From Catajapyx aquilonaris (lineage: Eukaryota): 57,968 nucleotides of DNA. Positions within the stretch are counted from its first letter, which is position 1. Each line of letters starts with the position of its first letter. Positions 1 to 57,968 of this stretch are shown here, piece by piece. The notes under the pieces were generated by a model. The model had not been told where the DNA came from. It did not search any database and was given only the letters and a program-made list of their open reading frames with translations. The position numbers and the translations under genes were made by a program. Location: the NCBI GenBank assembly GCA_000934665.2, contig JYFJ02002382.1:1-57968 (forward strand), given 5' to 3'.

Positions 1-403
1 ACTGAAAAAAACTGGTCCTTTTTATGTAACCATTGCGGGATGGGCCAGTTTCTTTTTGTTGAATAAATTTCGGCGAAAACAAGAATCCTTTTCACTTTGC
101 ACTTTCATTTTCGTCCCATAAGCTGTTAAGTCACAATTACGATGCCAAGCTTTAATACATATAAATTATTGGTTCCTACCACATTCTTCTTCTTACGCAA
201 AAAATGAGGCCGTCCTTTTGTGTGCGGGATCGGAATCGGAAGAAGATTTTTCCACTTCCTGAGTGTCGAATCCCATCAGCTTTTTCTTTTTTCTTCGTGG
301 CGGCTCGTGGAGAAAGTGAACCCACCTGAGGTTACATCAGATGGGCTTTTAAAAAAGTGATTTAATGGTGATGATGAGTGATGTTGTGTGTCGTGTGCTT
401 CAG

Positions 404-2829
404 GCGCAGCGTGGCTGCTGCTGCTGCTGCTTGCGGCCTTGGCGTCGCCGGCGTCGTCGCAGCGTCGATTGTACAGCCAACATGCGCTTCCGGAGACGGG
501 CTTCACATGCGCGGATAAGGCTCCTGGAGGATACTACGCCGATGCAGAGGCCGACTGCCAGATGTTCCACGTCTGCGTGCAAGGAACCTTCATTGAAGTC
601 AGTGCAACCGCAGGCTTTGTCGTTGGGTCGTCGTTGTTCGGATCCGACAATCAGCGCCGGTCCAACAACAACAACGATCCAACAATCGCAGCATAAATTA
701 ATACACAGCACAATCAGCATAAAAATTATATGATTTGTCCAGTTGGTAATGCTGAACAGGACAGCCCTACGGTATCAACAATTAGGGCAGACACAACTCA
801 ACAAAAATGTGAAAGTGGTCTTCGTCATAATCTTTCTTCACTTTTTCTCCCAGTCCGCAAGGATAATTCACTGTCAAATTTCAAGGTCAAACTGGTAGAG
901 AATTATGAATAAGTTACGGTACTGGAAGTTATGTGTACTTCAATAAGAAACCTGTTTTTAACGTGAACCAACCCGTTAGAATAAGCCACAATCACTTGTC
1001 GTGATTGATTGTTGGGGGTCAACAATCCATAACTTATTCACCTTTGGTACTGGGTGCAATTTTTTCCACCAAAAAAATGTGCTTTTTTTTTACGAGCTCA
1101 ACCGAGTGCGCAGCCACACTCGCGCAAGTTCATTGTTCGGACAACAACGTTGCCAGAGAATTACTCCTTAGGTAGCCTCTAAGGTTCGTTTCAGAGCGTT
1201 GGAAACGTCGCAAAAGTCGGCCATATTGTTTACCCCCTTCTAGTGTAGTGTTGGAAACAATTTGACCGAGCGAATTATGTTGGGCACTCGGTTGCACTCA
1301 TTTTAAAAATTCGTCCTATTAAAAACTGACACCATATTATGTGTTGCTGCTGTATATGAATTTTAATTAGAGCAACAGAGTGCGCAACACAGTTGGCGCA
1401 AATTGTTTCCAACACTAAGCTTGAGGGGATAACAATAGGCTATATGGCCGACTTTTGCGAGGTTGCCATTTTCCACGGCTCTGGAACGAACCTCAGAGGC
1501 TACATGAGGAGTAAATGTGGCAACGTTGTCGGAACAATGGACTTGCGCCAGTGTGTGTGCGCAGTCGGTTGCGTTCGTAAAAAAATTAATCTATAAAACG
1601 ACTTCAACGACAATGGGCGTTGTCGGTCGGATTTTTAGGAAGTGTTGTTGTTGATCTGTTTTTCTTGACCTTTTGACCAACTGCCGCTTTGTTTCTAGCT
1701 CCAGGACTTCCGGTTCCTGTGTCCGAACGGAACCGCGTTTGACCAGGAGCATCTGGTGTGCGCGGCCTGGAACGACGTCGCTTGTGGCGTCCATGGCATC
1801 CCTTTCTTCAGCGCCTTCGAGCTCCTGAAGATCGGTGTGGCCGAACGAGAGTTGGGCACACCGGCTCCGACCCAGCAGTCGCCGGTGACCCCGCCTGCCC
1901 CCGTGCTGACCCCTGCCCCCAGGACAAGGTTCAGGCAACAACAATACGAAGGAGACTCCAACTCCATCCGAGGAGGAGAGGCTGTTGAGGAATCGCTTCA
2001 CTACAGGCCTCTTGAGCCGTCTCCGCGACAGTCCTTCCGGCCATTCCCGACGACAAGGCAAACGACAACGACCACAACGACAACGACGGTTCCGCCAGAG
2101 CCGTACGTTCAGCCGCTGCGTCAAGCACCGAGAGGACGCAATGCTGTGACGGTGCAACCCAGACCCAGCAGCAGAGCGTCGTCGTTCTACTTCTCACAAA
2201 CAGCGTCGTCACCATCGTCCTTTTACACTCCTGATGACTACTATACCACGACGGAGGTGCCAACGACGCCGCCGGCGCCGCAACCGCAGCCGTCGTCGCA
2301 CCGGTTTGGCAGCAGGCGACGTGTCCTTGTGCGACGTCCCCGACCGACGACCACATTGCCGCCTGTGACAACCACGGCCGTCACAACCTACAGACCGACC
2401 ATCACCACGTACAGGCCTACCATCACCACGTACAGACCAACGACGACGTACAGACCAGCAACGACGTACAGGACAACGACGTACAGGCCTACAATCACCA
2501 CGACGTATCCAACAACGACCACAACCACCACAACGACCAGGAGGCCTCAGCGCAGAAGAACGACGACGACGACGACAACGACGCCGGCGCCTCGAACGGT
2601 CGAAGCGTTGGCGACGACGTACCGGCCGCCGTTACCTCTGGTCCTCCTTGGGTTCACGGCCAGCAGCACGCAACGATACACGACGTCGACCCCTGTTTAC
2701 GACACCTCGACCGTCCCTCCGACCAGGTCGCCCGAGTACGACTATTCCTACTACGAGAGTGACAACCTGGGCAGCTACAACGACGCCTCCGACGACCACT
2801 TCTTCCTCAAGAGCAACGCAGCCGCCTGA
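404..2829 (+). CDS. Secreted chitin-binding type-2 (CBM14/peritrophin-A) protein with Thr/Pro-rich mucin-like tail (CPAP1-like); 5' partial
   Basis: Exon 404-597 (cttcag|gc, phase 1; signal peptide AAWLLLLLLAALASPASS; FTCADKAPGGYYADAEADCQMFHVC; donor gtcagt) joins in frame to exon 1699-2829 (ttctag|ctc; LQDFRFLCPNGTAFDQEHLVCAAWNDVAC) to give a 6-Cys CBM14, followed by TTYRP repeats and a TGA stop. The exon carrying the start codon was not identified. Confidence 0.88.
1083..1590. mobile_element. Two head-to-head copies of a short TIR (MITE-like) repeat family in the CBM14 intron
   Basis: ~1083-1310 (ttttttacgagctcaaccgagtgcgca...gcaaaagtcggccata...gtgttggaaacaattt...gcactcggttgcactcatt) is the diverged reverse complement of ~1360-1590 (gagcaacagagtgcgca...aaattgtttccaacact...tatggccgacttttgc...gcgcagtcggttgcgttcgtaaaaaaa). 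The same family occurs at ~29660-29800 and ~39725-39815. Confidence 0.75.
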
Positions 2830-4304
2830 TCCACGACCGCTACTTCGACGCCCGGAGAAGGAAGCAGCCGACGAATCAGTGCCAAAAGGAAAGAAACTTT
2901 TTACACATGTTGTACATATCAACCTCTCCTTTTTTGTGACATCCCTCGGGACAATAAACTGCGTCAATGCAACACGACGTCTTCTTCCTGTCAATCTTCA
3001 ACTGGTGATATCCTGTGGGTGCCTCTACCTGCAGCACATGCTCACCTTGGTTGTTTCGCAGGTAGTGACACTCACAGGATGAACGAAAGGAGGGGCGGTG
3101 TTATGCAATAATGTGTCAATCCCAAAACATCGTCAAAATGTATTTAGACTTGTTCGAAAGTTAGTCCATATAATTATGCCACAAACTACTCCCATGTGAG
3201 CAACAAAGTTCATTAGAAGTTTAGAACCATCCCATTACCAGCTTATCGTTCCCTTTAAAATAATATTGTCACGTACAGTACTACCAAAGGGCATGTGCTT
3301 TTTGACCTTCATCTGACATTGAGTGGCATTATTTATTAAGCCCCAATTCGCTTAACGAGGCGCCTTTTCCTAATATTACATGAATATTTCACATAAAGCT
3401 CATGGTCAGTCACTAATACGAGTAATAGATAGATAGATCTAATACGAGTAATACGTACTTGGTGGTGATTGTACGGGGAGAAAAAAATAGGCAAGCACAC
3501 AGATATGAATGAGGGAATATCAGGCTGACAGCATTCAGTCTTTGTAGCTGATGAGCCAAGCGGAAGGAAGCAGCGGTCAAAGGTACATTCTATAAAATCT
3601 AAATTAAGTTATGATTGAAAATATACATGGCCAGTTAAGAACGAATTCTTTCAGAGGCATGTTTGTTTGTTGGTTGGCCTATTTGTGAGCTTTTTTCTTG
3701 CCTATTTCATGGTTTTTTCGCGCCTAAAAACCCGGATTCTATATAGTAATAACACACGTGCACGTTTCTACAGTAATATTTAAATTGAAGTTTAGTATGC
3801 GTGAAAATTCTAATGTTTTCAGGTACATAAAAACAGGCTTTTCATAACGGTTCTGATGTTTTGTAGCCATTGAGTACAAAATAGTCGGGCTACCTAATTT
3901 GATGAATGCGCGATGGTTACCGATTTATGGAAATATTCTTGAAGTGCACAGGTATAGCGCAGTGTCATGGTCGTTATCTTAACTACACCATTACAAATAA
4001 TACAAGTAAGCACAGTGATAGGGGGGGGGGGNGGGGGGGAGAGAGAACCGACCTCCAAGATCAATATATCAGACTCGAGTAATTCCAGTCCAGCAAACTA
4101 CCTGGAACACATTATGAGGATTATGAATTTTACAGAGCGGCATCATAAATACGAGGGAGAGTCAATAAAGAATGAGAATGTTTTTTTTTCTTCAAGTAAT
4201 TCGCCTACCTAAAATGGAGTATAAAGTTCGGGGTGAGCATCAGTACTCTTCCGCAATAAATTTGAATCAATATATGGGATATCACTTCTCATGCAGATGC
4301 AGAC

Positions 4305-6877
4305 ATGCCGCTGCTTCTTCTGGCACTTCTCATTTCACCTTCAACCGCTGCCCTTTTCGAGACATCTTTAAGCCAGCAGGATGACCACGAGATTCAGACC
4401 CTAGTTCAGCTGGCACATGACATCTTGGCCACTTCAGAAGAGTACTCTGAATGCTCCCTGGTGATATCCCGTCGCGAGAACCAAACTAGTCCTCATCTGG
4501 AAGCTTTTGTACGCTCCGAACAAGAGGACTTTAGATCAAATGTCCTCTTCAACGCTGATGGCCCAACGTCACAGAAAGGAATGAAAGTCAAGGCCTGGAA
4601 CGAGTACCGGGGGATCAACAAACCGGAGCAGCTGTACTCCTTCAGCACAATGCCACCGGAGATAATGTCCAGGAGGTGGCCAGGAGGAAGCTGCACGCTC
4701 AACCTTTTCATCCTGGATTCACCCGAAGACCTTCCGGACTTGATCCTTCAGACAGGGGCATTCATCAGGATCAGGAATTTGGACGACCTGTTTCTCTTTC
4801 ACTTCAGAAAAGGACAACCCGAGCACATGATGATGCAGCATCCTGCAGCTGGGATCAAATTCAAGCTGGCCTCGAGCAGGTGAGCATATACTATACTTAT
4901 CTAACACTTCAGACCACTATCAGGCATAAGAGGCGCAAACTTCTCAGTTCGCGTCTCTCTGTTTGGGGCCGTTGCCAAGGCTGGCGGCCATCATAAAGTG
5001 TGGGGAACGCCAACGAGGTATAAATAGGGTACAGGCAAAAATAGGGTCCGCCATCTTTGATGGTTTTGGCGGCCATGGCAACTACACGGCAAGAACACGC
5101 GCGAATCAAAGATGGCGGACCCTATTTTTGCCTGTACCCTATTTATACCTCGTTGGCGTTCCCCACACTTCAAGATGGCCGCCAGCCTTGGCAACGCCCC
5201 AAACAGAGAGACGCGGATATCGAATGTTTGCGCCTCTTATGTCACTGCCTGCCACTATAATAATGCATTCCGTGAATGATTTTCAGAAACGAAAAAGATG
5301 ATAAGGCCCTGGCCTTGCAAACCGTTTGTTTCTTTTGTTTGGAAGGTGGTCACCCTGAGACTTTGCATCTGCCGACCTATCCAATATTTAACACCACTGG
5401 TGATGACTTGTATCCTGACTTGGTGAGAAACGGGAACGGATTGACAGCTGTGATGCCGTTCTTCGAACACGCTGACTCGTACCAGGCTCGAAGGAGGGCC
5501 AAATTGTGGGGAAGATTGGAACTAAGTCTTGGTGATAACATTGCTCTATCTCTGGACGACTATTATGGAGTCCATGCGGTGCTCACAATACCCGCATCGG
5601 TGCACACAAACGCTGATTACCAGTACCCAAACGGAACCTGGGGAGGATTCACAGGAGAGATGCTGTCGGGGAAATATCAGGCTGTCCTGGTGTTCGTATT
5701 GACCGATGAAATTTACCGGCAGGTTTATGTAGGGTCAGCTGGATGGCAGATGCACATGACCTTTGTGACTGCGAGTCCTAAGGCGTACCTCAAGTGGTAT
5801 CAGCTGATCTTGCCATTTACCTGGGGGACCTGGGTGGCACTCTCTGCCTCTATCGGAGTGTGCTCTCTGGTACTGCATCGTCTGCTGAATCGTGCTGGAC
5901 CCAGCAGGAGGAGGACCTCACTGGCCTCTTGCTTTGCCAGTCTGATCCGGATCCTCCTGGAGCAACCTCCTGACCTGCCTGATGTCACAGGGGTCAGGAT
6001 TATGATTGGCTCGTTTTGGATAGTGGCCATGGTGGTCACTTGCGGATACAGGTGCAAGTATGTGGGAATGGCGATGGTACCTGACATGGAAAAGCTCCCC
6101 ACCACCTTTGAGCAGTTGTACATTTCGGGGTACAAGGCAGTTACACCATACCGAAACATCGTCGTTGCTCAACAGGTAGAGTAGCCCAATGCCGTTTTGT
6201 TCGTTTCCTTGCTACAATTTGTCTCTGCATCATTTCAGATAATACCCCACCTGAAGAACCCGAGTCACATCCGCCTGTTCAATGAGTCATCCCTGACCTC
6301 AGAATCAGAAACCTGCATGGAAGCGGTGTTGGACAACCCTAGAGTGGCCTGTATGATGTGCGAGTTCATGCTGCACGAAGTCATGGGCCAATTCCAGGAG
6401 TCGAAGGACAAGATGAGGGTGTCTCCAACCAAGGAGTTCCCGACCACAACCAGACTCATCGTACCCCGAGGATCCGTCTACAGTCACGAGGTTAACCAGT
6501 ACATATCGCATATATTTCAATCGGGCCTCCTCGACATGTGGGTCAAGGAATCAAACCGTTTACGAGCCAGAAGATCTGGCGCAAAGGTCCAGGAAGAAGA
6601 GGAGGAAACGCGGTCGTTCCTTCGGTTGATGCATCTGTCCATTATCTTTTGGTCCTGGGCAGGAGCCATGGGAACCGGATTGGTCATTTTGATTGCCGAA
6701 ATATCCGCGAAATATGGTCAAAGAAAAAGAATCACCCAAGGGATTCTAATGGAACCCCAGAAGCAGATCGAGAGACAGGACATGGCCCGGAACTTCAGCC
6801 GACTCCGGAGCCCCGTGGTGGTGACCCCTCACAAGTCCCAAGTGACTTGTGCGAAAGAGGAAAATGCGGGTATTTGA
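4305..6877 (+). CDS. Divergent ionotropic receptor (IR, variant iGluR family)
   Basis: Exons 4305-4879, 5287-6175 and 6239-6877 with GT-AG sites and matching phases. Signal peptide MPLLLLALLISPSTA; S1-like YPNGTWGGFTGEMLSG; M1 ILPFTWGTWVALSASIG; pore ASLIRILLEQ; M2 RIMIGSFWIVAMVVTCGY; S2 PTTFEQL...FQSGLLDMW; M3 LRLMHLSIIFWSWAGAMGTGLVILIAE. Confidence 0.85.
4929..5237. mobile_element. Palindromic fold-back MITE in IR intron 1, flanked by TA
   Basis: Termini ta|agaggcgcaaac ... gtttgcgcctct|ta. Inner arms of ~65 bp (gtgtggggaacgccaacgag...ccgccatctttgat) are perfectly reverse-complementary around a ~45-nt spacer. Confidence 0.85.
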
Positions 6878-8305
6878 GTTAAAGTCGGGAGATATTAATT
6901 AGTGCATATTGTAAGTAAAAGTTAATTCTTTGGATTTTGACCCGCGTGACAGGAAGCGAAACATTAAACCGCACTTTGAATGACTAAAGTCACTAGGCTA
7001 AACGTTGGCTCAGGAGTGCGATTTCTCAAATGTTACTGTGCCCCTTGACCTCCGGAAAACGACTCTTATCCCTTACCAAAATTTAACCTCACCGCGAGCT
7101 CCCTGCGAGCTTGCCTGAACCTGGCAAGCTCGCCTTGACCTAGCCGCAACCTCGCGGAACCTCGTGGACTCCTAAATCCTTTTCTGACCTCGCCATGAAA
7201 AGGGAGCCACTACCTCGGGCGACCTCGTCATTATTTTCGCGAGCATGTGATACTAAACCGCCATTATTATGTACTATAAAATGATAATATTATATATTCC
7301 TCATACGTATAATTCTGCTCCATTATTCCCTCAGCAATCAGTCATCACAGAGGAACTATACACAGCAGTGTGTGGAATTCACCCGCAATCATTGCGTAAT
7401 ACTGTAAATAAAAGTCATCCTTCTTATTTTAACAATGTGATTCATTATAATGGTCGTTCGAGATGGCCAGGTGGACTATAAGCCCTACCTGGTCATCGCT
7501 GGTAACCCCATCTTGATGGGAATATGCCGTGAATGAATGTATGTATGTATGTATATATACACTGAAATGAATAATAATAATCTACCAAAAATTCATTCAA
7601 ATTCAATTTTATTTACAAGGTCCCAAAGCATTTTGACTGTTGATTTTCTGCATATATATGCACAAGGATTCTCTACATTTGCGATCGGGACAACTTCCAA
7701 TAATATTCCTCATCGACGGATGTCACCAAGTATGGTTTGCAGAGAAGTCACTTCCTTGTACAGATTCTAAAATAATACGGTTAGTTAATGCATAATATCT
7801 AACATTGTCTACAACTACCTTCACATAAATGTAGACTTGGCCATAGCATACACACTTTTTAGATTCACTATATAATAATATTTAATAAATGACATTTTTT
7901 TTTTGAAATCCTGCCCATATCTCTTTGAAGTGTACAAAAAAAACCCTGAGTAGCACTCTTTTTACAACAAATATGATCCTCAATGCTTCCCCTTGAACAA
8001 CCTTCAAAATAGTATCGGAGACATATTTTGATGATGACATTATGAGTGGTCCAATACTGTACATGTTCTGACAAATCCTCTCGGATATCCTGTATCTTTA
8101 CGTCTATACAAAATAAGCAATAAGCATATCCGAGAGTCGTTTCCTCATTCCCTGCCGTAGCCAACCAGCACTGAAGAACGTACGACACCGGCCGCTAGGT
8201 GGAGATACCTCAGCGTTTTCTGCGTGCCAATATATTGCGTGCATTAGTTGTGGTTAAGAACCACCAGATAGTGAACGCGCAGGTGAGACGCTGGCAGTTG
8301 GCAAA

Positions 8306-9917
8306 ATGGGGACGGAAATAACGGAATGGTATTGCAGTGAGAGTTTTCGCAATTTATCTTGGGATTATTCAACCTACATTCAAGGATACATCTCGATCGT
8401 TGTGTGTGTGTTTGGGTCCATCACAAGCCTGCTGAGCATCGTGGTTTTGCTCCAAAAGAATATGGTGTCGTCGACCAATGTCCTTCTGGCTGGCCTCGCA
8501 GTGGCTGACACGCTAATTATGATGGCTTACGTGCCGTACTCCATTATGTTCATATTAATGAGTTACGACGATCCTCCTAACTTCTTAGCAACATATCATC
8601 AATATTCATGGTCGATCTTCAAACTTTTTCACAGTCACTTTCACACGGTAAGCGACACTCTACCTCTGCTTGCAAGTGCTGATGGTTTTGTTGTTGTTTG
8701 TTTGTCGTCATAATTTGTTTGTTGTCATAATATTATGTCAGTTTCACATTCGGCTGAGGTGCAATAGGCCATATGTCTATAAATATATTTCTTCCCAGGT
8801 TTTCCACGGTATATCCGTTTGGATCACAGTGATCCTGGCAGTTTGGTGGTACGTGATGATCTGCTGGCCACTGAAGAGCAGGCAGTGGTGCGGGACCAGG
8901 AGGGCCTGGTGGGCACTCGTCGTCACCTACGCCTGCGTCCCCATCATCTGCATCCCGAGTTACATGATGTTCGAAGTCAATTCTGAGCCTATTGACATGT
9001 ACGACTACGAATATGAGCTGTCTACCACCATGCCACCAGCACCATCATCACTGGCGCCTCCTGCCCCCGGTCTGCCCTCGCCTGACACTGTCGGTCCAGA
9101 GGTTGTGCCCACTGTTGCCCTATCCCCTCCTTACACCATTGTGAATGCCACCCAGTCCTACGGGACTTATATCAACTCCTTAGGATATGACGCCGAGAAA
9201 GGTGAAAATACCTCGTTCTTCAAACTCAACCACTGGATGCTGGGTGTGCTGTTCAGGCTGCTGCCATGCGCTCTTTTAACTGTCATCAGTTTCAGAATGG
9301 CCTATGCTCTGATCGAGGCCAAGAAGAGAAGGAGGACCTTGGTGGCATCTGGGACTGCACCGTCCGATGCTGACAGGAAGATGCATCGGACCACGAGGAT
9401 GCTCCTGGTGGTCGTCTTCTTCTTTCTCGTCACCGAAATTCCTCAAGGAGTTGTGGCCATCCTTTCAGGGACACTGGAAACATTTTATTATGAGTGCACC
9501 CCATACTTGATAGAAGTCTTTGATCTTCTGGTTCTGATAAACTCTGCCATAAACTTTGTTTTGTATACGACCATGAGCCAGGAATTTAGGCAAACTTTCA
9601 AGAACCTCTTCGTGCCCAAAATCAGGATCCCCTGGCGTCTTTGTTACCGATGGTCACGAACAATTGACCGTAATAATGGGGCGCGACCTGTTAGCAACAG
9701 CACCGAATCCGGCGACACCACTACAGTCGACTTGAGAGTACTGAGGTCATTCGGAAGTCATGATAATCAACTTAACAGAGAAGACGTTAGGCAGATTATG
9801 GACACAGTTTTACTCTCTCACTTGGATACTTTAGAGAGAAAAATGCAATCTTCCATTGACTCCTTAAGTGCGGATGTGCGGGACTTGCGACACTTTATGG
9901 CACTCTACACGGGGTAG
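8306..9917 (+). CDS. Myosuppressin-receptor-like (DmsR/Srw-related) class A GPCR, array copy 1
   Basis: Exons 8306-8647 and 8799-9917 (phase 0 intron in TM3). Motifs QGYISIVVCVFG, MVSSTNVLLAGLAVAD, RTTRMLLVVVFFFLVTEIPQG and LINSAINFVLYTTMSQEFRQTF match the insect myosuppressin-receptor pattern as I recall it. Has WWY in place of WRY. Confidence 0.88.
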
Positions 9918-10354
9918 GTAACGAACAGGATCTGTATACGTATTAATTGAATTAATTACATTTGAAAATAATGGTATCATTATTTTAGAGGCATGCTCAA
10001 AAACTCGCTCAGAGTGAAGAATGGATCAGAAAGTAGCTTCGTGGATACGGAAGACATTGACAACGACACGACAGCATAACAAACACTGAGAAGGTGATGA
10101 GTGATGAAGCATAAGTGTTCATTATTATCAAGTTTTTTACAGTATAAATATGCAAATGTATTGTTGCCAATTCAGTCACCGTGTCAATTTGTATGCTGCC
10201 TCCTTTTTTGATGAAAGTTTATAATTTTATCCTAAAGCTCTTCCCCTAAAACCAGTACACACTTTAATGCAGTACCGTTCATTTTTTATCCATGCATGAG
10301 ACAGGGAATATAATTTCATTACATGTACGGTACTGTATACAACACATCCCTAAT

Positions 10355-11042
10355 TGACCACATCTGTGTGCATAAAAATATGTCCTTATCCACGTGTCCT
10401 TGACCCGGGACACCTCATGGTCAAGGATTGCAGCATGCTGTGCCTCAAAATCTTTAATTCGCGTCACATAATATTGCAACCAGAGTTATGCACAGTGTTA
10501 ATGGCGGTGAAATGAAGCCGCAAAAATATACTCGTTTAAAATTATAACTATTACCAAGACTATTACGATTAAAGTATTTGATGAAAGCACCCACAGTAAT
10601 TATTATTTCATTTCGGCTTGTCCTTCACTTACATTCAGGGAAGCTGCACCTCATGGGCCTGACATTAAGACATAATTATTCTGAAGTAAAGCGCAGCGAA
10701 TGTAGATTTTATTCCGCTGAATACATAGTATGTTATGTCTGTAGGTGATGGTATTACAGGTGTATACTAGTCAGGACTGGTTTGCCAAGTTTTTACGATC
10801 ATATTCTCCTTCCTCCCCATCGCACACGTTCGTTTTCAAGGTTATATAAGAGTTAAACCGTTCAACCCTCAGGTATATTATAACATATTCTGCAACGTCA
10901 CTCTGTGTGTTTTTATCTGAATTGAAACGTCAGTGATGAGAATCAGTAAGGAGAGAATGACTCCAGGATGCAATAACGTGTATTAGTTGTTGCGGTTACT
11001 ACCTGCCAGTGGGTGAATGATTAATTAATTAATTAATTAATT
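10355..11042 (+). repeat. Orphan duplicate of the GPCR upstream (promoter/5'UTR) block with no CDS attached
   Basis: Matches the blocks before copies 3 and 5 (tccttgacccggga(c/t)acctcatggtcaaggattgcagca...agtcaggactggtttg...tagttgttgcggtt). It stops just short of the ATG-equivalent position at a (TTAA)n run (11021-11042), after which the block restarts and leads to copy 2. Confidence 0.75.
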
Positions 11043-11615
11043 CGCGCCACATATAATTGCATCCAGGAATATGCAATAGGTGAAATGAATTCGCCAAAAA
11101 ATCATCAAATTAAGTAGATGATTGAAATATCTGAAATATGCACCCACAATTAATATTTTTGTGCCGCTTGCCCTTCACTTACGTTTCATTCAGGGAAGCT
11201 GTGGATAGTCTCTTTACCTCATGGGTCAGTGTCATTATGACATTAAGACAGATTCTGAAGTTTAAAAAATTGGTTCAGCTTAGGCAGTGTATGCAGATGT
11301 ATAATTATGCCGCTGAATCCATGGTACAAAAAAATGCGGTATTGCAGGTAAATAGTCAGCACTGGTTTGACGAGTATGTATGAATTTTCTTCCTCATCGT
11401 GTGTAAAAGCAAGGTTATAAGAGTATAGCCATTCAAACCTCAGATATTTAATATATTCTGCAACGCCACTGTAATGTGTTACCTGAATTGAAACATGAGG
11501 AGACTCAGCAAAGAGAAGAGCGACTCCAGGTTGCGATTGCGTGTATTAGTTGTTGCGGTTACTATACCAGACTGAGTGAGTGCATGACTTGAGTGGGTCG
11601 CTGCCAGTTGACAAA

Positions 11616-13254
11616 ATGGAGATGGAATGGTCTTATTGTAGTGAAAATTTTCGCGAATTGATGTCCGCTTATAGAAACGCCTTTCACGGATACATCTCTC
11701 TCGTTGTGTGTGTGTTTGGATCAATCACAAGCCTGATGAACATCGTGGTTTTGCGCCAAAAGAATATGGTGTCGTCGACCAACGTCATTCTGGTTGGACT
11801 CGCGGTGGCTGACGCATTAGTTATGCTGGCTTATGTGCCGAATTCCATTAGGTACATATTAATGAGTTACGACGATCCTCATCACTACTGGGGAACATAC
11901 ACTGAATATTCATGGAACATCTTCCAACTTTTTCATACTCACTTTCACAGGGTAAGTCGTACTCTCTGGTCTCTACCTCTACTTACAGCTGTCTGTTTGT
12001 GCCATTACATGCCCTTCTTATATTCTGACCAATATTCAACATAACCATCAGTGAATGACGAATATCTCAGTTTCACATTCGGCTGAAGTGCAATAGGACT
12101 TGTCTGAATAGTTTTCTTCCCAGGTTTGCCACGGCATTTCCGTTTGGACCACGGTGATCCTGGCAATTTGGCGATATGTGATGATCTGCTGGCCACTGAA
12201 GAGCAGGCTGTGGGGCGGGACCAGGAGGGCCTGGTGGGCCGTCGTCGCCACATACGTCTCCGTTCCCATCATCTTCATCCCGAGTTACATGATGTATGAA
12301 CTCGATTCCGAACCTGTTGACATGTACTACTACGAAGGTCAGCTCTCTGCCTCCATGCCATTACCAGCATCAACACTGCTGGCCCCTTCAGCCTCCGGTC
12401 TGTCCTATTCCTCACCTGACACTGTCGGTCCACATGTTGTGTCCACTGTTGCCCCATCCCCTCCATACACCATCGTCGAAGTCCCCCTGTACGCGATATA
12501 CACCAGCTCCTTAGCTTTTGACGAGGATAAAGAAGAAACCACGCTGTTTTTCAAACTCAACGAGTGGATGTTGGGTGTGCTGTTCAGGCTGCTGCCTTGT
12601 GCTGTTTTAACTGTTGCCAGCCTGAGAATGGCCCATGCTCTGGTAGAGGCCAGGAAGAGAAGGAGGACATTGGTGTCAGCTGGGACTGCACCGTCCGACA
12701 CAGATAGGAAGATGCATCGGACCACGGGGATGCTCCTGGTGGTCGTCTTCTTCTTCCTCGTCACCGAAATTCCTCAAGGAGTTGTGGCCATCCTCACAGG
12801 GACATTGTACGGATTTAACGATGAATGCTCCATACACTTGGAAGAAGTCATCGATATTCTGGTCCTGAGCAACTCTGCCATAAACGTCGTCTTGTATACG
12901 ACCATGAGCCAGGAATTTAGGCAAACTTTCAAGGACCTCTTTGTGCCCAAAATCAAGATCCCTTTGCCTCTTTGTTGCCAATGGTCCCAAACACTTGACC
13001 GCAATAATCAGGCGCAAGCTGGGAGCAACGGCACCTCATCCTGCGACACAACTACAGTCGATTTGAGAGTACTGAGTTCATTCGGAAGTCACGATAATGC
13101 TTTAGTTAGCGAAGACGTTAGGCAGGTTCTGGACAGAGTTTTACTAGTCGATCCTCTCGACGACAGGCCGAAAAAAATACAGTCATCGATTGACTCCTTA
13201 ACTACGGATGTGCAGGACTTGCGACAGTTTGTGGCACACACTCTACACGGGTAG
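11616..13254 (+). CDS. Myosuppressin-receptor-like GPCR, array copy 2
   Basis: Exons 11616-11951 and 12124-13254; same intron position; HGYISLVVCVFG, LAIWRY, TEIPQG, NSAINVVLY; intact ORF. Confidence 0.88.
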
Positions 13255-13786
13255 GTATAGTAACGAACAATATCTCATTTGAACTATATCATTTTAGGGA
13301 CGTGCTGCTCAGAGTGAAGAATGGATCAGAAAGTAGCTTCGTGACCGCCGAAGACAATGACTTTGATAACGACAGCATAACAAGTACTGACTTATTGCGA
13401 GAAGGTGATTTTAGTGATAAATAATAGGCCTACTGTAAGGGGGGTGTGACTTTGTGACAGTTTTTGAGGTTTTTTTTTGGTATCGGAGCAGAAACGGTAT
13501 AAAACTATAAATTTTGGCCGGTTCCACCATCTGCGCTCAGTGCTGAGTATAGAGATCATCTTCGGAGTCCGCCGCAGGACCGTAGGTTAGATAGCTCACA
13601 CAACCTTCTCGCTCGAGCACTGCCTGAGAAGTGCTTAACGTCTTATTAAAGCTGACACTGACAACTCATTTGGAACATGCTGCCTTTCTATAGCTATGCA
13701 GCATGATGCTCCATCTATACGTAGGTATGTGTTGCATAGATACATATTGCATACTATGCATAGTGATGAGTTGTAGACAATATGAA

Positions 13787-14144
13787 GTGCTCTTTTAACT
13801 GTCATCAGCTTGAGAATGGCCTATAATTATGCTCTGGTTGAGGCCAGGAAGAGAAGGAGGACATTGGTGTCAGCTGGGACTGCCCCGTCCGATGCTGCCA
13901 GGAAAATGCATCGGACCACGAGGATGCTCCTGGTGGTCTTCATCTTCTTCCTCATCCCCGAAATTCCTCCAGAAGTTGTGGCCATCCTCACAGGGACATT
14001 GCCTGGCAGATTTTTCGGTTAATGCTCCTTATGTGCTTACTTGACAGAAGTCTTTGATCTTCTAGTTCTGATCAACTCTGCCATAAGCTTCGTCTTGTTT
14101 ACGACCATGAGCCAGGAATTTAGGCAAACTTTCAAGGACCTCTT
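13787..14144 (+). pseudogene. GPCR paralogue fragment (TM5-TM7), disrupted
   Basis: Encodes LLTVISLRMAYNYALVEARKRRRTLVSAGTAPSDAARKMHRTTRML... with an in-frame TAA at 14020-14022 and indels. Homology ends at ttcaaggacctctt; no exon 1. Confidence 0.85.
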
Positions 14145-15696
14145 AAGTATCGTAATTTTGGTTGCCTAATATTCTGAATTCAAAAATTATAGGGTATACA
14201 CTGGAACACTAAACCAGTGAATGTGGCTGATTTTTTAAAACTCCTCCTTGTCACGAGAAAGGAGCACAGGAATATTTCGAGAATACAACAGGTGGTGGAT
14301 TCTATTCATGTAGAATATATTTCACACATGTGAAGTTTAATTACAGGGCAATTAGGATGAAAATAGGTATAGTCTATTCCCGGCCAAATGCGACACCTTC
14401 AACTGGTTGTGTTTTAATATCCTGCGAGTGACACTACCTGCTGCACATGCTCACGTTTCTGAGGTAGTGGCACTCGCAGGATAGACGAAAGAGTAGGCCG
14501 TAGCTACTTATATTTTTAGTCGTCTGTTTTTCCAACCTCCTACCATCAACTATAGCGTGACGTACTTTATGGACGACTCCTAAACCTAAAGTGAAAACAA
14601 GATGAAAAACTACATCCCATCTTTGATGCAACCCACTTCGGGCAAACCACCGCAATAACTGAGACATAAGAAGCTCCGAAAGTATGTCCCGGAAAAAATA
14701 ATGAATGAAGTCACCATGTCTATATCTGCCTTTGCTGCACCAGTTATAACTTAAGCAGTATTACATATAACTGTTGTTCGGATGCATTGCGTACTTATTT
14801 GTTTGGTTGCTTTTGCGCCATTTAAATCTAATGAACGTGTAACAACACCATTCCTTCATGTCCACCCTACGTATTATATTTAAATATGAGAATGATGGGA
14901 TATTGGCTGCGAGATTCAGACGAAGGTGGACCAGGACTGCCAGAAGAAGTTGGTTGAAGTAAGGTATACAAATTGCGAGATTCACTCATGTTGAAATACA
15001 GTGCGGGTTGAATGTTAGTAATCGAACAGGTCTGTTATGTAGCATAGGTAATGCACGTCTCTGTGCACAAATCATGTCCTTATCCTCATTTCCTTGACCA
15101 GGGACACCTCATGGTCAAGGATGCAGAACGTGCCTCAAAATCATTAATTCGCCGGCGCCACACAGTTGCAGCCATAAATATGCAACAGTATTAATGAAGT
15201 GAAATGAATTCTCAAAAAAATCATCAAAATAAGTAAATTAGAACTACTCTTATGATTAAAATATCCGAAATAGGTACCCATAATTAATATTATTTTCAGT
15301 GCGACTTGTCTCTCACTTAAACGTTTTATTCAGGGAAGCTACGTGTTCGTCTCTTTACCTCATGTATCAAGCCAGATTCGGAAGTTAAAAAAATAATTGT
15401 TCAGCTTAGGCAGTGTATGCAGATTGTATGCCGCTGAATCCATGGCACACAAAAAATGTGGTATTGCAGGTAAATAGTCAGGACTGGTTTGACGAGTTTG
15501 TATTAATTTTCTTCCGCATCGTGTGTAAAAGCAAGGTTATAAGCGTATAGCCATTCAAACCTCAGAACCTGAATTGAAACATGATGAGACTCAGCAAAGA
15601 GAAGAGTGACTCCAGTTTGCGATTGCGTGAATTAGTTGGGGCTATACTACCAGACAGTGAGTGCATGACTTGGTTGAGTCGCTGCCAGTTGACAAA

Positions 15697-17511
15697 ATGC
15701 ACACGGATTTCCATTGTAGCGATCGTTTTAGCTATTTGTTGTTCGATTATTCTACTAACATTCGCGGATATATCTCTGTCGTTTTGTGTGTGTTTGGGTC
15801 CACCACAAGCCTGCTGAGTATTGTGGTTTTGCGACAAAAGAATATGGTGTCGTCGACCAACGTCATTCTGGCTGGACTCGCCGTGGCTGACACATTAGTT
15901 ATGCTGGCTTACGTGCCGTACTCTTTTTTGTTCATATTAGCAGGCTACGACGATGATCCTAACTTCTCAGCAAAATATGTTCAATATCCATGGGCGATCT
16001 TCAAACTTTTTCACATTCACTTTCACACGGTAAGCTATAACCTCTGCACTTACACGCGGTCATTTCGTGCAATTCCGTGCCTTCTTATTGTCATCTGATT
16101 AATTAAACATAACCAGTGAATGACTCTAAACACATCTCCGAGTAGTGAAAAATATTGTTGATATTGTACAGTATTGACTGTCATTTTGCCCAATTTGATG
16201 CTAGTAGGCCTATTTTTACAAGCTGAACACATTACACAGTGCGGTAATCATATCGTTTCTCGACTCAACTGGTTCAGAAACAGATAAGCCTCGAGTGAAG
16301 TAAGTATAGGACATAATATTAGATCTAAATATTTTCCTCCCCACCAGGTTTGCCACGCCATATCCGTTTGGACCACGGTGATCCTGGCAGTTTGGCGATA
16401 TGTGATGATCTGCTGGCCACTGAAGAGCAAGCAGTGGGGCAGGACAAGGAGGGCCTGGTGGGCCCTCGTCGCCATATACGTCTGCGTCCCCATCATCTGC
16501 ATCCCGAGTTTCATGATGTACATGGTCCATACTGAATCGATTGAAACGTACGACTACGGAGATCACCCCGATTTAGACATCCCTGCTCCCATCCTACCAG
16601 CGCCACCACTGGCCTCTTCCCACCCCGGTATTTCGGACCCTCCCGACCCAGAGATATTCTGGTCTTCAGGTTACACCTCTCTCGGGAGTGGACCCGTCTC
16701 ACCGGACCGTCCCCACACCGTCGTCGATCGGTTCACCAGGTACAGAGTCTACACCAGCTCCTTAGCTCATGACGAGGATAAAGGTGACAACACGCTGTTC
16801 TTCAAACTCAACCAGTGGATGCTGGGTGTGCTGTTCAGGCTGCTGCCTTGCGCTCTTTTAACTGTGGTCAGCTTGAGAATGGCATATGCTCTGGTTGAGG
16901 CCAGGAAGAGAAGGAGGACATTGGTGTCAGCTGGGACTGCCCAGTCCGATGCTGACAGGAAGATGCATCGGACCACGAGGATGCTCCTGGTGGTGCTCTT
17001 CTTCTTCCTCGTCACCGAAATTCCTCAAGGAGTTGTGGCCATCCTCACAGGGACATTGGACAGATTTTACGATGAATGCGCCCTACCCTTGGAAGAAGTC
17101 ATTGATCTTCTAGTCCTGATCAACTCCGCCATAAACTTCATCTTGTACATGACCATGAGCCAGGAATTTAGGCAAACTTTCAAGGACCTCTTCGTGCCCA
17201 AAATCAGGATCCCTTGGCCTCTTTGTTGCCGATGGTCACGAACTATTGGCGGTAATGATCAGACGCAACCTGCTGGTAGCAACGGCACCGCATCCTGCGA
17301 CGCAACTACATCAGTCGACTTGAAAGTGCTGAGGTCATGCGAAAGTCATGATAATCAGCTTAACATCAGAGAAGACATTAGGCAGGTTCTGGACACAGTT
17401 TTACTCTCTCACTTGGATCCTTTAGAGAGAAAAATGCAATCTTCGATTGACTCCTTAAGTGCGGATGTGCAGGACTTGCGACACTCTATGGCAATCATGC
17501 TACTCGGGTAG
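15697..17511 (+). CDS. Myosuppressin-receptor-like GPCR, array copy 3
   Basis: Exons 15697-16029 and 16348-17511; LAVWRY, TEIPQG, LINSAINFILYMTMSQEFR; intact ORF. Confidence 0.88.
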
Positions 17512-18839
17512 GAAACGAACAATATCTGTACGCATTAATTGAATTAATTTCATTTGAAATAATTGTATTATTAGCCTATGTATATTACAGGGGCGTGCTG
17601 AAAGACCCTCTCAGAGGGGAGAATGGATCAGAAAGTAGCTTCGTGACCACGGAAGACATGGACAACGACAGCATAACAAGCACTGAGAGTCTGAGAAGGT
17701 TATGAGTGATGAAGCATAAGACAGTGTTCATTATTATCAAGTTAGTTACAGGATATGCAAATGCATTTTTACCAATTTAACATATTTATGTGAAGTCACC
17801 GTTTCAATTTGTATATTATGCTGCCGCCTTTTTGGATGAAAGTTTATTATTTTATAGTAAAGGTCTCTCTTCCAGTCTTCCCCCAAAACTATAGTGCACA
17901 CTTACAGTACCGTCCATGCATTAGACAGAATTTTATGAATTTATTCCCCCACAGTCACGAATAATGAAAGTAATGTGAATTGCTCATATTGTTAATTTCA
18001 CTGGAGAAAGAGGTGCAAAATCAACATTTCTCTTACAGATGCAGTAGCAGTAGTTTTAAGTGGGCTACAATTAATGAAAAAAGGTCTTCGTCATATTTGA
18101 ATGACCTATATTTGGATTAGTCTATACTTTCAATATATTCATTTTGTTAGATCATCAGTACATATTTAATAAACAAGAAATTATTGATTTTTATCTTTTT
18201 GCAATCTAATCCTGTCTCATATGTGCATTATGAAATGTGAAGTTTTTGCAAGTTTTGTTTTACCATTGTGAAAAATGGAACTAAATATATTGCATGATCC
18301 CTGTTATTTGTGCACTGGAGGAACGTAGGTCTAAAATTCAGAGTTGCTAGTTGGTTACTCACTGTCAGTATTTATCTTGCCCTATTGTATTTGGAAATTA
18401 GTAACAGACAGACCTACAATTTACTAATAAATGAGACATCAGGAATTTGTATGGGGTGTTTTAATTCCAGAAAATCAATTTCTTTTTAATATGTGGATGT
18501 TATTGAGAGCTATGGTATTACAGGAATAACAGTCAGGACTGGTTTGACGAGAATGTATGACTCTCCATCTTCCCTACAGCACTGATGTTCTTGTGTAATC
18601 GCAAGGTTATATGCTGTAAGGGTAACCTATCAAGCCTCAGTTATTTAATATATACCTATATTCTACACCGCCATTATATGTATACGCTTTACCTGACTTG
18701 AAGCATGATGAGACTCTGAAAAAATGTGACTCCAGGTTGCGATTACGTGCATTAGTTGTGGTTACTACCAGACAGTGAGTGCATAACACGAGTGAGTAGT
18801 CTCTGCTGCATGTGGCTGCTGTGGCTGGCTGTTGACAAA

Positions 18840-21316
18840 ATGGAGACGGAATGGTACTGTAGTGAAAATGTTCGCGATTTGTTGTTCGATTATTCTACGA
18901 ACATTCACGGATATATCTCTGTCGTTTTGTGTGTGTTTGGGTCCATCACAGGCCTGCTGAGTATTGTGGTTTTGCGACAAAAGAATATGGTGTCGTCGAC
19001 CAACATCATTCTGGCTGGACTCGCCGTGGCTGACATGTTAATTATGCTGGATTACTTGCCGTACTCTATTTTGTTCATATTAATGAGTTACGACGATCCT
19101 CCTCACTTCTTAGAAGCAATTCAATATCCATGGGCGATCTTCCAACTTTTCCACATTCACTTTCACACGGTAAGGTATATTTCCTACTTCTGTACTTCCA
19201 CGCGGTCATTTCGTGCAATTCCGTGCCTTCTTATTATCATCTGATTAATTAAACATAACCACAGTGAATGACTCTAAACACATCCCCAAGTGAAAAATAT
19301 TTATATGAATATAGGGAATAATATTGAGTGCACGAAATCTCTATGGAACCCACAATAATTATATGACATCTTCTGCTAGATCCATTGTCACCAAATGGCG
19401 AACTCTTGTGACAAATATTCTTGTCTCATGAGCTCCCCTGTTTTTGTCAGAATGCGACGCAACATTTGATGACAATGGCGCTGGCAGAAGATGCCATCCA
19501 GCCTATTGAGCGAAAATATCGAATTCGCCCCTATTGTCCAATTAGTTTATATGCATCTCATTTTTGAAACATCTGCAATTGGGCCTTCATGTTTTATATA
19601 AACGTGAGAGAGTGTTGTCATTATTAGAGGGCGGGACTGATTCATGAGTCACACTTTCATGACAGATATCTCATCAGTTTCACACTTCAAGATCACCTAT
19701 GTGCACCGTTGCTGAAATGCTCCAACATCTGTACTCACAGCATTTGTTTCATAAATTGCATAATTCATTCAACCTTAATCTACATCGTTGATGTACAGTA
19801 TTGACTGTCATTTTGCCAAATTTGATGCTATTAGTAGGTTTATTTTTACAAGCGGAACACATTACACAGTGAGGTAATATCATATCGCTTCTGGACTCAA
19901 CTGGTTCAGAAACAGAATTAGAGGCACAGCAGCTATAAAGCCTCGAGTGAAGTATAAGTATATGACATAATAATTATTAGGTCTAAATATTTTCCTCTCC
20001 ACCAGGTTTTCCACGCCATATCCGTTTGGACCACGGTGATCCTGGCAGTTTGGCGCTATGTGATGATCTGCTGGCCACTGAAGAGCAAGCAGTGGTGCGG
20101 GACAAGGAGGGCCTGGTGGGCCCTCGTCGCCACATACGTCTGCATCCCCATCATCTGCATCCCGAGTTACATGATGTACAAATTCCATGATTCTGAATCG
20201 ACTGAAACGTACGACTACGAAGATGAGCTCTCTGACTCCATGTATAATGAATCGACTGAAACGTACGACTACGAAGATCAGCTCTCTGACTCCATGTACG
20301 ATGAATCCACTGAAACGTACGAATACGAAGATGAGCTCTCTGACTCCATGTATAATAATGAATCGACTGAAACGTACGACTACGAAGATCACCCGGATTT
20401 AGACATCTCTGTCCCCATCCTACCAGCGCCACCACTGGCCTCTTCCGAGCCCGGCATTTCGGCCCCTTCAGACCAAGAGATATTCTCGTCTTCTTCTGAC
20501 ACTGTCCCCGATCCATGGGCCCCACTCCGTTTCAACCCCTTCTTCGAGGTCACCATGTACAGAGTCGGCCCCAGCTCCTTAGCTTATGACGAGGATAAAG
20601 ATGAAAACACGCAGCTTTTCAAACTCGACCAGTGGATGCTGGGTGTGCTGTTCAGGTTACTGCCTTGTGCTCTTTTAACTGTGGTCAGCTTGAGAATTGC
20701 ATATTCTCTGGTTGAGGCCAGGAAGAGAAGGAGGACATTAGCGTCAGCTGGGACTGCCCAGTCCGATGCTGACAGGAAGATGCATCGGAGGATGCTCCTG
20801 GTGGTCCTCTTCTTCTTCCTTGTCACCGAAATTCCTCAAGGAGTTGTGGCCATCCTCACAGGGACATTGGACAGATTTTATGATGAATGCACCCTACCCT
20901 TGGAAGAAGTCATTGATCTTCTGGTCCTGAGCAATTCTTCCATAAAGTTCATCTTGTACATGACCATGAGCCAGGAATTTAGGCAAACTTTCAAGGACCT
21001 CTTCGTGCCCAAAACCAAGATCCCTTGGCCTCTTTGTTGTCGATTGTCACTAACACTTGACCGTAATAATCGGGCGCAACCTGGTAGCACTGGAACCGCA
21101 TCCTGCGACACAACTACAGTCGACTTGACAGTGCTGAGGTCATTCGGAAGTCATGATAATCAGCTTAACATCAGAGAAGACATTAGGCAGGTTTTGGACA
21201 CAGTTTTACTCTCTCACTTGGATCCTTTCGAGAAAAAAATGCAATCTTCGATTGACTCCTTAAGTGCGGATGTGCAGGACTTGCGACACTTTATGGCACT
21301 CACGCTACACGGGTAG
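18840..21316 (+). CDS. Myosuppressin-receptor-like GPCR, array copy 4 (repeat-expanded ECL2)
   Basis: Exons 18840-19169 and 20006-21316; intact ORF with an 18-aa tandem repeat in ECL2, MHRRML (6-nt deletion) and NSSIKFILY. Confidence 0.86.
19365..19497. repeat. Short imperfect inverted repeat in the enlarged intron of GPCR copy 4
   Basis: tgacatcttctgctagatccattgtcaccaaatg ... catttgatgacaatggcgctggcagaagatgcca. It lies within ~500 nt that is absent from the otherwise similar intron of copy 3. Confidence 0.6.
20195..20390 (+). repeat. Coding minisatellite, 54-57 nt unit x ~3.5 (ESTETYDYEDELSDSMYN)
   Basis: gaatcgactgaaacgtacgactacgaagat(g/c)agctctctgactccatgta... repeated three times plus a partial fourth unit, frame-preserving. 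Confidence 0.93.
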
Positions 21317-22630
21317 GTAACGAACAATATCTGTACGCATTAATTGAATTAATTACATTTGAAATAATTGTATCATTATATTATAGGGACGTGCTGAAAG
21401 ACCCTCTCAGAGGGGAGAATGGATCAGAAAGTAGCTTCGTGACCACGGAAGACATGGACAACGACAGCATAACAACCACTGAGAAGGTGATAAGTGATGA
21501 AGCATAAGTGTTCATTATTATCAAGTTTGTTACAGTATATGCAAATGCATTGTTACCAATTTAATATATTTATGCGCAGTCACCGTTTCAATTTGTATGC
21601 TGCCTCCTTTTTGAATGAAAGTTTATTAGTATTGTGTACTTACTTGTTGCGGTTGCTTTTTTGCCAATTAACCCCACAATTCTTTCATAAACATCCTGCG
21701 TATCCTATTTTTAATTTGGGAATTATATATTGTCTGATGGGATTCAGACGAAATGTGGGCCATGACTGCCAGAAGAAGTACCAGTATACAAATTCCAAGA
21801 TTCACTCATGCGTCAGTGCGGGTCGAAAATGAATGATCGAGCAGGTCTGTTATGTAGATATGGTAGGTAATGCACATCTGCGTGCAGAAAAAATCATGTT
21901 GTTATCCGCATATCCTTGACCCGGGATACCTCATGGTCAAGGATTGCAGCACGTGCCTCAGAATCATTAATTCGAGCCACATAATTGCAACCAGGGTTAT
22001 GCACAGTGTTGTAATGGCGTCGAAATAAAGCCGCACAAAAATATCCTCGATTTAAGTAAATTATATTTACGATTAAAGTATATGATAAAAGCACCCACAG
22101 GTATTATTTTAGTTTGGCTTGTCTTTCGTTTGGCTTGTCAGTTGGCTTGGCTTACATTTCAGGGAAGCTGCATCTCTTCACCTCATGGATCAATGATTAC
22201 ATTAAGACATAAGTTATTCTGAAGTAAAGGCCAGCTTAGGCAGTATATAATTAATAATTATACAGATTTTATTCCGCTGAATCCATGGTATAGGTCTATA
22301 ATTATGTGGTATTACAGGTGTGCGCGCCGTATAGTCAGGACTGGTTTGACGATTTTTTAATACGATATTCTTCTTCCTCTCCCACTGACGTTCGTTTACA
22401 AGGTTATATCAGAGTTACATCGTTCAACCCTCAGGTATTTAACATGTTCTGCAACGCCACTCTGTGTGCTTTATCTGAATTGAAACATGATGAGACCCAG
22501 CAGAAAGAAGAGAGATTGGATGCGATAACGTGTATCAGTTGTTGCGGTTTAATACTACAAGACAGTGAGTGCATGACTTGAGTGAGTCGTGCAAGGAGTC
22601 GTGGCCGTGGTCGTGGCCAATATTGATAAA

Positions 22631-24310
22631 ATGGAGACGGAATGGTATTGCAGTGAAAATGTTCGCGATTTGTTGTACTTGTACGATTATACTAAGTACA
22701 TTCACGGATACATCTCTATCCTTTTGTGTGTGTTTGGGTCCATCACAAGCCTTCTGAGCGTTGTGGTTTTGTGCCAAAAGAATATGGTGTCGTCGACCAA
22801 CGTCATTCTGGCTGGACTCGCAGTGGCCGACATGTTCATTATGCTGGCTTACGTGCCGTACTCCATTATGTTCATATCAATTGGTTACGACGATCCTCCT
22901 CACTTCTTAGCAACATTATATCAGTATTCCTGGGCGATCTTCCGACTTATTCACAGTCACTTTCACAGGGTAAGCCATCGTAAGCCATGCTCTCTCTCTC
23001 ACTTTCTCTCTCTCTCTCTCTACTTATACAATACAGCTGCTATTTTGTGTCATTACATGTCTTTTCTTATCTCCTGAGCAATTCAACATAACCGCAGTGA
23101 ATGACGAATATCTCAGTTTAACTTTCGACTGAAGTGCACTAGGACTTATCTGAATAAACCTCCCCATCAGGTTTGCCACGCCATATCCGTTTGGATCACG
23201 GTGATCCTGGCAGTTTGGCGCTATGTGCTGATCTGCTGGCCACTGAAGAGCAGGCAGTGGTGCGGGACCAGGAGGGCCTGGTGGGCAGTCGTCGCCACCT
23301 ACGTCTGCGTCCCCATCATCTTCATCCCGAATTACATGATGTACGAATTCGGTTCCGAGCCTATTGAAAAGTACTACGACGAAGATGATCAGCTCTCTAT
23401 CTCCATCCCACCCTCACTGGCCCCTTCTGCCCCCGGCATGTCCTCGTCCTCCCCTGACACTGTCGTCGGTCCTCAGGTTGTGCCCACTGTTGCCCCACCC
23501 CCTCCATACACCATCGTCGAAGCCACCAAGTACTCGTACTACACCAGTTCCTTAGCTTTTGACGAGGATAAAGATGACAACACGCTGTTTTTCAAACTCA
23601 ACCAGTGGATGATGGGTGTGCTGTTCAGGTTGCTGCCTTGTGCGCTTTTAACTGTGGTCAGCTTGAGAATGGCATATGCTCTGGTTGAGGCCAGGAAGAG
23701 AAGGAGGACATTGGTGTCAGCTGGAACTGCCCTGTCCGATGCTGACAGGAAGATGCATCGGACCACGAGGATGCTCCTGGTGGTCCTCTTCTTCTTCCTC
23801 GTCACCGAAATTCCTCAAGGAGTTGTGGCCATCCTCACAGGGACATTGCACGGATTTAACGATGAATGCTCCATACACCTGCAAGACGTCATTGACATTC
23901 TGGTCCTCATGAACTCTGCCATAAACTTCGTCTTGTATACGACCATGAGCCAGGAATTTAGGCAAACTTTCAAGGACCTCTTTGTGCCAAAAATCAAAAT
24001 CACTTGGCCTCTTTGTTGCCGATGGTCACGAACTACCGTCAGTAGTCATCGGGCGCAACCTGGTAGCAACAGCACCGCATCCTGCGACACAAGTACCGTC
24101 GACTTGAGAGTACTGAAGTCATGTGTAAGTCATGATAATGCCCTGGTCATCAGAGAAGACGTTAGGCAGGTTCTGGACACAGTTTTACTCTCTCACTTGG
24201 ATCCTCTCGGCGACAGGCTGATTCAAATGCAGTCATCAATTGACTCCTTAAGCACGGATGTGCAGGACTTGCGACAGTTTGTGCGTGGCCCTCAAGCTAT
24301 ACACGGGTAG
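22631..24310 (+). CDS. Myosuppressin-receptor-like GPCR, array copy 5
   Basis: Exons 22631-22969 and 23171-24310; LAVWRY, TEIPQG, MNSAINFVLY; intact ORF. Confidence 0.88.
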
Positions 24311-24748
24311 GAAACGAACAACATCTGCACGTGTGACTTAATTTGAGTGAAAAATTTATATCATTTTAGGGGAGTGCTGAGAGACCAGCTCGGAATGAAC
24401 AATGGATCAGAAAGTAGCTTCGCGACCGCCGAAGACAATGACATTGATGGCTACAGCATAACAAGCACTGAGGTTTTTAGTGAGGAATAAATTATTTTTT
24501 GCATGGTGGTCAAGGGAAAGAATTTGGCCACTTTTGGCTTGATCGCTGATTCCTATACATGCTGGAGCTCATCAAGTACTTCAACAACAAATTTGGTGAG
24601 GGCGATTTAATAAAACGGATCTGAAGGTGATTTTCGTGTCGATTTTATTGATTGACTGACTGGAGGTGTATCTTGCTGAGTGCTGGTTAGGCGATGTTTC
24701 TAAATCCGACGCCCGACGTCGTACCGGAGACATGCTGGGCATGCATCA
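24311..24748. repeat. Duplicate of ~27310-27750, including the 3' end (last codons and 3'UTR) of the neighbouring minus-strand CBM14 gene
   Basis: Colinear match, e.g. ggtggtcaagggaaagaatttggccacttttggcttgatcgctgatt...atccgacgcccgacgtcgtaccgg...ggcatgcatc at both sites. Confidence 0.9.
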
Positions 24749-25049
24749 TTATTTTAGAAAGTAGGTACAGTAGTAACACTCAGATTAGCAAAATAAGTTT
24801 TCGGACGTCAAAAAATGGATTGAGGAATACACGAAATCTCTAAGAATAATTTCACTGTGCAATTTATATAAATAAACGACGCCAAAACTAGCCGGGCCTC
24901 CCGTCTAGCTAGTAGTGGCAAATTGTGGCGAACCATTGAGTTATTTTATTATCAGAGAGCTGCAGTTAACTAGACCTTACTCGCATGTTTGATTATATGT
25001 AGTGTGTAGATAATTACGTATTGCACAGTGTAGTAAAAAATAATTCATA

Positions 25050-25186
25050 TTAAGTGATTCCGAAGGTTATTCCCTGATTCATGATGTAGGCTATAGTGAT
25101 TCAGTGATTCAAGAGCTGATTCAGAAGGCGATTCACTGATTCATCAGTGTAGTGATTCAGCGATTCAGACGTTGATTCAGTGATTA
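25050..25186. repeat. Degenerate (GTGATTCA)-like short tandem repeat
   Basis: Repeated tgattca/gtgattca units immediately upstream of the 25.2-25.5 kb palindrome. Confidence 0.6.
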
Positions 25187-25207
25187 ATTTTGGCTGCGTA
25201 CGAGATT

Positions 25208-25508
25208 TAGAGGCCGTAAAGGTCGTCCAGCTTTGATGAAATTGGCGGCCATGACACTTCACGGCAAGAACATACTTTGGAATTGTCGTATTTCTAACCC
25301 TGTTCTCCTCTGTGTACACTCCTGCCTCCTGGCGGGGCTGGGAATAAAAGGCAGTCTGGTGAAAGTCACCATTTATTCCCAGCCCCGCCAGGAGGCAGGA
25401 GTGTACACAGAGGAGAACAGGGTTAGAAATACAACAAATTCAAATTCGCGCGTGTTCTTGCCGTGAAGTGGCATGGCCGCCAAAGATGGCCGACCTTTAC
25501 GGCCTCTA
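25208..25508. mobile_element. Palindromic fold-back element upstream of GPCR copy 6, related to the IR-intron element
   Basis: Outer tagaggccgtaaaggtcg / cgacctttacggcctcta; perfect ~61-bp stem 25288-25348 / 25372-25432. Shares ggcggccatg.ca.ct.cacggcaagaaca and cctatttata.ctcgttg with 4929-5237. Confidence 0.82.
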
Positions 25509-25767
25509 TCCTATTTATATCTCGTTGATTCAGACCCATTGGCGGACCCCTCGCGTTTTTGTGTTAATCTCAAGATTATAAGAGTAGTAACATTCAAACC
25601 TCGCTATTTAATGTATTCTGCAACAGGCCACTTTCTGTGTTTGACCTGAATGGAAACGTGATGACACTCAGTAAAGAGTCACTTTCGGATGTGATTGCGT
25701 GCATTTTGCCATTTAGCAGTGGTGACTATCAGTGCATAACTTGAGTGAGTCGCTGCCAGTTGACAAT

Positions 25768-27274
25768 ATGGAGACGGAATGGTATTGTAGCGATAATTTT
25801 GGCAATTTGATGTGGGATTATACCAGGTACATTCACGGATACATCTCTCTCGTTGTGTGTGTGTTTGGATCCATCACAAGCCCGATGGGCATTGTGGTTT
25901 TGCTCCAAAAGAAGATGGTGTCGTCGACCAACGTCATTCTGGTTGGACTCGCGGTGGCTGACACGTTAGTTATGCTGGCTTACGTGCCGAACTCTATTTT
26001 GTTCATATTAATGAGTTACGACGATCCTCACTACTTGGAAACATATTATCAATATTCATGGAACATCTTCCAACTTTTTCACACTCACTTTCACAAGGTA
26101 AGCCATACTCTACTCTATACCTCTACCTGCAGTTCAATTTAACGAGTGAATGACGAATATCTCCGTTTCACATTCAGCTGAAGTGCAATAGGACTTGTCT
26201 GAATATATTTCTTCCCAGGTTTGCCACGCCATATCCGTTTGGACCACGGTGATCCTGGCAATTTGGCGATATGTGATGATCTGCTGGCCACTGAAGAGCA
26301 GGCTGTGGGGCGGGACCAGGAGGGCCTGGTGGGCCGTCGTCGCCACATACGTCTCCGTTCCCATCATCTTCATCCCGAGTTACATGATGTACGAATTCGA
26401 TTCCGAGCCTGTTGACATGTACTACTACGAAGGTCAGCTCTCTGCCTCCATGCCACCAGTACCATCACTGGCGCCTTCTGCCCTCGGTCTGCCCCCGCCT
26501 GACACTGTCGGTCCACATGTTGTGCCCAGTGTTACCCCATCCCCTCCCTATACCATCGTCGAAGCCACCAAGTACTTGTACTACACCAGCTCCTTAGCTT
26601 TTGACGAGAATAAAGGTGAGAACACGCTGCTTTTCAAACTCAACCAGTGGATGATGGGTGTGCTGTTCAGGTTGCTGCCTTGCGCTCTTTTAACTGTGGT
26701 CAGCTTGAGAATGGCATATGCTCTGGTCGAGGCCAGGAAGAGAAGGAGGACATTGGTGTCAGCTGGGACTGCCCTGTCCGATACAGACAGGAAGATGCAT
26801 CGGACCACGATGATGATCCTGCTGGTCCTGTTCTTCTTCCTCATCACCGAAATTCCTCCAGGCGTTGTGCTCATCCTCACAGGGACATTGCACACATTTC
26901 TCGATGAATGCACCCTACCCTTGGAAAAAGTCATCGATCTTCTGGTCCTGAGCAACTCTGCCATAAACGTCGTCTTGTATACGGCCATGAGCCAGGAATT
27001 TAGGCAAATTTTCAAGGCCCTCTTCGTGCCCAAAATCAAGATCCCTTGGCCTCTTTGTTGCCGATGGTCACGAACTTTCGTCCATCGGGCGCAACCTGGT
27101 AGCAACGGCACCGCATCCTGCGACACAAGTACAGTCGACTTGAGAGTACTGAAGTCATGCGGAAGTCATGATAATGCTCTGGTAGAAGAAATTAGTCAGG
27201 TTCTGGACAAGGTTTTGCCCTCTCACTCGGATCCTTTCGAGAGAGAAATACCATCTTCGATGTGCAGGAATTGA
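25768..27274 (+). CDS. Myosuppressin-receptor-like GPCR, array copy 6 (C-terminal frameshift)
   Basis: Exons 25768-26097 and 26219-27274; all 7 TMs present; a 19-nt deletion near 27250 gives an early stop (SSMCRN*). Confidence 0.83.
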
Positions 27275-27690
27275 GACAGTTTGTGGCCCTCGAGCTGCAC
27301 CGTGGGTAGGAAGCGAACAATATCTGCACGTGTGACTTAATTTCAGTGAAAAATTTATATCATTTTAGGGGAGTGCTGAAAGACCAGCTCGGAATGAAGA
27401 ATGGATCAGAAAGTAGCTTCGTGACCGCCGAAGACAATGACATTGATGGCTACAGCATAACAAGCACTGAGGTTTTTAGTGAGGAATAAATTATTTTTTG
27501 CATGGTGGTCAAGGGAAAGAATTTGGCCACTTTTGGCTTGATCGCTGATTTCTACATGCTGGAGCTCATCAGGTACTTCAACAACAGCTTTGGTGAGGGC
27601 GATTTAATAAAACGAATCTGAAGTTGATTTTCGTGTCGATTTTATTGATTGACTGACTGGAGGTATCTTGCTGAGTGGTTAGGCAATGTT

Positions 27691-30600
27691 TCAGGAGCAG
27701 ACTGCTAGATCCGACGCCCGACGTCGTACCGGGGGCATGGGCATGCATCGTTGTGCCAGGTCGCTGAACCGGTGTCCCAGTGCGCACAGGAAGCGGAAGT
27801 CCAGCAGCTGCCTGGGCTCGAACCCTGGAGAGCAGAAGTGGAACAGTCGGCAGCCCAGGGATGTGTCGGCGTAGAACCGGAACATGTGTCGCCCCCTGCA
27901 GGTGAACCGCCTCTTCTTGGGCACCGGAGAGGTCGACGGGGTCATCGGGGTCGACGGAGGCAGGCGGGTTATCAGGAAGCCTCCGATGGGAGACTGGGCG
28001 ATGCTGCTGGCGGTGGTGGTCGAAATCTCGGGGGTTGTCGACTCGTACGGTTCAGTGGTTGTCGCACTGGTCGTGGTTGTGGTCGCAACTGTTGTGGTCG
28101 CTTCCTTTTCAGTGGTCACATCGGTGGTAATCACATTCGTGGTCCAAGCAGGCTCCCAAGCATTGTTGACGATGGTGGTCGCCTCCTCCAGTTCTTCTTG
28201 GTAAGTGGTGGCCTCCACTGTGCTGCTCGAAACCGGCTCGTCATACCGTTCTTCGGAGGTACCAAGGGCTTTAGACTTACGCCGAGACACACCGAATGGG
28301 TCAGAGTAGTCATCATCGTCGTACTCGTACGAATCATAGTACTCGGAAGAGTCTGAGTAGACGCTGCTGCTTCCGGAGCGGTCGTCTGCACTGTTGCTGT
28401 TGATGGACTCTTCGGCACCAACCTCGCCTGGAAATGTTTTACGTCAACAAAATGTACGTGAGAAATCGTGTTATCCGATACCTTCGTAAGAGGAGGAGTC
28501 CTCCTGGCTGTTAGATTCCAGATTCTGTTGCAAGTCGTCATGAGAGGAGGCTTGGATGGCCTTGTCCACTCTATTGCTGTTGTCACCTTTGCCCTGCTGC
28601 TTGTTGTTGTCCTGGGCCCTTCCTGTGGCAGCGGCCAACAATATCTGCTGCTGGGGGGTCAGACCCTGCGGTTGTGACCTCAATGTTCGCTCCAGGTTGC
28701 CTGCCAGGGTTTGAGCGTGGGACAACCGGCTCAGGACCGCGCTGACGAATGCGGGGTCAAGGCTGGCCAGGTCAAAGTGCAATGCGGCGAGGTCCTCCTG
28801 TCTGAGGCCGAAGAATCGGAGCAGCGCGGCAGTGGCCTCACCGCCTCTGTTGCCGGTCAACGCCGACGGGGAGGTCACCTGTCGTCTGTACCTGCGACCA
28901 GTGACCACATCGTCTTCCTGAACGACGTCGGTCAGCCACGCCGTACCTCGACGCCGACGCCACCATCTAGACAGCTTGTTCAGTCCCTCCACAGCTCGTC
29001 GTCGCCTTCCAAACCGTCTGTTTAACCTCAGTGGCTCGAATCCTCCTGGAAATTCGCCGCCTGGAAGAACAACAGAGTTAGCAACTAATGACTTGTTGAC
29101 CTATATGTCACGACTGACCCGCAGCGATGACGTCTGGGTCAGCTCTTTCGTTGAGATGGTAGAGACTAGGCGCATCTTGGCATCGGACAGCGGTCTGCTC
29201 TCGACAGGTCCTGCTGCGTTGGTCCAGCAGTGTTCCTACACCGCACCAGAAGCTCTGTTTCCTCAACCTGTTATGTGACACCACAATGAAACACATGGTT
29301 TGAGTTTGCAATTTGTTGGACAGACCTGCCCTTCTTCCCTTGGGCGCAGATGTGGAAGGCCCTGCAACCCAGCTCGACATCTGCGTAGAGACCTCCGCTG
29401 ACCCTACCAGCGCAGGTGAAGGTGGTTGCTGGAGGAGACCCGGAGTTGGACACGGTCGCCCTGGGCGTCGTCGGGACTGAAGACGTCGTTCTTCTTCTGC
29501 TGACTCCGGGTGTCCTCGTCCTCACTAACCTGGGTGCTGCTGTGCTCGTGGAGGTGCTGGTAGTGGTAGTGCTGCTGGCTCTGACTCCTTTTCGTACAAA
29601 CACCACCCTTTGACCCGGTGATACGTACCTACAATTAGTAGATATGAAGGTGAACCGAAGTTGTTTCCAACACTACTCTTGATGGGGTAACAATATGGCC
29701 GACTTTTGGACATTGCCAACGAGAGAGGCAACGTTGTTGTCGGAACAACAGCCTTGCGCGAGTGTGGGTGCGCACTCTGTTGCGCTCGTAAAAAAAATTC
29801 AGCTATAATTACTTGAACATTGGCACCTTGCTGGGCAAGTGAGATAAAAATCAGCCAATAGAAACTAGCATGATTGCGACCTCGAAACTCTGAAGGATGT
29901 AAAAGTGAAACTCTCGAATCTCTCTCGGAATACCGATAGTTGCAAAAATCCGGATCAAATTGCAGTCATTTTGCAATTTTTATACAGGAATTTGACATGG
30001 CAAGTGCAAATCATGCGATTTTTTTTAAACAATATATTGCAGTCTGCATTACATGATCATGAACTTTCTATCCTTGGATCCGGTGGAAGGAAAGTTTTTC
30101 GATCGGTACCGACTGCGTGGCATCGTGGCCTAAGTTGCCTTGGCTTTACCAGATTATTATATACAGGTCTGGAAACTCCCCATCTTATATCGCGTGGTTT
30201 TATCATCTTTAGGGAAGGGAGTTGCCGCTTCGGCGCTGGTGTAGTACTCAAGTGTGCTGTAGGCAGCGCCGAAGCGGCAATCCCCAGGAAGTATGCTCAC
30301 AGGGGTCTCCATATGGCTGGGGTAGGAGTGTCAGATCCATTAGTATATACCTAGTGGTTTGTTGGTCATCGGCCTGCCGCCTGACCCTGGGGAGGTAAGG
30401 TCCTTTGGTGAGGATCCGAGGTACGTCGCTGTGCTGGAAGTGGGCCTGGTGCTCTGCCTTTGCGTCGGCGTCGGCTGCTTCCCCTTGGTACTCATACTCG
30501 TAGTCGTAGTAATCGTAGTTGTACTGCGCAGGAGTCGTCGTAGAAACGTTTTCGACCTTGGGAGGAGGCAGCTGAGTGGTGCTGCTGCCCGCACCGCCAC

Positions 30601-33600
30601 CCAATTGGAGACTAGTATTGTACCGCTGTTGCCGCAGCACCAGCTCGTAAGGGTGCGGTCTGTACAGGAGGGGAGGTGCTGTACGGGGTGGAAGGGAGGG
30701 GGAAGTGGGTGGGAAGAAGATGCGGGGGGGTGTTGGGGTCGGGTGATGCGTCGGGTGATACGTCGGGTGATGGGGCGTCGGGTGCGGCGACGGGCGTGGG
30801 GCAGGCCTGGCAGTCGACGATGGCGGCGGCAGAGGGGTGGTGGAGGTGCTGCTGGTGCTGCTGACGCCATACTGGTGCTGCTGGACCTCCTCTTCATTGT
30901 CTGCAATGCTGAAATGGAAATAAGCAACATGTAGCAATGATATATCCTACTAGAAGTGAACAAAAACTTGGCAACACTGCGACTCTGTCCGCGGTTAGTC
31001 ATCAGTAGTTGAAGCGAAGGAGGATGCGCTATCTCTGTGAGAGATGTGGTACTAACGGCACTGTCGGTTGGCAGGGCAATGTTGCCAAGCCGCTTAGAGA
31101 TAACATCATAATGTTGTGCTCTGCAAAGACCAGTCCGCTCCATTTCGTGCCCGTTCGAGTACAGTACCGGTACTGGTATATCAAATCAGTGCATCGTGTC
31201 CGAACCAGTTTGGGCTGCTCCAGTTATTTTTGTATAGCCATTCACAGTGTGTTTACCTATAGTCTTCTGCGACACCCTGTATATCCAACAAACGCGTTGA
31301 TGCACGGATTGCATGAGACATGCATGCGATCCCATACGTTATGTTTAATACGTAGCGCCCTGTAATTTCTAAAATGCTATGGAGAAAGTGTTTTTTTTTT
31401 ATTCGCCAATAGACGGGGCACGTATTCCCACGTGAAAGCCCACAGCATGTTTATCCCATTTTCAGATTTTTTGGACATTGTCACTTTCTCCGCGACTGAC
31501 CCTCATCCCAAACCAGCAATAGCCAAATTGTGCAATTGTTGCACATCTTGGTAATTACGACCTTAATGCCTCCAAATGACACCCCGTCTCACCCGTTAAA
31601 TGAAATGAAAAAAAAAGCAGTTGCGAGGGAGGTAGCCAAACAACTTCTTTTTTTTTTCGCCAACAAGTTAATGACTGAATAGATAGATGGACTCCACTAT
31701 TCAGCATTGTTTTGGACTTGCGTCAGACCAAAAAGGAAGCAGTGTTGATGGGAATAAGCAGTAAAAATCACGCACACTAACAATGCAGTGGGTTGGAAAC
31801 AATGGGTGCCAACAAGCAGGGCAGGTCTGGACCAAGATATGATCTGTTCACACTGCCGATTTCGTAGTTGCCCGTTCAATTATGATCGAAAAATATTCAT
31901 TCCAGTGTGGTCCTGATTCTTCTGCGCAAGTACCTGGGATGTGCAGGAGCATTTGGAGGTCCGAAGAGTTCAAGGTTGAGGTCGTAGTACTGCTCGGCCA
32001 GATGACAGTCCACTTCGTCCACTCTCTCGCACACTCGGGTCTGCTGGTCGAACACTGTACCGTTCAGACACAGGAACTTGATGTCTTGCACTTCTCCTGC
32101 GTGTAAGACGATAACAAGTTAATACAAATCGTGACGACACCAGTCAGGATGCATACATTATGTAAACCTCCCATACTATGTCGAAACACTGACGAGTGAG
32201 GGATTACACGCGGGCCACACACACAAAAAAAATATGCCGATCAACTAGTGAAAGTCTGTACAATACCTTGGGGTACAGCCACAAGCAAAAGTCAGGCCCG
32301 TAAGTATAGCCTAACGAAAAAAAATTGGCGACACCGTCAACATAATTTCCGATTTATAAAAATATCAATCCGCGTCTGGCAGCGAAAGGATTTTCACATT
32401 TTCTATTTAAAAAATCATAAGATCAGCTCAGGATGAGTGTAATCAATTTTTTTTTACACATAGGGTTTTTCAGGTGTTTGGTTCGCTTTTGCACGGTCAA
32501 GTGTGCAAAAGCGATGAAAACAACCAAAAGTTAGTATGGCCTAGTAAATAAATCGAATAAATAGAGTAGGGTGAGCCACTTGGTTAGGTGCGCCATGTTA
32601 TGCCAGATCAACATGCCAATCCTGAAACTGATGAATTTATTCCCATCAGTATGTATGACAGAATTTGTGCAATTTTTTTTTTCAATTTCTGAACCGGTTG
32701 CTGCCGTGTAGGTTGAAGATTAGCCCTATTATTTTTCTGAACAAAATTTCGCAATGAATAAATAGACTAAATCCAGGTTCCGTTATAAGGAGATTTCACT
32801 AACATATTCCAATTAACTTGTGGTTTCGCGCGATGATCTTGTCACTCTTAAACTAGCAACACATATGGGTGTATTGTTGTTTTTTTTAACTAGTGCGGCT
32901 GAGAAACACGTACAGAATCTCGTTTACACTACAGTCAAATATCTATACGTTTATATTTTGTAACGTTTTACTTAGGCGAAATGGTAAGTCACTATCTTGT
33001 ACTCGAATTTCTTCCAAATCCCAATGACATCACTTGCGGTGACCACTGTTTCTCAACAATGACAACAATAGTCGTTCCCCTAGGATCTTAAAAAAAACAC
33101 ACATTTAAACACCCTGAGATTATAATCGATTCACTTAAAATATGATATCATAATAATAAGCACATCGGAATCAGTTTGATTACGTGACGTCATCCAATAT
33201 ATTTTAAAACATACGTTTAAAATTCGGCTGAATTCCGATTTTGCAAATCCACAACCACTTTTGCTCGTGACTGTACAACACTTGGCTTTGGGCAGAACAC
33301 AGCTGTAAGTATGCAACTTATGAGCTTGTAACATGCTCAATTCAATATATAATGGGAATTACGCCACACAGCTGCTATATCTATAACGCATAAAATCCAT
33401 TACAATAAGCCGGTATACCAACAAATTGACTCTCTCTTCTTAAATATCCTTTCCTCTCCCTCCACCTCCCCATCCCCTCGGGGCCAAAAGCCTGGCACAC
33501 TTTTTCTCCGGGTTACGCCACAAGAACCGCCTCCTTCTTAAGTTGGGAAGACACGCTTCCTACTCTTCTTCGTTCGTGTCAACTGCTCCACCTGTCACAC

Positions 33601-36600
33601 CGCCAAAAACACAGACACGAAAATCCTCCACTTCTCAGCTGGACTCGTTGGACACACACAAAAAAAACCCCCTAGAATATCTGTAACATGTAATTATGCT
33701 AATTCCGCGTGCCATTTTCTTTTTCTTGCTCGATGAATCGTGGTCAATTGGACAGAACCTGATAAACAGAAACAATGAGAAAAATTGGTGTTGAAATACT
33801 GTGCACAGTATGTTGTTCAAGGTGCTTGTGTGTGTGTAGGTCAGTCGGTCGATATGGAATTGTTGCTCCGGATTGAGAAACCAATCTGGGGCCCACGCCC
33901 TTTTTCGGTAATTTTCCACCAACTGTCAAGGACGACAGGAATGTCCAGCCGGATTTGTTTACCGCTAACCCCACCTTTTAATATACTCTACCAACACTTA
34001 TGGACACTCCCAATCTTCGACACCGATCGGACGCTCTCAATCTTATATCAAAAAAAGAGTGGCCTCAATCCCACGTTTGTGTAGGCCTATTATAAACACC
34101 GACAGGATTCATCCAGATGATCGGTCCAGATGATAGGTCCAGATGAGGAAGAGGAAGTTTCATGTGGAGGCGGTACCGGTACCGGGTTCGAAGGAGAACA
34201 TGCTGGTCAGTCTATAACAAGACTTGCAGATCACCTTGAGTAACCTTTGTGACCAACTGGAGGAGGAAGCAGAAGGCGTCTATCGGGTTCACACTGGCTG
34301 TCGCTGTGTCGTTGCTGTTGTGTCATTGTGATCTACCAATCAGGCTTGGTCTCTTAAAGACACAACAACAATGCCCGTGTAATCCCAACAGTCCGTTTCT
34401 CCTAATGATGTCAGTTGTTGGACTGAACAATTCGCGTACTTACGTACTGTACACTCATATACATACCTTTTTGACCCAGAGTGCATACGTGGAACATTTG
34501 ACAGCCGGTCTCCACGTCGGCGTAGTACCCTCCGATGACCTTCCCTTCGCACGAAAAGTTGGTGTCAGGCAACCTCTCAAAGTCCAGGAACTGTTTCCAA
34601 AAATATAACAAAGCAAAAAAAATAAATAGAGGTTTCACTCATAGCCCGTTTGAGCCTGCTGCAAGCCTGCCTCTTCCTCTCTCTCGGAAAAAAAATAAAG
34701 GTCAGGGGTCAACCACTCTCACTTCCACATTATAACCAGCCCCTCGGAGCTGTCACTTAATTTTTAACGGTCTCGACCAGGGTGAGAGCCAAAAGGTCGC
34801 ACCTTGACCTCCCCAGACCTGCCGGAGCAATGGACTTGGACGATGACAACAGCCGCTCAACAATGGATCAGTGACGTCATCGCACATGTCCCATTTTTAC
34901 GACATGCAGTACTTAGAAAGGCAGTCATTGTGAGGCAAAAAAAAAAAGAGACGGAAGAGGAAGAGGAAGCCCTTTGGGGGGGGGCAACAATGGTATGCAT
35001 CATCTTACCCCTGGTCTGAGGGCATGGGCTGCGTCGCGACTCTGCATCGCACCGCACAGCAGCACCAGAAGCAGCAGCAGCACCGCCGCAGACGCTGAGG
35101 ACAACAACAATGGTCACTATAGCCACAACAAAGTAGGAGGGTCGAGAGGGGTCAACCCACCGGCCACAGCGGCCAGCACTCCTGCCCTTAGGAAGAGGCG
35201 CCGGCGACTCCATCCCGCCTTATTCTGGCTGGGCAACAATGGTCCGTCGGAGGAGCCGGCGTCTTCCATTTCGCTCCACAGACACTATATCTCTAATGGT
35301 GCACTACCACGCACCGAACGTACACTACTAAACCACCCCCCTCAAGCCCCTCGCCACAATCTGGCCGAAGGGAAAGGTGCGCAAAGCCGCATTAAAAAAT
35401 CCCACCAACTGAGCACCACTGTTGTGCCATACCTGTCTCCGCACACACACACACATATGGCCCACCCCCCAACCACCCTCCAAAAAAAAACTGCTCTCTT
35501 GTTTTTCCCCTTCACACGGGAGCAGCAACCAGATCGCCTTGATGGCACGGTCAGGACAAGTCAACAAGTACTGGTCTAGGCCAGTCAATGCACCCACTTT
35601 TTTTTTCTCTCTCGGAGCACGTACACGTCGGAATTATTGCGGCCAAATAATTGGACGCCTCTTCATCAACTACAGGGTGTACTATATTCATTGAAAAAAA
35701 CAAACAATGTCAGCAACTTGATCAAAATTCAGGTCATACGAAAGTGTCTATTTATGTGCAACTGAAGGTACGCCCCAAGTGCGTGGGTGCACATGTTTTT
35801 ATATGAGATGCGTCATATTTGTTTATTGGCAATGAGTACTTGCCCACATGGTAACTTCAACAGTGGAAGCGAAAAGCAACTGTAGGTTTTAACTATAGAA
35901 AAACCATGCATTTTTTTCTAGGCTTGCGGCCTGCCATGGTGGACTTGGCCAGAGGGATGACACCCCCCAAAAAGCGCAAAAAAAACTACTTAGTTTTAAT
36001 TTAACCGTTGTCCGTGGTTAGTTAATATGCTTCTTTTAGGTCAGGTTTCACCAACCCGGTTAAAATTTAGAACCTTGGTTATAATAGGAATTGCCCTATA
36101 AACCATTGTTGACGACAACAGCAAAAGGATTTTCTGACAAGAAACTCGGATTTATAATATAACCTGACCGGTGAAACCGGTCATTAACCACTATAATTTA
36201 TAGAATCTGGAGTTTAAACGGCGCGTTAAAGTTGGGACAGCCTCTCTAAAAAATTGTGCCCTTAGAGTGTTTAGAGATAAGATTAAACACAAAGGCTATC
36301 CACTAATGGGCTAACAAACTAGCTCTGGTCAGACAAACCAGGTACTGTATACCCCGGATGTGTACCTGGTTGCCCCAACAGGTACCTGTTATTAACCTGG
36401 AGCCTTTTTATAACATATGTTGCGCCACTCCTTACACCTGGGAGGATTGGCGACAGATTTTTTTTTATTTTTAAAATCCGGGTTTAGCCTACTACACAAA
36501 GTGCACAGAGTCGTGTTTCATGGTGTGCTCGCGTGAAAGCCAACAATGCAGCCATAAACACCGCAAAACGACCTGCTGTCAGCACGACGCGGGATTTTTA

Positions 36601-38560
36601 CAGCCAAAGCCAAGCGCCGGATTTTTCCTTTGCAATCCAAATAGACCATTGCGAAACACCCCCTGTAATCATGGGCAATACAATTCGCATTACAGTTCCT
36701 CATTCGGCCTATCCATTTCGCCGCTCATTTATTGTTGTTTTTATTTGCACTTTTACTTTTTGGTGTCCCTGCTGCAATTGCGACACATGACTTATTTTGT
36801 AAGCATCATCAGTTGCTACAAAACATGCGACAATGATTGGCCAAGTGTCAGATGTACCGCCGGCAGGAAAAGAAGCGGTTCCAACCCACCCAATTCCCTT
36901 CACCCCTTCTCACTTTCTCTTTCTTTTCAGGCTTCTGTGTGTACTCAGGAAGGAAGGTAGTCGGAGAGGGAACATGAAAGGGGTTGTAAGGGTAGGGGAT
37001 GGCCAGATAGCGGGCTTGTGGCCCCGAGGCGAGGGAGGGGCCAAGGTCCCTTCTCTTGGCTTTAAAATAAAAAATAAAACCACCACCACCACCACCACCA
37101 CCCACCAACCAACTATGCAACCCCTCCTAAAAACAGCCAAGCAAGCAATATGTATGACCTTGCTTGCCAATCCTTGCGTTCAAATCTCCCCCAACTTTGC
37201 TGGGCGCTCATGTGCACTGGCCCTTTACTCCAGTTTGTGGAGTGAGGAAAAAAGAGCACATTCGCATAATTTCAGGTGTTGCTTTCTACTCCTTAACAAA
37301 CACCCCCCTTCAAGCTCTGAGTTCGATCCCTGGATAGGTTCGCCCCATATTCGCTGAGAGAGAAACCGTCAAATAATAATTAAAAAAAAAAATGGTATGC
37401 ACCACAGTAAACTATTCCACAAATCACATTTTGTGAATTTCCTCCACAAACTTACATATTATAATAAATCACACAGTTTGTCTGCATGTCCGGGCAACCT
37501 AACCCACTTCCACATCTCTGAGAGTCATGAAACTTGGCACACTGCCGCTGATTCAGGGAAAAAAGTCAGAAAACTGCACTTTGTTGAGTCTAATCTTCTT
37601 ACAAATTATATGAAGCACAAAGTTTGTCTCTATGTCACGGCTTCCACTTCCGGAGTACTGAGAGTACTGAAACTTGGCACACTGATTGATGCCGCTGATT
37701 GAAGGACAAGTCCGAAAACAGCACCGTTTTGAGCCAAAATGTAAGATTATTATCTGTGTTTTCTCTCATCTCATTGTTATCAATCATACATATACATACG
37801 GTAATATAAAGCACAGTTTGTATGTCCGGGCTACCTAACTCACTTCCGGACTACCGAGAGTCCTGAAACTCTGCACACTGATGGATTAAGTGCCGCTGAT
37901 TAGGGAAAAAGTCCGAAACTCGCACTTTTTTAAAAGTCTAGACATCCAAAATTTAGGATTTTTGTTTAGTTTGATCTCAATCTTCGGTGATTATTACCAA
38001 TCACCCCTTCTATAGTCCAATTAGCATCATTAATGAACTATAATTACAGCTGTTTTGGTCCCATTGCTTCTTTTTCATAAATCCAGGCATTAGTTGCCTC
38101 ACCTTCCCCCCCACACAGTAAGTGACCTTCCTTCCCTTTGGGAACACCTGACCTGTTGCCAATTAGGGGTGACCTCCGCCCCTCCGTTTGGGGCATCCCC
38201 CAGACCATCCCAGAAGGGGAAAGTGAGGCCCTTGATGACCCGCCCCCCTTGACCACTTTCTTATTTCACCCCTCTCCACCTGTCAGGTGAGGGGGGGTGC
38301 AGAACATGCTTGGCAGCTGCTCACATTTTTCTTACGTATGTACCGCTAGGTTGTAATCGTGGAAAAAAAAACACACAAGCAGGCAAGGCCGGACGCCATT
38401 TTTAGAGATGCTCCGGGTACCTGTTTAGAGACCACGAGGTCAACTGATGCCGATTTATGTTTGGAATTGAAATGTCGCAGGGTGGGTCAACATATTGTTG
38501 GGCAACATGGTACGTACCTTGAGGACCCCGCGGCGGCAGGCGGGGCTGGGTGCGTCGCAT
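27691..38560 (-). CDS. Large secreted mucin-like protein with three CBM14/peritrophin-A domains
   Basis: Phase-compatible exons (minus): 38560-38518 (MRRTQPRLPPRGPQ, least certain), 35094-35009 (signal AVLLLLLVLLCGA), 34590-34467 (FLDFERLPDTNFSCEGKVIGGYYADVETGCQMFHVC), 32096-31934 (IKFLCLNGTVFDQQTRVCERVDEVDC), 30908-30351, 29628-29326 (FTCAGRVSGGLYADVELGCRAFHIC), 29267-29119 (FWCGVGTLLDQRSRTC), 29060-28482 and 28427-27691 (FTCRGRHMFRFYADTSLGCRLFHFC...VCS*). Confidence 0.82.
29660..29800. mobile_element. Partial copy of the MITE-like family seen at 1083-1590
   Basis: ttgtttccaacact...tatggccgacttttg...ggcaacgttg...tcggaacaa...cttgcgcgagtgtg...gcgcactctgttgcgctcgtaaaaaaaatt. Confidence 0.72.
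37455..37935 (+). repeat. Three tandem ~150-190 bp degenerate units (possibly non-autonomous Helitron-like 5' segments)
   Basis: Each unit has ...cacagtttg..tgtc..gg...cacttcc...gagagt..tgaaact..gcacactg...gccgctgatt...aagtc.gaaa..gcac. A related fragment fills the GLDC intron at ~40440-40545. The Helitron affinity is an inference. Confidence 0.65.
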
Positions 38561-39497
38561 CTCCTGCGACTCAGCTGCAGGGTGAGCCGACGACGTCGCA
38601 GGAGCTGCAGCGTCGGCGGCGTCCAGAAGGCGTCCACATGGCCTACGATCAACGAGTAGACTCACTCAAAAGAACACGTGTGCCTGACATTCAACACACT
38701 AGCTGGCACACGTCCAAAAAACGGTCCGTCCAGTATAGGGAAAGTGCGAAAAATAAAGTGAGCTAATCGAACAAGGCAAATGCATGGTCTGCTTAATCCA
38801 AGCCGCCACATATTTCTGGCGAAAACCATGCAACGGCCCAGGAAGCCAACCAATGGCCCGTGACCATCACCAAATAACACCACATTTTCACTTACGTCAC
38901 TTTCGACCCCGATAACTTCCACTGGTCTGCCCTGCCCCCCTCCCGCCCGTACCACCGTACATACCCTTTGCCGTCCTCTCGGTGTGTTTATGGCGAAAAA
39001 ATATTTCGGGGTGAAAGCTCTCTCTCTCGCACACTTTCACCTCCTTTTCAGTGTATGGCGCCAAGGTCGCGCCAGATGGCGCCCCCCCCCCCCCCCACGT
39101 GCTTTTCAAACCACTCCCGAAAAAAACCCCCCCACAGTGCAGGAATGTGGTAAACACCTTTTAGGAAGGGGGAGGTATATACTATACCAGATGTGATATG
39201 GCCGGCACCAAGAAGGAAGCAAAGGGTGTCCGAGCCGCAACTGGGTCACTTAGAAAGTGGCAGCCGACAGCCGCCACAACCAGGCTATACACCCACCCCA
39301 AAAACCCTCCCTCCCCCTTCTCATTTTTACCACCCCAAACCACCCAACCCTTCACCACACCACCCCGCTCTCTTTCTTTCTCCCTGAAGAAGAAGAAGGA
39401 CCATCATCAGAGGACATGCGGAAGGAAGGGACACAGCACTCGTTGTCATATATCTATTGGAACCTTTTTTTTATTGGGTGTGAAGGAGGGTGAGAAT

Positions 39498-42400
39498 TTA
39501 GTCGAGATGGGGTGAACGGTATGGCTGCAGTGGAGGACAGGTGCACACCAGGTTCTGGTCGCCGTACTGGTCGTCGATGCGGGCCACCGTCGGCCACACT
39601 TTGGTCGAGGGAGTCACGAACGGCTGTTGGGATAAGTTGGATTAGTATAACTCGTGCAGTGCTTGGTGGCGCCACGAGCCTAGGGCTGCAAAACAGCGAA
39701 TCGAAGGCGTCAATAGCAAGTGCATTTTTTAACGCGCGCAACCGAGTGCGCACTCACATATTGTTACCCTTGCGCGAACTGTGTTGCGCACTCGGTTGCG
39801 CTCATTAAAAAAAAATCTAATAGGCTTATTCTCTCTGTCGGATGTTTGCCCGACCTGATAGTATCAATATCTCTCGCACGACCTGTGGGTGGCGGGAGTG
39901 TGCAGTAAAGGGGCACTACCCACGCCATCTATGCCCGACGAAAAGTACCACATGGTAAATCGGCGGGCCATCTCATCAAATTGTGTAATTGTCACCGTTA
40001 TACTGATTATTATATAGGTTTTGCCAAATTTTGGCAACGGGTTCACTAGTTCATCTATAACTACGATTCACTCTATTGCGACCAAAGGCTTGTGGCGCCA
40101 CCAGAGTCGAACAGCACTTACGGCTGGAAAGGCCGCTGTTTCCCTGGTGTATGGTCTGTCCCATTTGGAGGAAATGAGCTGAGCCTGAGTGTGTGGGGCC
40201 ATCTGCAAAGGGTTCTTCTGCTTGTCCCATCGGCCTTCCTCGATGGCTTGTATCTCCTCCCGGATGCAGATCATTGCGTCGCAGAATCGGTCCAGCTCCG
40301 CTCTGTCCTCAGACTCGGTCGGTTCCACCATCAACGCGCCTGAAACTGGCCAGCTCACGGTAGGCGCGTGGAAACCAAAGTCCATCAGACGCTTCGCAAC
40401 ATCTCCAGCTTCAATACCAGCAGTTTTCTGTAAACCACATAACATAATATAAATCAGAAAGTTTGTCCATATATGCATAATGTCACGGATATTTAACCCA
40501 CTTCCGGAGTACTGATGGATTAAGTGCTGCTGATTGTAGACAAGTGATATTACCTTGAATGGTCGTAGGTCCAACACGAACTCGTGGGCTACCAGCCCGC
40601 TTCTTCCTACAAACAGTGTCCGGTAGTGTCCATCTAGTCGCTTGGACATGTAGTTGGCGTTGAGGATGGCCACCTGCGTCGCCTTTCTGAGACCGGCTGC
40701 CCCCATCATCTTGATGTAGGCCCAGCTGATGGGCAGGATAGCAGATGACCCAAAAGGTGCGGCGCTGACCACTCCGAATGGACGTGACTTTTTGCCCCAA
40801 GCGGCCTCTGGGTTCACCACAGGATGTCCCGGAAGAAACGGAGCCAAGTGGGCCTTGCTGGAAGTGTTCAAAAAAACTGAGCTCGACCCCCATTCGGCCC
40901 TTCAGAGATGTCTGTCCGAGATACTTACACACCGATTGGTCCCATGCCAGGTCCGCCTCCTCCGTGCGGTATGCAGAATGTCTTGTGCAGGTTCAGATGG
41001 GACACGTCCGAACCGTAGTCGCCCGGACGGCACAGCCCAACCTGCGCGTTCATGTTGGCTCCGTCCAGATAGACCTGTCCTCCGTGCTGGTGGACCATGC
41101 TGCACATGTCCGCGACAGACTCCTCGAACACCCCGTACGTGCTCGGGTAGGTGATCATCAGACAGGCCAGATCGTGCTTGTGCTTGTCCAGCTTGGCAGT
41201 CAGATGCTTGATGTCCACAGATCCGTCCTTGCATACGTTCACGGTCTCCACTTTCATTCCGGCCATCTGCGCCGATGCAGGGTTGGTACCGTGTGCGGAC
41301 ACAGGCACCAGACAGATGCTCCGGTGCCCTTCACCCTGCGCTTCCAGGTACGACTTGATTGCTCTGAGTCCGGCGTACTCTCCCTGCGCACCGCTGTTTG
41401 GTTGGAACGACACCCGTTCGTACCCGGTGATCTCGCACAGGTCACGTTCCAGCTCCTGGAACAGCTGGAGGTACCCCAAGGCCTGATCACGAGGTGCGAA
41501 GGGATGCAGGTCAGTGAATGCCTGGAGCGAGCATGCCAGCATCTCGCTGGTGCCGTTCAGCTTCATGGTGCACGAACCCAGAGGAATCATGGAGTGCACC
41601 AGAGACACATCCTTGTTCTCCAGCTGCTTCATGTACCGGACCAGCCGTGTCTCGGAGTGATGTGCGCTGAACACCGGGTGTGTCAGGTACTCCGTGGTGC
41701 GTCGGAGCGGACTGTTGGAGATGTGTCCGGACAGTTCGGTCGCCGGTACGCAAGCGGACAGTGCAGACGCCTTCTCGTCGCTTCCGAACACCCACAGGAG
41801 GTCGTCCAGATCAGATTCGGTCACTGTCTCGTCCAATGCTACCCCTACCTGAAATGGACGATGCAAACGGGCACAAGCTGGACAACTTTGGCCAAGTTCA
41901 TTTATATTTGAGCTCATTCTGACGGGAGAATGTGCATGTCCAAGTGGGGCGCGGTGAGAGCAAGGTCGCCTACCAAAAAATGTTGGGACACTCAGTCCCT
42001 CAGGGTGTGGTCATGTATAAAACTTCACATGGGCATTACCCCCTACAGACATACCAGGGGAGGCAAAAAAGGGGGGTGACCCACCTTTGGCTGGCAAACA
42101 ATTATTAAATCAAAAAGCTGTCCGCAACCGAGGATCATACAACATGTAATTACAACTCTTACACAGCATGCAATGGGCAGAACAATAATTCGGGACCAAT
42201 CATTCAAACAATGTGAAGGGCAAATCACGCGTGATTCGAGTAGACTTTTTTTCCTCATTGAGCAGCGGGAAATGAGACTAACAATTTCGTTGAATACGAT
42301 ACGGATACGGATTGACTAATTGGTACATACCCGTCCGTCTTCGTGGTATCTGAGGTTGATCTGCCTCTGCCTGGCCCTGTGCTGCACCTCCGATGCGGCC

Positions 42401-44600
42401 ATACCAGGCGAGACGGTGATGGTGTCGAAGAAGAGCTGTCCCTCGACCGTGTTTCCAGCACGACGTAGACCGTGTGCCAGGAGAAGTGAGGCCTGGTGTA
42501 TCCGGAGGGCAACCCTCTTCAGACCCTGAGGACCGTGGTACACTGCGTACATAGCGGCCATGTTGGCCAGAAGAGCCTGGGCGGTGCAGATGTTGGACGT
42601 GGCTTTGTCGCGACGGATATGCTGTTCCCGTGTCTGCAGGGCCAGTCTGAGGGCGTCGTTGCCGTCGGCGTCGCGGGTCACCCCAATCATCCTGCCTGGA
42701 ACCATCCGGACCAGAGGGGCCCGAACGGAGAAGAACCCAGCGTGTGGTCCGCCGTACCCTAGTGGCACGCCCAATCGCTGACTGGTACCCACTGCTATGT
42801 CGGCACCCAGTTCTCCAGGAGCTCGCAGGAGGGTCAAGGCCAGGAGGTCAGTAGCCACACACACCAGGCTCTGCAAAAATATTTTGCCAACATTTGATTG
42901 CAACAGACCGTGTACACAGAAGAGACGTACCCCGTGGCTGTGTGCGTCCTGCACCAGCTGTGCGTAGTCGTTGACAACCCCGTGGGTGTCCGGGTACTGC
43001 AGCAGTATGGCCGACACATCTCGACGAGCCAGTGGCTCATCCATTTCGTCAGGATGGATTATCTGGACCTGAAGACCTAAGGAAGCCGCACGTGTCTGCA
43101 CGACGCTCACTGTCTGAGGATGAAGACCAGTGGACAGCAGGATGCGACGTCTCTTGTTGTGCCGGTACGCCAGCGACATTGCTTCAGCCGCAGCGGTGCC
43201 TTCGTCCAGCAAGGAAGCGTTGGACACCTCCAGACCAGTCAGATCGGACACCAGTGTCTGGTAGTTGAGTAGGCCCTCGAGTCGCCCCTGGGCCAACTCG
43301 GGCTGGTACGGCGTGTACTGGGTGGTCCAACCTGGGTTCTCGAACAGGTTGCGCATGATGGTGTGAGGCACGCAGCAGTTGTGGTAGCCCATACCGATGA
43401 ACGAACGCCATACCGAGTTCTTGGACGCAACGCTTCGTACTCGCTCAACCAACTCGCGTTCACCTGGTTCATATCGGAATAACCGGAAAATACGGTACAA
43501 AAAAAGGATAAATAATCTCTCTCTTCGCTATACCTTCTTTCTAGGCCTGCGGCCTGCGGTGGACACCGTCCTATTATTATTGCAATTATTATTTTTTCTG
43601 TAAATTGAATAACTATCAGATTAATTAGACTATGTGCAGACATCTATCAAAATTACAGCAAGATAAAACAAATCACAGGGTGATCCATTGTGATTGCTAA
43701 AAAAAATGCAAACACAATCACGTTTATAGTCATATGCGATAAGATATGAAAAAAAATTAGAGGACGGCGGTTCAGCAACCAGCAATTGCGTAATCGCCTA
43801 TTTTTATAGTATCTCAAAATTTCGCAATTAGGAGTCACTCGAGGTCAAACCCTTGCAATTAGCACGTGTTAATTATTCCCCCTCCCTTCGTTGAATCACT
43901 TAATTATGTCTGTCAGCTGATCAGTCCTGATTCGAGCATGATCAGCTGATTAGTCACACGATATGTGAACGCGAATTGATTCAGATGGTGATTAGTGACT
44001 ATGCACATCCTGACTATATAATTAAGCCCTATAGGAACAACCAGGCACCGAAGGACACTTTAATTGTACCGGCGTGTGCGGTACGTGTTATGATGTTACG
44101 TACCTAGAGGCGGATCCAATCGAAGTTCACGAGTCAAACGGATGGATTCTGGTACCGCAGTGTTGGTCAAATCATCCAGAGTCTGCGATACACAAGTTAA
44201 ATCAGAGCCGGTTGCACCAAAAATTAATTACTGAGCTAATCAGCAGCTTTCGTTACAAATTCAAGGCCGGATGTGCCACCATAATTTTATTTCATAACCA
44301 TCTTATGGCTGTACCGGCAGTATGTACACCATGCAATAATTGAGGACAGCCAAAGGTCAAGATAAAATATATCCATTTGGGTGGAGAGACAATGCGCCGT
44401 ACCTTGTACCCTAGAAAGGCCAGCATTTTGGCCTGCTCATCCTCCGATGGACCGATGTGTCTTGGAGCAAACTCGTCCGACGGAGGCATCAGACGACGGA
44501 GCGACTCCTGCTTCGCCGCCGACATCCCCCGGGCGGACCCCAGGGCCACCCCGGGGCCAGCCCCGACCCTCTTCAACCACCACGACCTCCTCAGCAACAT
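39498..44600 (-). CDS. GLDC: Glycine dehydrogenase (decarboxylating), mitochondrial; glycine cleavage system P protein
   Basis: Exons (minus): 44600-44403, 44182-44104, 43463-42931, 42870-42331, 41848-40929, 40857-40554, 40427-40122, 39623-39498. Motifs [42 protein letters not shown]-lysine [37 protein letters not shown]; Arg-rich N-terminal transit peptide. Confidence 0.96.
39725..39815. mobile_element. Internally deleted ~90-bp member of the same TIR family in the last GLDC intron
   Basis: ttttttaacgcgcgcaaccgagtgcgca ... tgcgcactcggttgcgctcattaaaaaa (terminal inverted repeats). Confidence 0.72.
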
Positions 44601-46634
44601 CCTCCTGCACCAGACACCACTCTACCAAAGGCCCTCCGAAAAATAATTTTCCAGCTCACAACCCCTCTTTGCTAAGCCTCTGACGTCACCAAACCCTTCC
44701 TTGGGTCGGGACAAAGGTCAAGGCCTAGATAATCATCCCACTCCTTCAAACTACACTCTTCTGCAGTAAACAACCCTCGACCCCTAATAAAATGTTGCTC
44801 AGTAGCAATTGATCTCAGATTACCTAAGAACTCGTGCGCATTGTTGCTACGGATCTAACCGCAAACGTACAAGGGTATTGAGACAACTTCAGGTGCTGTG
44901 GCAATCCGCCATCAGAAATCTGTATTTTTATCAATCAAAAAATCATACAACCATGCCTTAGGTAAATTCTCACATCCAACACTACCTCAAGACCAAACGT
45001 TGCATTGTCTTCCGGCCCACATCGTCCTAGAGGTGATTGTCTTTTTTTTAATATTCCGAAGGGAGCTGCTCACTTGATCAATCCCTTTTTCACACACACT
45101 CACACTCACACAATATTGCAAAACACTATGCACATTTCTGTGCAACAAAAAAAAACAGAAAAGAAAAAAAAAAATTGCATATGACTGCTTGGAACACAAA
45201 TGGTGTCTGGATTGAGTTGTTTTCTTCCGACGGGGAAATATGGAGGTGGGTATGAAAAATCCTTCAAAATAACTTAAAAAGATTGTACAAAAAATTGCGT
45301 CAAAACTACCACACTATGGAAAGAAAAACAAGGTCGCACTGATCCAAAAAATATTGGAGGTCAGCTGACATGCCGGGAAGAGAAGCAGTTCTCGGCAGAG
45401 ATGTCAACATTCTCCGCAAATCTGAAACGGGAACAGTGGTAGTGGGTTTCTTTCGCCAACAGACCAAAACCATTTACCAGGTTACTCGCAGTACCTTACA
45501 CACACATTTATTAGTAAAAAGACTGCAACTCTTTGCAAATCAGTTGCAAATTGTGTAATTTATATAAATAATAATAATAATGTGCATTATGTAGCGCAAT
45601 TTTTACTACGATCATTTACAAGTTTCGTCCCACACTTGGCCCACTCTGATAGTAAACTTGCATGGACCTGCGTGTAACCATATCTTACAGAGAATCAAGA
45701 TAGCGAATAATTCAGCGGACGTGAGGTCATTACTGCGGCTACTCACTGCAATTGTCTTTCATGATTGGTTCATAACCGCTGTAATGCTCACATTTCCTCC
45801 TCACTCTTGGGCTACGCAGCCCATATACAATATATGTCCTTCACACCAATTATGTACATAAAATGGTGCAGTAAATATGGCACATGACAGAACTGAACTC
45901 TAATATAGCCGTGGTCAACGTAATCACAAATTGGTTTGAGATGCTCTCCGTGCAGTATTCTGCGGTAGGTACACTAGTAGCCAGAGCTTACAAAATTTGC
46001 CTGGAAGAGGGTATGAAAATTAGTGCGGCCATCTGGTGTGTTAAAAAGTCGACGATTTCAGGATGCATCAAGTTGTTAAAATGGTACAGCAATTGACACC
46101 CTCTACACCGGGACAAAACTCACTCAAGACACACCCTCGACCTCACAAAAATAAAACCTAACTACATAATGATCAGTCCATAACTTGAAGAAGAAAAAAA
46201 AAAGAGCAGTTAATCCTTCAGGTTAAAAAAACCACAGTCTGCCAAATGCCATGAAAACACACAACAAAGGCTACTGGAAGGCCAAAGAATTCTTTCGGAA
46301 AGGAATTTGCCGGACATTTCCTCTATCCTCATAAGCCACGGAACAAATACGTTTTTCCTCTTTTTGCCTCGTGCTTAAAATTTTAGGTTCATTTACATTT
46401 CCTCGTGAACCACACTAGATGTGCTGGATGGTACTCGGCGTAAAGGGGAGTGTCGTCGTGCAAATTACAGAATTATTCCGACAGGAAATGTTGCTTTGCA
46501 CTTGGCCGACTATGCCTCTCTAACCCATTCGATTCAAGCCGTTAACATAATTAACAACGGAAAGAAAAAAAAGTGGGCAAGATGCTGGTGGGTGGTGCCC
46601 CTAGCAGGTGCATATGCAACAAAGTGAAACCCCC

Positions 46635-49600
46635 TCACCAGGGCATGTTGGTGAACTGATGCGCACTCTCTGGGAAGAGAAGGGTGGCATCCTCCGACGC
46701 AGGGTTGGCCAGGACCATCACGGCCGCTCCCTGGGTGTCAGTCGAGCTGGAGACGGAGGAGCAGCCCTGGTCGCTGCTGCTGCTCCAGAGGGTCAACTGT
46801 TGCTGTGGCTCAACAGCCGGCGATCTCGCTTCTGACGGAGGAGAAGACGCCTCAGGCATAGGACTGTTGAGAGCAACGGCAGCCAAGACGTGTAAGTTTG
46901 ACTGACTTTGGGTGAAGACTGTAAGGGGCGGGTTGGGGGGAGGCGGAGGGGGAGGGGGCGGCATCAAGGTGCAGTCCCCTTCCGTTGGCTTCCCGAGGAC
47001 CCTTTTCTCTGGATGCGCCTGCTTCCTGGGCCTGTGTCTCAAGGGCGCTGGGAGGTGACACGTTGACGGCGACGGCAACCTTGGTTCAAGCGGTTTCGGT
47101 GCTATGGGGCGTTGTTGTACTACCGACTGTTGCGGAGGTGGATTGAGAACGGGGCGTTGCACCAACGTCAGCGACAGCTGCTGTGCCGGGGGGTAGGTCA
47201 CACCTGCGAACTTCGCCTCCTGCAAAACAAACCGGAGTAAACACAACGGCTCAGCTTTCAGCTTTTAAATTAACGTACCTGTTGCTTGGGCTTAATAGGG
47301 ATCCACTGATTGCTTCTGGAATTATTGCTAGTGGCAGGCGCAATTGTTGGGGTTATGGTTAACGAGGGTGGCAGTGAGAGAGTTGCAGCAGGTAAATGGC
47401 TGGTGGCAGGCAGACTCGCCGGCAGAACGAAGGGTTTAGCGGCAGGCTCACTTCTGGCTTGCACTATAGTCAAGTTTGTGGGGCCAACCGTGCACTGGAA
47501 GTTCACGACCGAGTGATGCTTGTTGGCTGACTCTTGCGGCAACCTGAATGCTTGGAGCTGTATGGTTGGTTCACTACTGATCTTCTTTGGGGGAGGAGGC
47601 ACAGGTGGAACTGGGGGCTGAACCTGGAACTTGAGTTGGGCCTGTTGCTTGATGTCCGGTTGTCTACATATGTCGGCCACTGACACAGATCGCGGTGGAT
47701 TTAATATTTTCCGTTCAATACGTGCTCCTCCTTCAAGCTGCACAAAAGTCGGACCTTCGGCTGCCACATGCGGCAGCCCATAAGCCTGATTCGTGCTATG
47801 CTCCTGGGCAGGGGCCTGCATGGCCTTCACGACTTCTCCTTTCACTTGCTGTTGAGCTTGGGTCTGACTCAAGCCAAATTGTTGCACCTTCTGTATGAGC
47901 GGAACTGGTAAGATGCCAGCACCTTCTGATGTGACTTGCAGCTGTTGTGCTTGGGCATGCACCAAGGTTGAGCCGCCTGCTTTACTCTGCGAGTGTATGG
48001 AAGCCTCGGACCGTTTGACTTGCAAAAAGGTTGAGCCTGCTTTGAAATGGGGTTGTATCTTAGCCTCATCTTCTCTGACCTGCGCAACAGTTGCGCCTTC
48101 CGCTTTAACAGGTGGCTGCACATTAGGTTCAGAACCTTTGACCTGTCCGAAGGTTGCACCTTCTTTTTTGACCTGCTGCTGTTGTACATTAAGTTCGAAT
48201 TCTTTGACTGGCACAAATTTAGGACCAGCTTCCTTCACATGTGATTGTCCATTGGTGTGACTTTGGGCCTGAACAAAAGTTGGACCGTGTGGCCTGACCT
48301 GGGCTTGCATGTTGACCTGACCTCTAGCTTGTGGTAAGGTGACTTGGGGTGATTTCACCTGCAGCTGCCGCTGAACATGTTCCTTGACCTGTTGGTGGGT
48401 CATCCTCTGGTACAAAGGCTGCTGCTCACTCTTGCTCGGATGTTGCACGAAGCCAATTGGTTTGATGTCTGGTCGCACCTGGGTCGGCCCTTTGATCCCA
48501 AGCTGTGCTTGGGTCAACCCCTTGGCATGCCCTGGGTACACTTGCAGGCTCTGGCCCCTGGACTGCTGCTGTAGGTTGGCCTCACGCTCACCCTTAATTT
48601 GCACAAAGGTTGGGCCCTTATGTTTCACTTGCGGCTGACCGTAACTCGCACTCTCCTGTTTGACGTGTGGCTGAACACTGGTCTGAACCTTGATCGGCTG
48701 TGGCTTTTGGGCCTGCGGCAGCAAGTAAACTGGCCTCTTGATCTCTTGTTGCAGAGGGGGTATAACCGGCACTCGGGGCTGAACTTGTGGGGTCGGCTTG
48801 GACTGCGCTTGAGAGAAGGTGCGACCCTGGACCTGAGGCTGCACCTGCATGCTGGCCATCTCGGCATTCTGTTTCTGCAGCTGTTTCAGTGTGTAGACCA
48901 GCCACTCCTCCTTCGTTATCTGGTTGATGTCAGGGCCAGAAGAATCATCATGCTTCCGCCTCTCAATGTCCATGGCGGCTTTCCTGATCTGAAATAAAAT
49001 GAACAGCAATGAGATATGGCGAAGGTTAACATTGAAAGTGAAGTCGCGCAGCCAAGTTTCTCAGCGAAACGGGCTACTTGTCAGATATTTACATTACAAA
49101 ATGCAAATATTATTGATGCATTTGCATATCCTAGGCGGTCAAACATGAGCTAACAATTTACCAAAAGGACTCAGAAATTTTACAGAGAGAACTTTGGCAT
49201 GCTACATACTGATTTACGTGGAAATATCTACTCATTCAAGTAAACCTAAGCTCACATGCCACCCCAACTAATTAGCTGCTAAATTATTAATTCCTTACAT
49301 TCCTCAGTTCTTCCTGCGTCTTAGTCCAATTACTGCCTCCAGGTCTTATTGACGATCCCAGAGACTTATTACTCACTTCAAACGCCATGTTGGAAGTGGA
49401 TGGAATGCGTGGCACAGGAGTTATCGTCAGCGTTGATGGGAGTTGTGGAAGGTTCATGGGGCGCTCGTGGTGATGGCGATGGTGGTGCCTGTCGCGGTGT
49501 TTGTGGCGGTGCTTCACAGACACACCGGCTGGAAGGGGAGGCAGCACTATCTCGTCCTCGTCGTGGTCCACTTTCGGCCGCGGCTGAGGACGTGACTGTG

Positions 49601-52600
49601 GAAGGACTTTCCGACGCGGTTGCACTGACACTTTGCGTTCCTTCTTTGCAATTCCACCCAGTGAATCCTGCACATTTGTGCTAAAGGCACTGCTGCACAT
49701 TGCTTGAAATGCTGCAGCACTAGGGTCTTGAGTACCTGGTTGAGGGACCAATAACTTGGCATCCTGAATGAGCTTTTTGCCATCTGTCACTTGTCTTTCT
49801 GCCTCCTGTCCCCCTTTGCATCGTTTCCTGCGCCTGTCGTCATCCTTGCTCCTCTTTCGCTTATCGACCCGACCTCTCCGCTTGTTCTTCTGGGCGCGTA
49901 GCTCTTCTTCCCAATCCCCATCCTCCTCCCAGTCCCGTCCCTCCCTTCTCCTAGCTCCAGTTCGCTTCTTGGGCTTCTTCTTTCCGTAACCATCATCATA
50001 GACGTTAGCTTCGGAAATGTCAATCTCATCAGCTTTCAACCAAATGTCTTCCAGCACTTCCAGAGATTCCTCGTCTGGAGGTTCCTCGTCTTCCCACTCT
50101 TGAGATGGGAGAGACATACCACGACGGAATTCGGCAGGAGACGGACCACCCATCTTTCTCGAACCAACAGATGTCTTTTCTGGAGTGGATTTAACACTGC
50201 TGCTTCCATCACCACCTTCCTCCATTTTTTGCCGATGGATTGGGTGACGTTTCGGCTTCTTCTTGGGGCCCTCCAAGAGAACTTCTGGTACAATTTCATT
50301 GCTAGAACAAAATAATGAATCAGTACAAATACCGTATAACCTGTGAATGTGGACATAATTTTTGAACCATCGAAATTCCTATCCTCTGCAATGTCTCAAA
50401 TGGTTGATAAGTTGGACAAGTACAGTACAATTTTCACATTTGCTATCATGCGCATAGTGTATTCTTGTTTTGTTCTGGAAAAAAAGAGAGAGCTATGCTG
50501 AGCTCTGCATACATTTATGAAGCATGTGCCTCTCCTGAGAGTGTGGCTCAGACGCATCAAGCGTAAGGGTGTAGCTTGTGGACATAGGCAAGGATGATCA
50601 GGATGCAATGTGCGTTCTGTGTCCGTACGATTCGAGGGGGTAATGGAGTGGAGGAAAGCTGAAACAATCTTGTATGCATTCAAGCCCCTCCAATAAAGTA
50701 CACAGAACATTCACCCACCACCTTTTGCTACCGACTCATTCCACCTTCCAACTCACTTTTTATTGCACAAGTAGTCGTCAATGGTTGGCATGTTCGCAGC
50801 CGTGTGTCTCGTTGGGTCCTCCGGATGGGGTCCGACGTCCTTACCAGCAATCCAAAGGTTGTACCTGTCAGGCTGGAACCTGCGCACGAAGGTGTCCATG
50901 GAGATCTTGACAGTGTCTTTGCGGCAATTACACTGAGACGCACGTTTCCCGTACTCCACCCAGCGGGGCATTGCAAAATTTGTAGACTCAGCGCAATTGA
51001 ACCCATGGTTGAAGCCGGCGTGGTACCCATACGGGAATGTGATCATGATCTCGCCGGACTCCTGCGTGATCTGAATGAAACAAGATGTTACTTACGAACA
51101 AAAGTGCACTTTAACACAGGGAAAGTATACGAGGACTGGACATCAAATCGTGTTAACGTTCCGAAAGTATGCACCATGCACTTACCTTGTTGTAGGGAAT
51201 GGAGTACTGCTTCAGCACTTGCGGTGAGATCAATGTCATCTTGTGCCTGAGAAAAGCATTGCATGCTTGGTACTGGCTTGTGAAGAACCCTGAAGCGAGT
51301 CGTTCCAGGCGACGTCCATGCTCAGGAGGTATGGCATACCTGTCAGAAGTATACGGTATTAAATGGTACGAACAAGTGCGACGCCAGTGAAGAATGAGAC
51401 GAAAGTTCATCCACAGAGAGAGTGCAGAGTAAGTCCGACAACGTCAGATTTCGTAAACGCCAGGTACGACTTGACTCACCAGGTTTTGGGTGCTCCAAAA
51501 TGCAGGTAATTGATGGAGTAGAGATCCATGTCCTCTGTATGCCAGGCAAAGGTTGTTTTCCACATGCCAAAATACAGGTACGCAGTGTTGACTCCATCGA
51601 TTGAGATGCCATAATCCTCGTTCACATAGTCCAAGATGGTGCCAAGGTGGTTAATGTTCCACTCTTTCACTGTCGGGTCAGTCAGCGTTCCCGACACGTC
51701 CGCACCGTATATTGGGGCCACGTAGGTGATGTTTTTCCAGTACTTCCTCTCCAAGTCTTCGTAGTCGAAGTGCTTCGGAGTGGCGTACCTCTCATTCTGA
51801 GCCATCTCTTTGAACTCCCTCACGGTCATGTTACGCTTCTGGACATTCAGCTGCTGGTACACTCCTTGCTTGCCATTTACAACCTGGCATATGGGTGCGG
51901 GAATGGATAGGTTCAGCTCCTCGTTGTCATATCCGCTGGATCGAGGACACCATTCAGGCGGAGGGATCACCTGGAGGAGAAAACATGAAGCTGGATCAAC
52001 TTTTGTCCCTCTAAATATTACAAACTGACTAGTTCCAGGAGAACCTCCTTAGAGGGTCATCTCGTACAAAGTTTCCCGAATCAGCAACAATGTACCTGGT
52101 AGCCAAATCTTATCACCGTCAATTCAAAACCACGCAGACGATTGCCTAGAGAGCCGCCACCTCCTGCCAGGATTTTGGCTTATGCTTACAAATATGCTTC
52201 TAATGACCCACGGGAAGGATCAATCAAGCAGTTCTGCCATTAGCAAACTAATGCAATCCAAGGCCTCAATATTACAACAAAATTAACTCTCAATCATTAC
52301 ATTTTGTGTGACAGATCTAGTAGCAACAAAAGAAATGATTGTGTGTATCTAATCGCTAAGGATAACTTTTACAGGGAGTGTCACTTTCGGTCCAGTACAA
52401 GGTCAATGAGACAGAATTCTAATAAACTAATTACGGAACTCAGGTCCTTTCTCTCCCATGTCCTCCCAACATTGTGTAACTAACATTATCTCCTGCATTT
52501 AGCTTCGTGTTTACTGTTAATGAAGATTATTGGTGACAGCACATCCATCAACCCTTGGGAGGCCTAATTTATTTGTTCATATTTCAATAATCCTACTGTC

Positions 52601-55600
52601 TATGTGCTAATTATTTTCGTTTGGGACATTATATTCAGCGAATTTTTATCGCTGTCATTTTTTCCCATCATTTATACACCCTGTGGGCGTCTAGTTCCGG
52701 TGAAGTCCTCGGCCTTGGGTTGGGAGGGTGACGCAATCCAGGAGCTGACATTGCTCATCATCATCCACAGCTGTGCAGAATCATGCGATCCTGATTTGTC
52801 ACATGTTCCTCGACTGGGGGGGAACAATGCCCTCCTTCAGACCATAGAAGGTATACGTAGGATACACCCTGTACTAATCACAGACTGTCACAATTCACAA
52901 GAAAATCAACAGAGATTCATTCTGTGGTCGTTTCTTAAAATTCTCAGGTTTCACTTATTGGTTGTGAGAAGAATTTTACAGACGAAAATTCTCTGGGCAC
53001 GTGGGAAGTCGCACACTTGATCTGATATCCCCCCCATTCATTTTTTTTTTTTGTCGATACAAAATGGCCCTTTTAACGGGTCCGTCCCCAAGGGTCGTAA
53101 ACGATGACAGGTGGTCAGATAACAAAACTGCTTGATTGACAGCAGCTGGGGAAGGTCGACATTCCTTCCTTATATCTAGCACAATTTTCTCCAAAAAATG
53201 CCTTCGGTCCAGTAGAATTCTGATGTGATTCTGATAATAGCAACATTAAAAAAAAGCAAATGTGACCCAGATGCCTTTTTTAAAAAAAATGTCAAAAATT
53301 TGCAGTGCAATTGTTGTTGGTAACAAGCAGCACTTCGAAACCCAATTAATGATGGTTGCGTCATTACCACAAAGTAATCCTGGCAGTGCAAAACCTGAAG
53401 TAAAGCGAGAGGTGCGACTACGGCCTTCATGTAAATCGATGTTGGAGCTATTACTGTATGGATCCTTTACAAATGGGGGAGGTGGTGCTTATACTTAACT
53501 ACAAGGCACAACACTAGCGTGTACACACACCAATTCAAGTACACGACAGGCTTAATTAGTTATACGAAGAAGAAAAAAAGTCGGGCGTCATATCCCATTC
53601 AATTAAGTAAAACAAATTAACCGCATGAATCTACGTGAAGGTAAAATCTCAGATTACGTGTAGTAGTACTCACTATATAGAACCTGGTATTTTTCATTTA
53701 ATTTTCAAAAGCAAATAGCTTGAAATGTTACTGGCAAACCGTTAGGCCATCGCCTAGATTATCTCGATTACACGTACTCTGAAGATACGGACAAGATATT
53801 TGTACAAATAATATCAGCTATACTTACACGTTCTTTGCAAAACACGACGTAAGTGTTGGAGACAATTTTCCTCATCTAGAAGAATTTCCTTAAATTAATT
53901 TCAATGTAAAAAAAAACCCTCGAAATACAGGTATTACCGGCCATCTGTTAGGCTGATATGAAATACGTTAAAATATACGGAATATCAACCTTGAGAACCT
54001 TGCCCAGACGAATTTGCTGAAATCGTCGTACTTCGCGGGAATTAAATAAATCTGGGAATTTTCCGAAGTAACAGGAAAGCCGCAGATAGTGCAAATAATT
54101 TATTTCTCGCCAAGTACCACGATTTCAGCAAATTCGTTTGGCACGGTTCTCAAGGTAGATGTTTTAACGTATTCCATAATTAAATCAGCCTAAGAGTCGG
54201 CCGGCAGTACTCGAATTTCTGAGTTTCACAGCCATATTTTTGGAAATTAATTTCCAGACTTCTAGACGAGTAAAATGGTTCCAAACACAGTGTTTTTTTC
54301 CATGAACATGTAATTATTTGTAAAATATCCTGTCCTTAAGAGTACCCATAAGTGAAAAACTAGGCGATGGCTGGTATAGCTGGGGGGGGGGGGGGGCNGA
54401 AGGGGTTAATAATATGCACAGGGTTGCCACAGGCTTCCCATTTTTAATTTCCCTGACTTTTCCCTGACTTTTCCCTGACCTTTTATCAAAATTCCCTGAC
54501 TTTTCGACATACCCATAGCAAACTCAAAAAACCCATTCCAAAAAAGAACACAGCAAGGGGTGTAAATCAGACGCATTTTTGGGGTTTTTTTTGTTTAATG
54601 AAACGCATGCCGGCGCGCAATGATAATCACATGTACAAACAGAGACGGTCCTATCCGCGAACGACGTTAGGTCAGCGATTTTAAACACATTTTCCCTGAC
54701 CCATTTTCAAATTCACTGACTTTTCACTGATTTCCCTGACCATTTTTTTATTCCCTGACTTTTCAAGGATTTCAAGGATTTCAAGGTCTGTGGCAGCCCT
54801 GATGCAGTATTTTGATAGCGGAAACGGAGGCATTGTCTAATCGTCTGATTACAATTAATTAAAGGGCAAATTGCGACGAGCGCAAATGACTCATGTGCAT
54901 TTCAAACGTTAATTGCAGTGCAATCAATGCAATGTCCGACATATAGTTACAGGCATGCTCACGAGCGAAAAAAATGTGAAGTGGTTAAAAAAAATTAGCC
55001 TACCACATATAGAAAAAGACTGGCTCTCTAATGAGATTCCTAAAGTGACCCAAAAAAATGTTCCGAGAATTACCATATAATAAATCCCAAAACAAAGCAT
55101 GGGAGGGCTATTTTTATCCTCATTATTGATTGTTCCATGTGCGGCTCACTAGTGGTCATGCTCATGCCTCAAGCTGCTTATTAGGCAAGGAAATAACTGC
55201 TACAAAATTTATTTTTTAAAATAACCAAAACATTATCTGTATCATATGTGATTACACCGATAAGACTCACTTCCCAGTAAGTAAATAATGCAAGTGTGAG
55301 TAACACTAGCATTGCTATGACATCCTGATGCATACTAATATCAGAAACAATGTACGGGTTGCGCAATAAGAATTTGTGTGGCACATACGCATGATTTAAT
55401 AAACATGTGGCCTGAGGCACATATTGATTCATTTCTCGTTACTGGAAAATATGTGATTGTTCATGCAATAAAATTTGTAATTTACTTTTGCAAAAGTACG
55501 GCACTGTAAGCAATATTATTTTCTTCTGCCAAATTGAAAAAAAAAATAGCAATGTTACAAAAGTCTGATCCTTTGAAGAAGAATTACAACAAATTACATT

Positions 55601-56618
55601 ACATGAAGAGCACAGATGACTCAACAGTCAATACGCTTTCAGGAAGGCATTACTGAAATTGGCCCTGTCGCAAGCAAATTTGATCGCTACCTGCAATTTA
55701 TAGGGCAGTGACATCTAACTCTGCGTTAGACATACAACTTGCTCCTATAAATATAAACCGCCTGGCGTATTTCAAGTAAAGTACACACTAGCAGCATGCC
55801 AGATGCGGCCAGTCATCACTCCTCCCCTATTGTTTACATACACGTTAGCATTCAATTGCTATCGGGGCAGGTACGATCCTGCAAAAGTCGGTCAGTACAT
55901 TCCGGTTCTGAATGCAATTTTCTTACATACACTGAGTACACATTAGCAAATCAGTTAATCAGTACAACCCAAAAATTTTATGCACGTTTCATAAGGTTGA
56001 ACTTAACATTATTTACAGGTGAATCCATATTACCTGCACGAACTGTACTTTTACATACAACTATAAATGCAATGAGCATTCAACCCGAATGTGTCAGTAC
56101 GCTATGTACGCCTCCACCTGTACCTGGCATGCATTGTCATATTGTACACACTCACTGCCAAGCGCATTTACACATGTAATGAGCACCCATTATTGCATCG
56201 GTTGGCAGTGCTGGTAATGACAGGTTGAACACTCATCGCATTTACGCCATGTACACTGTGCCTGCCTCGCAATGGACTGTACGCACTCATTGCAAGCGCA
56301 GGGTGCATCCTGTACGCAGCCCATTGCCAGCACTGCCAACTGATGCGCCTCAAGTGCATTGCAGGTACACAGCTACAGTTGGCAGTCCTGGTAATTGCTG
56401 TAATTGTTGCGTAATTCCCCCCCTCCAACCTCTGCCCGGATTACCTTAGCGATGCCCGCCCTCTGCGCCCCCTGCCGCTCCATGTGCTCGATGTACCCAG
56501 CAAAGTCCTTGAACTCCTCGTAGGTGGGCCTGAACACCATGATCCTCGGCGTCCTCCCGCTGCCTCCTCCTCCTCCTCCTCCTCCGCCACCATTGTTGCT
56601 GCCGTTGCTTCCATCCAT
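46635..56618 (-). CDS. KDM4: Lysine-specific demethylase 4 (KDM4/JMJD2; JmjN+JmjC) with a long low-complexity C-terminus
   Basis: Exons (minus): 56618-56445 ([33 protein letters not shown]), 51970-51480 (LERKYWKN...[19 protein letters not shown]), 51339-51186 (CNAFLRHK), 51070-50757 ([21 protein letters not shown]...CNC), 50301-49299, 48988-47279, 47219-46635. Fe-binding H-x-E...H is intact. The joining of the last three exons rests on splice phase only. Confidence 0.92.
53746..54371. repeat. Long degenerate inverted repeat (old fold-back element) in KDM4 intron 1
   Basis: gccatcgcctag...ctaggcgatggc termini; internal pairs ccttgagaacc/ggttctcaagg, cgaatttgctgaaatcgt/acgatttcagcaaattcg and ttaggctgat/atcagcctaa. 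Confidence 0.75.
54419..54801. mobile_element. Non-autonomous DNA transposon (MITE) with 14-bp TIRs, 5-bp TSD and subterminal TTCCCTGAC repeats
   Basis: atgca|cagggttgccacag ... ctgtggcagccctg|atgca; multiple ttccctgac motifs near both ends. Confidence 0.85.
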
Positions 56619-57512
56619 CGTGTCCTCCTCACTCGGCCTCTCCCTCCCAACAACAATGGTATCACACCATTTGGTCACCGGACAACACACACAACACACG
56701 TCCGCACGTACACACCACCAGTCACCGTTAGTTACCCCAAGATGGCTGCCAGGGGAACTAATAAACACCACACAACAGCAAGGCTCTCTCGAGAGGAGGG
56801 GGTGGCTCCCCCGACTGTGGGTGCAGGAGGGTCCAGGCGCCGCGGTTGAAGGGGCGAGGCAGGGCCGCCCCTAGGCCTAACTTGGCCCTCCGCTTCCTAC
56901 ACGCAAACTCCCAACTGCTGCACGCTCTGGCAACACCGCCTCCCCTCCCTCCCTGCACACCCCACCCCTTCTTGTTTATAGCACAGCGTTGCCACATCCA
57001 CCACGCGTCGACGGGCACCGCGCACTAGTTTCAATCCGGCAACACCGGTAGATGCGGACGTGATTGGCCGGTTGAAGCATAGCCGCTGGTGGGGAACGCG
57101 CTTATCAGCTATCCCTCGCTGCTTATTCCGAGAACCGGCTTTATATTGGGCTGGCCACACGGGGGCCGCCCCTGGTGTCTATCTACCAGAGGCCCACCCC
57201 TTCAGACACCCCACCCCCACTCGACGTTGCCTTATACTTTGGAGGCACCCCGCCCAAACGGCATCCTTTCTTCCTTTTTTTTTTGAGGGGGGAGTTGGCC
57301 CACCCCCCTCCCCCCCTCTCTTGGTCCTTTTAAATCCGGCCTTCACTTTTAGGGGGGGTGGCCTCCTCCCACCCAGACGCTTCCCACCCACAAAACCGGT
57401 TCCAGAGCATCATACACACGTGCATTGAATCGAAAGGAGGGGGGATGCGACCTGATTAATTTTTCCTTACTAATCATTTCCTGGACGAGACCCATCTCCA
57501 CCTGTACCGTAC

Positions 57513-57822
57513 GACAACAACAACAACAACAACAACAACAAAAATTATACACATTTCTTCACGGCATTAGTTTCCATATCTAGAGGGGTAGCCATCAGTG
57601 ATGTAATAATGATAATAAATTATTATTATTATTATTTGCCCATTTTTCCTAATATTGATGAGAAAGTCAGACTTTTCCAGCCATTCAGAGCTGCCTATTA
57701 TTACTACTACTATTATTATTAGTATTAAATTATTATTAAATTTGGCTAATTTTTTTGCCAATTTTCCCTAATACTGTATTTATGAGAAAGTCAGACTTTT
57801 CTAGCCATTAAAAGCTGCCGCC

Positions 57823-57877
<55 letters not shown>

Positions 57878-57930
57878 GATGGTGATATTATCACCATCAA
57901 CAATAATAATACAAAACAACAACAACAACA
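57513..57930. repeat. (CAA)n and (ATT)n microsatellites with a short direct repeat (gagaaagtcagacttttc.agccatt x2)
   Basis: Directly visible at 57513-57541, 57620-57635, 57660-57685, 57784-57810 and 57823-57878. Confidence 0.85.
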
Positions 57931-57968
57931 TCACGACATTTCCCTATGAGGGGTAGTCAGCGCTGAAG

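Follow-up and report, generated by a model that had tools for sequence, protein, structure and literature searches.

The Srw chemoreceptors of nematodes evolve rapidly as a family, and conserved neuropeptide receptors have an omega (dN/dS) far below about 0.7. Several other systems, described here as given in the available excerpts of the papers cited, lie close to the locus that we analyzed. Caenorhabditis elegans has expanded its DMSR family to 16 receptors, some of which are promiscuous for RFamide peptides (PMC7615250). The lepidopteran orphan ‘neuropeptide receptor A20’ (Chilo suppressalis; BNGR-A20 in Bombyx), whose expression in Chilo is highest in the fat body, is placed separately from MSR/A13, a group that falls together with the Drosophila myosuppressin receptor (MsR) (PMC4926255). 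Insects have few Srw-like genes (16 in seven species), and in the mollusc Aplysia Srw is the best Pfam domain in 29 of 90 chemosensory-like, rhodopsin-like GPCR genes, for which a role as chemoreceptors outside nematodes was proposed (PMC3963977). Arthropod chemoreception is ascribed to ionotropic receptor families (PMC6150509).

The window analyzed here is a stretch of 57,968 nucleotides from a pancrustacean genome. Its GLDC sequence is 65-74% identical to those of pancrustaceans, and a one-gene tree tentatively groups the window with the hexapods rather than with barnacles and malacostracans. Between 8.3 and 27.5 kb the window contains six intact class-A GPCR paralogues, all on the forward strand, and one dead relic spanning TM5 to helix 8 (Table 1). 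We consider that this locus is probably a tandem cluster specific to its lineage, with six orphan genes for class-A GPCRs and a relic, belonging to the protostome Srw/DMSR/FMRFamide-receptor-like peptide-receptor group. The array is complete within the window, since tblastn matches of the gene models fall nowhere outside 8321-27262; the search also recovered a fragment at 13789-14142, and with open frames in all six genes the preliminary description of six same-strand paralogues plus a fragment is confirmed. The relic (356 nt, with an internal stop) shares 83-87% identity (blastn) with all six genes; its flanks carry stops, and no further exon parts were found nearby. The copies lie head to tail in units of about 3.2-3.9 kb that include the 5' flank, introns and 3' UTR, and similarity extends over introns and flanks (11036-13390 versus 21966-24471, 77%; 23078-24750 versus 26129-27752, 86%). 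This unit was thus duplicated head to tail.

Table 1. Receptor genes and associated features of the array (positions in the window).
Feature	Span	Exons	Strand	Remarks
G1	8306..10079	8306-8647, 8799-9913, 9989-10079	+	515 aa
G2	11616..13424	11616-11951, 12124-13250, 13298-13424	+	529 aa
Relic	13787..14144		+	Seventh copy, pseudogene, TM5 to helix 8; tblastn/blastn
G3	15697..17705	15697-16029, 16348-17507, 17591-17705	+	535 aa
G4	18840..21507	18840-19169, 20006-21312, 21387-21507	+	585 aa
Tandem repeat	20194..20389		+	In G4 ECL2 coding region; 54 nt x 3.6
G5	22631..24490	22631-22969, 23171-24306, 24370-24490	+	531 aa
G6	25768..27274	25768-26097, 26219-27274	+	461 aa; tail-truncated

The genes had been described as having two exons, but three coding exons were revealed by spliced contigs of sequencing run X1. 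A phase-0 GT..AG intron within TM3 is conserved in all six genes (151, 172, 318, 836, 201, and 121 nt from G1 to G6). A second intron of 74-75 nt is removed in contigs that join 9912/3 to 9988/9 (G1) and 21311/2 to 21386/7 (G4), in both cases across a GT..AG intron. The apparent stop is not the real gene end, because its TAG sits in the donor site of this removed intron. The third coding exon contributes 29-41 residues and is conserved in G1-G5, that of G2 being located by homology with G1 and G4 rather than by a contig joint. In G6, alignment with G5 and G2 revealed a 19-nt deletion that shifts the frame, so that a TGA at 27272-27274 cuts the tail short before its end; a homologue of exon 3 persists downstream, out of frame. 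Position 27274, previously given as the end of the array, is thus the premature stop of G6 due to this deletion.

X1 was the only run listed as containing the sequence (0.24 of sampled words), and no RNA run was listed for it. Of the X1 contigs placed on the window, 24 out of 25 match at ≥99%, and two contain GT..AG joints. They cover G1 at 8798-9194, 9573-9913, and 9988-10589 with no other letters, G3 at 16347-16607 and 17706-18412 (the latter likely 3' UTR), and G5 at 24369-24618, beginning at the predicted exon-3 acceptor; the spliced G4 contig has a depth of 13.1. Parts of at least four copies are thus present, while G2, G6 and every exon 1 lack cover, so that X1 is uninformative about their expression. 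That array genes are expressed is suggested by the spliced form of the contigs; X1 itself is not recorded as RNA, its record names neither library type nor tissue, and it may derive from the sample that was used for the assembly.

In each of the seven pieces scanned, Pfam 7TM_GPCR_Srw ranked first and 7tm_1 second. The products of the six second exons score 65.4-82.8 bits against PF10324 and exon 1 of G1 scores 33.7, all above the cut-off of 22.2, in line at the Pfam level with the earlier assignment to an Srw-type family. A profile search of the PDB returned only generic peptide receptors (opioid, motilin, neurotensin, somatostatin, ghrelin; E about 1e-7 to 1e-5), which agrees with the peptide and SOG subfamilies being those closest to Srw (PMC3963977, excerpt). 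Comparison with a protein atlas likewise gave generic 7TM clusters only (best feature score 0.85). Among 1.84 billion representatives searched, 3582 match at E≤1e-3, with a top score of only 188 bits, and no protein exceeds the top BLASTP identity of 37%. In a tree of 225 sequences, which includes neither a bona fide MsR nor a labelled nematode Srw and in which relatives bear automatic names, the six array proteins form a single long-branched clade (support 1.0) with five unnamed proteins as sister (0.91). Together they join a group of 39 proteins including louse, ant, and lepidopteran ‘dmsr-1’/A20 sequences (0.97). Of the nearest relatives that have names, some are automatically called dmsr-1-like, FMRFamide receptor or sex peptide receptor-like, and others are A20, the orphan of Lepidoptera. 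As judged from these comparisons, the array is a lineage-specific, fast-evolving cluster of orphan Srw/DMSR-type receptors whose nearest named relatives are other than the canonical MsR.

ECL2 of the encoded proteins is acidic, rich in Tyr and Pro, and unusually long, with about double the median length of the family: the P4.60-P5.50 span measures 100-166 residues, whereas 219 relatives have a median of 54 and ten of them reach at least 100. The repeat in G4 encodes an 18-residue acidic, Tyr-rich unit of this loop (Tandem Repeats Finder, 90% matches, score 330). Beyond helix 8, and with exon 3 uncounted, the proteins extend by 82-108 residues versus a median of 35 among relatives; this tail is Ser/Thr/acid-rich, of the sort that kinases and arrestin use; the full tail of roughly 140 residues has no counterpart among the database matches listed.

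The copies share 69-80% amino-acid identity at a dS of 0.12-0.30, with an overall omega of about 0.7 (pairwise 0.51-0.96; M0 0.69-0.71). The single clade, these low dS values, the relic and the tail-truncated copy bear out the lineage-specific birth-and-death expansion proposed earlier. Conservation is highest on the intracellular face and in TM5-TM6, and evolution is close to neutral in the N-terminus and the extracellular loops. With TM boundaries set by eye from motifs, mean pairwise identity is 87.6% in TM5, 89.0% in ICL3, and 87.8% in TM6 versus 55.7% in the N-terminus and 62.4, 57.2, and 62.0% in ECL1, ECL2, and ECL3, respectively, the very contrast that the preliminary description had drawn between a conserved TM5-ICL3-TM6 and divergent outer parts. 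Part of this contrast has another source. The PHI statistic (0.333 versus 0.384±0.008) was reached by none of 1000 permutations, nearest neighbors and segment trees switch along the gene, and G2 and G6 share an identical tract of 158 nt in TM3b-TM4; by these signs, gene conversion exchanges sequence among copies and adds to the similarity of the core. As dS is low in intracellular segments too (0.11 versus 0.33 outside), part of the “conserved output” pattern reflects homogenization and not selection at the protein level.

The preliminary description also inferred a diversification of the ligand-facing surface, to be checked by site-wise dN/dS, and this stands in part. The extracellular excess was found, with an omega of 0.81 versus 0.42 in TM and 0.41 in intracellular segments (extracellular and TM order reversed in 0.55% of bootstrap pairs), but the 95% interval of the extracellular value (0.59-1.11) is compatible with 1 and does not lie above it, and dN does not differ between the outer and the inner half of the TM helices (0.089 versus 0.090). 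A single-tree site model (LRT 18.6) ignores recombination, and of the five sites that it ranks highest two are post-frameshift residues of G6; its result was therefore rejected as inflated. It was replaced by a segment-tree model, in which, with recombination taken into account, the M2a versus M1a comparison is marginal (LRT 7.24, P=0.027). In M2a about 5% of sites have an omega near 3, the three top sites (posterior ≥0.79) lying in ECL1 and ECL2. These results weakly suggest that the ligand-facing surface has diversified adaptively.

We presume that the copies act as G-protein-coupled receptors with a common intracellular output, carried by the conserved ICL2, ICL3, helix 8, and Ser/Thr/acid-rich tail, and that they differ in external binding. 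Their ligands would most likely be peptides, with the long acidic Tyr-/Pro-rich ECL2, the N-terminus and ECL3 jointly forming the binding surface. Signalling may be altered or lost in G1 and G4, which lack R3.50 and N7.49, respectively, and in G6 with its cut tail.

A first alternative, put forward in the preliminary description and in our view unlikely, is co-option as chemoreceptors: the copies would be expressed in sensory appendages and sense peptides that are external or exchanged, in parallel to nematode Srw and the Srw-like candidates of Aplysia. Its more specific form, metabotropic chemoreceptors of Srw/DMSR type that use an enlarged acidic Tyr-rich ECL2 to capture peptide cues from outside or from conspecifics, seems quite unlikely. 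A chemosensory role is consistent with a tandem array that has birth-and-death traits (relic, truncated copy), with the overall omega, with larger divergence outside the membrane, with the few sites of high omega in ECL1 and ECL2, and with the prominence of Srw among the Aplysia genes. It is opposed by a loop omega that does not exceed 1, by the equal TM halves and the marginal site test, and by the six genes being a small repertoire for a chemoreceptor family. The gene directly upstream (4266-6877) has a weak ligand-gated-channel match (E=0.0034) in keeping with such a role, yet as an ionotropic receptor it was rejected, its Lig_chan score of 17.6 bits being below the cut-off of 30.8. A lobster survey, in the excerpt available, found no chemosensory GPCRs (PMC6150509), which argues against chemosensory function and for the same reason makes a fast-evolving arthropod cluster of Srw/DMSR type a concrete chemoreceptor candidate. 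If this were true, a GPCR chemosensory family would have arisen in animals whose chemoreception is ascribed to ionotropic receptors, parallel to nematode Srw and the mollusc candidates.

Decidedly unlikely, in our view, is that redundant copies are drifting to loss under relaxed constraint after recent duplication, their ligand specificity not being diversified. In the site models, the neutral class takes up about 55-59% of sites, and together with the omega of about 0.7 and the extracellular interval that includes 1 this could reflect relaxed constraint rather than functional diversification. Individual copies carry changes as well. D2.50, R3.50, P5.50, P6.50, N7.49, and Y7.53 are all present in G2, G3, G5, and G6, but in G1 a W replaces R3.50 (WWY instead of WRY), which is R in 209 of 219 relatives (nine gaps, one Q), and G4 has a K at N7.49, which is N in 209 of 219. 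The loss of near-invariant residues in two copies and of part of the tail in a third counts against the explanation that we prefer, and with the G6 frameshift and the relic it fits drift. Under neutrality, each frame would remain open with P=0.003-0.047 (3-6 stops expected per gene), from which we conclude that selection maintains the open frames; the joint probability of six open 7TM frames is about 4e-12 if genes are independent. Drift is further opposed by the coding alignment, where only the G6 deletion among 31 distinct gap intervals disrupts the frame, by the 39-41% or so of sites that are strongly constrained (omega 0.06-0.18), and by the spliced contigs of several copies.

Very improbable is a mere duplication of canonical myosuppressin receptors, all binding myosuppressin and acting in the CNS and visceral muscle. 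The automatic ‘dmsr-1-like’ names of relatives agree with it, as does a clade that unites CNMamide, FMRFamide, myosuppressin, and AstB receptors with orphans (PMC4926255, excerpt). The low identity to any protein and the long ECL2 speak against it. Among the 120 matches listed, none of the 50 labelled named proteins is called a myosuppressin receptor, and the nearest named arthropod group includes the orphan A20, which is set apart from MSR/A13 (PMC4926255). Six copies and a relic with such an omega and at most 37% identity depart from the low-copy, strongly conserved pattern of MsRs, of which Drosophila has two (PMC3510462, excerpt). An assembly artefact of collapsed or expanded haplotypes, for which we found no supporting point, has a negligible probability, as the copies lie 12-36% apart in nucleotides in ECL2 and exon 1, intron 1 varies from 121 to 836 nt, ECL2 indels and the repeat are specific to single copies, and X1 contigs fit individual copies with no other letters; on this evidence the six genes are true separate copies.

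The array resembles the nematode Srw chemoreceptors in its best Pfam profile and its tandem expansion, and the Aplysia candidates by Pfam family alone, these being from a mollusc and not an arthropod. In a literature search of limited coverage, we found no arthropod tandem expansion of Srw/DMSR/FMRFamide-receptor-like genes. A20 is likewise an orphan in the 39-protein group, but it is about 30% identical to G5 and has a short ECL2 (P4.60-P5.50 span of 51 residues); no A20 gene array is reported in the excerpts examined. With Drosophila DmsR-1/DmsR-2 and the C. elegans DMSR receptors the array shares the class-A peptide-receptor type, and it differs from them in its low identity to any protein, its ECL2 of about twice the length, and its unmatched tail. 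From its sequence, the array is a well-defined lineage-specific GPCR expansion of putative peptide receptors, in which natural R3.50 and N7.49 variants next to intact paralogues make a comparison possible. If the copies bind endogenous peptides, the array would represent a recent, datable expansion of a peptide-receptor network in which duplication, gene conversion, and loss are still ongoing, with a larger-scale parallel in C. elegans (PMC7615250).

Between 8.2 and 27.3 kb of the plus strand, a short stop-to-stop open reading frame is followed by a long one, six times over. A conserved run of codons for H-x-H-F-H-x, with GTAAG after it, closes each of the six short frames, and a pyrimidine-rich tract and CAG precede the entry into each long frame. 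When the two frames are joined in phase 0, none of the copies (G1 to G6, see table) contains an internal stop, and the products measure 461-546 residues. When the six gene models were used as tblastn queries, no match was found anywhere in the 57,968-base window outside 8321-27262, and only one additional piece was detected. The array is thus complete in the window with six genes and one fragment, the numbers given in the preliminary description. The fragment is a relic, and no further exon parts were found around it.

Features of the window, with the array genes G1 to G6 and the surrounding sequence
Feature	Position	Strand	First intron (nt)	Protein with exon 3 (residues)	Remarks
Mucin-like frame	1699-2829	+			Thr/Pro-rich (a)
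N base	4032				single
Three successive open frames	4266-6877	+			directly upstream of array; may be a divergent ionotropic-receptor-like gene
Middle frame of the three	5276-6184	+			sub-threshold Lig_chan match, E=0.0034, 17.6 bits (cut-off 30.8)
G1	8306-10079	+	151	515	
G2	11616-13424	+	172	529	
Relic	13789-14142	+			356 nt, TM5 to helix 8; internal stop; 83-87% identity to every copy
G3	15697-17705	+	318	535	
G4	18840-21507	+	836	585	
G4 intron 1	19170-20005	+			longer than in the other copies (121-318 nt)
G5	22631-24490	+	201	531	
(CT)16 microsatellite	22990-23021				G5 intron 1; skipped as repeat in X1 contig comparison
Palindrome	25208-25508				between G5 and G6; ~300 nt, self inverted match of 80% identity; open frames on both strands
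G6	25768-27274	+	121		
Mucin-like frames	27691-28443, 29271-29672, 30248-31185	-			Thr/Pro-rich (a)
Glycine dehydrogenase (glycine cleavage P protein)	39510-44531	-			multi-exon; exon product 65-74% identical to pancrustacean proteins, nothing closer; by topology of a one-gene tree, beside hexapods, not with barnacles/malacostracans; source taken broadly as pancrustacean
Long open frames	47270-49060, 49287-50378	-			Gln/Pro/Val-rich and Lys/Arg/Asp-rich; no Pfam match
JmjC and JmjN domain exons	51476-52048, 56373-56870	-			E about 5e-13 each; together they suggest a KDM4-type histone demethylase gene interrupted by a long intron
N base	54398				single
(a) On both sides of the array; weak, sub-threshold chitin-binding Peritrophin-A (CBM_14) matches, E 0.0016-0.013.

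The genes had been described as consisting of two exons, a structure that has to be revised. We compared the window with the contigs of one public sequencing run that includes the array region (X1; library type not on record, possibly sequenced from the assembly's own sample), 24 of 25 of which match at 99% or more. Two contigs leave out a second intron with GT..AG ends, at 9913-9987 in G1 and 21312-21385 in G4, while others start at predicted acceptors of exon 2 (8798, 16347) or exon 3 (9988, 24369). The simplest reading of the spliced contigs is that they represent transcripts of G1, G3, G4, and G5. The terminal TAG of the long frame sits within the donor site of this intron. A third coding exon extends the protein by 29-41 residues with a high content of Ser, Thr, Asp, and Glu; its sequence is conserved across G1-G5, as are donor and acceptor. 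G6 carries a 19-nt deletion close to the end of exon 2, which shifts the frame to a TGA at 27272-27274, so that the end of the tail is missing from this copy.

The copies share 69-80% protein identity, and they remain similar in their introns, in the 3' UTR, and over some 0.3-0.6 kb of the 5' flank, indicating that whole units of 3.2-3.9 kb were duplicated. Pairs of copies differ with a dS of 0.12-0.30 and a dN/dS of 0.51-0.96; a one-ratio codon model (our own GY-type implementation, F3x4) gives an omega of 0.69-0.71. The reading frames are kept open by selection: in simulations of neutral drift over half of each gene's smallest dS (1500 replicates per gene), a frame stayed open with a probability of 0.003-0.047 per gene, with three to six stops expected in each. 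Of 31 distinct gap intervals in the alignment of coding sequences, only one breaks the frame, namely that from the G6 deletion. The copies also exchange sequence by gene conversion. Trees of separate gene segments disagree, and the pairwise homoplasy index (0.333) was not reached in any of 1000 permutations (0.384±0.008). G2 and G6 have an identical tract of 158 nt in TM3b-TM4 despite a divergence of 12-13% in both exon 1 and ECL2, and the nearest copies of G5 are G3 and G4 in TM5-TM6 but G6 and G2 in ECL2.

The contrast between a conserved core and a divergent outside, pointed out in the preliminary description, is real. With 95% intervals from 2000 column bootstraps, omega is 0.81 (0.59-1.11) for extracellular segments versus 0.42 (0.30-0.60) for the TM helices, the order being equal or reversed in only 0.55% of bootstrap pairs; the intracellular loops with helix 8 have 0.41 (0.15-1.13) and the tail 0.68 (0.47-0.99). 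An adaptive reading is tempered by three observations. An omega of 1 lies within the interval for extracellular segments. In the TM helices, dN is the same for the outer as for the inner halves (0.089 and 0.090), so the binding pocket inside the bundle is not preferentially changing. Finally, dS is 0.11 in intracellular segments versus 0.33 outside, so the similarity of the core is partly due to homogenisation. A site-class test on a single tree (LRT 18.6) was discarded, since two of its five top sites are G6 residues past the frameshift and recombination inflates the test. Repeated with these G6 columns masked and an own tree for each of six segments, the comparison of M2a with M1a has an LRT of 7.24 and a P of 0.027. 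These values come from an approximate implementation of ours that keeps branch lengths in fixed proportion, and they are weak evidence for positive selection. In the fit, omega is 0.18 for 39% of sites, 1 for 55%, and 3.1 for 5%; all three sites whose posterior is at least 0.79 lie in ECL1 and ECL2.

All six copies have D2.50, P5.50, P6.50, and Y7.53 (class-A GPCR numbering). G1 has W at R3.50, where 209 of 219 relatives have R (one Q, nine gaps), and G4 has K at N7.49, where N is found in 209 of the 219. Between the end of TM4 and P5.50, the array proteins have a span of 100-166 residues, compared with a median of 54 in the relatives (interquartile range 49-61.5), ten of which reach at least 100. 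The additional ECL2 sequence is Pro/Ser-rich and opens with an acidic Tyr-rich motif; G4 has 3.6 repeats of an acidic Tyr-rich unit of 18 residues (54-nt period). The relatives have a shorter ECL2 carrying N-x-T sites instead. Tyrosine sulfation of this loop is predicted. An invariant cysteine in the N-terminus and another in ECL3 (six of six copies) are predicted to form a disulfide; no ECL2 cysteine was found in the three copies inspected (G1, G3, G5). ICL2, ICL3, and helix 8 show 86-92% identity among copies, and the tail ends with a Ser/Thr/acid cluster that would fit kinase and arrestin control.

For every piece of the array, 7TM_GPCR_Srw is the top Pfam family, far over the cut-off, followed by 7tm_1. 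A profile built from the exon-2 products of all six genes, run against solved structures, returned only generic peptide receptors (E 1e-7 to 1e-5), including those for opioids, motilin, neurotensin, somatostatin, and ghrelin, which agrees with the placement of the peptide and SOG subfamilies nearest to Srw in PMC3963977. Against 1.84 billion representative proteins, the profile gave 3582 matches at E≤1e-3, with a top score of only 188 bits; among the matches listed, none reaches past position 324 of its 373 positions, leaving the end of the C-terminal tail unmatched. The highest identity by full-length BLASTP is 37%. Named relatives are 'dmsr-1-like', 'FMRFamide receptor', 'sex peptide receptor-like', and the Chilo 'Neuropeptide receptor A20'; the first three names we take to be automatic transfers from the best curated hit.

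A tree (FastTree, LG+gamma, 354 trimmed columns) was built from the six array proteins and 219 of 276 fetched relatives, those 320-650 residues long (57 were left out for length). The array forms a single clade on a long branch (support 1.0). Its sister group consists of five unnamed proteins (support 0.91), 24-34% identical to G5, and together they join a further 39 proteins (support 0.97), among them one from a louse, two from ants, and the lepidopteran 'dmsr-1'/A20 sequences. PMC4926255 groups MSR and A13 with the Drosophila myosuppressin receptors and has A3, A8, and A20 as orphans within the same large clade. On that status of A20 and the tree position, the array has its nearest relatives among the orphan receptors of the FMRFaR/MsR/SPR/CNMaR group. 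Orthology to the myosuppressin receptor (MsR) looks unlikely, in a tree that contained no bona fide MsR.

The six copies would be G-protein-coupled receptors with an intracellular output in common and different extracellular vestibules, and their ligands would most likely be peptides, endogenous or external. To our knowledge, every deorphanised member of this receptor group has peptide ligands. The same is reported for the C. elegans DMSRs in PMC7615250. G1, G4, and G6 may have altered signalling or none at all. The view that the copies might serve as chemoreceptors is a legitimate, if speculative, hypothesis. A literature search, limited in range and terms, found no arthropod tandem expansion of this receptor type. 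The cluster is new and divergent within an already known type of system. For comparison with the six genes of the array, published counts are two MsRs in Drosophila (PMC3510462), 16 Srw-like genes across seven insect species (PMC3963977), and 16 DMSRs in C. elegans (PMC7615250).
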